From positions 6,114 to 63,163 of the forward strand of contig PS015031.1 in NCBI GenBank assembly GCA_048213135.1: a stretch of DNA of 57,050 nt. The letters run 5' to 3'. Positions 1 to 57,050 of the stretch are shown here, piece by piece; the first letter of the stretch is position 1, and each line of letters opens with the position of its first letter. The notes beneath the pieces are model-generated. The model ran no database searches and was not told the origin of the DNA. It was given only the letters and a program-made list of their open reading frames with translations. Made by a program: the position numbers and the translations under genes. The DNA is from Reclinomonas americana ATCC 50394 (lineage: Eukaryota).

Positions 1-19
1 CCTCCTCCTCCTCTCTCCT

Positions 20-89
<70 letters not shown>

Positions 90-366
90 CTTCCCCTCCG
101 ATCCCCCTTCTCTCTCACACTCTCTCTTTCTAGTCTTCAAATGCCTGCTCTACCGCTTTCTCTCCTGCCTCCTTCCCTCTCCACCCTCCCAATCCCCCCT
201 CTCTCTCTCTTTCCCTTTGTCGCCCTCTCTCTCCACTTCGCCTTCCTCTGCGTGAGTCCCTGCTCTCTCGCTCTTTTTTCGCTCATTCTTTCGAATGCCT
301 CTCCCTCTCCCTTGCCCCTCTCTCTCCTTCCCTTCTCTCTCTCTCTCTCTCTCTCTCTGCGCGCAC

Positions 367-791
367 TCAACAGACTGCGGAACCCAATGCCCGTGTGATA
401 CAAGTCCACATCGCCCAACAAGTCCGACAACACCGACTCCATCAGCGGCGCCTGTTCAATCAACAGTAAGTCAACAAGACAAAAAACACAACGAAAACAC
501 CACCAAATGCACACTTGCCTGCATGTAATACACTATGTGAGAAAGCAAAGGTGAGTGACTTGTGTGTGAAATGCGCGACGGAGGAATCATTGAGCAAACA
601 ACGCACCTTCCACTTGGTCATCTGTGTCAACACACAAGAAAGAGAGAGAGAGAGAGAAAGCACAAGAGTGAGAGAGTGAGAGAACACAATGTGTTATGCA
701 CGTCAACTCTGAACTGTGTCATCTCAAAAGTCACCTTAGGCGACACCTAAGTCGTCACCTAAGGCGACACCTACAGTCACTTATACTCTCA

Positions 792-826
<35 letters not shown>

Positions 827-1416
827 TCACTCACTCANNNNNNNNNNNNNNNNNNNNCTCACTCACTCACTCACTCACTCACTCACTCACTCACTCACTC
901 ACTCACTCACTCACTCACTCACTCACTCACTCACTCACTCACTCACTCACTCACTCACTCACTCACTCACACACTCACACATTCACACACTCACTCACTC
1001 ACTCACTCACTCACTCACTCACTCACTCACACACACACTCACACTCACTCACACAACACACACACACACACTCACTCACTCACTCACTCACTCACTCACT
1101 CACTCACTCACTCACTCACTCACTCACTCCACGCACTCACTCACTCACTCCCTCACTCCCTCACTCACTCCCTTCCCTCCTCTCACACTCACTCTCCCTC
1201 TCTCACACACTCACCCTCTGGCAACAGTGGAGGGATGTAATCATCGGGCGCCGGGCACCACGGACTGTCGGGCAACTGCACACAGTAGCCCTCCGCAATC
1301 GCCTCGTGTCCATTGACGAGTCTCAGCACACCTCCTTGTGTAAACGAAGAGGACGCTGCTACTGTGGTGGCGGTGCAGAGAAGGGCAAGAAAGAGCGCAA
1401 GGAGGAGTGCACGCAT
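367..1416 (-). CDS. CLN5: CLN5-like secreted/lysosomal protein, 5' exons (gene continues off the left edge)
   Basis: Signal peptide MRALLLALFLALLC. Exons 1416-1215, 621-607, 532-519 and 451-367 splice to WCP..DYIPPLLPEDDQVEVYYMQAPLMESVLSDLLGDVDLYHTGIGFRSLL, matching the CLN5 pattern FCP..IP...DDIEVFRLQAP.WE..GDLLG....H.AIGFRS.L. Confidence 0.75.
790..1200. repeat. (CACT)n/(CA)n microsatellite in the first intron of the CLN5-like gene
   Basis: Direct tetranucleotide repeat visible, interrupted by a 20-N gap. Confidence 0.95.
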
Positions 1417-1671
1417 GGTGCTCTCTATTCAGCAGACGTGATATCAAGGTTTAGTTGATCGGAAGTTTGTCAACAATGCATGGAGGTGCGCTGACTTTGA
1501 GCAACTGAAACGACGATAACACTTCATTCCTGACGTCGCGATGTCTACGGTCATACGCAACCACAGCAATGCAATGCCTGGGTCTGTAGAGGTGACGATG
1601 AGAATGCGATTTTGTGCCATTGCCTTGACCAATAGCCAAACTCACCGTACCTTTTGCGATATTCTCCGTTA

Positions 1672-4600
1672 TCAGCACGTGGTGGCGAGGATCAGCGAGT
1701 TGTTGACGGCGGCGTAGCCACGGCCGCCGGAGGCGCTGAGCGCGACCGCCTCTACATCGTTGCCGGTAGGTCCGAATTCCACCAGCCACGTCTGACCGCC
1801 GTCATTGGAGCCGTACACGGCAGGCACAGACTTGTTGCACGCGATCACGCGCATGCCGTCTGCGCTGCTCGCTATTCCCGTCCAGTTCTTGTTGTCGAAC
1901 ATGGTCGGCGTCTGCTCCCAGATGGTGCCCGAGTCTCTCGAGAAGTAGATGTTGCTGTTATCAATCGAGGCAAAGAGGCGCACACCATCCGCACTCGACG
2001 CGCACGCAGTCCAGTTCTTATCTTGCCCCGTACGTTGCGTCATCGATGAGTTGAAGACGCCGGTGAAAATACGCCCGCTGGTGACCACGGTGATGAACTT
2101 GGAGCAATCCGAATTGCATGCAATGTCCATGTAGGCACGCGACGACGACCCAGGAGCTGTCGTCCAGGTGGTGCCAGAGTCGACCGACTGGAACACGTTT
2201 GAGGCGTTGCCAACGGCCAGCATTCGAGTGCCGTCCGCACTCATGGCGATTGCTGTGTAAGGCTGATTGGAGCCGGTGTTGCGAGCCGTCCACGTTGCAC
2301 CACTATTTGTCGTCACCCAAATGTTGCCACCGTTCACCACGGCAGCCATCACCGATCCGTCAGAATTCATGGCCACATCGGTATAACTCTTGTTGCCAGC
2401 TGCAGTATTCGCCTGCGCCCATGACACACCCGAGTCCAGTGACAGATACAATGTGCCTCCAGAGACACTGGCGAGAGCCTTGGTGCCGTCCTGACTCGTG
2501 GCCACCGACGTCCAAGCCTGTGAGCTGGCACGACCCGTCCACGTAATGGTCGGACAATCGGTGCGCGGTGGCGATGGCGCAGCAAAGATGGGGACCCAGG
2601 TCGATCCATCGCTCATTACTTGCAACGCGTAAAAGGGCCGAACTTCGCTCTCGTTCAGTCCACGTTTCAACTGGGATGCCACTGCCGACGTCACCAACAC
2701 GTTGAACAGACCGCCAGCATTCTGACCGATGCACGTGTTGACAACCATGTACGCTTTGCCAGACACACCCGCTGCTGTCGGCAGCGTCACCGTAATCGTC
2801 GTGCTCGTCGTTGGGAAACAGGAGGCCGGTCGAACGAGAAGAACATAGTCGGAGGAAGAGGCGGTGTAGCTGCCGCTCACTGAGCTCCACACGAGCGTGC
2901 TTCCAGGTGTTGACCACAGCGCCGTTGCGCCCGATGCTGTCAACACCTGACCAGTAGAGCCCACAGCCAATTCAGCGGATCGACCAGATGAGTTGCCAAG
3001 AAGAAGCGCACCCTGTGTCAGCGGTAAGGAGACACTGGCGCCTACGACAAGGCTACCGGCTGTGCTCAGACTGCCACCCGCCACGAGGCCGCCAGTGCTC
3101 ACTGAGCCGCCTTGCAGCGAACCCACCGTAGTGACGCTGCCACCGCTAATGATACCAGACGAACTAACGGACGCACCGCGCAGCGACCCAACGGTTGTCA
3201 CACTGCCGCCACTGATCAAGCCGCCAGAGCTCACCGAGCCACTCTCAAGAGTGCCCACCGTCGTCACACTGCCGCCACTGATCACACCAGACGAGCTTAT
3301 AGAACTGCCGCGTAGCGAACCCACTGTCGTCACACTGCCGCCACTGATCAAGCCACCAGAGCTCACCGAACCGCCTTGCAACGAACCCACAGTCGTCACA
3401 CTGTCGCCACTGATGACGCCACCAGAGCTCACCGACCCACCAAGCAGAGCACCACCAGTGCTCACCGAGCCGCCTTGCAAGGAACCCACAGTCGTCACAC
3501 TACCGCCACTGATCAAGCCGCCGGAGCTCACCGAGCCACTCTCAAGAGTGCCCACCGTCGTCACACTGCCGCCACTGATCACACCAGACGAGCTTATAGA
3601 ACTGCCGCGAAGCGAACCCACAGTCGTCACACTGCCGCCGCTGATCAAGCCACCAGAGCTCACAGAGCCGCCTTGCAACGAACCCACTGTCGTCACACTA
3701 CCGCCACTGATAACGCCACCAGAGCTCACCGACCCACCAAGCAGAGCACCACCAGTGCTCACCGAACCGCCTTGCAACGAACCCACAGTCGTCACACTAC
3801 CACCACTGATCACGCCACCAGTGCTCACCGATCCACCAAGCAGAGCACCACCAGTGCTCACCGAGCCGCCTTGCAACGAACCAACAGTTGTCACACTGCC
3901 GCCACTGATCAGGCCACCAGAGCTCACAGAGCCGCCTTGCAAGGAACCCACAGTCGTCACACTGCCGCCACTGATCACGCCACCAGTGCTCACCGATCCA
4001 CCAAGCAGAGCACCACCAGTGCTCACAGAGCCGCCTTGCAACGACCCCACAGTCGTCACACTGCCGCCACTGATCACGCCACCAGAGCTCACCGTGCCAC
4101 CTTGCAACGAACCAACAGTCGTAACACTACCGCCACTGATCACGCCACCAGAGCTCACCGAGCCACCCAACAACGCTCCACCAGTGCTCACAGAGCCGCC
4201 TTGCAACGAACCCACAGTCGTCACACTGCCGCCACTGATCACGCCACCAGAGCTCACCGATCCACCCTGCAGCGAACCCACAGTCGTCACACTGCCACCG
4301 CTGATCACACCAAATGTGCTGACTGAGCCTCCCTGTAATGTGCCCACCGTTGTCACACTGCCANNNNNNNNNNNNNNNNNNNNCCGCTGATCACACCGAA
4401 TGTGCTGACTGAGCTGCCCTCCAGTGTACCCACTGTCGTCACACTGCCGCCGCTGATCACACCGAATGTGCTGACTGAGCCGCTCTGCAACGAACCCACA
4501 GTCGTCACACTGCCGCCGCTGATCACACCAAATGTGCTGACTGAGCCGCTCTGTAATGAGCCCACCGTCGTCACACTGCCGCCGCTGATCACACCGAATG

Positions 4601-7600
4601 TGCTGACCGAGCTGCCCTGCAACGAACCTACCGTCGTCACACTGCCGCCGCTGATCACTCCGAATGTGCTGACTGAGCCGCTCTCCAGCGTGCCAACCGT
4701 CGTCACACTGCCGCCGCTGATTACACCGAATGTGCTGACCGAACTGCTCTGCAAGGAACCAACCGTCGTCACACTGCCGCCGCTGATCACACCAAAGGTG
4801 CTGACTGAGCCACTCTCAAGCATGCCCACTGTCGTCACACTGCCGCCGCTGATCACACCGAATGTGCTGACTGACCCACTCTCGAGCGTGCCAACAGTCG
4901 TCACACTGCCGCCACTGATCACACCAAATGTGCTGACTGAGCTGCCCTGCAATGTACCCACTGTCGTCACACTGCCGCCGCTAATCACACCAAAGGTGCT
5001 GACCGAGCCACTCTCGAGCGTGCCAACAGTCGTNNNNNNNNNNNNNNNNNNNNNNNNNNNNNNNNNNNNNNNNNNNNNNNNNNNNNNNNNNNNNNNNNNN
5101 NNNNNNNNNNNNNNNNNNNNNNNNNNNNNNGCTGATCACACCAAATGTGCTGACTGAGCCTCCCTGTAATGTGCCCACCGTTGTCACACTGCCACCGCTA
5201 ATCACGCCGAACGTGCTGACTGAGCCGCTCTCCAATGAACCCACTGTCGTCACGCTGCCGCCACTGATCACGCCGAACGTGCTGACTGAGCCACTCTCAA
5301 GCGTGCCCACTGTCGTCACACTGCCGCCGCTAATCACACCAAATGTGCTGACCGAGCTGCCCTGCAATGTGCCCACCGTCGTCACACTGCCGCCGCTGAT
5401 CACACCGAACGTGCTGACTGAGCCGCTCTGTAATGAGCCCACTGTCGTCACACTGCCGCCGCTGATCACACCGAATGTGCTGACTGAGCCGCTCTGTAAT
5501 GAGCCCACTGTCGTCACGCTGCCGCCGCTGATCACACCAAATGTGCTGACTGAGCCGCTCTCCAATGAACCCACCGTCGTCACGCTGCCGCCGCTGATCA
5601 CACCGAATGTGCTGACCGAGCTGCTCTCAAGCGTGCCCACTGTCGTCACACTGCCGCCGCTGATCACGCCGAACGTGCTGACAGAGCTGCTCTCCAGTGT
5701 GCCAACAGTCGTCACACTGCCGCCACTGATAAGACCATCAACAGCGAGAATTGAACTCGTTATACTGCCTGCAGAAAGTAATCCACTTGTAGTCAGACTG
5801 CCGCCACTGACGATGCCTACAGCACTGATGTTACTTGCAATGCCAAGGGTATTCGTCACAATAACTGCTGCACTAATAGACCCCGCAGTTGTGATGTTCG
5901 CAGCAACGAGAAGACCTGAAGTACTGACCGAGCCACTCTCCAGAGTGCCCACCGTAGTAACACTGCCGCCGCTGATCACACCGAATGTGCTGACTGAGCC
6001 ANNNNNNNNNNNNNNNNNNNNGCAATGAACCCACTGTCGTCACACTGCCGCCGCTGATCACACCGAACGTGCTGACTGAGCCACTCTCAAGCGTGCCCAC
6101 CGTCGTCACACTGCCACCGCTGATCACACCAAAGGTGCTGACTGAGCTGCCCTGCAATGTGCCCACCGTCGTCACACTGCCGCCGCTGATCACGCCGAAT
6201 GTGCTGACTGAGCCACTCTGCAATAAACCCACTGTCGTCACACTGCCACCGCTGATCACACCGAATGTGCTGACTGAGCCGCTCTCGAGCGTGCCCATCG
6301 TCGTCACACTGCCGCCGCTGATCACACCGAATGTGCTGACTGAGCTGCCCTGTAATGTGCCCACTGTCGTCACACTGCCACCGCTGATCACACCGAATGT
6401 ACTGACTGAGCCGCTCTCCAGCGTACCCACTGTCGTCACACTGCCGCCGCTAATCACACCAAATGTGCTGACCGAGCTGCCCTGCAGTGTGCCCACTGTC
6501 GTCACACTGCCGCCGCTGATCACACCGAATGTGCTGACCGAGCCGCTCTGCAACGAGCCCACTGTCGTCACACTGCCACCGCTGATCACACCAAAGGTGC
6601 TGACTGAGCCGCTCTCGAGCGTGCCCACTGTCGTCACACTGCCGCCGCTAATCACACCAAAGGTGCTGACTGAGCTGCCCTCCAGTGTACCCACCGTCGT
6701 CACACTGCCGCCGCTGATCACACCGAACGTGCTGACTGAGCCGCTCTGCAACGAACCCACCGTCGTCACACTGCCGCCGCTGATCACACCGAATGTGCTG
6801 ACCGAGCCACTCTCAAGCGTGCCAACAGTCGTCAAACTGCCGCCGCTGATCACACCGAATGTGCTGACCGAGCTGCTCTCTAGCGTGCCAACAGTCGTCA
6901 CACTGCCGCCGCTAATCACACCAAATGTGCTGACTGAGCTGCCCTGTAATGTGCCCACTGTCGTCACACTGCCACCGCTGATCACACCGAATGTGCTGAC
7001 TGAGCCGCTCTCGAGCGTGCCCATCGTCGTCACACTGCCGCCGCTGATCACACCGAATGTGCTGACCGAGCCGCTCTCGAGCGTGCCCATCGTCGTCACA
7101 CTGCCGCCGCTGATCACACCAAATGTGCTGACTGAGCCGCTTTGTAATGTGCCCACCGTCGTAACACTGCCGCCGCTGATCACACCGAATGTGCTGACTG
7201 AGCCGCTCTGCAATGTGCCCACTGTNNNNNNNNNNNNNNNNNNNNNNNNNNNNNNNNNNNNNNNNNNNNNNNNNNNNNNNNNNNNNNNNNNNNNNNNNNN
7301 NNNNNNNNNNNNNNNNNNNNNNNNNNNNNNNNNNNNNNNNNNNNNNNNNNNNNNNNNNNNNNNNNNNNNNNNNNNNNNNNNNNNNNNNNNNNNNGTGGCA
7401 CTGCTGACGTCGATGGCGGCGCTCGGCGTTGGCGGATACCTGTACTTGTCGCAAAAGCCGCTGAGCATTCCGAATGAGGACTTTTTGAGGACATTGGTTT
7501 ACAATCCGGCGAACCAGACGTGGCACTTGAGTGCAGCTGAGTTGACGTCGGAGCAGCAGGTGCGGGACAGAGCCATGGTGCAGGAGTTGCTGGATTCGCG

Positions 7601-9493
7601 AGTGCCCGACGCACTGGCTCGCGTCGACATGGTGACGGACTATGTGGCAGCCACGCGTGCTGTGTTGGATTATAGGATCGATACGCTGATGCAACATACA
7701 AACAGCACGATTACGGATGTTGTTGCATGGACCCTGTCGCTAACCAATGCACTTGCCGGTGTCGATGCCTCGACTACAGCAGGTACGTATCCATGAATTT
7801 GTCACCCCGTACATCGCGACGAGCTGCTCGGTGGACCTGATTGCTGACCATTTTGCGCAGGAATATCGTCGATAACAAACACGTTGCAATCTTTCGGCTT
7901 ACTGTCCGCAAGTCGGACAGTGACTGCGGGAGCAGTGACCGCAGTCGGCGTTGTGACCGGCGGGAGTTTGACAACGAGTGGAACACTGGAGGCGGCCACG
8001 ATCAGTACATCCGGACAAATGAGAGCTGCCGGCTTGATCAGCGGCGGCAGCGTGACAACTGTCGGCTCAGTGCAGAGCGGCTCAGTCAGCACATTCGGTG
8101 TGATCAGCGGCGGCAGTGTGACGACGGTGGGCACGCTGCAGAGCGGCTCAGTAAGCACATTCGGTGTAATCAGCGGTGGCAGTGTGACCNNNNNNNNNNN
8201 NNNNNNNNNNNNNNNNNNNNNNNNNNNNNNNNNNNNNNNNNNNNNNNNNNNNNNNNNNNNNNNNNNNNNNNNNNNNNNNNNNNNNNNNNNNNNNNNNNNN
8301 NNNNNNNNNNNNNNNNNNNNNNNNNNNNNNNNNNNNNNNNNNNNNNNNNNNNNNNNNNNNNNNNNNNNNNNNNNNNNNNNNNNNNNNNNNNNNNNNNNNN
8401 NNNNNNNNNNNNNNNNNNNNNNNNNNNNNNNNNNNNNNNNNNNNNNNNNNNNNNNNNNNNNNNNNNNNNNNNNNNNNNNNNNNNNNNNNNNNNNNNNNNN
8501 NNNNNNNNNNNNNNNNNNNNNNNNNNNNGATACCGCAATCCACAGCACAGTCAGCTGTCGCTTGGTCACTTGCGCTGCAGCGCGCTCGGCGCCTCCTCCA
8601 ACGTTGCGTAATCTCAAGTCTGCAATCGGCACCGACACAGCCGACTCCACCGACGCCGACGACGACGGCGAATGCTGCGGCTTGCTATCATCCACCTCCA
8701 CCAGCGCGTCGGCGTTCACAGGGTGAATTCGTTGCGCGTTGCTCAAGTCACCAATGGCGGGACTCGCCAGCTGCGGCGGAGAGGAGGTGAGCGAGTCTCA
8801 TTTGTCTAGTTTTCCCTCACCCATCCACCAACGCACCTCATCCGCTGGCGTGTTGACATTGTGGAAGAGCCGCGCGTTTGCTAACCTCCGAATCAACGAC
8901 ATGGCACGCGGGTGCTTTGGCGCGTTGATGTATCCACGCGGTTCCACTCGTCGTCCATCATCAGCATCCCCGTTATCATCATCATCATTGCCGCCGAAAT
9001 CAGCGTCAATGTGCGTCTGTGCATACACACAGGCACCCCCCATGTGAGACACCTATCCACACACACAGAGAGGGAGAGAGGGAGCAGGTGGACGCACCAC
9101 TCTGTCACCAAACACTCCCATTGCACGTTCGTTGTTGACCGACATCATGTGCGGCGGTGGTGGCGCTGCTGGCAGTGGTGGTAACCGCAACCGCCCTTGC
9201 ACTAGTGTGCGCAACAGTCGCCGCGACACTGCCTGCTGTTGCTGTTGTTGCTGCTGTGAGGGCGAAGAGTCATCTGCGTGTTTGTTGGCGGCCATGTCGG
9301 TCTGTTGTGTCGGCGACTGCTGTTGCAGTGATCGCGGCGGCTGTAGACGATGAAACAGCTGCGGCGAGGGACCGGCTGGGCGCTCAATGAGAGCAGCGGG
9401 CGCGGGAGGCGCGCTTGGCATGTGTGGGATTTGTCGTGACAAGGGCACGAAGCCGGTTGGCTGTTGTTGTTGTTGCGGGTCCTGTCCTTGCAT
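1672..9493 (-). CDS. Giant (about 2,300+ aa) type II single-pass membrane protein: Q/P-rich cytosolic N-terminus, TM helix, helical neck, 22-aa Gly/Ser/Thr/Val repeat shaft, phage-tail-fibre-like domain, C-terminal beta-propeller
   Basis: Exons 9493-9098, 9016-8837, 8770-8529 (GT-AG, phase 0), then the flipped contig 7395-7782 + 7861-8189 (GT-AG intron), then 7225-1672. The joins read LWIAVS|VALLTSMAALGVGGYLYL (one base missing at the gap) and SGGSVT|TVGTLQ (exact and in frame). Stop TGA at 1674-1672. Confidence 0.8.
3050..8189. repeat. Coding tandem array with a 66-bp (2 x 33-bp) unit encoding GGSVTTVG(T/S)L(Q/E)SGSVSTFGVIS and variants
   Basis: Unit visible in DNA (gtcgtcacactgccgccgctgatcacaccgaatgtgctgactgagcc) with variation mostly at synonymous positions of the minus-strand frame; interrupted by gaps and by the non-repetitive part of the flipped contig. 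Confidence 0.95.
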
Positions 9494-9866
9494 TTGTGTG
9501 CGTATGTGTGTGTGTGCGTGCGCGCGTGTGAGTGTGTTGCGCTCGTTGATGTCGATATCTCGAGAATAAGGAGTCGAATCGGACACGCGGACGCGATTGC
9601 GTGATTGGCGGTATCGCGAAAAAACGGTGTGAAAGGAGTTGCGCATGTTGGCTGCAGACGCGCCGTAGTGTGCTAGGCAAGCTATCCTGTGCCACTGTCA
9701 GAACAGAGAGCGGAGAGTGAGTGACAAAGCAGACGTCGAACACATTTACATAAAAAACGCCATGCGAGCAGCGTCGTGGTGCGTCATTGACTTCATTCAT
9801 CGACCGCAGGGTGCACAGTCGTATTGCATTTCTCTCTCCCTCTCCCTCTCCCCCTCTCTCACGCGG

Positions 9867-10963
9867 TCACTTGAAGGCGGTGGCGACAATGGACAAGATC
9901 TCGTGGCCGAGTCGAACGCGGATGAATCGCGCCGCTTCCCACATGCAGCTGTAATCCTCGTCTTTCATGGCCTGGTGGCTGCGCAGGGTGTCGGCCCATT
10001 TTTGCATGTCCATTGGCGACAGCAGCGGCATCAGGTCGTCGAGACTGCGGCGCACGTGTGAGCACATAATGAGCAGGGTCGGTGAGGAGAAATTCGGACG
10101 CAACTTGTCAAACACCACATTCTGCATGCGATCAAAGAGCACCGTGTTGGCCTCCCGCGAGTTGTGCTTCTTCAGCGCCTGCTCAAAGCTCGCCAGCACC
10201 TCAAACAGCAGCACCTTGCTCGCCTTGACCGATCGCACAATCTCCAAGTCGCCCTCGCGCACCTCCGGCACCAACAGATCCGGTCGCCCCGGGCACTGCT
10301 GCAGCCTGCGCGCAGCAGAGCATCAGTTACGTGGATGCTGCGGCTGTTGCTGCTGTTGTGTAATGGAGGCAAACGCAACTCGCACAGATGCTCGACCTCG
10401 GCAGCCGCCGCCGCCTCGCGCGCCTGCCTCTCCGCCTCCTGTCTCGGATCCACAGGGAACATGCGCGTCCTGATCGCCCTCGCCGCCTCGTCCCACGTCA
10501 ACCCCGCAATCGCCGCGCGCTCCTCCTCAAACGACGTCATGTGCATCAGCGCACTGGGCGTCGCCACAGCCGAGCTCGCATCCGACTCTGACTCCGACTC
10601 CTCCTCCCCATCGTCATCGTCGTCCTCCTCCTCTTCCATCTCAAATGTGAGTGACTCCTGCGTGCACAGCTGAGCTGCGCGCTCGGCGGCCACCACCGCT
10701 GCCCTGTGATCCAACAGCGCATCGGCAATCGCATCGTCGCTGACAGCAGAGGGGTCGCCAAGTGTGCTCAGTTCTGCACTGGTGAGTCGCTCTCTGGCCA
10801 GCGCGCGCAACACCTTGTGCGCCACACATGCTGTCAGAGAGTCACAGAGACAGAGAGAGAGTTGAGTGAGAGTCGCACCTGTGGATCATATGGAGCGCTG
10901 GTGGTTAATCGCGCGTATACTGCGGGTTCTTCGACTTGCAGCGCGGCCAGCAGTGAGTCCATT
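9867..10963 (-). CDS. Hypothetical helical protein with an acidic tract (about 3 exons)
   Basis: Coding-like segments MDSLLAALQVEEP.., VLRALARERL..EEEEDDDDD.., VPEVREGDLEIVRS..ATAFK*; splice sites uncertain; no family recognised. Confidence 0.55.
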
Positions 10964-11241
10964 GTGTGTGTGTGAGGACAAGAGCGCGCGTGTGTCAGTG
11001 TTGTGCAAAAATGGACGCGGACAGAGCGAGTACTGTCCGCCTGTTCTGATTGTCCTTTTTCCAAAGAAAACACGAAAGAATGCAGTGCAGTGGAGCAGTG
11101 TGCAGAGGTGATAGTGTACGCGAAGAATAAGACAGAAGCAATGAGAGAAGTGAGGGATTGCAGATTTTGCCGGCGTGGACAGAGCGAGTCGCTTGTCCGC
11201 CCTTGTCCATTGTCCTTCGCGCCAAAAAAACACACTTCAAC

Positions 11242-11483
11242 ATGAGTGAGGAGGTGCAGAGGTATCGCAGTGCAGTGGAGCAGTTTACAGAGGTGAGTGC
11301 TTGTGTAAGTGAGAGGCGGGGAGAGAGACTGGGGAAAAAACAGTGAGATTTTTTTATGAGTGCTGCTTTTCTTTTGTGTTTAGGTGGAGGTGTAAGTGTG
11401 CTTAGGTGGGGTTCAGGTGCGGGTGAAGGCGGTGTGTGAGTGAGCGAAGAGTCGGAGAAATTCAAGTGTGAAATGAGATGATT

Positions 11484-11571
<88 letters not shown>

Positions 11572-14500
11572 GNNNNNNNNNNNNNNNNNNNNGAGAGGGA
11601 GAGGGAGAGGGAGGGAGGGAGGGAGGGAGGGGGGCCAAGGGAGTCAAAAGGCAACGACATAGGGAGAGAGAAAGGAAGACAGAGGGAGAGGATGATGACA
11701 GAAAAAGAGACAGTGAATACGTGAAGACACATACAATGTACAACGCACGATGACGGAGAGACAGACAATGCGAAGAGGAAAGGGAAGGAGAGACAGAGAA
11801 ATAGAATGATACAGACACGGAGTGGGAGAGAATGCAAACAAGCGAGGCATAAGGAGTAAAGTGGGGAGCACAAAATGAGACAGAGGCACAATAGGAAAAT
11901 AGAATGTAAGAGAAGAGGTGAAGGTGGAAGTGGGAGAACCTGGTGACCGCAGAGAGAAAGACAGCATACAGGCAGGCAAGCAGGCGAGTGAAGAACGGAT
12001 GATGAAAAACACACAAGGATGAGGCAGAGCAACTGCGTGACGGAGAGAGTGAGCCCCGCCTCACCGATATGATTCCGCGGTATCTCCAGCGTATGAATCG
12101 TATTATTATGCAATAGCGGCTTCACCAGACACTCCATGCCGACCTTGCTCAGCGGCCCGCCCACAGATCCACCATACGCGAACACCTCGAATCCGCCAAT
12201 CTCCCTCTGCTGCTGCTGTTCGTGCAGATCATCATCATCGTCATCATCGTCTTGATCGCCCTGCTCCTCGTCCTCCGCCGCCGCACTGGCTGCCATGGCA
12301 TGCGTCTCCAGCAGCTCGAGGATGCCGCGCATCGGCCGTTCGCGGAGGGTCACACATGCGCTCTTGTAGAGCTGTGGGAGTGAGGAGATGAGGGAAAGGG
12401 CGAGTGAGTGAGGAAGAGACTCTGGGAAGGGCGAGTGAGTGACAAAAAAGAGAGCGTGGGAGGAAAAGAGTTGAAGTCACAGATAAGGAAAGAGTGAGAG
12501 AAGGAAGAGAGCGTGAGGAAGCGAGTAAGGAAGTGAGGGCGAGGGAAGGGTGATTGTGGGAAGAGCGAGAGAAGGCAAGGAGTGCGAGGAAGGAGTGAGG
12601 GAAGAGTGAGAGAAGGAAGGGATGGCGAGGCATGGATTGGAGAGAGGAACACAAGAATGAGTGACACGGGAGTGACAGAGAGAGAAGTGAGAATGAACGC
12701 CTGGCGAAGGAGCGAGAGTGACAGAAAGAGAAGAGTGAATAAGGACGGAGGGAGGGAGAACACGGATAAGGGAGCGACTGAGAAAGAGAAGAAAGTGGCG
12801 GAAGATTGAACGAAGAAACAGAGGAGAGAGACAGAGGAGAGGAGACGAGACAGAGGAGAAGAGAGACTCTGTTACACATCTCCTCCTTCCCCTCACTTCT
12901 CTCTGTCTGTCTCTCTCTCTCTCTCTCTCTNNNNNNNNNNNNNNNNNNNNCTCCTCTCCTCTCCTCTCCTCTCCTCTCCTCTCCTCTCCTCTCCTCTCCT
13001 CTCCTCTCCTCTCCTCCTCCTCCTCCTCCTCCTCCTCCTCCTCCTCCTCCTCCTCCTCCTCCTCCTCCTCCCTCTCCCTCTCCCTCTCCCTCTCCCTCTC
13101 CCTCTCCCTCTCCCTCTCTCCTTTGCCTTCTGACTCTTTTTGCCCCTCTCACGCCGCAGGCAACGAGGGCACGGTGGCACTCTGCACGGTTCTTCGCAGC
13201 AACACCACCATTGTCAACGTCAACATTGACAAAAACGACATTGGCGAGCGCGGTGGTATGCTGCTGGCTGCCACCCTGGAGCAGCACACGACGGGCCTGC
13301 GCATGTTGCGCGTCAGCCACAATCCGCTTGGTCGTGCCGCCTCGCGTGTGATCAACGCGGTCACGCGACACACGCAACTCACGCTGCTCGACATGACGGA
13401 GACTGGATTGGAGGCGGAGGATGCGCCATTTGTGTCGACGATTCTCGAGTTCTCGCGGACGCTTACGGTGCTCAGTTTGGCTAACAATCGTGTCGGCGAT
13501 CGCTTCATTGAGGGCATTGTCGACGGACTGGCGACGAATTCGACACTTGTTTCGCTCGGTACGTTGCGGGGCCGTGCATTTTTTGCTTATTACATTCAAG
13601 GGTCTCAATGATTTTTGGCGATCCTGTGCAGACCTCAGTGCCTGTGGCATCGGATATCACGGCGGGTCATTGCTGCGCGAGGCAATTGCCGCCAACCACT
13701 CGCTGCTGCGTTTGGATCTGGATTACAATCAACCAGGTATTCGAAAAGTAGCGATGACGACTATTCGTGTGGGTGTCTGACTATGACTTGCGACAGGCGG
13801 CAACAATGTGAAGAATATCCAGGCGTGCCTCGATCGCAACCAGCAGGACTACAAGGCGCGCACCGAGGCCGCGCGCATCAGGAGTGAGCGAGGGGTTTGT
13901 TATTGCTTCACTCAGTTATTCTCGACGTGAAGTGCCTCTCGACTCAGTCGCGTATGTTTCGACGCACAGCACGCCAGAACCGTGCACGAGCAGTTGCCAT
14001 CGTCACCGAGGACAGAGAGAATGCCGCCGGCCGAGGCTCCACCGCCCACTCGTCTCCCGCAGCCTGACATGCCGCAACTCTTGCCGACCCCTGCTTCCGT
14101 GGTGTCGCCGCGTTTCGTGCCGCTTCCGCTGGTGAATTCGTCCTCGGCTGCGTCCGGATCCTCTGGTCGCCGCAAGCCCACCGTCTCCATCGATCCCAAT
14201 GTGCACGACGAGGTGCCATCGCCCACCTTCAGCCACGTGGCGCCTGCCAGTGGTGCAGAGACGGCAGTGCGTCCGAGTGCGCCTTCGAGCGCTACGTTGT
14301 CGCCCAGCGATGCAGTGCAAGCGCTTGATCGAGAGCGCAGCAAGAACCGGCAGCGACAGCGTGAGCTCATCGGCGACCTCGCCTTCTCACCACCGGCCTC
14401 GCCACGCTCCGTGGTCACCCAACTCATTGCGGCCACTGCTGCGGCCGACACTGCTGCTGCAGCGACCGGTCGTGCCGCTGATTCACCGCTGCGGTCACCG

Positions 14501-16012
14501 CGCGACAATCAGCGGGTGCCGATGCTCCATGAAGGGTCGCCTGGCGAGGCCACCACTCGCTCACCGTCGTCGCCCTCGCGTCTCGCCACGCAGGATTTTG
14601 GCGGCCTGGTGCGCGCCTTTGCCGATCTCGTCACACGGAATCGTCGCACACTGGAGACGGTGGATCGAATGGCGGATAAGAAGGACCGAGGAAAGGCGAG
14701 AGATGTCACACAAGAGGGATGAGGAAGGTCAATTGTGCTGAATCGATGCTGTGTGCTGTGTGCAGGTGATCATGATTGTCGATCGATCGCTGGCCGACAT
14801 GGAACGCCTGCTGGTGGTGATTCGCGAGTTGCAAGATGAGCTGCGGTTCACGGAGATTGTCACCGAGCGTTCACGACAACACTCGGCCCAACATGTGGCG
14901 CTCCTGCAGTTTTGTTTTGTCGTGCACGGCTGCACTCGTGTTCTCGCACGCTTTTGACCGTATCTCGCAGAGAGGAGCTCCGCAACAAGGATGCAATTTT
15001 GAAGGACATGGACCAGCAGTGTGTGCTGGCAGTGGAGAGCATTGGCAGGCTGCGGGAGAGCGAGAAGCAGGTTTGTTGGTGGACGAAAGATAGTTGATGC
15101 GCCTGATACTCACCTGGTGTGCAGCTGATGCAACGGGCGTCGGAGAGGGAGCGCGAGGTGGAGCAGACGCGCCGCGACATCACGGACGTGCGACGAGCGT
15201 TGGACATTGAGCGACAGCGGTGTCGCGAGCTGACTGAGGTGATGGCCTCGGTGGAGCGTGTAACTGTGACGCAGAGTGCGTTTTGGCGTGACACGCAGCA
15301 GCGTGTGGAGGAGAAGGTCAACCAGATTGTGGAGAACGGAGCGCGCGTGGTCGATCGGGCAGCGGAAGTCGAGAAGCTGCGCCACGAGATCCGCCAACTG
15401 AACGAGGAATTGAGGTCGGTCAACGCCGAGCTGGCGGGCACCGAGCGGAAACTCGCCGACGTCAATGCGATGGTGGTGGAGAGCCAGCAGGTGCTCAAGG
15501 ATGAGCGGCTGGAAAAGCAGCAGCTCACACTGGTGCGTTGAGATTGAGCGGGGAGGGGAGGATGGTGGGAATGGATGGCTGAGCTGAGGCGCACAGAAAT
15601 TGCGTCAGCTGGATGGTCGTGTGCGCAGTCTGGAGGCCGAGTCCACGATGTTGCGCTCGGAGAATGCGCAGCTGCGGCAGTTTGCGACCAAGGAAAAGCA
15701 GCGCAAGTTTGATCTGGAACAGCAGCTGAAGGAGCAGTTGCGCGTGTGGGTGGCGGTGAGGGATTTGTGTGCGAAACGGTACTTATCGTTCGTTTGCGCA
15801 TGACAGACAAGACGAAATCGTGAGCACGACGGAGGCACTCTTCCACGCGGTGCAGGGATATGCAGATGTTGCGTGAGGGAGGGTGGTGGTGGTTTTACGA
15901 GGTCGTTCATGAAGTCACTTATGATGCAACACAGGTGCCGCTCGTACAAGTGGTCAAGGAGTTCCTGCATGTGCGGAGATCGCTTGAGCGTGAGCATGCG
16001 ACGGTGCACTGA
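11242..16012 (+). CDS. RNI-like leucine-rich-repeat protein with Pro/Ser-rich linker and C-terminal coiled coil
   Basis: Exon 1 MSEEVQRYRSAVEQFTE; exon 2 lies on the flipped contig (12371-12065, LYKSACVTL...LEIPRNHIG) and joins in phase to GNEGTVALCTVLRSNTT (13160 onward). LRR motifs LxxLxLxxNxxG; coiled-coil exons 14766-15750; last exon VPLVQVVKEF..TVH*. Confidence 0.75.
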
Positions 16013-16625
16013 GTGGCGGTGCATGAGGCGAGTGTATGATGAGATAATGATTTTTGAGGACGATTCGTTGGGATAGGGATAGAAGTCCAAGCGTGCTGGA
16101 ACGTGCGCAGGACATGGTGCACTGAGTGATGAGAAGTGGATGAATCGCATATGGGGCGAAGGAGGCAATAGGTCAAACGGCCGCAGAGTGCGAAGCTTGC
16201 ACGTGAGCGGCGTCACCAAGACGTAGTACACTCAGACGAATAGCAACGGCGCGGATAGGAGTGCAAAAAGGTTGCTGGAGCCGAGTGGAAGTGTGGCGAG
16301 TGAAGCATTGAGGTGATGGGCTATAATGTGGCGACGTCTAAGTGGTAAAGCATACTGAAACGTGCGCAGGTGCGTGGGCCACAGTGCACGGAGTGCTGCA
16401 CTTGTCATGAATGACGAATGCATGATCAAGACATACCCACTCGGAAAAGGCATGTGCAAAGTCGGTAAGGCGTGATCTTTGCTTTGTGACGAGTAATCAT
16501 TCAAATGATGGACGACGACCATGTGGCGACACCAAGACGTTGTACACTCAGAAGAATAACAGGGGAGGCGTCGAACGGTGACAAACGGGGCAGAAGGCCC
16601 TTCCTACACGGTCACTACGTCCCGT

Positions 16626-17938
16626 CTAATCACTGTGGGGGAGAGAGAGAGATGAGGTGAGCACAAATACAGCCGTGAGCACAGTAATAGCAGCACGCAC
16701 TCGTCGTCCTCCAGGTCGAGGTGCTTCGCGAGAGCCCAGGCGGCGAACTCGTCGAACAGGATCACGCCACCTGCACAGATATTAGTAAGGGAGGGGAATA
16801 GCGAGAAAGGAGATGCACGTTGTGCGCACACCATGGTTGGTGTCGATCTCGCGGAAGACGGCGTCGGCAGACTGCGACGAGTGCAGGCCCCAGGTGTGCA
16901 GCGCGGGCATGGCGGCGCGCAGCTCGTCGGGGGTGATGCTAAAGAGGGAAGAAAAGTGAGCGTGAGGATGAAGACATTGAGGGAGGGAATGACCTTGTTA
17001 CGAACCGGCGATCGTGCGATGAGTCGATGCGAGCGAACATTTGGTACAGCTGAGTGCGGGGCGGGGATGAGCAGGGGAGGCGAGGGGGTGGATGAGCGGA
17101 AAAGGGAACGAAACAAGACGAGCAAGAATGACTTGAGAGAGAAAGGGAAGAGAGCACAGTGAGGAGAGAGAGCGGAAGAGAGAGCGGGAGAGAAAGAGAA
17201 AGAGAGAGAGAGACGAACATCTCTCCGCCCTCATTACATCGCACATTCCACATTCCCTTCACCCTCTCTCTACAAACCTCAAAGTACTCGCGCAGGTAGC
17301 GCAGCAGCAGGGCAAACTCCACACGCTGCACGTAGTCGTCGCCGACAGCGCTCTTGCCGTGGTAGGCAGCCTTGGCGGCCTGTGTCGCAGGGTGTGAGGA
17401 TGGAGTCGCAATGAGAGGCGAAGGGATTCATGCGTACCTGGAAGGCGCGCATGATGGCCGGCTTGCAGTCGAACATCTCGTCGAGGTGCAGCACGTCGCG
17501 AATGCCCTTGTCTGCGTGGGGGTGAGGAAAGGGGGAAGAAGTGAGGGAAGGGGTGAGGGAAGAGAGAGAGAGAGTCACAGAAGGACAACGAGAGCCCCAC
17601 AGAGGGTGCGACACAAGGGGAATGAGAAGACAATGAGGAATAGAGACAAAGAGCTGCACAGATCGTGAAGGCTGTGTTCAGGTTGCCGAGAACTCCTTAA
17701 GAAGTACGAGATGGAGAGAGAAAGGTCAAGGAGGTAGAGAGAGAGAAAGAGACATAAGTGCATAATGACATGCACAAATCGTGAGGAGGAAGAGCAGACA
17801 AGGAATACAGAGGAGAGACAAGTGCACAAACACATGCACAGATTGTGAAGGATGAGCTGCAGTTGTAACTCAAGAAGCGCGAAGTAGAGCGAGACACGGA
17901 GAAAGAGGACAATGGAAAGGGAGGGGCAATAGAAAGAC

Positions 17939-17978
<40 letters not shown>

Positions 17979-18637
17979 GCAGAGATAGAGGGCAAAGAGG
18001 AATACAGAGGAGAGAAAAGTGCACAAAGACATGCACAGGTCGTGAAGGATGAGCTCAGGCTGCCGAGAACTCCAAAGGAAGGACGAGACGGAGAGAGAGA
18101 AGTCAAGGAGGAACAGAGAGAAATAGAAAGAGAGATGAGAGGTAAGTGCACACTTACATGCACAATCGTGAGGAGGAAGAGCAGACAAGAAGGTACAGAC
18201 GAGAGACATGCACTGATTGTGGAGGACGAGCTGGAGATAACGAGGAAGAGAGAGACCGGGAGAGAAAATCAGAACGAGGCGACTATTGAGAAATACAGAG
18301 TCACAGATTGTAAAGAATGAGCTGCAGTTGTTTTTCTCAAGAAGCGCGTAAAAGGGCGAGACACAGAAAGAGAGGATACAGTGCACATGCAAGAGATACA
18401 GGCGGAGCGCATGAAAAATTACCGATTTCGGCGAGCGACAGCAATCCATTTCCATTCGGGTCGAAGCCGTCAAAGAGACGAGCGCGCTTGGCCTTGTCGG
18501 CCTCGGTGCGACCAGTCGGCAGCGACTCGCGAACTGTAAAAAAGAAGAGTCAGTGAATCTTGCACTCTCTCTCTCTCACGCACACACACACAAACGCAAC
18601 TGTGTGCCCAGTCAATGTGCTCCGCCGGACGAGACAT
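16626..18637 (-). CDS. Flagellar calcium-binding protein (calflagin/FCaBP)-like EF-hand protein, 8 exons
   Basis: Spliced product IDWAHIRESLPTGRTEADKAKRARLFDGFDPNGNGLLSLAEIDKGIRDVLHLDEMFDCKPAIMRAFQAAK...DDYVQRVEFALLLRYLREYFELYQMFARID...VFREIDTNHGGVILFDEFAAWA follows the trypanosomatid FCaBP pattern. Confidence 0.9.
17650..18400. repeat. Degenerate ~375-bp tandem duplication with tgcacagattgtgaaggatgagc sub-repeats inside the large calflagin intron
   Basis: caggttgccgagaactcc (about 17679) recurs as caggctgccgagaactcc (about 18056) with matching flanks. Confidence 0.75.
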
Positions 18638-19100
18638 GTGTTCTTTTCTCTGTGTGAGAGTGTGAGAGTGAGAGTGAGCGACATGGCGTGATGGTGATTG
18701 TTCCGCGCGGAAAATGTGCACCAAACAGGTGCGCAGTGGTGTGTGTGACAAAGAAGAGACAGAGAGCGACTGAAAGAAAGATGGAGAGAGATGCGGAGGT
18801 GGAGAGGACGTGGTTTGTGCGCACAAAACGCACCTCGGAAAAATTGAATTGGTTGGATTGGATGGATGGTGGATCGCGGAAGCGCATTCGGGAGAGCAAA
18901 GGATCAAAGTCTCTCCCTCCCGTTGCGAACCAGTCAGACAAGCGCGCGTATATTGATACATATGTTGTCCGGCGCCTGTTGTCAGTCCTGCTCTCGGACA
19001 AGCACACTCACACTCATCACGGTGAGTGCATCACGATGAACTCCCCAATCGCGAATCCGTTGTGCTAAAGCTCCCGTCGCCCCGCACATCAGCGTTCGGA

Positions 19101-21602
19101 ATGGTTCTCCCCTTGTTGCGTTCGCCAGACTTGCAGCCGCTCGTGCGCGCAACTTGCAAGCACGCTGTGTGTGTGTGTGTGTGTTGCTGATCAACCCTGC
19201 TGCAGCTTGCGAGGGCGCGTCTCGCAGGTGCATGACTGGCAGGAGCCGCCAGAGCAGGTGTTGGAGGACTTTGCGCACATGCTTCCGTATTGGCCAGGCC
19301 AGGCCCACGACAGTGTGGTCGTCGATAACGTGCCAGTCGTTGGCATGGAGCGCACGTGCGATGTCAACTTTGTGGGCGCCGATGGCAGCGAGGAGGTGTG
19401 CTTGGATTCTTCATGCAGTTTCCTTCGTCGCGCGCACTGGTTGATGTGGAGTATGTGCAGGTCCGACTGATGGCGCACAGGAGCGTGCTGCTACATCGAT
19501 GCTCTGATGTGGCACACAAGGAGGAGATGCAAGCACCGATTGGTGGGCGACAACAGCGCAGTGCTCCATCGTTTCATTGTTCACTCATGAGCTGCTGCAA
19601 GCAGTTCCTGGTCAGCGAGGTATCAACATTGAATGCCCGACAGAGTGTTTGGTAAGTGAACGCAACCCTCTCCCCGCCTTCACAGTGAACATCTAGCTTA
19701 TTCTCTTCTCTCTCTCTCTCTCTCTCTCCCTCTCTCCCTCTCTTCCCCCCCNNNNNNNNNNNNNNNNNNNNNNNNNNNNNNNNNNNNNNNNNNNNNNNNN
19801 NNNNNNNNNNNNNNNNNNNNNNNNNNNNNNNNNNNNNNNNNNNNNNNNNNNNNNNNNNNNNNNNNNNNNNNNNNNNNNNNNNNNNNNNNNNNNNNNNNNN
19901 NNNNNNNNNNNNNNNNNNNNNNNNNNNNNNNNNNNNNNNNNNNNNNNNNNNNNNNNNNNNNNNNNNNNNNNNNNNNNNNNNNNNNNNNNNNNNNNNNNNN
20001 NNNNNNNNNNNNNNNNNNNNNNNNNNNNNNNNNNNNNNNNNNNNNNNNNNNNNNNNNNNNNNNNNNNNNNNNNNNNNNNNNNNNNNNNNNNNNNNNNNNN
20101 NNNNNNNNNNNNNNNNNNNNNNNNNNNNNNNNNNNNNNNNNNNNNNNNNNNNNNNNNNNNNNNNNNNNNNNNNNNNNNNNNNNNNNNNNNNNNNNNNNNN
20201 NNNNNNNNNNNNNNNNNNNNNNNNNNNNNNNNCTCTCCTCCTCTTCCCCCGGTCCCCGTCCTCTCTCTCTCCCTCCTCTCTCTCTCCCTCTCTCTCTTTC
20301 TGGCCGTGATCGCAGCATGCCGTGGCACAGGGACTGCAGTTTGTCTACACCGGCTCCGTGTCGTGTCAACGAGAGCGCATGGTGCAGCTGATGTGCACCG
20401 CTGCCGAGTTGCACGTCGACTCGCTGGCTATTGCGTGCGCAACTGTAGTTTTGAACGACATCTCTCTCGAGTCCGTCATGTTCTGGCTGGTGTGTTCATG
20501 TCGTGTTGAAGCACATCTATATGCGTCTCCACCCGTCTCACTGCAAGCTCTCAGGACGGCTTATGCGTGGAAGATGTCGGTGACGTATACTTTCCGCGAC
20601 TGATGCGCGCGTGTATGGAAGTGGTGGAGTGGCGGACTGCCGAGGTGATGCAGAGCGACGCCTTTTTGCACGCGAGTACGGCAGCCGTGTGCCGCGTCTT
20701 GTCGCACGATGTCATGTCGGTGCAAGAGGAGCAACTGTGGGACGCAGTTGTTCGCTGGGGCTGGTGAGTGGCGAGTGATTGGAGAGATGAAGCGCTCTAG
20801 TTCTGACTAACTTGCTCGTTTCGCGTGCAGCGCGCGTGCGAACATCTCGTCCGCCACCACAGTGGCCAGCTGGACTGATGACGATCGTGCACGGTTGCGA
20901 CAGGAGCTTGAACAGCCGCTGTCTCACATTCGCCTGTTTCACATGCCACGCGAAAGGTGAGTACTAGTAAGGCGCAGATGATGGCGGCAAGAGCTTAGCT
21001 GACGCATTGCAACATGCAGAATTGCCGAAGTGCGCGACAGTCAGCTGATTGACTCGGGGCGACTTCAGCAGTGGCAGATGTACGTTGTCGATTCAAGATC
21101 GGTTGACCGCGGACTGGTGCCGCCGGCGCGCAGACCTCCAGTCGCGATCGTGCAGGAGACGGATATCGAAATCAGTATCGACATGGATGTCGGTGCTGTC
21201 AACTACACCAGCACGGTTCCGTGCCCCCGCTGGGATGTCAATCTCTACTACAACCTGCCCAGCAAGCGCAGTTGTTTTGACTCTTGCGGGTACTGCTGCG
21301 AAATGACGTGCCGCTGCGTGCTCTTCTGCGACTGTGGCAACCCGTGCCGCGACTGCTGCGACTGCAACGGGTGTTCCAAGTCGTGTGGAGACTGCTGCTG
21401 TGAGGGTTGTTGCTATCCGTGTGGGCGCGGCTGTGCGGTTCGCTCTCGACGGTGTGGGAGAGGCTGCGCTGCGTGTACTCGTAGTTGTTGCCAGGGTTCC
21501 GAGAGGTGCTGCTGTGATATCTGCTGTGTTTGCATTTACAACTGCTGCGAAGCGAGATTTTGGGACCACCACGATAGCGCTTGGTGCAGGTGTTGTAGTT
21601 AG
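19101..21602 (+). CDS. BTB/POZ-BACK protein with Cys-rich C-terminal tail (copy A)
   Basis: BTB motifs CDVNFVG..VRLMAHRSVL and LQFVYTG; BACK motifs FLHAS...VLSHDVMSVQEEQLWDAVVRW and LLSHIRLFHM; final exon about one third Cys in its distal part. Start codon uncertain (19036 or 19101). Confidence 0.8.
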
Positions 21603-22305
21603 TATTGAGATTGATGTTTCGAAGTTAGCTGGAGATCGATATCTGTAATTGTGTTGGCGATCTGTCGTTCTGGCTGTGGCAGTTCGTGTAACACTCAATC
21701 GCCAGAGTTTCCTCCAGTGTAGAGATCTAGACTGTAAATGGAGACCTGGAGATCTGGAGCTTTTGAAATAACAACAAACTCATTCACCAACAAACAAGCA
21801 ACAGCTGTCTTGATTATATAGATATAGATATATATCTATAGATTGAGAGACCCTAGAGAAAGACATAGAGATCTAGATTACGAAGCCTCCACTGCTTCGC
21901 TTGCTTCTTGGATCCGGACCCGGCTTTGCTTATTTTTGCCTGGCTATGGTCTTTTCCCGAGTAGGATGTCACAGTTTCCATGCTTATTTGGTGAATATCA
22001 TAGTATAAGTCTAATAAAAAGAATACCTGCCGCTGCTCTCATGATCAAGATCAATATCAAGACTGGTGAAGCAGTGATGATACGGACCGCTTGCTGTCGA
22101 GACTGTGCAGCTGCGTCGCGCGCCTCGACCACTACATCTGGCTATTGTCTTAATCTTCGGACTGGTGTCTGTGTTTGCTTGTTTGTTGGCGAATGTTCGT
22201 TGGAGAAACAAATTGATACAGACTACATGCAGATTTCGTCTTCACAAGAATCAGGAATCAAGACTCAAACACACACCTACCCTCCAACATATACACACAC
22301 GCCAG

Positions 22306-23833
22306 TTACTTTTCACCGAATAACCCGACCAACACGAAGATAGCAATCAAGATGAGAAAGCCAATAACAATCCAAAAGTACTTGCAGAAAATACCGGTGT
22401 ACTTCAGGCAATGCGGCGAGCAGCTCCGGCAGCAGTCGCCTAAGTGCTCGCAGAATTCCTTCGTACAAGCACCACATTTCCCGCAACACTCCGCAGTGCA
22501 CTCGCAGCAGGCTTTGCAGCAATCACCCGTGCACTCACAGCAGCCTTTGCAACATTCGCCCGAGCAACGAAGGCAATTCTCACAGCACACACCAGTGCCA
22601 TGACCACATCTCCTGCAGCATTCGCTCGTACAGGCACCGCAGCCTCTGCAGCACTTCTTGGAACCCTGGCAACAACTACGAGTACACGCAGCGCAGCCTC
22701 TCCCACACCGTCGAGAGCGAACCGCACAGCCGCGCCCACACGGATAGCAACAACCCTCACAGCAGCAGTCTCCACACGACTTGGAACACCCGTTGCAGTC
22801 GCAGCAGTCGCGGCACGGGTTGCCACAGTCGCAGAAGAGCACGCAGCGGCACGTCATTTCGCAGCAGTACCCGCAAGAGTCAAAACAACTGCGCTTGCTG
22901 GGCAGGTTGTAGTAGAGATTGACATCCCAGCGGGGGCACGGAACCGTGCTGGTGTAGTTGACAGCACCGACATCCATGTCGATACTGATTTCGATATCCG
23001 TCTCCTGCACGATCGCGACTGGAGGTCTGCGCGCCGGCGGCACCAGTCCGCGGTCAACCGATCTTGAATCGACAACGTACACCTGCCACTGCTGAAGTCG
23101 CTCCGAGTCAATCAGCTGGCTGTCGCGCACTTCGGCGATTCTGCATGATATATGCAATGCGTCTGATGAGCTCTTGCCATCATCTGCACATTACGAGTAC
23201 TCACCTTTCGCGTGGCATGTGAAACAGGCGAATGTGAGACAGCGGCTGTTCAAGCTCCTGTCGCAACCGTGCACGATCGTCATCAGTCCAGCTGGCCACT
23301 GTGGTGGCGGACGAGATGTTCGCACGCGCGCTGCACGCGAAAGTCAGATCTAGAGCGCTTCATCTCTCCAATCACTCGCCGCTCACCAGCCCCAACGTAC
23401 GACCGCATCCCACAGTTGCTCCTCTTGCACCGACATGACATCGTGCGACAAGACGCGGCACACGGCTGCCGTACTCGCGTGCAAAAAGGCGTCGCTCTGC
23501 ATCACCTCGGCAGTCCGCCACTCCACCACTTCCATACACGCGCGCATCAGTCGCGGAAAGTATACGTCACCGACATCTTCCACGCATAAGCCGTCCTGAG
23601 AGCTTGCAGTGAGACGGGTGGAGACGCACATAGATGTGCTTCAACACGACATGAACACACCAGCCAGAACATGACGGACTCGGGAGAGATATCGTTCAAG
23701 ACTACAGTTGCGCACGCAATAGCCAGCGAGTCGACGTGCAACTCGGCAGCGGTGCACATCAGCTGCACCATGCGCTCTCGTTGACACGACACGGAGCCGG
23801 TGTAGACAAACTGCAGTCCCTGTGCCACGGCAT
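22306..23833 (-). CDS. BTB/POZ-BACK protein, inverted near-identical copy B with a longer Cys-rich tail and a C-terminal TM helix; 5' exons not visible
   Basis: Reverse complement of about 20293-21500 found at about 23856-22660; diverges after RSCCQGS and ends FWIVIGFLILIAIFVLVGLFGEK*. Confidence 0.8.
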
Positions 23834-25205
23834 GCTGCGATCACGGCCAGAAAGAGAGTGTGTGTGTGAGAGAGAGAGAGAGAGGGGAAGGGGGGGGGGG
23901 GGAGGGGAGAGGAGGAGGAGGAGGAGAGAGAGAGAGNNNNNNNNNNNNNNNNNNNNNNNNNNNNNNNNNNNNNNNNNNNNNNNNNNNNNNNNNNNNNNNN
24001 NNNNNNNNNNNNNNNNNNNNNNNNNNNNNNNNNNNNNNNNNNNNNNNNNNNNNNNNNNNNNNNNNNNNNNNNNNNNNNNNNNNNNNNNNNNNNNNNNNNN
24101 NNNNNNNNNNNNNNNNNNNNNNNNNNNNNNNNNNNNNNNNNNNNNNNNNNNNNNNNNNNNNNNNNNNNNNNNNNNNNNNNNNNNNNNAATAAAGCCCTAT
24201 TCAGGACAAGTTCTCGGCCGCGGGAATTCGAACCCAAGAGGCGCTCTCGTCACACGTTACGAGAAAGAGTCAATACTGATGTGACATTTATGTCTTGCAT
24301 ACAGCGAGGGCGATCTCTGATCTGCTGACACAAAAAATCAATGATGCCATCTAACAACTGCACCCGTGGCGCTCAAGATTTTGCAAAGAGACAGGGAAGT
24401 GAATTCATCCCACGGACTCCACTCATCTCTTCTCATTCGCCCCATTTTTTCATTCTCACGCAACCTCCCTCGCTCTCATGCACATCACCTCATGGCTCAC
24501 TTCTTCTCCAGCCTTCTCAAATGTCGCACCCGACCATCACCTTCCGTGGGCGACGACAGCGAAGATCCAGAGGACGGCAAGGAGGGGCCCTCTATCCAGT
24601 CGCACACACACAGAGACAGCACGTTGAGTTACTTCAACAGACTTCTCTTGACAAAAAAGAAAGCGCAGTAATTCATCATGCTCTCTCTCTACAATACNNN
24701 NNNNNNNNNNNNNNNNNNNNNNNNNNNNNNNNNNNNNNNNNNNNNNNNNNNNNNNNNNNNNNNNNNNNNNNNNNNNNNNNNNNNNNNNNNNNNNNNNNNN
24801 NNNNNNNNNNNNNNNNNNNNNNNNNNNNNNNNNNNNNNNNNNNNNNNNNNNNNNNNNNNNNNNNNNNNNNNNNNNNNNNNNNNNNNNNNNNNNNNNNNNN
24901 NNNNNNNNNNNNNNNNNNNNNNNNNNNNNNNNNNNNNNNNNNNNNNNNNNNNNNNNNNNNNNNNNNNNNNNNNNNNNNNNNNNNNNNNNNNNNNNNNNNN
25001 NNNNNNNNNNNNNNNNNNNNNNNNNNNNNNNNNNNNNNNCACACACACACACACAGACACACACACACACACACATGCACGCACGCACGCGATCTCCCAT
25101 TTGAATTCCCTCATAACCCTCTTCCCACATGGACAGCTCTCTGTACGAAAATCGCTCCTCATGGCGCTGATCTCAAGTCTCTATTCACCTTGTTTGTCGC
25201 ATCGG

Positions 25206-25262
<57 letters not shown>

Positions 25263-25274
25263 TCGTATTCCCTC

Positions 25275-28200
25275 TTAATATTCTTCCCCGACTGACAGCG
25301 GTCGACTCGAAGAAAGCATTGCAGTCTATTGCTGACTCTCCTCTCTCCCTCCCTCCCTCTCCCTCCCTCCCTCCCTCTCCCCCTCCCCCCACTCACCCGC
25401 TCGCACCCCATCCCCACTACTCGACTCCACACGGCGGCGGCTGGTCGGCGGCGCCTCCACCACCTCGCCATCTTCACCGTACTCCGGCGCGGCCCTCTTG
25501 GAGCCAGCAAACCGCTTGCTCACCCGCACCGGCGCATCCAGCTCATCATCGTCGGCATCGGCCACTGGCGCAGGTGCCGCTGCCACCGCCACGGCCACCA
25601 CCGGTGCAGACGCCACCTCCTCCTCCTCATCCTCCTCCACCCGCTCCTCCATCTCCTCCTCCTCCTCTGCCGGTGGCACATCCTCGTCCTCGGCCTCGCC
25701 TTCCTCGCCGGCATCGTCGGCGCGACTGTGTCTCCGCGACCCACTCATATCGTCGTCGGCCTCGCCCTCCTCCGCATCCTCACTGTGGCGGCGACGACCG
25801 CCACGCTTCGTCGACACATCATCAATCTCACCATCTTCGTCGACGCGCCTCGACGGACCCTCCGGCACCATCGTCTCCTCCTCCTCTTCTTCCTCGTTTG
25901 CGACACCCTCCTCGCCTTCCTCCTGCTCCACCACCTCGTCCTCTTCGGCCTCACCGTCCTCCGGGCGCACAGCATGCGCGCCTGCCGATTCGCCGTCGTC
26001 CATCTCCACATCGCCGTCGTCCTGTTCGTCCCCATCGGCCGCCTCCGAATCTGCAGCGCCGGCACCGTCGGCAGTCGCAGAAGCACCAGCAGCAGCGGCA
26101 GCGGCAGCGGCAGCAGCGGCAGCAGCAGCACCGGTAGCAGATGCGGATGCGGCAGCGGTGCCGGCAGTGGCTGCACCAGCAGCGGCCGGCTTGATGCCCA
26201 ACATGTGCGGAATCAGCTCGTCCGAGATGTCAATCTTGCTCGCCAGCAACAGCGGTTCCTCACGCTGAATGAGGCGAATGGCCTTCCACAGGAATGTCTG
26301 CGATGATTGGGGGGAGATGTGAGCGAGATGACATTTGAAGTAACCGCGAGCATGGAGACGCAACTCGATCCTTCGACAACTTCTCCTCGTCGGTCAAGTT
26401 CTCCTCCGGATCAAAGTCGGCACGCGTCTGCTCCAGGAAGTCGACGGCGTGGTGGTATGGCACGCGATCTGCATCCGACTGGGGAGAAGAAAAAGAATGC
26501 GAGTGAGCAGCGAACAGGATACATGGCTTGAGCGGGAGTAATGAGGGAAACGGATACAAAACAAGGGCAGCATTATGAAAGGGAAGTGGAAGGAGAACGT
26601 AAACACAACGCGGAATGCAGAGAGAAACTGGTGAATGTGTGATCTCCTCTCGTTCTTTCTCTCTTTCTTTGATTGCTTCTTTCTCTTTTCACTGCTCTGT
26701 TACTTGACTGTCTGTTCCCTCACACACTCACACACTTTCGCGCTCCTATATTGCGCTCGCAGTTAGTCTCTCTCTTCTTCTCGCTTGAATGCAGCTTGGC
26801 TCGACGTTTTTTCTCGCGCTTCCCTCTGTTGCACTCGCGTATTGGTTCTCTCTGTCTCTTTTCTCGCTTGAATACTTCTTTGCTTAATTTCCTCATCTCT
26901 TTCTCGCTCACCTATATTGCTCTCGCGTATAGTCTCGTCCTCGTTTGAATGCTGCTTGGCTTGCCTACTATTGTCTCTCTCTCTCACACGTTTTGCTTAC
27001 CTGTATTGCACTCTCGTCTGGTTGCTCTCATCTTTCCACTGAGAATTCTTCTCTTCCAATCACCGATCTGTTGCTTGACTCGCACACTCTTTCTCTCTCT
27101 CTTGCTCGCTCTTTCAGTTCCCAGATGTTCCCTTTTTCCAAGCCTTGTCCCGCACCATTCCCACCCCACTCAACAACCCTCGCAAATATCTTCTTCCTCA
27201 GCACCCCCAAACTCACCAGTTCCACATGCTGCTGCCACAACCGCGACAGCTGCGTGTTGCCCATCACAAGCCGCTCGGCCGGCAGCCGCGAAGGAAACGC
27301 CTCGCGCACGCTCACATTCGCCGGCAACGCCGCCGACGCATCGGAGGGCCGCTCAAACGCCACGCACTTGTTCAGCTTCCACGCCACCCAATAGTCCTCG
27401 CGCTCTAATATGCGCTCCACGTCGGCACGGAACGCCGCACCGTCGGGAACTGTGGCATCCAGCAAACGGAGTGCCTTCTCACGCAGTTGTGCCAGTGTGT
27501 CGCCCTGCTCCGCGTTGAGAGTCGGCGCCTTGGGCCACTTGCTCGGACCGGCACGCAGATAATCGACAAGTGTCAACAGTTGCACCAGCTGCTGGCGACG
27601 GAAGGCGGGATCGCGCAATTGCAGGGCCAGCAGGCGCGGCGAGGTCAAGTACTTGGGCGAGAAGAAGGACGTATCGGTGCCGTCGTGCGCATCACTCGCC
27701 GACGGCTGCAACTGACGGTGCGACGCCATGACCTCCATGACACGACTGCAGCCCTTGGCAAAGTTGTCGAATCCACCAGCTGCGGCACCGCAAAAAAATG
27801 GTCAAACAGCGAAGAGATTGTGTGTGCGCCTGTGTGAGCGTCGACATTACCAGCAGTAAAGAACTTGTTGGGGTCGCTGTAGAATTGCTGCAGGGTCCAC
27901 AGCGTGCGATACAACGTGTAGTCGATGTGCGTGTCACTGTCGTCGACATCGAGCGCAGCGTCGAGGCCGTCGGCGGCCGCGACACTGCGCACCTGGGTCA
28001 CGTTGTCGGTGTTGAAGGCGCCGGCCAGGTTGACGCCGGCGCGCTCGGTGAGCGGAAACAGTTGCGAGGAGAAGAGGCGCACACGACCGCACGAGGCCGT
28101 GTCCTGTGTGCGTGACAGGCGCTCCAGAATCTCCTTGCAGAGCTGCCCGAGACGGGCCTTGTACCACACGTTGTGGAAGAGGTGCGGGTGCTGAGCGGAG

Positions 28201-28690
28201 GGATGAGAGGGGAAGAGAGAGAGGAGGGGGGAGGAGAGAGAGGCGCGCAACTGCAAACTCGGCAGCTCGTGTCTCCACACACTCAAACAGACGCATGCAG
28301 TCGGGCACAGCGTGCGCGGCAAACACATCCATGAGCACCCACAACACGAGAGACTCGTCACCCCACAGTGGTTCAGGTGACACGCTCGGCTCGGCGGGTG
28401 CACACATGGCCATGAGGACATCGATGAACGACGACAGCTGCTCGTTGGTGATGCCGGAGGGGCCGGAGAGTTTCTGGAGAGACAGAGAGAAAGGGAGAGA
28501 GAGAGAGTGAGTCAACAAGTGGATGCAAGCAGATCAGCATCCGGTTGCCTTTTTCACGCTCAACAAGCGCAGTCAGCGCATCACGTCGCTTTTTCTTCTC
28601 GCAGTGTGTAGACACGAAGACAGCGCTCGTTTAACAAGAAGTCTTCCTGATCTCGCTCCCTCCCTTCGCAATGTAGTCATCTCCAAGTCG
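25275..28690 (-). CDS. THOC1: THO complex subunit 1 (Hpr1) with a long acidic C-terminal tail
   Basis: Motifs LCKEILERLSRTQDT..CGRVRLF.SQLFPLTERAGVNLAGAFN.DNVT, DYTLYRTLWTLQQFYSDP, FFSPKYLTSPRLLALQLRDPAFRRQ.LVQ, ILEREDYWVAWKLNKC, MGNTQLSRLW. First and last exons uncertain. Confidence 0.92.
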
Positions 28691-29480
28691 CCATGCATGC
28701 AACTCTTCCAACAAACACCGTCAACGCACTCTTCTCTCTCCTGTTCTCGCTCTTCAAGTTGCACGTATCTCAACAAGCAGCGTCAATGCACTCTTCCCAC
28801 GCTTCTCACCCTCTGTGCTCAAATGCAGACTGCAAATCTCTCAACAAGCAGTCTCCTTATTCTCTCTCTCTCTCTCTTGTCCAGTGTGCAGCGGATTGAC
28901 TGTTGCTTTGCATGCAACTCTCAACGCGCAGCGTCAATGCACTTTTCCTTCTCTTCTCGCCCTTTCTGCTCAAAGGCAGCCATATCAAAGCCCCCCATGC
29001 ACTTCAACAAGCAGGGTACACGCACTCTTCCCTGTCTTCTCTCTCTGTGTTCAAATAGCAGACTGCGACTCTCTCTCTCTCTCTCTCTCTCTGCAGTCTC
29101 TTGACAGTTGCGTTGCGTGCAACTCTGACAGTCTCCTTGTGCCCCTATGTTCCCTCCCCATTGCCCTCCTCTCGTTCTCTCTTCAAGTTGCAGACGCTTG
29201 GACGTCGCGTCGCATGCAACTCTCAACAAGCAGTCTCCTTGTTCTCTCTCACTCTCTCTCTACTCTTCACGATTGCTTGCATGCAACTCTTATCAAGTAG
29301 TCTCCTTGTGCTCTCTCACTCTCTCTCTCTCTCTCTGTGCAGACGCTTGAACGTCGCGTCGCATGCACCTCTAAACAAGCAGTCTCCTTGTGCTCTCACT
29401 CTCTCTCTGCAGACTCTTCACGGTTGCTTTGCATGCAACTCTAAACAAGCAGTCTCCTTGTTCTCTCTCTCTCTCTCCCT
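28690..29480. repeat. Degenerate intergenic minisatellite, core gcatgcaactctcaacaagcagtctcctt followed by (CT)n
   Basis: Core recurs at about 28695, 28830, 28910, 29212, 29279, 29361 and 29431. Confidence 0.8.
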
Positions 29481-30108
29481 CCCTCCCTTCCCTTCCCCCT
29501 CCCTTCCCCTCCCTCCCTCCCTCCCCCTCCCTTCCCTCTCCTCCCCCTCCCCCTTCTTTCCCCACTCACCACCAACTCCATCACCACCGCTCGACACACA
29601 TGCTCAATCGTGTTTCGCGCATTCGACCCTCCTCGTCCCCACGTCGCCGCATCCATCTCCATCTCCCCACTAAACACCTCCCGCAGAGTCGCATCCACAT
29701 GCAAAGGCGACACTCCACGCGTCCCTGTTCTCACCCACTCAAGAAGTTGACCCTGACAGAGAGAAAGAGGCAAAGTGAGAAGTCTGTCACAATGCAGTCT
29801 CTCTCTCTCTCCACACACACACACACACACACTTTCACACACAGACACACTCACACAATGCAGTCTGTGAGTGTTTCTTACTCTCTCTTTGCCTCTCATA
29901 AAAGTGCGCGACATGTCAGAACAACTCGCGTGCACACTCTCACTTGCCTTCAACGCTGCAGCCATTGTGTAAAGCGGGAGAAGTGTAAGCGACTGCACAC
30001 ACTCTCTTCTGCCTTTCGGTGCTTGTGAATGTTGTTCAGAGGGCGGGAATGCACGAGGACAACTCGACTTCGACGTTCATATCATAAAGTTTTCCGACTT
30101 TGCCCCTA

Positions 30109-32821
30109 TCACCGACGCCGCCTATCATCGTCATCATTGCGCGCCCGTCGCTTCCGATCGGGGCTGTCTCTCCTGCGTGGCGGCGATCGATCTCTCCTTC
30201 TCCTGCTGTCGTCGTCGTCGTTCCCTCCATCGTCGTCGTCGTCATCATCGTCACGACGTCGCTTCTGCCAGCGACCGGCCGCATTGGCCGTGGATCGTGG
30301 AGCAGGAGCGCCCTCTGCGTCGGCGTTCTCCTCAAACTCTTTCCGCGCGTCCACCATGATGTAGTGGCCTCGCGTGGGTCCATCCGAGCGATCCTGTCTC
30401 CCNNNNNNNNNNNNNNNNNNNNNNNNNNNNNNNNNNNNNNNNNNNNNNNNNNNNNNNNNNNNNNNNNNNNNNNNNNNNNNNNNNNNNNNNNNNNNNNNNN
30501 NNNNNNNNNNNNNNNNNNNNNNNNNNNNNNNNNNNNNNNNNNNNNNNNNNNNNNNNNNNNNNNNNNNNNNNNNNNNNNNNNNNNNNNNNNNNNNNNNNNN
30601 NNNNNNNNNNNNNNNNNNNNNNNNNNNNNNNNNNNNNNNNNNNNNNNNNNNNNNNNNNNNNNNNNNNNNNNNNNNNNNNNNNNNNNNNNNNNNNNNNNNN
30701 NNNNNNNNNNNNNNNNNNNNNNNNNNNNNNNNNNNNNNNNNNNNNNNNNNNNNNNNNNNNNNNNNNNNNNNNNNNNNNNNNNNNNNNNNNNNNNNNNNNN
30801 NNNNNNNNNNNNNNNNNNNNNNNNNNNNNNNNNNNNNNNNNNNNNNNNNNNNNNNNNNNNNNNNNNNNNNNNNNNNNNNNNNNNNNNNNNNNNNNNNNCG
30901 TCGTTCCCTCCATCGTCGTCGTCGTCATCATCGTCACGACGTCGCTTCTGCCAGCGACCGGCCGCATTGGCCGTGGATCGTGGAGCAGGAGCGCCCTCTG
31001 CGTCGGCGTTCTCCTCAAACTCTTTCCGCGCGTCCACCATGATGTAGTGGCCTCGCGTGGGTCCATCCGAGCGATCCTGTCTCCCAATCTTCAGCTGCCT
31101 GTGACGCACACCACAAACAGAGACACGCTGTGCGACTCACCGCTTGCTGGCTCTCAAATTGCAGTCGGTGGGCCATCCACGAGGCGCTCTTGGCCGCCGA
31201 CTTTTTGCCGGCCTTGGCAGCCGCCTTTTTCGCCTTTTCCTCATCCTCGCTGTCGTCATCTCCACCCGCCTCGTCTTCCTCCTCCTCCTCCTCTTCCTCA
31301 TCCTCCTCATCAGCCGCCGACTTGCCCTTGCTCTGCGCGGCGAGCTCCTCGTCGGCCTGTCGCAGCTTGTTGGTGAACTGCTGCAGCTTCTCCAGGGTCC
31401 ACTTCTCGCGCGACGAATAATTCTTCTTCTTCTCCATGTACTTTTTCCGCTGCTCCTCCAGATACGACAGCGGCTTGGATTGCTCTTGCAGTTCTGCGCG
31501 CACACGAAAACGAGTGAGCTAACTCTTCTTCCTCATCGCCGCTCCATCGCGCACGCAACTTTGTTCCCGTCGCAAGCTCTTGAATTTCAGCGTGCTCAAC
31601 CTCGCCTCCTTGTTGATCTTCTTCTTCTTCATGCGCACCTCACGCTCCGCCTCCTCGTCCAGCTCAATATCCGAATCCAGCTCGCTACCATCATCATCAC
31701 CACCACCGCCACCGCCACCACCCTCCCCATCCTCATCGTCGTCGTCATCGTCCATGCCCTTGTCAGACTCGGCTAACCGACGCTGGCGCTCCATCAGCTT
31801 GGCACGCATGGCCGCCGCAAATGCCGACGAGCCCGGTGTCAACAGCGGTTCAGCAGGGGCCAGTCCGCTCTCCTCGGCCGCCTTGCGCGTCTCCGCCGCA
31901 CGCCGGCCCGCTTCTCGCACCTACGACGCCATACCCATTATCAATACCTCGACAACCTCCACAGCCCTGCACCTCATACCCCTCCTCACCTTCTCCTTTG
32001 CCGACTCGCGCTTCTGCGCCTCGTCCTCCTCCTTCTTCCGCTTCTCGCGCACATTCTCCTTGAACTCCACCACTGTGATGCCGGGATTCTTCAAGTGAGC
32101 GGCGGTCTCCTTGGCCAGGCGCGGATCGTCGAGGGCGTCGTGCGCCGACCGAATCTTCTTCTTGGCCAGCGGCAACTCGGCCGCATCCTCGCCGTCCTCC
32201 TCACCCGCAAACGAGAGCACGCTGGTGTTGCGCACACCCTTGTCCTCCTTGCGCTTCTTACGCTCGGCCTCGGCCGCCGCCTCCGCCGCCTTGGCACCCA
32301 TGCGACCCGTGCGGACGCCCTCGCGCGGCACAATGTCTTCGAACGGGTTCCACAACACCTCCGCGCGCTGAATGACGGGCGGATACAGCGGCCGATCGTC
32401 CGTGTCCGTGTCCAGTTCGCCCATGCGCGCCACATTGTAAATCGTGTCGCCGACGACCTTGCCGAATATCGTGTGCTTGTTGTTCAGCCACTCGCACGCG
32501 CCCAGCGTGATGAAAAACTGCGATCCGTTGTCGTTGCGACCGGCATTCGCCATGGCCACAATGCCACGCCGGCCAAAGCGCAGACGCGAGTGGAATTCAT
32601 CCTCAAACGGCGCGCCGTATACCGATTCACCACCTGGGCACAAGAGGAGGAGGAGGAGGAGGTGTGAGGTGGGAGGAGGAGGAGAAAGAGGGGGAGATTT
32701 GCAGACCTTGCCCGGTGCCGGTGGGATCACCGCCTTGCATCATAAAGTTGCGAATGATGCGGTGGAAGACGACGTTTTCGTAGTAGCCTGGGAGGGAGGG
32801 CAAGAGAGGAGAACAGCGTGA

Positions 32822-32910
<89 letters not shown>

Positions 32911-32934
32911 GTAGTAGTAGTAGTAGTAGAGTAG

Positions 32935-32998
<64 letters not shown>

Positions 32999-33232
32999 TA
33001 GTGTAGACGTACGTACGTAGTACGTAGGACGAAACGAGTACGAACGNNNNNNNNNNNNNNNNNNNNNNNNNNNNNNNNNNNNNNNNNNNNNNNNNNNNNN
33101 NNNNNNNNNNNNNNNNNNNNNNNNNNNNNNNNNNNNNNNNNNNNNNNNNNNNNNNNNNNNNNNNNNNNNNNNNNNNNNNNNNNNNNNNNNNNNGTGACAA
33201 AGGATGCAAGGCAAGAGACAGAAAGTGAGTCT

Positions 33233-33264
<32 letters not shown>

Positions 33265-34250
33265 TGCAGTCATATACGAGGACGAGCGTGACAAAGGATT
33301 CAAGGCTTCAAAGCAAGAGAGAGATACAGGTCTGCAGAGAGAGGTGAACGAATGCAGAGGTCACCAGAGAGAAGCTTACAGTGAGGAAGACTGCAGAAAA
33401 TTGCAGCTCTTTCTCATTCGTCGTTCTCGCTCATCCCAAGTCTGCACGCCTACCTCTCTCTCTCCTCTCTTCAATGACCTCTGCCAGCTTCTCGCTGCTC
33501 TCTCACTCTCTCTCTCTCTCTGCCAGCTTCTCGCTGCTTTCTCACTCTCTAACACAGTCTCTCTCTATGTCTCTCTATCTCTCTCATTGTTGCCTCCTCC
33601 TTTTGCAGTTCTTTCCCAAGCAGCAGCCTTCGCTCCCCGTCGCATTCTCGTGCAGACTCCAGTCTGCATACCTCTCTCCGCTGACCTATACAGCCGACCT
33701 CTCCATCACCTTGTCGCTTTTGCATGCCGTCCTCTCTTGCAACTCGGTCACTCTCGTTGTTGCCTCCACAACTGCTCATTCTCTTGAAGCCTTTATCGCC
33801 CTCGCCCTCGCCCTTGTCTGCTGCTGCTGCTGCTCTCTCTCATTCACTCACTCACTCTCATTCACTCACTCACTCACTCATAGTTGCCTCTTCCTTTCAC
33901 AAGCTGCAACTTTCAACCCATTGTCGCCCTCACCCTGGTCCTTATCTCTGTGCTTTTCATGCACTTCTCCCTCCCTTCTCCCTTTCCTTCCTTCACTTAC
34001 CCTCCAAGCACAATTGCACAAAGTTTCGACACGCCTTGGGCGCCTCCTTCGAGAACAACTCAATATCAATGTCTCCATAGCTCGTCTGCAACACAACTCG
34101 CCCTTTTGTCTGTCACACACACAAACATAAGAGACATGTCCATCTCCACCAGGCGCACTTGTCTCAAATGTGACGCGCGTGCGTGCATGTGTGTGCAAGA
34201 GAGAGCGTGCAGCACGCAACTAGAGGCTCGTTCACGTATACTTGTGACAT
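30109..34250 (-). CDS. CWC27: Spliceosome-associated cyclophilin CWC27
   Basis: [135 protein letters not shown]. Confidence 0.95.
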
Positions 34251-34326
34251 GGTGTGCGCGCGAAAACAACAAACGCGTGCGATCGAAGTGGACAGTCCTG
34301 CGGGACTACGCTTTTGTTGCACACAA
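34251..34326. promoter_or_regulatory. 76-bp head-to-head intergenic region (candidate bidirectional promoter) between CWC27 and DDX49
   Basis: Divergent ATGs at 34250 (-) and 34327 (+); contains gcgcgaaa at 34258-34265. Confidence 0.6.
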
Positions 34327-34767
34327 ATGTCGGAGCCAAGGAAACGACGACACAAGAAGGAGGAAGTGGAGGAGGAGGAGGAGGAAGAAGAAGAGGAAGA
34401 AGAGGAGGTCGCTGCTGTGTCCTCTGAAGAAGAGGAAGAAGAGGAAGTCGAAGTCAGCGCGACGTTTCCGTCACTTGGGCTGAGCCCGTGGCTGTGCGAT
34501 GTGTGCCGTGCGCTCGGCCTGCGCGACCCCACACCCATTCAGTGTCAGGCGATTCCACCGATCCTCGCTGGTGAGTGCTTTTTACGGCCATGTGCACATT
34601 CACATCATCCACTCTTTGTCTCACACAAACACTGCACACACAGGTCGCGATGTGGTTGGTCGATCAGAGACCGGAAGTGGCAAGACAGCGGCCTTTGCTC
34701 TACCCATTTTGGATAGTCTCTCGCGGGAACCTTATGGCATCTTTGCGCTGGTGCTGACGCCCACGCG
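34327..34767 (+). CDS. DDX49: DEAD-box RNA helicase DDX49/Dbp8, first two exons only
   Basis: Q motif [11 protein letters not shown]...PTPIQ, motif [31 protein letters not shown]; the rest is lost at gap 34856-34875. Confidence 0.88.
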
Positions 34768-34773
34768 GTGAGT

Positions 34774-34855
<82 letters not shown>

Positions 34856-34883
34856 NNNNNNNNNNNNNNNNNNNNTAGAGTAG

Positions 34884-34932
<49 letters not shown>

Positions 34933-35163
34933 TGGAGGGAAGAAGAGTGATGACTGCATTGCATCGCTTTTATCAAGAGTGATTGCATGTGATCACTGCC
35001 TTCATTCTGCCACTCACACCGTCTTCTGAGGCTTTCCTCTCACTCACTCTTCGTTTCCTTTGTTCTCTCATCTTGCCACTCGCTTCCCTCTCCTTGACAA
35101 CGCACTGCATCCTTTCGCTTTGTGCGATCTCTGACACCCTTTCCCTCTCTTCTCCTATCTCAG

Positions 35164-37005
35164 GCTCGTTCGGCTCCGTCCCTCGCCTGGTCTCGCAAGT
35201 GCAACACGACTACCAGGCGCAAATGGAGGCTCGCCCCGATGTATGGTTTCGCGAGCAGTACCTGGCACTGGTGGCGTCCACGCGACAGCGAGTGGCGGCC
35301 TATGTGAACGCACCCGTGGATGATTTGGTGCTGGTGGAGAACGCCTCGAGTGGAGTCAATGCGGTGTTTCGCTCGCTGCTGGGCTCGTCAACAGAGCACG
35401 ATGTGGTGATCTACTTGCAGACGGCGTATGGCACGTGGCGGCCCGTTCACTCCCATCAGCGCAGCGGTGGTGACTGACTGAATGCATCTGTGTGTGTAAC
35501 GCACAGGCATGGTGAAGAACACGCTGCAGTGGTTGCATGCTGTGCGCGGCGTCACGCTCGTTCAAGTTACGGCCGCTGATCCTCCTCACCTCGGCATCAC
35601 GTCATCACCTCACTCAATGCTCGGGGGGCCGCAGGTGAACTTTACGCTGCCTCTCGACAGCAGTGGCAGTGATCCCATCGTGGCGGCGCTGTCCACTGCA
35701 CTCGCCAAGTACGGCTCCCGAGTGCAGATGGTGATCTACTCACACATCACGTCGGTGCCGGCCATCATTCTGCCTGTGGAGAAGATGGCCCAGTTGTGCA
35801 AGTCGCACAATGTGCCGGTGGTGGTGGTCGACGGCGCGCATGCTCTCGGTCACATTCCGGTCGATGTGCGCGCGATGCAGGGCGCAGGAGTCGATTTCTG
35901 TGAGTGTGCTTCTTGTATGCTTGCTCTCTCCCTTTGTCTTTGTCTGTTCACTCCGCATCTCATCTGTTGCCACTCGTCTTCCTGTATTCACTTTGCCACA
36001 GTTCACTTTCGATTCCCCTTACTTTCTCGACCTCTGCTTTCATTCGTCGTCCTGCTCATGCTGTAGCTCTCGTCTCTTCGTGCTCTCCAGACTAAATGCC
36101 TTTCCTTCCCCTTCCCCTTTTACCCCCTTCCCCCTTTCCCCCTTCCCCTTTATCCCCCTTCCCCTTTATCCCCCTTCCCCTTTATCCCCTTCCCCCCCTT
36201 AGACATCACCAACGCCCACAAATGGCTCTACGCACCCAAGGGCACCGCACTCATGTGGGTCAGCTCCAAGTTTCAGCAAAAGTACCGCATTGTGCCCACG
36301 GTGGTGTCGTCGAGCGGAAAGTGGGACTTGCCTGGCGAGTTTGAGTACACTGGTGAGTGTGGTTCACACTGAACAGTACACGCCTCTGCTTGCTGAGCGC
36401 GTGCACACAATGACAGGCACTCGCGACTACACGGCGTTCTGCTCGATTGGCGCTGCGCTGGATTTCCGCACCATGATTGGTGGCGACGAGAAGATCATGA
36501 CCTGGCTCCGCACACTGGCGTGGGAGGGCGGTCAGCGATTGGCCAAGGCCTGGGGCACGCGTCTTCTTGCACCCGCCGACATGACTGCTGGTGCGTGCAC
36601 GTGCAAGCAACAACATTATTGACCTTCCTTCATCTCACCATGTCACACATCAGGCATGGTGGACGTGCGGTTGCCGCCGGCCGATGAGAGCAAGTACGCT
36701 GTGCTGACGCAGCGGCTGCTCGATCAGTACGACGTGTATCTGGTGGTCTACGTTGCGTAGTGCTGGCGCGCTTTCGTTTCGTGCCACACGCAGCATTCCT
36801 CACTTTCCAACATTTCAGCCCCTCATCAACGGCGACGGCACCAAGAATGGCTGGTGGGCACGCGTGTCGGCACAGGTGTACCTCGAGTTGTCCGATGTGA
36901 GTGCCATTTGTTGTTCCTGGTCCCCTGTGCGTCTCATCGCTTACACTTGCATCGACGACGCAGTTTGATCGTGTGGCCACACTTGTGTCACAATTGCTGC
37001 AGTAG
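35164..37005 (+). CDS. Class V PLP-dependent enzyme (hercynylcysteine sulfoxide lyase Egt2 / L-cysteine desulfhydrase-like), lacking its 5' exon(s)
   Basis: GSFGSVP, VENASSGVNAVFRSL, SHITSVPAIILPV, VDGAHALG, YITNAHKWLYAPKG (PLP lysine), GTRDY, RVSAQVYLELSDFDR across 8 exons. Confidence 0.88.
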
Positions 37006-37198
37006 CAACATCATGTACATCCAGGCGGTGGTTGGCTTTTCTTTTTTAATCTTTTTCTTCGCTTATAATTGGTGGTCTCCTCGCCCACAAACACAAAGGT
37101 AGGAGAGCAAGAGAAACCTGTCGAGAGTACACCGCCACGGGCAGGAAAAAAACACTAGAAACTAATGGCTATGGGAAGGAAATCAGGAGCTGGCATTG

Positions 37199-40100
37199 CT
37201 ACAGCTGGCCGTTCGAGGGAGACATGTATGACAGCATCGGCTGCGAGCCTGGGGGTGTGGGCGGTCGCGGAGGCGGTGGCATCATTGTTGTCGTTGTGGT
37301 GGAGCCAGCAGACGACATGGTGGACAGCATCATGCTGGCGGCGGCGGCGAGTGGTGACACGGAACGCACCACTCCGCTTCCCGCGGCTGTCGGTGCGGTN
37401 NNNNNNNNNNNNNNNNNNNCGTCGTCCTCGTCGTCGTCGTCGTCATCATCATCATCATCATCATCATCCGAGTCACGCTCGTCCGAGTCCCCCTCGTCGT
37501 CATCACTCTCGTTCTCGGAGGCACTCGCCATGGCCTCGTCTTCCTTCTTCTTCTCCTCACCGTTCTCCTCCTCCTCGTCGTCCTCTGTCTCGGTCTTGAA
37601 CGTTCGCGATCCTTGAGCGAGACCACCGCGTTTGCCACGCTTGCCTCCACGCCCACGAAAGCCGCCTCGACCACCTCTGCCACCTCGTCCACCCCGCCCA
37701 CCGCGGCCACCACGGCTGCCGGGTCCGTACTTGCCACGTCGCACTTTCGGCGACACAATGACAATGTCGACAGAGCTGGAGCTGTCGCTGCCACCGTCTT
37801 CCTCCTCCTGGTCCGAGTCGGCAGTCTTTCGGCGCGGCGAATCCTGCTCCATGGCCACCACGCCGGCATTCTTCTCTGCGTCCGAGGTGTCGCCACGAGC
37901 GATTCGCGCTCGCGCACGACCACGCTTGCCGCTGGTTTCCTCGGCAGTCGACGACTCCGCCTCCGACTCAGACGATGATGACTGAGACTCGTCGCCGTTA
38001 CCATCACCGCTGCCGTCACGTTTGTCTCCGCCACCTCCTCCTCCTCCGCCGCCTCCTGCTCCACCACTTCCACCACCACTGTCACCGTTGCCGTTGGGGG
38101 CTGTGGGACGCGTTTGCTTGCCGCCACGCTTGCCACCACCACCACCACGCTTGCCTCCGCTCTTTCCACCTCGCTTGCCACCCTTGCCGCGCTTGACACC
38201 ATATGCCTGGCGAGCAAAAACGGAGCCGTCCGATGGCAACAGAGGAACGGCGGCCTTGCTGCTGCTGCTGTTGTCGACATCGTCCTGCACTCCGTCTTGC
38301 TTCTCTGCTTGACTCTCATCTCGCGGAGCACGCTTGCCGCGCTTGCCAGAGCGTGCAACAGAGGGGCCAGGTTCGATGGATGCGCTGCGACTGGACACGG
38401 CACTGCCGCCGACCGCAGCACCACTGTCAACACTCATTGGCACCGAGGGCGGCACACGCAGTGTGTTTTGCGGCACTGCAACAATTGCGCGCGGCGCCGC
38501 AATCTACGGCATCACCGCACACAGAAGCATGTGAGAACAAATCAACAAGGAGCACGCATCACTCTGTTCGCAGCACACAGACCTGCACGTCGGGCACCGA
38601 CAACGACGGCGAAGGTGTGTGCGGTGGGAGGGGCGGCAGTGGTGGCAGCAGCGGTGATGGCGGCGGTCGCTGAGGTGCTGCTGCCGGTGATGCGGATCGC
38701 GAGCCGGCTGCGAAATCACTGAGTGAATCGTCGTCCGAGTTCATCGACACTGACGAGCGTGCCGACTGCGATGTGGCCGAGAGCACTCGAGTCGCACTCG
38801 GCACCACCGCCACCGCGGGGGTGCTGACAGTTGACGCAGTGGTGGTGGTGGCCGTGGTAGTGGTGGTCGCGCTGTTGTTGCCAGGAGTCGACGGTGCGGC
38901 CGAGGTGGGATCTCGCCGCTTCTGCAGCTCCATGTACTTTTTGATGCGTCGCTCCACGGCTCGGAAGATGGCCTCCAGTGTGCGATTGTAGCCGGCTGCT
39001 TTCAGTCGTTCACTGATCTGCAAAGTCATAGCAGTGGTGGTGGNNNNNNNNNNNNNNNNNNNNGCCATCACAGCAACAGCAACAGCAACAGCGATACGCG
39101 CAGAGTACCTTCTTATCATCGCCGTCGTCGTCGAGCGAGGGCGATAGTGCTGACATGGGCAGTGATGACGATAGTGACGACAGTGAGGAGGACGATGATG
39201 ATGATGATGGTGGTGTTGTGCGTGGCAAGAGTGTTGTGCATCAGCAGCGACAGCAGCCGCAGCAGCCGCGTCGCACGCCTGGTGGTCAGTCACTCGCCAC
39301 ACGCACACACACAACAACAAGAAAAGTATGTGACTTTTCTTTGTGTTAACAGTGGTGGTTCACTTGCCGGGGAGTGTGGCGCCACGCGGGCCTGTGTTGG
39401 AGTTCGCCTCGTTGGCGGGTGTGGATGCCTCGGCCGCAGCATTGTCGGCCACTGATGGCGTGACGACTCGTGGACTGATGACATGGGGCGGTGGCAGTGT
39501 GCACGAGCAGCAGCAGCAGCAACAGGCGTCCACTATCCGCAATGGTTTGCGTGCCTTATATGCTTTTGTTCTTTTGTTTATTAGCGACTGATGACGATAA
39601 GCAACGCAGGCTTCTGGAGCAAGGAAGGTACGGTTTTTTGCGTGCATGTGTGCATGTGATTCGACGTTAGTTTTGGCGCGCGCTTGGGTGACATGTCGCA
39701 CCCATGTCGCGCGCGTGTGCCGCCCACACTGGCGCATCAGTGATGCTTTTGTGTGTGTTACCGCTAGTGCACTGTGTGTCTGTGTTGCTGTGCACGAAAA
39801 GAGCGTGTGGAGACTGGAGGGAACGCGTGGACTTGTCCAATGTGATTTACATTGCGTGTTGTCTTTCTTTGTGTGTGTGCGTCTGCAGAGGAGAAGATCC
39901 TGCGACAGTGTGGTGTGTATTCTGGGGCCGATGAGACCGGGCGCATCCCGTTTGAAATGGCCGTCGAGGTGTGGTGTTGGTCGTGTGCTACTTCGGGGCG
40001 CTAATGATGATTGTGGCTGATCANNNNNNNNNNNNNNNNNNNNTGATGTTGTTGAGGAAGAGCACGCTTTCCCTTGGAGACAGTGGCCGCAGTCGCCAGT

Positions 40101-40222
40101 GACAGCAGTCCACCCAGTCCCCTTCCCGCACTGATGCTGTTGCTGCTGATGCTGTTGCGCATCACAAGTGGAGGCACAGAGGGCACAGCACCTCCGCCTC
40201 CACTGATTCCACCATACTCCAT
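37199..40222 (-). CDS. Low-complexity nuclear protein with a trihelix/Myb-SANT-like domain, KRGG/RGG repeats and acidic tracts
   Basis: Reads through only if contig 39064-40023 is flipped (LPQQHQ|PSQQQ exact join). Spliced segment SVWRLE..EKILRQC...VEISERLKAAGYNRTLEAIFRAVERRIKKY resembles the trihelix pattern W...E...L...I...L...GY.RT........Y. Confidence 0.6.
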
Positions 40223-40435
40223 CGTTGCGCGCGCTCGCAAAAGTGACTTGTAAGTGTTTGCTATGTGCAGCGAGCATGCAATTGTCATTAGTGTTTGTCT
40301 TTTGTGTTTGCAATGGAGGAGCCAAGCTCATCAGTGCCTCCTGCGCTCTTGCAACAGTGCACAAAGAGCGCCACAGTTGCGCCACACATGCTTTCCACAG
40401 AGTGTCACATCTCTTACTTTTTTGTTTGTTTTTTT

Positions 40436-43400
40436 ATGAAAAAAAAGGTGACTTTGAGTGCCTCTGATGGTGACATTGCGTCGCTCATTGATGAGCTGGG
40501 CGGGGTGTTGGCGGATAATGCGCGACTGGAGGATGTTGACTTTGAGGGTCGGTCGAGCTTATCTCTCACTAGGCGACTGTGTGTTTTGTTGCTCACACTC
40601 ACTTGCTCACTTGCTCTCTGTGTGTGTGTGTCTGTGTGTGTCTATATGTGTGTGTTTGTTTGCAGGAGTGACTCTGGGCGATGAGGACGCAGAGTCGTTT
40701 TGTCTGACTCTGTTGGGCCCGCAGACTGCAGCGCGAGTCAAGCACCTCTCCATGCCCTGTTGCGTTGACTAAGGAGACTCTGAGAGAGGGGCCCTCTCTC
40801 TCTCTTACTCACTCTCACTCACTGTCTCTTGCTCAGATGTGGGCGCTGGTTTCCGCACTGCATGCACTCTTGGTGATCGATTGGTCGCGCATCGGTTCTT
40901 GGAGGAGCTGGACTTGGCAGGCGCGTGGAGCCCTCTCTCTCTCTTTCTCACTCACTCATTCGTGTGAGGGCTTACTCTGTGTGTGTGTGTGTGTCACAGG
41001 CAATGAGTTTGGTGACGATGGAGTGGTGGCACTGGCCACGTCGCTGCGGAGCAATCTCATTCTGCGGTTTCTCAGTCTCTCGGGTGAGGCGAGAGAAGAA
41101 GGGAGGAGAGAGGGAGACGAGGGAGAGGAGCAAGGATNNNNNNNNNNNNNNNNNNNNNNNNNNNNNNNNNNNNNNNNNNNNNNNNNNNNNNNNNNNNNNN
41201 NNNNNNNNNNNNNNNNNNNNNNNNNNNNNNNNNNNNNNNNNNNNNNNNTCGAGCACCTCATCCTCTTCTGCACCCTGTACAGTGTTCCTTTCTGCTTAGA
41301 CAGTCCTTCAGGCACCGTGCCCTCTGCTGCACTCTGCACACTCCCCCTTTCAGCTTGCACGGTTGGAGCTGATCAATCGTCTCTCATGGCATTCCTTCAT
41401 TCCTCCGCTCACTGTCATTCTTCAGGTACCGGTTGTGGCGATCGAGGTGCCAAGGCCATCGCTGCGGCATTGGAGGTGAACAGCACGTTGCACTTTTTGG
41501 ATCTTTCTTGTTGCGTACCCCTCGCGACCTCCCCTTCTCCCTGTGCCTGGTCGTCTCACTGTGTGAACGCAGATTGTGAGATCCAATCAAGGGGCGCCGC
41601 GTCGCTGGCTGACGCTCTGCGCATCAACGCTGGCCTGCAGGAGCTCGACTTGCGCACGAACCCGTTGAGTGACTGTGCGGTGCTGTTTGCGGAGGCGCTG
41701 CGCAGCAACCGTGACTCGCACCTGACTGTGTTGGAGTTGCCGGGCATGTCGGCCGACGATCGGCTGCTGTTGTACGGTGCAATGCCGACGAAGAAGGCTC
41801 TCGCTCCCGTAGAACCAGCACGACCGGCGCCACCGCCTGCGGCAGTTGCTGCGCCGCCACCACCACCACAGCAGCCGGCTCATCAACACCACCACCATCA
41901 TCATCATCAGGTACACCCGCAAAATCACCAGCGACACGAACACGGCCACGTACCAGCAGATGGCGAGGATGATTACCTTGACGAACACGACGAGGACGAG
42001 GATGAGGATGAAGACGATGACGACGATCCACCACCACCACCACCGCCCCCACCGGCGGCAGCACCTGCTCCTGCGTCTGCGCCACCACCTGCTCCTGCTC
42101 CACCACCTCCAGCCCCCGCTCCACCACCTGCTCCCGAAGCCGCTCCACCACCTCCCGTTTCTGTCCCATTGCCCGCTCCCGTCGCCGTTCCACCACCTGC
42201 TCCCGTCGCCGCACCACCACCTCCATCACCAATGCCACCGCCTGTTGCCTCACCACCCGTAGAAGCATCAAAGCCCGTCGCGCCAGCCCCGTTATCTCTG
42301 GAGCCCCTGCCACCAGCAACTGAGCCGACGCCAGCTGAGCCTGCGTCGCCACCATCGCCTGGCTTTGTAGTCACTGTGTCGCCCTTGTTGTCGGTGCCCC
42401 TCCCGCCACCGCCTCCTGCCCCTTCACGAGCGGCTCCACCGGCGGCGGCTGCCTCTGATCACGCGTCCCCAGCGCCATCGCGTCCTCCGGCGATCCATGT
42501 TCCTCCCGCAGGCCACGAAGTGGCGCCCGCACCGCCAGTGCCACCCCCTGCACCGCAGGTAGACACGCCCGTGACACCGTCGACTCCTTCGTCGTCGGCT
42601 GCAAATGGCACGGCGTTGGAGGCGGTCACACTGGAGACCACGATGGAAGTCCTGCTGGATGCGGTGGCGGCGCACAACAAGTGGCCGCCGAAAATCGCCG
42701 CGCCGCTGGCCGCCACCTTTGAGGAGAATGTTGCGTGCGCTGGCTTTCTTGTACACTTTGTAATGTCTTTCTCACGCTCTGTGGTCGACGCACAGTTTAT
42801 TGTCACAGTGGAGACACTGTTGCACAACTGGCATGAGGTGCCGGGGTTCGGCGTCAAGTCGGTTCCGCTCAACTGCATTCGCCAATACCTGCTCAAGACA
42901 GTGGAGGAAAGCGGTGCGCTGCTGCTGCACATTCATATTCCCGCTTTATGTGTATCTGATCTGCTCCGCAGTGTTGAGAAAGTACCCGCCGTTCTGGGAT
43001 CCATTGCCACCCGCTTCACCAATGGCGACTGGCGCCGCTGCGGCCTCCGCCGCCGCCATGCTCATGGGCGATGTCAAAGTACAGACGTCGTTTGCACCGC
43101 CTCCAGCTCCGCCACCACCACCACCGCCGGCGCCGCCACCACCGCCGCCACCACCGGCAAGAAAGGCTGCAGGTTCGTGTCCCGCATGCTCACCTTCCTT
43201 TCCCACTGTAGATTTCGCTCATTGCATACATGCAGGAGTGGCCGGTGCCGCGGCGGGAGCATTGCTGGCAGGCATCAAGAGTCCACCATCGCTCAAGGCC
43301 GCACAAGCGGTGAGTTGGCTTTTTTTTTGCGCTCACGCCGCAGATTGATCCCTCACTCTCTTCCACCTCATTGCAGAATGGCCCGAGGTTATCCACCGAC

Positions 43401-43538
43401 CCATCGGTCGACCTGATGGGTGAACTCACTCGCCGACTGAGCATGCGAAGAGCGTCGCTGACGGCGAGCAAGAAGGGCAAGAAGTTGAAGAAGGACAGCG
43501 ACTCGGAATCCTCCGAAGACGAGTCAGAGAAATGGTGA
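40436..43538 (+). CDS. LRR - His/acidic - polyproline - small folded domain - WH2/Central/Acidic (WCA-like) protein
   Basis: LRR exons (LEELDLAGNEFGDDGVVALA, LQELDLRTNPL); long Pro-rich region; GALLAGIKSPPSLKAA; DLMGELTRRLSMRRASL; DSDSESSEDESEKW*. Confidence 0.8.
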
Positions 43539-43598
43539 TAATACATAAACAGGCAGGAGTCGTATATTATCATTATTGGTGGCGATGGTGGTGGTGGT

Positions 43599-46500
43599 TC
43601 ATGAGGCTCCCTTTTTCTGCTTGCCTGTCAACATCAAATCACGCCGCGGTTTCCTCGCCGATGCGTCGAGGGAAGGCAACGTCACTGTTCCCGCTCCTCC
43701 CGTGGGACTGGCTTTCGGTGGCGCGCCCGCACCTCGTGGCGACATGATGGGCGGTGGGGCGGCGACACGAGGCGATGCGGCAACTGGCGAGCGCGGTGAT
43801 TTGCGCGAGAGCGAGGGGTCGGCAGTGGCGCCGGCGAGCACGTCATGCGGCAGCGACATGGGTGGTGGGTGACTACGGCGGAGCAGCGGCACGCGCGAGC
43901 TCTTCGAGTGGTTGGGTTGCGGAGGCGGTGGTGGCGGTGGCGCGCCAGACGGGGTGGTTGAAGTTGCCGTGGACGAGCTGCCGCTGATTGGATCACCACC
44001 ACCACTGCTGGCACTGCCGGGCGCCGACGGGGTGGATGCGCCATTGGCAGCGGCGGAAGCACCACTGTCCGTCGACTGCGACAATGGTGGCGTCTTGCGG
44101 CCGTTCGCCTTGCGCCAGTTCGTGGAGCTGCGCACCGGCTGCAGAGGCGTCACGAGTCCCGAGCGTTGCATCAGGTCGCGCACAAGTTGCCGGCTGCGAG
44201 GCGACGTCTGACCAGTGGGCTGTCGCGGTGACAACAGTTTGCCGCCGCCGCGTGGGGAAGTAACGTTGGTCGGCAGCAGCCGGAGCGCGTGCGGTCTCCG
44301 CGGCGACACCACCACCGATACGACTTTGGAGGGTGACGTCGGGTCGCGATGAATGCCCACAAACTCCTTCGGGCCCGGTGCGATCATGCGCTCGTTCGCC
44401 ACGGCCACCGCCGGTGGGATCATCAGTGACGAATGCTGCTGCAATGAGGCGAAGAAGTGAGTGAGGAGGAATATCAGAGCAGCGTAGAAATGGCAAGCGC
44501 GACAGGAAAGGCGAGCAACGTGAGCACGAACTGCTGCACTTACCTTTGGCTGCTGTTCGACCAGTTGTGTGGATGGCGGTTCGGTGGGAGCCGAAGGGGG
44601 CAGTGCTGAACTTGAGTCGACTGGTGGCGTGGAGAGTACCTTGTGGCTGCCGCTGCCGTCCTCCATGGGCCGAATCAGTGGCGGAGACGGCGTGTCGCCA
44701 TAGTACTCTTCGAGTGTCGGCGACCAGGCCACACGCTTGGTGCCGCCACCGCCGCCGCCGAGTGGCGACGAGGAGCGCCCCTCGTGCTGTCGTAACCGCA
44801 TCGCCGCCACCTCCAGCATCGGCGCAATGAGACCGGAGGCGGCCTCCACAATATCGTGCGGCGATGGACTTGGCGATCGGGTGCGACGCCCGCCGCTGCC
44901 GTTGCTGCCAGCTGGCGACTGCGACCGTGACCGTGAGGCCGCTGCCAAGCGTATTTGCAATTCGTACAACTCCAGGGTCGTCAGCGGTTCGGTCGGCAGA
45001 TTTGCAATGTCCTCGGTGGCCACCACCGCCTCCTGCGCGCGCACCACCAGGGCGCGCTCATACAACCCCACCGTGTACGGGTAGAGGGCGTCGAGTGAGT
45101 TCTGCTCGTTTTGCAGCCGCCCAATGACACGAGAAACCTCAGTTCGTCTCCGGGTGAGGAAGACAATCTGCGTTGAGGAAGCAGAGAAGGTGAGGGTGGA
45201 CGGAAGTAAGAAGGCCTCTCTCTCGCGCGCGCGCGCACGTACCTCGGTCTTGCGCCGCTCCACCATGATTTTGGCGTCGGGGTCGAGTTTGCCCTCGTTG
45301 GCGGCGAGCGAGGTGCGGCACGATGTCAACTTCTCCTCCAGCTGTTGCGCCTCGCTGAGCAGAATGCTCATGCGATCGACGAGAACGTCGATCTCCGTAC
45401 GCAGTCGGTTCCGAATAGTGAGGAGTTGCGCCAGCGTGACGGGCTTGAGGTAGGTGCGCACAATCTCGGCGAGATTCTTGCCCTGCTGGGCTTGCACGAT
45501 CTGCAACAAGGGGGAGGGGAAGGGGAAGAGACGGGGGAAGTGAGAAGGAGAAGGAGGACGGAGGAGGGGGAAGGAGAAGGAAAGGAGAGGGGAGCGAGAG
45601 GAGAGAAAGGGAACGAGGAAAGGAGATGGGAGGATCGAAGAAAGGGAAGAGATGGATAAAGCGGAGGAAGGAGAGAAGGAGGAGACGGCGCCATTGCTCG
45701 TGTCTCTCAATCTTTTCTGTCTGCCCGACAGCCTCCCTACCACCTGTTTCTCAGTTCCTCCTCTCTCCCTATCTCTCTCTCTCTCTCCTCCCCTTCCCCC
45801 ACCCTCTCCACACAAACGCAACAGCCTTGACAACCAGCTCACGCGCACGCGCCAGCGACACCCGCGGCACCCACGGCGGCAACAGATTCACATTGAAGCA
45901 CACCTCCTCGCCNNNNNNNNNNNNNNNNNNNNATCGGCCTGCTCCACCGCCTCCCGATGCGCATCCATGGCCTCGGGCGAGACAATGAAGTCATCCAGCA
46001 ACCCAATGCCCGGCAACACCACGCGCATCATCGGCTGCGGCGGAGGCGACGCGGGAGGCGATCGCGGACGCATCATCATCATCATGGACGGCGACAGAGG
46101 CGACGACTCAAACACCGATCCCGTGCGCGCCCTCTGCAGCACCTGCTTATGCGACGACGGCGATCGATGCACCTCCCGATCGCCCACCGGACTGCGACTA
46201 CGCTGCCTCCCGCGATCCCTGCTGCTCTCCATCATTTGCTCCACAGTCAACGACACATGCGAGGCCTCGGAGGCCTCCGAGTCCTCGTCCCCTGGCACAG
46301 GCAGAAAGAGCGGATCATCGTCCATCCCATGCCCATCAGTGGGCGATCCCGAGCGCGTGGCAAAGTTCCCAAAGTCCGATGTCGTCATCAACGTCTTGAA
46401 CTCGTCAAACGTTAGCTCACCAGTGTCTGCGCTCTCAGTGAGACAGAGACTGTGAGACACGCAAGAGAGGAGCACACTGACCGTCCTTGTCGACTGAGTG

Positions 46501-46871
46501 GAGGTACTTGCGGACTTGTGCCTCTGTGACTGTGTGCCCGAGGATCTCGAGAATGCTCTTGAGCTCGCCTGCGTCAATGAGTCCACTGATTGACAGAGAG
46601 TGAGTGAATGAGAGAGAGAGAGAGAGAGTGAGAGTGTGAGAGAGTACCTCTGATCGCGGTCGACCATGTTAAAGGCAATGCGCAGTTCTTCTTCTCGTCG
46701 TCGGTCGATCATGGCATCGGCATGTGCATTCTGACAGAGAGAGGCGTTGCGCACATATACAGTCAGTGTCTTATGTGTGAGCGTGTGTGTCTCTCTCTTT
46801 GTGTGTCATTGTGTAACTGAGGCTTTGTGATCGATCACGCGCGCGATTGGGCGGCGACGGAGGCCGCTCAT
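43599..46871 (-). CDS. EF-hand protein with a central coiled coil and Ser/Pro-rich C-terminus
   Basis: ELRIAFNMVDRDQ..ELKSILEILG..VTEAQVRKYLHSVDKD.TGELTFDEFKTLM (calmodulin-like pair); heptad region IRNRLRTEIDVLVDRMSILLSEAQQLEEKL; start exon tentative. Confidence 0.7.
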
Positions 46872-48057
46872 CGTTGGGCGGTGGAAGGAAGAGAGGGTGA
46901 GAGATATTGGATGCGGGACTTTTTTGTGTTCGGTTTCGTTCTTCTTTGGTGTGCGACGTTGTGTGATTGCGTGAATACGTAGAGAACGTGTAGTGGTGAG
47001 GTGAGGGAGCGAGTTGGGATTGAAATTCTGGAGAGAAATCGAGCTCGGATTTGCATTTTCTGCACACGTCGCTCGTCCATTGCAAAAGAACGCGAAGCAC
47101 CTGCGTGCGGCTCTCACTATCTCCTGCTTCTCACCGCTCGGTGACGGTTTGTCATTCGCTTCTCTCTTGCCGGGCTGCTTCTTGAGGTGAAATGGAAAAT
47201 ATCGAAGTCGCCGCCGTCTTCTGTCGACAAGGGCCGCGACCACGCCACCGCCATAAGGAGTGGCTCGAGTGAATACAGGCGCTTTTCTGAAGTCAAACTC
47301 GGCAATACGTGACGATCAACAGGTGGCGGTTTGACAGCAGCCCATCTCTCTTTCCTCACTTTCCCGCACCCTGTCTCTTTTCTCTCTCTCCCTCTCACCT
47401 GCAGCCGGTTGCATGCAGTACAAGCGACGTGCTCCTGTAATCTCTCGCAAGATCTATGGTCCTTGGGCACACAGGCAGGGCGGTACGACTAGTTCTCTCG
47501 CACGTAGCAGAAAAGTGGCCGAACCACGGTCCTCACGCACAAAGGCCCAGTGTGATAACTGCTGGCCGAGCCAAGCAACTCTCCGAAAGTAATATCACGA
47601 ACACGGCACTCAGAGGCGAGACACCAGAGACTCNNNNNNNNNNNNNNNNNNNNNNNNNNNNNNNNNNNNNNNNNNNNNNNNNNNNNNNNNNNNNNNNNNN
47701 NNNNNNNNNNNNNNNNNNNNNNNNNNNNNNNNNNNNNNNNNNNNNNNNNNNNNNNNNNNNNNNNNNNNNNNNNNNNNNNNNNNNNNNNNNNNNNNNNNNN
47801 NNNNNNNNNNNNNNNNNNNNNNNNNNNNNNNNNNNNNNNNNNNNNNNNNNNNNNNNNNNNNNNNNNNNNNNNNNNNNNNNNNNNNNNNNNNNNNNNNNNN
47901 NNNNNNNNNNNNNNNNNNNNNNNNNNNNNNNNNNNNNNNNNNNNNNNNNNNNNNNNNNNNNNNNNNNNNNNNNNNNNNNNNNNNNNNNNNNNNNNNNNNN
48001 NNNNNNNNNNNNNNNNNNNNNNNNNNNNNNNNNNNNNNNNNNNNNNNNNNNNNNNNC

Positions 48058-48829
48058 TCCCGCATCAGGTGCAGATCCCGATCCCGAGCCACCTGCAAGA
48101 CAACGGCGTCAGAGGCGTGAGGTGTAACGTGGGGGACATCAAGGACAGACAGACCAACGGGGCTGTCTTCCCACTGAATGTCGAGAGCGGCCAAACACGG
48201 ATCGACGAGTACAGGCCAGGGACAGTCACACGCAGCGGCAATCCTCTGCATCTCGGCCTCATTCGCGGCCGCCGCCGCCGCCATCAACTCATGCCTCCCG
48301 CGCTGCACCTCGCTGTTCCACTCGGCAATCGACGCAAACAGAGCCACTTTTTCCGGAGTCAATCGCACTGCAACCATCTGTCCCTTCCCGTTCTCAATGT
48401 GCACAACATCCTCTCCAGGCGCCATCCGCTGCCAAGACACCAACTTGAGAGTCGATGTCGACTTACACAACAGACACACACGTGAGAGGCAAAAGACAAA
48501 CCCTCGGCGCTGGCTCAAAGAGCTTTGTGTACACATAGATGTGCATCTCCGTTAGTGGTCGCACCTTGACCTCTCGATTGGCTACACAAACACACACAAG
48601 AGGACATGTCAACGGACCAGCAAACGCACGCACACACGCGCGCAAGTTGTGGAATGTGTGTGCGTGTGTCTCTCTCTCTCTCTTGCTCGTCTGCTTCCCA
48701 CGCACCTAGGACAGAGGGACGGGCGACTCCACTTGCGCCTGCGGCGCCGCCTGCGCCTGCGGGTTGTGCGACATCAGCTGATGTCGGCTTGTTTGGAGGT
48801 TGTCCACTGAGCGGATTCTGCTCGGCCAT
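48058..48829 (-). CDS. Hypothetical protein, 5' exons; runs into a gap
   Basis: MAEQNPLSGQPPNKP.. exon with a GTGCGT donor, followed by coding-like segments; no family recognised. Confidence 0.4.
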
Positions 48830-50258
48830 CTTGCTGTTCCTGTTGTACTGTAGCGCAAGCAGAAGCGGGGAGAGTGATCGGTGGCGATAGTGACTGGGCG
48901 AGGGCGAGGGTGAGCGGGTGGTGGAGGCGTCGGTGGTCAGAGTCAGAGTTCGTGTGTTGTTGTTGCCGCTCACGCAAACTCCCATGCACCGGTGCACGTT
49001 ACACTGATGCGCGGAAAGGGGGAGACGAGGAGTGGGGAGAGAGAGAGTGCGAGTGGCTGTGTGTTCAGAGGGAAAACAGTGAGTGAGAGGTTTTTTGGCG
49101 CGCTTCACACAGGGAGAGGTGATGAGCGTTCTGTGCGTGCTGTTGGTGTGTGTGTCTGGCTGTGTGTGTATCAACGCACCACACTCTGCTGCGTGTGTGA
49201 TTGTGGGGCGTGCGGTGAAAATTCGCCGTTTCGCGGTGTGTGGTGACGTCTGGCGATTCGAGTGCGCGGGTGACGTCGACGGTATACGTGGTGAAGTGAG
49301 GGAGAAGAAAGGCGAGCGAGGTTTGATGTGGAGGAAGATGGCGGCGGGGGGAATTCAGGAAGCGACGTCGACGTCGTGCTGGTTGAGCTGGCCATGGGGG
49401 AAGGTAACGAAAGGAAGCCATGTAGCTGAGTGCGAGGATGTCTGTAGGCGCTGCGTTGATAAACAGGTCGGTGACATGTACCAATGCAAGAATTTGCAAT
49501 TGAATTCGAATTCGCGATCGCGATCGAAATCGACAGAGTTCAAACAGGCTAGAATTCGAAGGTACGGCCTGCAGTGTATCAGCGGGTCCAGAGTTGGGAG
49601 AGAAAAGCCGCTGTTGCTGTTCACTGGAGAATTCGAATTCGATTGCGAGTTGCAATTGTGCAGCTTGGAACTGCTTTCGAATTCCCCGGTCCCCACTTCC
49701 GCACCAGGTGGGGAATTCACTGGAGTTGGTAAACAGTGGGGGCCAGGCACCACGGTCAAGCGAGGTCGAAACTGGCGACGCAACTGCGCGCGACCTTGGA
49801 ATGTAATATCGGTTGTAAAATCCGAGAGCAAACACACACAAGGAACCCGCTGCTGCCTCAAGATTGGGATTTGTGTTGATGTTTGGATGACGGTTGCACT
49901 GGTCATCAAGGCAGCTGTTAACGTCGCAATTGCTTGTTCAAAATTTGTTGGCCGCTGCGCATGCAAATGCATGGTGAATTCGAATTCGAATGCATACGAA
50001 TTCAAATTTCGCAAAGAAAACACTTCATTCACCACATTCATAACGTGACAAACGCCCACAAATCCCTTGCCGACAAAAACCAATTGCAAGACACAACTAC
50101 CCAAATAATATTTGTTGTGATTGTTGTTCAAAAAATTAGGAAACCTGCAAGCAGAATAACATACGTTTCCTGCGCACAGTTCAGTGTCCACCCTTTCCGC
50201 TCCCTCATCAGCAGCTGCACGCCGAACGACAACATGCATCGTGGACAAATCCAAATCG

Positions 50259-52335
50259 ATGCTCGCAGATGGATATCTTGCCATTGTCCCTCCGTCACAT
50301 TCTCGCTTCGGTCGCGGTCGCACAGAAGAGTCTCCAACAACGCAAATGTCGCATCGCGGCAACGACCAACAGTCGTCGTCGTCGTCGGCGACAGTGCCGA
50401 TTCTGGCGAGCAAGACACCGCCAATGTCGTCGGAGGTGGCGGTGGAGCAGACGCGCAAGTTTGTGGCCAGGAGTGCGCTGTTGAGTGCCATNNNNNNNNN
50501 NNNNNNNNNNNNNNNNNNNNNNNNNNNNNNNNNNNNNNNNNNNNNNNNNNNNNNNNNNNNNNNNNNNNNNNNNNNNNNNNNNNNNNNNNNNNNNNNNNNN
50601 NNNNNNNNNNNNNNNNNNNNNNNNNNNNNNNNNNNNNNNNNNNNNNNNNNNNNNNNNNNNNNNNNNNNNNNNNNNNNNNNNNNNNNNNNNNNNNNNNNNN
50701 NNNNNNNNNNNNNNNNNNNNNNNNNNNNNNNNNNNNNNNNNNNNNNNNNNNNNNNNNNNNNNNNNNNNNNNNNNNNNNNNNNNNNNNNNNNNNNNNNNNN
50801 NNNNNNNNNNNNNNNNNNNNNNNNNNNNNNNNNNNNNNNNNNNNNNNNNNNNNNNNNNNNNNNNNNNNNNNNNNNNNNNNNNNNNNNNNNNNNNNNNNNN
50901 NNNNNNNNNNNNNNNNNNNNNNNNNNNNNNNNNNNNNNNNNNNNNNNNNNNNNNNNNNNNNNNNNNNNNNNNNNNNNNNNNNNNNNNNNNNNNNNNNNNN
51001 NNNNNNNNNNNNNNNNNNNNNNNNNNNNNNNNNNNNNNNNNNNNNNNNNNNNNNNNNNNNNNNNNNNNNNNNNNNNNNNNNNNNNNNNNNNNNNNNNNNN
51101 NNNNNNNNNNNNNNNNNNNNNNNNNNNNNNNNNNNNNNNNNNNNNNNNNNNNNNNNCGTACTCCCTTACACGCACACACACATACAGCTCACACGCACAC
51201 ACAACAGATAAGGGAGAAGCGGAGTGAGACAGACACAGGGGTTGAGACAAGAGTGAGATATCTTGACAACAGTTTGTTTGCACACTTCAGAACACACTTC
51301 TTTGCACACATACACGCACAGAGCACACATGCACACGCACGTGGTTGTACATACACATATGAAGGGAGATGCAGAGTGAGACAGACGCAAAGGTTGAGAC
51401 AAGAGAGTGAGATATCTTGCCGACTGCACTCTTCTGAACACACACATACACTCACACACGCACTCAGAATATACACATGCACGCATACGCACTCAAACGT
51501 GCTTGCACACAAACAGATGAAGGGAGAGGCAGAGTGAGACAGACGCAGGGGTTGAGACAAGAGAGTGAGATATCTTGACAAAAGCTTTCAGCTTGCGCAC
51601 TTCAGAACGTACTCGCTTGCACACACACACACACGTGCTTGTACACGCACAGATGAAGGGAGACGCAGAGCGAGACAGACAGGGGTTGACAGGAGTGAGT
51701 GAGATATCTTTGACAACAACGTGTACTCTCGGAGCACGCACACTCTCTTGCACACATACTCGCACACTTGCACATACACAAGGAGTGACTGATTTAATAG
51801 AGAGGAGACTGGCAGAGCTAATGACACAAGAGTGAGATATCTTGACAACAGCTTGCAGCTTGCACTCTCCTTCTTGAAGGGAGCGCAAAGGCAGAGTGAG
51901 GCAGAGGAGACGCAGAAATGGGAGAGTGCGTGCACGCAAGCTTATCTTGATATCAGCCTCCTCACGCAATCACTTTCCCTTTGACAGCGTGTCCCTGGCC
52001 TTCATCTCCTCCATCCTGCTGTTCATGCTGCTGCCGTTCTACCCGGTGGTGGCCATGTCGCGCAACATATCCATCATCACGGCAAGTCATCCTCTGCCCT
52101 CACTCTCTCCTCCTCCTCCCTCCCTTTTCTCGTGTTATCTCACCACAAAAAAATAGGTTGGCTTCATCCTCGCCACCGGTGAAATCACCGCCATGCTGGC
52201 CATGCCAGTGATTGTGTGGATGCTGCGCTTCCGACGCTCGCAGGGCACGTGGTTGGGTGCGATGAAAGCCATTTTCATTGGCATGGCCCTCATGATTGCT
52301 GGCGCGTCGATGTTTGCCGGACTGGATCGGACAAG
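50259..52335 (+). CDS. Major facilitator superfamily transporter, N-terminal exons (partial)
   Basis: Consecutive TM helices SLAFISSILLFMLLPFYPVVA, VGFILATGEITAMLAMPVIVWML and KAIFIGMALMIAGASMFAGL in MFS TM1-TM3 spacing. Link to the 50259-50491 exon crosses a gap and is inferred. Confidence 0.65.
51200..51950. repeat. Intronic minisatellite, about 5 degenerate copies of a ~130-170-bp unit
   Basis: gagtgagatatctt recurs at about 51251, 51405, 51563, 51697 and 51830, usually preceded by gaagggaga..cagagtgagacagac. Confidence 0.85.
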
Positions 52336-52369
52336 GTATGAGGGCTGTGAAGAGTCGTCTGTATCCCTT

Positions 52370-52521
<152 letters not shown>

Positions 52522-53424
52522 CTACTACTACNNNNNNNNNNNNNNNNNNNNTGTGTGTGACTTGGATCCCAGCAAAGTGGGCAACTGCAGTCCATGCTGG
52601 AGTCTCTCCATTATTCACAGTCGTGTATTGTTCACCATCTTGAGTGAGCACCAGAAACCGAGACATCTGGAACTCCTGATCGGGGACATGTAAACGATCG
52701 ATCGAGAGAGAGAGAGAGAGAGAGAGAGAATACTAAAGTGGCGTGCAATGCCAGCTGTGCAGTTTCTGTAAGAGAGGCGACAACAACAGCACATGATCAC
52801 CATCTTGAGTGAGCATCAGAGAGAGACGAAAAAAAGTCGAAATTACTAATGCAAGAGAAGCCGCCGCCGCTCGTGACAAGCATGGATATGCAGAAAGAGA
52901 GTAAAAGGTGTTGGCGTCAGAACGCATAAGGAACCCTAGGCAACGCGCAAGTAAGTCAGGGAGGGAGCACATGGTCGTTGTTGGCCACGGCGAGGCCAAC
53001 CCGGATCCGGTGACATGTACATCGAAGAAGGCAACCACGTGGCGCTCACGATCTCTGGTCCAACAAGTGCTTCGACGACGCACATTCCGCTCGGTGTCAA
53101 CGGTTTCGACATCAGATCTCCTCCACAGAAGTGAGTCCAGGGGTGCAGTTGAGTGGTTGTTGATAGTAATCATCATTATGTTGCTGTTGTGGTGCTTGTT
53201 GCTCACGTCAGTTGTCACTGCCTTCTGGCAACGGCACTGCAATGCGCCACACAGAAGTAATGGTCGTGGCGCGCGCAGCGCAGCTGCACTGTCTCGACCG
53301 CATCGGCACTCCAGAAGCGAACGAACAATCCCTCACTCCTTTTGCGTGTGTTGATCAGCAGTGCGCACGTCCCTCTGTTGGCTTGCTGGCGACCGTCACT
53401 GTCGTCCGTCTGCTTGCCGACATC

Positions 53425-55312
53425 TTACGGCAGCGGCCTGAACTTGCCGGCGACCACATCCAGCCGCTGGACGAGAATCCACTGCGAGTGAACCGGAAGG
53501 GCGCCTGCGCGCGCCAATACATCCCGCAGCAGCGGTCGCGCCCCAGATCGAATGGCGCTCTCCAACGGTACCATGAACGACGAAATGGCTGCCGGCGGCC
53601 TATCGGTGCGACTCATCCACTGGGCGTCTTCGAGAACCGCAAAGCGATCGACGCCTCCCGACACCAAGATGCGGATGCTGGGAGGAGCTGCATGGGAAAG
53701 CAATTCAGTCAGCGACAAAAGCAACGAAACAAAAAGAAAGGCACTTGCACGCAACTCTCCGACACACTCAACAGCTCGAGCACCCACGCCACAGCAGCCT
53801 CCACTGTGCAAGTGGACGAGAAGCAGCATTGCACCACGCGGCTGCGCTCGTCCTCCGTATTGCGCGCGTGCAGCGCCTCCCACGTGTCGCGCGGCGATGC
53901 AGGAGGCGTCGTGAGCATGACTGCACGCACAATCACCGGGTGTGCATCCACGAACCACGGCGCCGTCGACGACGCAGTACCTTCGTCGGCGGACTCAGGA
54001 CGTGACTGCGGAACGACATCCTCGTCGTTCCGCCCGCCAAAGTCATTTTCGGCCAGCACAACGTGGTGACCCAGCAGCCAACTGTGTGAATGCCGCGAAG
54101 GCAAACGGAAACGGGGCGCCGGAGGGCACGGAGCTGGTGGGGACCACTTCACCAACAGGCGCCACGTGCCACTCGGCACCAAGACGTAATCCTGGCACTC
54201 GATCGCCGACGGCGCTAGGCGCACAACGCTGTCGTCGGAGTTGTACACAGACGAGGGAAAGTCGTCGACTCGAGTGGAACACAGCGGCATCGGCGGTCGC
54301 ATGCGTTGCACGAGAGCCAGCGCTCGCGCAGCGCCTTCTTCGACCCCGTATGCAATGTGGCGACGATAGGCCTGCCACCACACAGTCGGCACAATGAACC
54401 ACAGGTGCTCGGCTGAGGCTACGTGCTCGTCTCGCAGCGAGTCGCGCAACATGATGCACTGCTGATCTGCAAGTGGAGCAAGATCAGACACAGACGACGA
54501 CGTTGTGGAGAAGGAGGGAGACGACGCACTTGCACGCGGTGGAAGGTGGTCATCAAAGGGCCACGGGGAGGCACGCATGTCGGCCGACAGACCAAGTCGA
54601 CGAATGTGCAGTGCCAGTTGGCTGCAAAGAGGCGAAGAACGATAAGCAAGCAGACTCCAGCGAGTGAGAAAGTGTTGTCCAACCTGCACGTGGCCTCGTC
54701 GCCATCGGCGTACTCGCACACCCGCTGCCACACTTGATCCTCGTCACGCACCGCCAGTGCATCCTCGCGCACCAGCAACTCCATCGACGAGACCTCCAGT
54801 GCACGCAACGACACTCGCAGAAACTGCGACACCAACATCTGCCACGCCATCTGCTCCAGCCGCCCAGCGCCACTCACACGCGACAGCTCCCACAGCGCAC
54901 CGACCACAGCAGCAACCGCCGCACCGCCCTCACTCAGCTGCTCACACAACACATTCTCGGCAGTCGTGCGCAGCGATCGCGAGGCATCCACAAGGCCGAG
55001 CTGATCGCTCACGCGCAGCACCTCGGCTGCGTTGCTGGCATCCACCAGTGAGCAGGCGTACTCCATGCGGTTCTCCAGCCAGTGGACGATGATCGAGAAG
55101 ATCTGTGTGGAGACTGAGTGAATGCATGCATGCCAGCAGTGATCATCGTTTGTGCTCACCTCGCGTCTCACTCCTGGCAACTCCACCACACCGCTCACAC
55201 TCTCCTCCATGCCACTGACAGCAGCACGCGAAAACAGTAAGCTCCTCTCCACCGCCTCCTCGCTCAACTCAAAGGCGACGAGCTCGTCATCGTCGACAAG
55301 AACAACTTTCAT
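53425..55312 (-). CDS. BTB-BACK-DUSP-ubiquitin-like fold protein
   Basis: BTB (SLLFSRAAVSGMEESVSGVVELPGV..IFSIIVHWL), BACK (LLVREDALAVRDEDQVWQRVCEY), DUSP-like (WFIVPTVWWQAY...DYVLVPSGTWRLLVKW), then VDAHPV...FSSTCTVEAAV...IRILV; stop at 53425. The start may lie further upstream. Confidence 0.7.
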
Positions 55313-55432
55313 CGCACTTGGCGAAACTGGCACTGTGAGCTGGACAACTTTCGACGTTTGTCGACGTCGGTGAACGCACGTTTTCTGCGGATGTCTGCTT
55401 GTTGGAGGCACAACTTCATCGTCCAGCTTCAC

Positions 55433-56270
55433 TCAAATCTTCAACCCCGACGTGCAGTCACCAGTCGTCGCACACGCCGTCACCGTCGACGTGGCCACCA
55501 CACCACTCTTTGGCACACACTGCTTGGTCGACGCAGTGAATGTCCACGAGCCGCACGCAGTCAGCTGGGAGCACCACAGCGAGCAGGCTTGTGGTCCGGT
55601 TGTTGTCTTGATGGCCCACGAGAGGTCGCCACCAGGTCGGTCTGCATGCCAACGGGCCACATCAGTCACGATTCTCTTTCATCTCTCTTCTCGAAAACAT
55701 CCTCACCCGTGCTGGTCTGGAAGCCGCTGCTGTCGTACGCCGCCGCACTCGTCTTGCGTCCCGACACCAGGCAGAAGTGCGTGCCACACACGTTGCTGGT
55801 CTCTGCATTCGCGGCTGTCGCCGGTACGGTGCTCTGCATGCAATAAACGAAGCAGTGAGTTTGCCATATCCACACAATCCCTTTCTCAACTCCAACCACG
55901 TGCCTTCAGTGTGCACACACTTACTCCAAGAGTGTTGGATGCCGCCGCAGCATCCAGGAAAGTCCACGATCGACACTGGGAGTTCCGATCGCACAGTTCG
56001 CAGCAGGCAATCTCACTGCGAGCAGTGACAAGTGACCCCAAGATCGTGCCGCCGGGTCGATCCACTGCCTCGAACAGGCACACTTCCAACGCCGCTGCTC
56101 GACATGCCGAAGAGTGAGACAGCAGAAGATGGTGCATGCGGTAAGAAATCAACGCAACGAGCCACAACTCCATTCTGCACCGTTCCGCAACCGGTATTCG
56201 ATGCTGCGCACGCACCCAGATCATCGTCAGTGCCATACACTACCAGGCAATTCACAAAGGACAGACATAC

Positions 56271-56302
<32 letters not shown>

Positions 56303-56880
56303 GGAGACGAGTATGTGAGCACGTCTCCGCTGTCAGGCAAACATCCAGAGTAGCCAACGGTGCCAACAACATGGAAAAGCGGGCATGAACGATACGCTAA
56401 TGTTCCCGCTCTCAGCTGCGCACTAAAGAGTGCAAGAACCAACAAGTGTGCTGCACTTCATCATGTTGCACTCTCTCCCCATCACCCATCAGCCTCAGCA
56501 TCACAAACTTCTCCACTCGTCTCATTCCATCGCTACCCTTGGCGCTCGTCCTCCTTCCCCTTCCTGTCTCTCACTCCTCCCTCCCTTCCCCATTCACGCA
56601 CCGTAGACAATCATGAACTGCTTGGTGTACGTCAGCGTGCCATCGCTCACTTGCACAAACACTTGCAGTCGCCGACTCAGCGGCGGCGCCAGCGAGATAG
56701 TCAGCTGATTACCACCCACGATGGTGAACAGAGCAGCATGTACGCCGCCCGCAATGCTGAATGTCGGCGTCTGCCCCGTGTTGAGATCCACCATGCTCAG
56801 GGTGCCCACTGTGAATGGCACCGTCGCACTCGAGTACGTCTGCGCGCCCGACAGCAGAATGTCGCTCGGGCCAACAGTCC
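55433..56880 (-). CDS. Extracellular protein, 3' part: cadherin-like Ig domain followed by two PAN/apple domains
   Basis: PSDILLS..VGTLSMVD..TFSIAGG..FTIVGGNQL..VQVSDGTLTYTKQFMI; DRPGG...CCELCDRNSQCRSWTF and DRPGGDL...CSLWCSQLTACGSWTF....CVPK. Confidence 0.7.
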
Positions 56881-56940
56881 CTGCACATTCACAAAGACAA
56901 AGGTTCAGTGCCAAGTCTCTCTCAGTCTCCTCTTCCTCTC

Positions 56941-56974
<34 letters not shown>

Positions 56975-57050
56975 GTCGTCGTACGGTACGGACGTACGGT
57001 ACGGTACGTACGTACGACGGAGGAGGAGGACGGAACGGACGACGACGACG

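Follow-up and report, generated by a model that had tools for sequence, protein, structure and literature searches.

What is a phage-type fibre module doing in an intron-containing gene of a microbial eukaryote? The question is raised by positions 1672-9493 of a 57,050-nucleotide stretch of DNA (hereafter the window, that is, the whole stretch analysed), which appear to hold a long, intron-containing gene for a membrane-anchored surface fibre whose tip modules are otherwise those of phage tail fibres, giant viruses and bacterial fibres. The gene is most likely a horizontally acquired fibre tip joined to a host anchor, and we give a probability of roughly 0.6 to the overall reading, in which the acquired tip joined an anchor, a neck and a shaft peculiar to the lineage to make a trimeric recognition fibre.

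A predicted spliced gene on a gapped scaffold

Runs of N interrupt the scaffold of the window at 22 places, and five of these fall inside the gene (Table 1). The contigs of 1675-7225 have one open minus-strand frame each (896, 216, 290 and 401 aa), and their translation shows GSVSTFGVISGGSVTTVGTLES-type repeats throughout except in the last 462 aa. Contig 7395-8189 has its coding strand on the plus strand and, as given, finds no continuation upstream or downstream. We read it flipped because both ends then fit their neighbours: exon 3 reaches the gap as ..KRQLTVLWIAV and the flipped contig begins VALLTSMAALGVGGYLYLSQKP, which prolongs the hydrophobic stretch, while at its other end ..VISGGSVT is followed at 7225 by TVGTLQSGSVSTFG with the repeat register kept. 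With this contig flipped, a single minus-strand frame runs from 9493 to 1675 across three short GT-AG introns and the five gaps, and frame, splice signals and register agree with the gene of spliced exons that an earlier note on this DNA had proposed.

Table 1. Coordinates of the features of the candidate fibre gene, from 5' to 3' of the coding strand; introns, 5' exons and membrane segment are predicted.
Feature	Position	Strand	Remarks
Exon 1	9098..9493	-	ATG at 9493; Q/P-rich N-terminal (putatively cytosolic) tail
Intron 1	9017..9097	-	81 nt, GTGCGT..CAG, in-frame stop inside
Exon 2	8837..9016	-	acidic/basic, putatively cytosolic segment
Intron 2	8771..8836	-	66 nt, GTGCGT..CCGCAG, in-frame stop inside
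Exon 3	8529..8770	-	K-R-Q, then first hydrophobic residues LTVLWIAV (~8531-8554) up to gap
Gap in membrane segment	8190-8528		339 N; cuts membrane segment; flanking frames need missing bases
Exon 4	7395..7782	+ (mis-oriented contig)	rest of hydrophobic segment VALLTSMAALGVGGYLYL (7395-7448) and orphan neck
Intron 3	7783..7860	+ (mis-oriented contig)	78 nt, GTACGT..GCGCAG, two in-frame stops
Exon 5 start	7861..8189	+ (mis-oriented contig)	transition segment and first 22-aa repeats, end ..GGSVT
Shaft	3061..7225	-	~1,340 aa of 11/22/33-aa G-G-S-V-T/S-T-x-G-x-L-x repeats
Shaft interruptions	6002-6021, 5034-5130, 4364-4383; near 5715-5930		three gaps; irregular stretch
Phage-tail-fibre-type motif, single	2914..3015	-	QGALLLGNSSG..LAVGSTGQVLTASGATALW
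Beta-sandwich knob	2566..2898	-	YTASSSDY..TVTLPTAAGVSGKAY..VMSDGSTW
Seven-bladed Asp-box (BNR/Sortilin-Vps10/Ycf48-like) beta-propeller	1675..2553	-	stop codon 1672-1674
Assembly gaps inside gene	4364-4383, 5034-5130, 6002-6021, 7226-7394, 8190-8528		runs of N

We infer from the DNA itself that there are introns and 5' exons and that the gene is joined over two gaps. All three introns contain an in-frame stop, and an intron of comparable length (~70 nt, GTAATG..CCGCAG) lies in THOC1, a housekeeping gene elsewhere in the window; their lengths, all multiples of 3, count against the model. Exon 1, which matched no family in the Pfam scan, is probably coding as judged by frame and splice signals, and an in-frame ATG at 9646 offers an alternative start; with introns 1 and 2 removed, the predicted N-terminus is Q/P-rich and 272 aa long. 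The two sides of gap 8190-8528 are out of frame if directly abutted.

The predicted protein is single-pass, with its N-terminus inside (type II), and at least 2,300 aa long. This topology is a reading by eye, suggested by the K/R residues ahead of the hydrophobic stretch and by the lack of an N-terminal signal peptide, and one transmembrane helix is the minimum reading of a segment that is cut by a gap. The orphan neck would be about 110-130 aa long and had no homologue in a protein search ("longer" band) or in one metagenome scan. Homologues were found for none of the 5' exons, neck and shaft, so that their being coding and belonging together has no independent support.

The repeat shaft

The 11/22-aa repeats, first put at more than 1,300 aa, are indeed present and amount to ~1,450 aa in the sequenced DNA. 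Tandem Repeats Finder reported a 66-nt period, for example at 6030-7222 (18.1 copies, 86% matches). Compared in pairs, 51 repeat units differed on average by 0.188, 0.051 and 0.395 at codon positions 1, 2 and 3 (0.284, 0.081 and 0.444 when the 8 unit-anchoring codons were left out), a distribution that points to constrained coding sequence. The shaft had also been described as tail-fibre-like, a description for which the comparisons gave no support: hhalign gave it a probability of 0.2% against phage fibre repeats (P0126) and 0.05% against our knob alignment (A3), and the search found no viral relative of it. We likewise rejected its identification with the tandem GDLLxG..GQVLT repeats of phages, on these values and on the presence of only one copy of the phage unit, ahead of the knob.

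The motif and knob are a phage virion module

The knob and the G.GQVLT..W motif together are a phage virion module, and the motifs quoted in the earlier note were found as exact matches in the translation. Its attribution of them to tailed phages is upheld by phage contigs, PHROG families and PDB folds. At E<=1e-3 the knob family had 235 representatives. Among the best 150, 48 aligned over 110 or more of the 170 query residues, and 28 of these 48 have 135-164 aa after the knob. Seven of ten sampled relatives matched PHROG virion families, and the alignment of 26 knob rows matched 32 PHROG families; among the 25 listed, every named one is a tail fibre, tail, baseplate or virion structural protein. 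In that alignment the row for the window itself had no PHROG match, and the knob matched no Pfam model. Knob relatives were encoded by 343 of 455 IMG/VR pattern matches, and the window knob itself matched 34 of 81 loci at 24-39% identity (tblastn, E<1e-3), one of which (L009) also carries a major head protein, endonuclease VII and virion structural proteins.

The fold agrees with the homology. In the VIA search, the best PDB match was the tailspike of phage Solidus (gp83, Acinetobacter, 24qj; Z 11.8, rmsd 2.1 over 92 aa; Foldseek E 2.8e-6), followed by the Pseudomonas phage Pa223 capsid spike (9ny6, Z 9.4), the N-terminal domains of CBA120 TSP4 (7rej; two entries, 9.3 and 8.9), 6o38, whose title says no more than "chaperone-substrate complex" (8.8), and the baseplate of Klebsiella phage KP1 (9f4a, 8.3), and past the six best chains the scores drop to 6.7, 5.2 and 3.7. 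The C-terminal beta-sandwich domains of phage tailspike, tail-fibre and baseplate proteins resemble the knob with Z 8.3-11.8 and rmsd 2.1-2.8 over 92-97 aa. BFVD gave 221 fold matches at E<=1e-3; the 50 listed come mostly from uncultured Caudovirales and include EsV-1-124 and proteins of a Pithovirus (LCPAC103) and a Marseillevirus (LCMAC103).

The window knob has in common with the phage family whole-domain homology to proteins of phage contigs, the fold of solved phage virion domains, the GQVLT..W and TLPTA.G.sGK..SDG.NW motifs and a place ahead of a variable distal domain; a trimeric state, predicted by the model described below, may be a further common trait. Unlike the phage domains, it belongs to an intron-containing eukaryotic gene, behind a putative membrane anchor, has two insertions of its own with one cysteine each (CFPTT and TCIGQNAGG), and precedes a propeller, a pairing that was absent (no knob within 2 kb) from all 78 viral propeller loci that were retrieved.

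A seven-bladed Asp-box propeller

The last domain had been read as about six repeats of a BNR/sialidase-type propeller. The count is seven, both by the W-x-x-[VI]-A-x-S-x-D-G blades in the translation and by structure: AF2 pLDDT was mostly >90 over residues 170-462, and the top Foldseek matches were the seven-bladed Ycf48 (E 4e-14) and designed seven-bladed propellers. Ycf48, a photosystem II assembly factor, is a match at the level of fold only (15-16% identity). The BNR part of the assignment holds, with the Asp-box (S-x-D-x-G-x-T-W) motifs SLDSGVSW, SVDSGTTW, SRDSGTIW and SNDGGQTW plus a degenerate TNSGATW, and a match to PF15902 of 42.7 bits (cut-off 33, E 4.3e-11). The sialidase part does not: sialidase (GH33) propellers are six-bladed and typically have an R-I-P motif, which we did not see by eye in the translation, PF13088 was absent from the Pfam matches, and PF13859 reached 15.2 bits for a cut-off of 27.

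The "near" length band had 322 propeller relatives and the "longer" band had 199. The family is mostly bacterial, and it is also found on viral contigs, including giant-virus MAGs, at a comparable identity (~36-41%). These bacterial and giant-virus proteins align over the entire propeller and share the Asp-box motifs and seven blades; they have signal peptides of their own, collagen, Ig, DUF7151 or other stalks, and lack the window's shaft, neck and anchor. For the C-terminal 462 aa as a whole, the best metagenome match showed 43% identity on a short segment and 36-38% where the aligned segments were longer.

A predicted trimer

The suggestion that the protein is trimeric found support in a model that passed its controls, with a score of 0.71 against 0.01 for the best control, although a memory of solved phage trimers may explain the pass. 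Three runs agreed in at least 89% of contacts with a partner pLDDT of at least 75, and the model places the motif of 2914-3015 in inter-chain beta structure. In the calibration of the score mark, 21 of 30 proteins known as pairs attained it and none of 23 known as single chains did; that calibration was made with two copies, whereas the model has three.

Host setting and origin of the tip

The locus is a real nuclear gene of a GC-rich microbial eukaryote. GC3 is 0.60-0.73 in the fibre gene compared with 0.65-0.84 in its neighbours, and a Pfam scan of 20 ORFs of at least 150 aa across the window identified only ordinary eukaryotic families, namely THOC1, cyclophilin, class-V aminotransferase, BACK and DUSP. 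No capsid, packaging ATPase, integrase or polymerase was found in those ORFs (spliced or short genes could escape), as expected from the earlier view that this is not an intact provirus. The paralogue search called for by the earlier note, run with parts of the gene, found no orthologue or paralogue.

We believe that the C-terminal 460 aa would have arrived by horizontal transfer from a pool of modules common to phages, giant viruses and bacterial surface fibres, and would then have been fused with a lineage-specific anchor, neck and repeat shaft. The earlier note had been narrower, with the capture of a viral fibre gene, a reading that found partial support. Searches with the C-terminus led to phages for the knob and to mostly bacterial relatives for the propeller, whose best alignments were to a bacterial protein (171 bits, 40.7%) and a viral contig (160 bits, 38.5%). 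The propeller is equally close to both, and the donor may have been a virus or a bacterium.

A virus as the specific source (a giant virus, a polinton-like virus or virophage, or else a phage through one of these), with a virion fibre gene inserted in the nuclear genome and domesticated, is a possibility to which we give clearly less than even odds. Phage contigs commonly carry the knob family, whose fold extends to the three proteins named above from large DNA viruses of eukaryotes; members of the propeller family were found at 77 viral loci, including 9 on GVMAG-labelled contigs, at 29-42% identity; one giant-virus MAG encodes a collagen-plus-propeller protein of >3,000 aa; and protist-integrated polinton-like viruses are reported, in the available part of the account, to have large bacteriophage-like fibre proteins (PMC12220804). 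However, the propeller is as close to bacterial proteins, none of the 78 viral propeller loci retrieved pairs it with a knob, and the window query (P0001) had no match in 50,697 phage records or in PHROGs.

We hold it equally tentative that the tip came from a bacterium with phage-like surface fibres, comparable to the MAT fibres of Bdellovibrio, by a bacterium-to-eukaryote transfer followed by fusion. Among the listed propeller relatives, all rows that name an organism are bacterial (Verrucomicrobia, Desulfobacterales, Parcubacteria, Magnetomoraceae and others), a Parcubacteria protein has a GxLLxG..G motif upstream of its propeller, and a Chlorobiota MAG encodes a 2,519-aa protein containing the knob region. 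Six aligned bacterial or metagenome proteins (two bacterial-named) contain a small, related "W..VSG..TVTLP" domain that encloses the propeller, but there the propeller splits the small domain, whereas the window knob is contiguous and ahead of the propeller, and the nearest contiguous knobs are those of phage-like proteins. Besides, most relatives come from metagenome contigs, where the label "bacterial" is not established.

It is improbable that the model is a scaffolding chimera, with two or more genes or paralogues as the sources of the 5' exons, of the flipped contig and of the contigs with repeats and tip. There are five gaps and one wrongly oriented contig, the repeat contigs could be joined in any order and the 5' parts have no homologue; yet at the flipped contig the hydrophobic segment continues over one gap and the repeat register over the other, and the tip shares the uninterrupted contig 858-4363 with 434 aa of repeats and with host-type microsatellites. 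Least probable of all is that the locus is the fibre gene of a recognisable endogenous viral element and not a host gene, for while integrated polinton-like viruses typically carry large modular phage-like fibre genes (PMC12220804, in its available part), the window gene has three predicted short introns similar in length to that of the neighbouring host gene, a putative long cytosolic tail and membrane anchor, host-like GC3 and none of the viral hallmarks in the 20 ORFs, for which we rejected it as a polinton-like virus or virophage fibre gene and its knob as part of a virion.

Comparison with known surface fibres

In the preferred reading of an acquired tip on a host anchor, three chains would pair through the motif and knob, and probably the shaft too, and the fibre would then jut from the membrane with three propellers at its tip. 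By its architecture and by analogy, it may serve to recognise or adhere to a ligand on a surface, of which a glycan or the envelope of another cell (prey, substrate or partner) is the likeliest, and the proline-rich cytosolic tail would link the fibre to the inside of the cell. Class A scavenger receptors (SR-A/MARCO) begin with a cytosolic tail, cross the membrane once and continue through a spacer or neck into a long, trimeric stalk of repeats that ends in the C-terminal recognition domain. The type II layout that had been proposed on their model fits the window protein, as an analogy and not as homology: Pfam scans found neither collagen nor SRCR in it, so that we rejected membership of that class, and its stalk consists of beta-type repeats of Gly, Ser, Val and Thr.

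The polinton-like viruses integrated in protists are also described as having large, modular fibre proteins whose domains derive from phages (PMC12220804); like the genes for such proteins, the window gene is large and modular, with phage-type domains, in protist nuclear DNA. In the available part of that account the viral fibres have collagen, laminin G3, PTR, BppL_N and S74 domains and lie inside viral elements, whereas the window gene has no viral context and has predicted introns and a membrane anchor. The MAT (mosaic adhesive trimer) fibres of Bdellovibrio bacteriovorus are phage-tail-fibre-like trimers on the cell surface with swappable C-terminal binding tips (PMC10769870). As far as the available part of that source goes, they are bacterial, trimeric beta-helices with capping loops of the form V-G-G/N-pi-x-x-P-x-x-x-L, often with an S74 chaperone at the end, and the word "propeller" does not occur in it; the Pfam scan found no S74 domain (PF13884) in the window protein. 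The two systems would nevertheless be analogous, each being a cellular organism that shows phage-tail-fibre-like fibres on its surface.

Organization of the fibre gene

The draft scaffold has 22 N runs in the window, and every contig between 1675 and 7225 holds a single open frame on the minus strand (896, 216, 290 and 401 aa). The repeat frames consist of 22-aa units of the type GGSVTTVGTLQSGSVSTFGVIS, with a DNA period of 66 nt and, toward the 3' end, variants of 99, 132 and 165 nt in which an 11-aa sub-unit becomes visible; the last 462 aa (P0001, the tip) are free of repeats. The contig upstream of these frames codes on the opposite strand: it opens with VALLTSMAALGVGGYLYLSQKP and continues with about 110 non-repetitive residues, a putative 78-nt GTACGT..GCGCAG intron with two stops, and the first repeats. 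Farther 5', an ATG at 9493 starts a Q/P-rich frame that crosses two putative GTGCGT..CAG introns (81 and 66 nt, one stop in each) and reads ..TKRQLTVLWIAV just before the gap. The coordinates are collected in the table.

Features of the fibre gene and its surroundings in the window
Feature	Position	Strand	Remarks
Fibre gene	9493-1675	-	exons 1-3, flipped contig, shaft, tip
Q/P-rich frame	9493-8529	-	exons 1-3, ends at gap
Gap	8190-8528		
Contig read flipped	7395-8189		hydrophobic start, neck, first repeats
Irregular shaft stretch	~5715-5930	-	~70 aa
Tip (P0001)	3060-1675	-	462 aa
Stop codon	1672-1674	-	
Uninterrupted contig	858-4363		tip, 434 aa of repeats, microsatellites
Microsatellites	1-1316, 11380-11572, 33348-34127, elsewhere		(CT)n, (CTCA)n, (CA)n
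Cysteine-rich ORF	21003-21599	+	
Cysteine-rich ORF, longer copy	22309-23190	-	inverted, ~0.7 kb apart
THOC1 gene	27031-28511	-	at least two exons
Terminal open frame	56597-57049	-	runs off the window end

In the orientation given by the scaffold, the coding strand of the upstream contig finds no continuation at either end. Once it is flipped, its hydrophobic start extends the hydrophobic end of exon 3, and its final ..VISGGSVT falls in register with TVGTLQSGSVSTFG at 7225, so that both ends fit their neighbours, in keeping with the flipped reading of the earlier note. The frames on the two sides of the gap do not directly abut, and sequence must therefore be missing there. As to the single transmembrane helix proposed in the same note, a hydrophobic stretch is present on both sides of the gap, and one helix is the simplest reading of a segment called by eye. 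The THOC1 gene, whose intron measures about 70 nt (GTAATG..CCGCAG), provides a local standard of intron size, and by that standard the three introns proposed for the fibre gene are similarly short.

Pairwise comparison of 51 repeat units gave mean differences of 0.188, 0.051 and 0.395 for the first, second and third codon positions, and of 0.284, 0.081 and 0.444 when the eight codons that anchor the units were left out. This pattern shows that the repeats are old and under selection at the protein level, and it rules out an artefact of assembly or slippage. The 22-aa repeat is broken once, by an irregular Ala/Ile/Asn-rich stretch (..SGLLVAANITTAGSISAAVIVTNTLGIASNISAVG..) that may be a hinge or kink of the shaft.

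A phage-type knob in the tip

Neither PHROGs nor a set of 50,697 phage records contained a match to P0001, and the phage relatives of its knob (residues ~15-165) emerged only when HMMER was run exhaustively and a family alignment was used. Queried with residues 1-170 of P0001, the HMMER search retrieved 235 representatives at E<=1e-3, which were of two kinds: some carry many GDLLxG..RLxxGxxGQVLT..W units in tandem, and others (48 of the best 150) have a single unit and, after it, the complete knob. In the latter, the knob is either the end of the protein or precedes a further domain of about 150 aa; 28 of the 48 relatives covering most of the knob carry a further 135-164 aa after it. This stretch, which is conserved in many aligned relatives (P0160, P0201, P0203, P0247 and others in the family alignments A3 and A4) and ends in '..PITNWE', matched no Pfam family and seems to be a distal tip domain not yet characterised.

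Seven of 10 sampled members of the knob family matched PHROG virion families. The 26 rows of A3 matched 32 PHROG families and, among the 25 shown, those with a name were tail fibre, tail, baseplate or virion structural proteins; for the row of the window knob there was no PHROG match. Scanning IMG/VR with A4, which is smaller than the diverse A3, found 343 knob relatives in 455 pattern matches, and the window knob itself matched 34 of 81 loci compared with it, at 24-39% identity. One of these matched loci (L009) encodes a major head protein, endonuclease VII and virion structural proteins. In the ESM Atlas, the knob region was nearest to Uroviricota clusters (0.95, to be taken as a lead only).

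The structural comparisons point in the same direction. Folded with A3, the knob reached a mean pLDDT of 79.6, and 221 BFVD entries matched its fold at E<=1e-3; the 50 listed came mostly from uncultured Caudovirales and included EsV-1-124, one Pithovirus and one Marseillevirus protein. Against the PDB, the single Foldseek match at E<=1e-3 was the tailspike of Acinetobacter phage Solidus, while a Foldseek-independent search placed six chains on top (Z 11.8 to 8.3, followed by 6.7, 5.2 and 3.7) that are, by title, five phage virion proteins and one 'chaperone-substrate complex'. Three copies of the 170-aa piece were predicted to form a trimer with a score of 0.71 vs 0.01 for the best control, a pass that may owe something to solved phage trimers already known to the predictor. 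In the calibration, which used two copies and not three, 21 of 30 proteins solved as pairs attained the mark, as did none of 23 solved as single chains. Agreement of contacts between runs was at least 89%, with a partner pLDDT of at least 75, and the contacts of least error involved residues 14-49, the region of the GQVLT motif. With that reservation, the prediction is in line with the earlier suggestion of a probably trimeric protein. Compared with the phage knobs, the window knob has two insertions with one cysteine in each, which would fit an adaptation to an extracellular, oxidising setting.

A seven-bladed propeller

The remainder of the tip (residues ~170-462 of P0001) matched Pfam Sortilin-Vps10 with 42.7 bits (cut-off 33), was modelled by AF2 with a pLDDT >90 over most of the region, and had the seven-bladed Ycf48 as its closest PDB folds (E 4e-14). 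Its sequence presents seven W-x-x-[VI]-A-x-S-x-D-G blades with four clear Asp boxes, rather than the roughly six W-T-S-V-A-x-S-x-D-G repeats first counted. Of the BNR/sialidase-type propeller initially proposed, Pfam and the fold uphold the BNR type, and by the number of blades and the family match it is not a sialidase.

Relatives of the propeller were plentiful, with 322 in the 'near' and 199 in the 'longer' length band; among the 240 rows listed, all that bear an organism name were bacterial, and one came from a eukaryotic transcriptome resource. In IMG/VR, 164 of 227 pattern matches encoded propeller relatives, and nine of the 77 loci kept lay on contigs labelled GVMAG. Another giant-virus MAG, on its IMG/VR contig L001 (3-9071), has a single reading frame that exceeds 3,000 aa and is incomplete at either end. 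In it, collagen-like G-x-y runs take turns with several propellers of the seven-blade type ('SASGQYQTAV..SSNYGQSW') and with short 'AIGNQAG' repeats, and the product resembles a giant-virus fibre that bears multiple propeller heads.

Neck and shaft

For the neck (129-133 aa), searches of the protein collection ('longer' band) and of metagenome contigs found no homologue, the PDB gave no match below E 0.5, and Pfam, PHROGs and NCBIfam gave none. For the shaft, Pfam yielded only a sub-threshold match to Bflower_2 (18.3 bits, cut-off 38), no viral relative was found, and one weak match (31%) was from Anaerolineales; the ESM Atlas offered, at 0.88 or less and as leads only, a haemagglutinin repeat, a bactofilin and a gp37 region. 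The sole PDB matches were leucine-rich repeats that share the 22-aa period, with an alignment accuracy of 0.30, and were taken as an artefact of periodicity. When the shaft was compared with the phage repeat unit by hhalign profile comparison, the probabilities were 0.2% and 0.05%, and the description of the shaft as tail-fibre-like can therefore be kept as an analogy of form only.

Origin and possible role of the fibre

The order of domains in the tip differs from that of its relatives. A related small domain is split around the propeller in six bacterial or metagenome proteins that were aligned (two of them bear a bacterial name), whereas in the fibre gene the knob is whole and precedes the propeller. 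None of 78 viral propeller loci had a knob within 2 kb, and the metagenome contigs held no close orthologue of the 462-aa tip (identity peaked at 43% in a short segment and at 36-38% in longer ones). Within the collections searched, the combination of knob and propeller is peculiar to the fibre gene. We believe that the most economical explanation is that a fibre tip acquired by horizontal transfer became part of a host gene, fused to an anchor, a neck and a repeat stalk specific to the lineage. This tip would combine a phage-type trimerising motif and knob with a propeller drawn from a pool common to bacteria and viruses, and the gene would encode a surface fibre of type II topology that is probably trimeric.

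The earlier note had proposed the capture of a viral fibre gene. The phage-type knob is upheld and a horizontal transfer is likely, but a viral source is not preferred over a bacterial one. A viral route via polinton-like viruses integrated in protist genomes is plausible, since these bear large phage-like fibre genes according to PMC12220804. However, the evidence does not favour it over a bacterial route: with the same scoring, the best bacterial protein reached 171 bits (40.7%) vs 160 bits (38.5%) for the best viral locus, and the propeller scores therefore do not tell the donor. As for contamination, the presence of the tip, the repeats and host-type microsatellites on one uninterrupted contig, together with a GC3 (0.60-0.73 in the parts of the fibre gene) in or near the range of the neighbouring genes (0.65-0.84), rules it out.

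For a host gene with an acquired tip, we infer from the architecture a function in adhesion to, or recognition of, a surface ligand. The layout of the product has what we take to be a parallel in class A scavenger receptors. Phage-like fibre modules are known from phages, from bacterial surface fibres (MAT) and from viral elements in protist genomes. The Bdellovibrio MAT fibres are parallel in principle to the fibre gene (PMC10769870). The literature searched contained no account of an intron-bearing, membrane-anchored host gene that displays a phage-like fibre module. It is conceivable, although we give it only about one chance in four, that a free-living eukaryote uses a phage-type receptor-binding module (trimeric knob plus propeller) as the tip of its own membrane-anchored fibre and recognises cell envelopes in the viral or bacterial way, be it for the capture of bacteria, for adhesion or as a decoy against its own viruses. 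If true, eukaryotes would have an equivalent of the Bdellovibrio MAT fibres, with a tailed-phage fibre module serving as a cellular receptor. Expression as modelled would mean that eukaryotic cells can recruit viral receptor-binding domains as surface recognition devices; the gene would then be a clear example of horizontal transfer followed by domain fusion, complete with introns and with an anchor and cysteines newly added, and it would supply a recombinant knob-propeller trimer with a ligand open to direct testing.

Genomic setting

The 20 neighbouring ORFs include THOC1 (two exons), a cyclophilin, a class-V aminotransferase, BACK and DUSP, and viral hallmark genes were absent among them, in agreement with the earlier view that no intact provirus lies nearby. 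Two near-identical inverted ORFs encode a very cysteine-rich protein with CC/CxC runs, to which the longer copy adds a hydrophobic stretch at the C-terminus; neither matched a Pfam family. The frame at the end of the window, with a weak, sub-threshold Pfam match only, resembles a beta-rich extracellular repeat (..FSIAGGVHAALFTIVGGNQLTISL..VQVSDGTLTYTKQF..). Long microsatellites occupy much of the intergenic space and yield long spurious ORFs in several frames (SLSLSL, LTHSLTHS, RERERE).

Follow-up and report, generated by a model that had tools for sequence, protein, structure and literature searches.

Activators of the Arp2/3 complex are classed by their N-terminal domains, which set the place and time of branched actin. 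The WASP family is defined by a proline-rich region followed by the VCA module at the C-terminus, and VCA proteins with a non-standard N-terminus count as new subfamilies (PMC3298513). The C segment of the family follows a pattern of three hydrophobic residues four apart, a basic doublet and a closing hydrophobic residue (PMC3298513). An LRR head is absent from the N-termini listed in that paper, and its main text has no mention of LRRs. The nearest precedent for an LRR combined with Arp2/3 activation is amoeba CARMIL (Dictyostelium p116 and Acanthamoeba Acan125), in which, according to the available portions of two papers, a verprolin-like and acidic region activates Arp2/3 in vitro (PMC2150732, PMC5491179). 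The same portions place 16 LRRs in mid-chain, followed by the order V-A and then a proline-rich domain, with a capping-protein-binding region at the extreme C-terminus; they describe a PH domain for vertebrate CARMILs (PMC2150732, PMC5491179). Leiomodin has a proline-rich domain after its LRR, and its WH2 lies at the C-terminus (PMC9140763).

The gene described here lies in a stretch of 57,050 nucleotides from Reclinomonas americana (hereafter the window). It probably encodes a class I Arp2/3 activator in which a WASH-type tail is combined with a new LRR head, and it would be a candidate new WASP subfamily with one gene so far. The gene model on the forward strand has 11 exons (40313-43538) and encodes 739 aa with no internal stops. 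Along the chain stand about seven RI-like LRRs, a His/acidic/poly-Pro linker, a probably helical domain of about 80 aa, poly-Pro, WH2, the C helix, a basic patch, an acidic tail and Trp (Table 1). Poly-Pro, W, C and A thus follow one another in order at the extreme C-terminus, which is the layout of the WASP-family definition (PMC3298513). An earlier account made from the letters of this DNA (the sequence-only reading) had described these C-terminal motifs; they are indeed present at the given place, on the forward strand, joined in one frame through ordinary introns.

Table 1. Features of the gene, with positions in the window.
Feature	Position	Strand	Remarks
Exon 1, probable start codon at 40313	40313-40375 (63 nt; aa 1-21)	+	in-frame splice through GTTGCG..AAG intron
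RI-like LRR solenoid, exons 2-7	40448-41784: 40448-40547, 40666-40758, 40837-40920, 41000-41083, 41426-41509, 41573-41784	+	pattern and structure match
Intron 5	41084-41425 (342 nt)	+	contains 111-N gap 41138-41248; room for one further 84-nt LRR exon
Disordered linker	41800-42594	+	His-rich 41878-41952; acidic run 41956-42027; long Pro/Ala-rich region
Middle domain, probably helical, ~80 aa (aa ~521-600)	42625-42988	+	ordinary composition; intron 7 (42730-42795) and intron 8 (42914-42971) inside
Second poly-proline tract (runs of 7 and 8 Pro)	43097-43159	+	immediately before WH2; candidate profilin/SH3 sites, by WASP-family layout
Exon 10 with GALLAGIKSPPSLKAA, WH2-like motif LLAGIK-SPPS-LKAA (aa 671-684)	43236-43309	+	8/10 positions of PMC3298513 pattern
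Exon 11 with DLMGELTRRLSMRRASL, KKGKKLKK, DSDSESSEDESEKW-stop	43377-43538	+	C helix, basic patch, acidic tail
Central (C) helix, WASH-type (aa 697-714)	43407-43460	+	published C pattern satisfied at aa 699-714; LSMRR
Basic patch KKGKKLKK between C and A	43470-43493	+	same C-basic-acidic order in dictyostelid WASH rows
Acidic Ser-rich tail, terminal Trp739 and stop codon	43494-43538	+	D/E at 6 of the last 13 residues

The LRR head has about seven repeats that begin within the first 50 residues. LxxLxL strands were found by pattern at aa 48, 107, 135, 163, 191 and 220 and by eye at aa 79, and exons 4-6 are 84-nt units of phase 1-1. When the LRR part was searched against PDB sequences with three and a half repeats as the query, ribonuclease inhibitor was matched at E 1.4e-10. 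The structure model (pLDDT 72) finds its fold matches in the RI class, and the fold class of the head is RI-like; Pfam LRR_6 was matched on single exons below cut-off only. The N-terminus had been expected to differ from WH1, SHD and WAHD domains, and the RI-like LRR is neither WH1, WHD, WAHD nor IMD. WAWH and WAML, amoebozoan WASP subfamilies with unusual N-termini (PMC3298513), also carry VCA behind a non-standard N-terminus; the gene differs from them in having neither an IMD domain nor a CRIB motif by pattern and Pfam, and WH1 is likewise lacking at its LRR N-terminus.

The differences from CARMIL concern LRR position, domain order and the C-terminus, as far as the available portions of the sources describe it. 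The LRRs of the gene begin the chain and are not about 16 central repeats behind a separate N-terminal domain; poly-Pro stands before WH2, and the C helix and terminal Trp complete the order poly-Pro, W, C, A, stop. The CPI motif was not found in the model by a pattern search. The sequence-only reading was right to set CARMIL apart, with the PH domain that it mentioned being described for vertebrate CARMILs in those portions. Leiomodin (Lmod1-3) is a second partial precedent that had not been named. Its order of RI-class LRR, proline-rich domain and WH2 is that of the gene in the part of PMC9140763 available, and tropomodulin and leiomodin LRRs, of the actin-binding ABS2 type, fit the structure model about as well as other RI-class LRRs do (TM 0.51-0.61). 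Both points would suit a protein whose LRR binds actin subunits and, together with WH2, nucleates filaments without Arp2/3. We consider this very improbable: sequence identity to these LRRs is 16-22% against 30% for NOD2, and neither tropomodulin nor leiomodin is among the 45 PDB sequence matches of the LRR part (again with three and a half repeats as the query). Furthermore, the N-terminal part of leiomodin binds tropomyosin and its LRR is the nucleating element; a C helix and acidic Trp tail, both well formed in the gene, are not described for it in the available part of the source (PMC9140763).

In the tail, the C and acidic-Trp patterns of PMC3298513 are satisfied. The WH2 motif fails the strict pattern, with G and A at two positions, and the relaxed pattern matches this site only. 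The W-C-A reading proposed earlier therefore stands for C and A, and for WH2 at eight of ten positions. Three helix hydrophobics, a four-residue linker and LK are in place, while the linker has two prolines and no hydrophobic residue. Both departures are attested in curated family members: LLAGI opens WH2 in three fungal WASPs, and LKAA closes it in one WAWH (alignments of PMC3298513). The HMM scan that had been suggested as a check, run with Pfam on exon pieces, returned neither a WH2 nor a WASH hit, and searches against solved structures gave no WASP-family chain at E<=10 for either tail exon. The WH2 exon co-folded with a giant-virus actin as stand-in scored 0.02 against a mark of 0.34, the piece being 36 residues of which 12 are intronic; this result speaks neither for nor against binding.

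The departures from the strict pattern, the two linker prolines and the missing Pfam hit could mean that WH2 is too weak to act. Arp2/3 would then be bound via C and A, and the protein would be either a helper dependent on WH2 from a partner in trans or a competitor that dampens Arp2/3. An arrangement in trans is known for fungal myosin I with verprolin, according to the available portion of PMC2150732. We hold this to be fairly unlikely; the helix hydrophobics, linker length and LK are retained, the departures occur in curated WH2s, and the motif has a separate exon to itself, right between poly-Pro and C.

Runs of acidic and of basic residues are frequent among the frames of the window, and no motif of the tail is significant in any profile search. 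Taken on their own, these two observations would allow a chance assembly of motifs in a low-complexity region, in a protein that is otherwise an ordinary LRR scaffold, its tail being basic and acidic and the basic part perhaps serving for nuclear targeting. The combination of the C pattern with an acidic Trp tail was found in 1 of 988 stop-terminated frames of the window, namely this gene, and in 0 of 74,373 frames from 60 shuffles, in a test that was not blind, as the site was picked for this motif and the acidic-tail threshold was set by the authors. The C pattern also matches once in the middle domain (aa 587) and so is not unique alone. With four motifs in family order and in WASH-type wording, a chance assembly is extremely improbable. 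VASP-like GAB-FAB layouts have a coiled coil at the chain end. Such a reading was tried and given up, as the present chain finishes with an acidic Trp tail instead.

The tail most resembles that of amoebozoan WASH, basic patch included. WASH (WASHC1), especially dictyostelid WASH, has poly-Pro and then W-C-A at the C-terminus, as the gene has, and a C helix of the DLM..L...LSMRR type is common to both (PMC3298513). The WASH-type C helix of the sequence-only reading is borne out by the curated alignments, in which all nine occurrences of LSMRR fall in the WASH file (PMC3298513). All six occurrences of RR[QST]SI fall in the amoebozoan block of WASH and are followed, as in the gene, by a basic patch, a Ser/Asp run and Trp; the order C, short basic patch, Ser/Asp run, Trp is shared with dictyostelid WASH. 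The exact words RRASL, MRRAS, LTRRL and LMGEL have no occurrence in these alignments (PMC3298513), and the WASH link thus draws on a few short motifs compared by eye, without a tree. The WH2 linker has four residues in the gene compared with six in dictyostelid WASH rows and about 10 in most WASH (PMC3298513). Unlike WASH, the gene has a long linker of His-rich, acidic and Pro-rich parts and an additional, probably helical domain, and it has the LRR head instead of the N-terminal WAHD domain; three WAHD motif patterns from curated rows gave no match in the model or in the forward-strand frames of 39000-44000. A WASH gene is the probable source of the tail.

The reading frame runs from head to tail across ten introns whose splicing in vivo is predicted from their signals. 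Nine introns are GT-AG and one is GC-AG; nine measure 58-118 nt and one 342 nt, and a CTNAY branch-like motif lies within 45 nt of the acceptor in 9 of 10. The start had been placed at 40436. This ATG sits inside the pyrimidine tract of a probable intron, and the exon at 40313-40375 splices in frame; therefore, the start is probably at 40313, with 40436 as an alternative. The LRR head is intact with either start. Intron 6 has independent support from a 21-column gap in the four homologous rows that span it and from the structure, as pLDDT falls below 50 at residues 29-47 of the read-through model. The N gap in intron 5 could conceal one more 84-nt LRR exon. The upstream gene pieces gave no Pfam family above cut-off.

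Only introns 8 and 10 are frame-critical joins between LRR and tail. Intron 9 is in frame even when retained. Intron 10 has eight AG dinucleotides after its donor, and the two that are YAG acceptors both preserve the C-A frame. Retention of intron 8 would leave the LRR frame open until a stop at 43416, and the WCA tail would be lost. This open frame, an in-frame ATG in exon 9 and the 111-N gap would fit a model in which LRR and WCA lie on separate chains, because intron 8 is kept or spliced in another way, because the tail is a short gene by itself, or because the sequence is wrongly joined at the N gap. The model might also need a longer 5' end, as a GTTGCG donor at 40224 could join an upstream frame to exon 1 through a TAG (40292) or GAG (40319) acceptor. 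Errors of these kinds are distinctly unlikely. The signals of intron 8 are G|GTGCGC at the donor, CTGAT as branch motif and CAG at the acceptor, with the first AG past the donor restoring the model frame; between middle domain and tail there is neither a stop nor intergenic space. Exons 6-7, with three and a half LRRs, are on the tail's side of the N gap, and the upstream acceptors are without a branch motif or are not YAG. Splicing of the terminal exons in another frame had been named as grounds for rejecting the reading; on sequence, the modelled joins keep the tail in frame.

Between head and tail, aa 241-520 are 35% Pro and 19% Ala. The segment of about 80 aa that the sequence-only reading took for a folded domain at about 42620-42990 has boundaries refined to about 42625-42988 and is cut by introns 7 and 8; it is a candidate domain. 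It has no Pfam or PDB family match. A single-sequence model that included intron was all-helical at a low pLDDT of 50; with this model, Foldseek returned no match at E<=0.001, and in VIA-align the best Z was 4.8 and none stood out. None of these results is informative about the fold. By eye, the end of exon 8 resembles Entamoeba WAML rows at the autoinhibitory WAID helical segment, which binds the C helix; PDB and Pfam searches gave no support. A SAM domain was also considered, and the tests were negative: there was no Pfam hit, a profile built from nine bacterial SAM_1 domains, a small reference set, scored -0.1 bit and was equalled by 98 of 2000 shuffles, and the pairwise test gave 471 of 1000. 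In the survey for source domains, SAM_1 was found in none of 50 and none of 201 prokaryote genomes and in 9 of another 201.

Relatives were sought with single exons or with read-throughs that contain intron sequence, which lowers the sensitivity of the searches. The middle domain had none among 234 candidates at E<=1, 1.84 billion representatives, plasmids or eight viral stretches, and the last exon had none among 114 candidates, 597 metagenome stretches or 164 viral stretches. The LRR part had relatives in 2 of 2101 candidates and 5 of 506 metagenome stretches, all of them generic LRR proteins without a WCA tail. With these queries, no relative or orthologue with the LRR-plus-WCA layout appeared in the representative, metagenome, viral or plasmid searches. 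An LRR head with a poly-Pro/WH2/C/acidic-Trp tail was not found described in the literature, in agreement with the sequence-only reading, which had called the architecture undescribed.

As a class I activator, the protein would work in the manner of WASP-family members. Profilin-actin and SH3 adaptors would gather on the poly-Pro tract and an actin monomer would be held by WH2. Arp2/3 would be bound and activated by the C helix together with the acidic Trp tail, giving rise to a new filament branch. The basic patch probably touches acidic membrane lipids. The N-terminal complex-assembly domain of a WASH gene would have been swapped for a short LRR solenoid, and the binding partner of the LRR would thus decide where and when the protein acts, in place of the WASH or WAVE complex or a CRIB-bound GTPase. 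The middle domain may lock the C helix in a closed state or bring copies of the protein together. A more specific idea, which we offer tentatively and hold to be doubtful, is that exon shuffling moved a WASH-type tail, no longer tied to the WASH complex, onto an LRR sensor, making a one-chain switch from receptor to actin. Once the LRR bound its ligand (a protein of a prey, a symbiont, an organelle or the axoneme), branched actin would be set off directly, with no regulatory complex or CRIB-bound GTPase in between.

The weight of this finding is limited to one gene with putative activity and no relatives found, and amoeba CARMIL and leiomodin are partial precedents. If the reading is true, a WASH tail is able to work outside the complex on which it otherwise depends and to answer to a new input, and the gene would be a simple, testable one-chain activator. 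The gene also suggests where activators may be sought in lineages that have Arp2/3 but in which none has been recognised.

The candidate gene that joins a leucine-rich repeat (LRR) head to a WCA tail (WH2, Central helix and acidic tail) was modeled as 11 exons encoding 739 residues with no internal stop. Its introns comprise nine of the GT-AG and one of the GC-AG type, the GC donor being that of intron 4 at 40921 (+), after an exon end reading CAG. Nine are 58-118 nt long; intron 5 measures 342 nt and contains a gap of 111 Ns. A CTNAY motif lies no more than 45 nt from the acceptor in nine of the ten. Four introns (at 40376, 40759, 41510 and 42730, +) open with GTTGCG after A or T, a hexamer enriched 1.7-fold in the window (63 vs 37.8 in shuffles) and rare directly after G (9/63 occurrences). 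Independent backing for predicted intron 6, which belongs to this class, is provided by a 21-column gap in the four homologous rows spanning it and by the structure model of the read-through, where pLDDT is <50 at residues 29-47. The sequence-only reading began the gene at 40436, a position inside intron 1's pyrimidine tract; judged from the DNA, 40313 is the more likely start codon. A GTTGCG farther upstream, at 40224, could be spliced in frame to exon 1 only through a TAG acceptor without a branch motif or through GAG, which is in our judgement improbable.

Exons of the LRR-WCA gene (window positions)
Feature	Position	Strand	Source
Exon 1	40313-40375	+	gene model
Exon 2	40448-40547	+	gene model
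Exon 3	40666-40758	+	gene model
Exon 4	40837-40920	+	gene model
Exon 5	41000-41083	+	gene model
Exon 6	41426-41509	+	gene model
Exon 7	41573-42729	+	gene model
Exon 8	42796-42913	+	gene model
Exon 9	42972-43172	+	gene model
Exon 10	43236-43309	+	gene model
Exon 11	43377-43538	+	gene model

The presence of LRR and tail in one chain is predicted from splicing. Introns 6, 7 and 9 are in frame and stop-free, therefore their retention would leave the chain unbroken. Eight AGs follow the donor of intron 10, two of them YAG acceptors, and both YAGs preserve the frame. Intron 8 is frame-critical: the first AG after its donor restores the frame, and if it is retained the frame stops at 43416 and the tail is lost. 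The N gap does not separate exons 6-7, with their three and a half LRRs, from the tail, and the pairing of LRR and tail is thus independent of the scaffold join. A wrong gene model is considered distinctly unlikely.

Patterns for WH2, C and A in the WASP family have been described (PMC3298513, in excerpt). The ending had been read as a WCA module. The C pattern is satisfied at residues 699-714, and the chain closes with six D/E within 13 residues and a Trp. The WH2-like motif (LLAGIK-SPPS-LKAA) agrees with the excerpted pattern at 8/10 positions; the strict pattern fails, the relaxed one matches at this place only, and the Pfam HMM scan proposed as a check found no WH2. No WASP-family chain in the PDB matched either tail exon. 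In the excerpted alignments, LLAGI is the WH2 opening in three fungal WASPs, and LKAA occurs 15 times, once as a WH2 end (Thecamonas WAWH; PMC3298513). A role as CA-only helper or competitor is unlikely. In exon 9, a short hydrophobic motif at 43052-43081 (+) resembles the helical portion of a second WH2 but lacks the LK portion, and may be a decayed WH2. C plus acidic Trp was found in 1 of 988 stop-terminated window frames and 0 of 74,373 shuffled frames (acidic Trp tail in 41, C pattern in 567), a test that was not blind because the site was picked for the motif. A chance assembly of the tail motifs is hardly credible. LSMRR occurs nine times in the excerpted supplement, always within the WASH file, and RR[QST]SI six times, always in the amoebozoan block of WASH (PMC3298513). 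This block runs from C helix through a short basic patch and a Ser/Asp run to Trp, as does the LRR-WCA tail; its basic patch is therefore a further WASH-like trait and no novelty. The exact words RRASL, MRRAS, LTRRL and LMGEL are absent from the excerpted alignments.

A pattern search located LxxLxL strands at residues 48, 107, 135, 163, 191 and 220, and inspection by eye added one at 79. Each of exons 4-6 is 84 nt long, phase 1-1, and encodes a single repeat; together with the tail wording, this one-repeat-per-exon layout suggests WASH ancestry through exon shuffling. Among PDB sequences, the exon 6-7 read-through best matched ribonuclease inhibitor (E 1.4e-10), followed by axonemal LRR proteins, NLRP1, RanGAP and NOD2, with CARMIL1 at E 0.022. 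In the fold search with its structure model (pLDDT 72), nothing reached E<=0.001. NOD2 ranked top (TM 0.60, 30% identity), and other near folds were DRC5, tropomodulin (TM 0.61, 16%), leiomodin-1 (TM 0.54, 16%) and CARMIL (TM 0.53, 19%). The head is a generic RI-class LRR, whose sequence cannot name the ligand. Leiomodin has the same order of LRR, poly-Pro and WH2 (PMC9140763, in excerpt), and tropomodulin/leiomodin was absent among the 45 PDB sequence matches; a leiomodin-like nucleator is very improbable. More RI-like LRR coding pieces lie at ~11600-13800 (LRR_6 E 3e-5 for 12952-13608, +), with only about 22% identity to this LRR.

Pro makes up 35% and Ala 19% of residues 241-520, which also contain one His-rich and one acidic run. 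The middle domain (residues ~521-600) has ordinary composition, is modeled as helices at low confidence, and had no match in Pfam, PDB sequences or the protein collections searched. A SAM domain, suspected from motif spacing, gained no support from two sequence tests: a profile of nine bacterial SAM_1 domains gave -0.1 bit (98/2000 shuffles equally high), and in the pairwise test 471/1000 were as high. SAM_1 domains (L086-L094) occur in 9/201 genomes of one bacterial class and 0/251 others searched. Where the middle domain ends, it is similar by eye to the excerpted autoinhibitory segment of Entamoeba WAML, a lead only. The first helix of the domain (42625-42660, +) looks by eye like the first helix of the curated WASH N-termini seen in excerpt, probably an amphipathic-helix chance, as the rest does not go on as WAHD.

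The window DNA is eukaryotic and intron-rich with 22 N runs, and a cyclophilin gene and a THOC1 gene are among the neighbours. The LRR-WCA gene (+) is flanked by a convergent gene with its frame end at 43599 and, upstream, by an unassigned multi-exon gene (39064-40253, +), in which Pfam gave no family above cut-off and a gap at 40024-40043 prevents the last exon from being placed. A 20-N gap at 39044-39063 separates two divergent gene bodies, both seemingly without 5' ends: the minus-strand one has a frame that by eye is trihelix/Myb-like, the plus-strand one an acidic frame. The gap may be a mis-join or hide additional DNA. With a Pfam match to the FCaBP EF-hand below cut-off (E 0.052), a piece at 16942-17427 (-) resembles flagellar calcium-binding proteins, a weak hint of a flagellate. 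Near-identical Cys-rich frames at 21003-21599 (+) and 22309-23190 (-) form an inverted duplication within 21003-23190.

By analogy, the LRR-WCA protein probably activates Arp2/3 as a class I factor. Its basic patch could contact acidic lipids, and casein-kinase-2-type sites are present in the Ser-rich acidic tail. Poly-Pro would collect profilin-actin and SH3 partners, WH2 would bind an actin monomer, and C and A would engage Arp2/3, roles based on passages of PMC10330494 and family knowledge. WAHD, CRIB and CPI were not found by pattern search. As WAHD, WHD and CRIB are all missing, the protein must be controlled by other means: the LRR could be a targeting or sensing module and the middle domain a latch or clustering module. 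A one-chain sensor-to-actin switch is a tentative idea, rather doubtful at present.

As read from the gene alone, the protein falls within the structural definition of WASP-family activators, with an imperfect WH2, and is excluded from WASH, WASP, WAWH, WAML and CARMIL by their defining N- or C-terminal features. Among known proteins that combine LRRs with Arp2/3 activation, amoeba CARMIL comes nearest; in contrast, it has 16 central LRRs, places V-A ahead of the proline-rich domain and ends with a capping-protein site (excerpts of PMC2150732, PMC5491179). One passage mentions an Acanthamoeba LRR-plus-CRIB protein, with no VCA there (PMC8847673), and another counts five more Naegleria WH2 proteins, not described in that passage, which could include the LRR-WCA layout (PMC7594500). 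No description of an LRR-headed W-C-A protein was found in the literature searched, most subscription papers lying outside it. Giant-virus contigs (L104:562-1710, L105:229-1344 and L107) carry full-length actin genes near eukaryotic actin; viral actins are already known.

The gene is real and well-formed, with a credible WASH-type activating tail predicted behind an LRR head. It is a single orphan gene, known from sequence alone; under the criterion excerpted from PMC3298513, its product is a candidate for a new subfamily.
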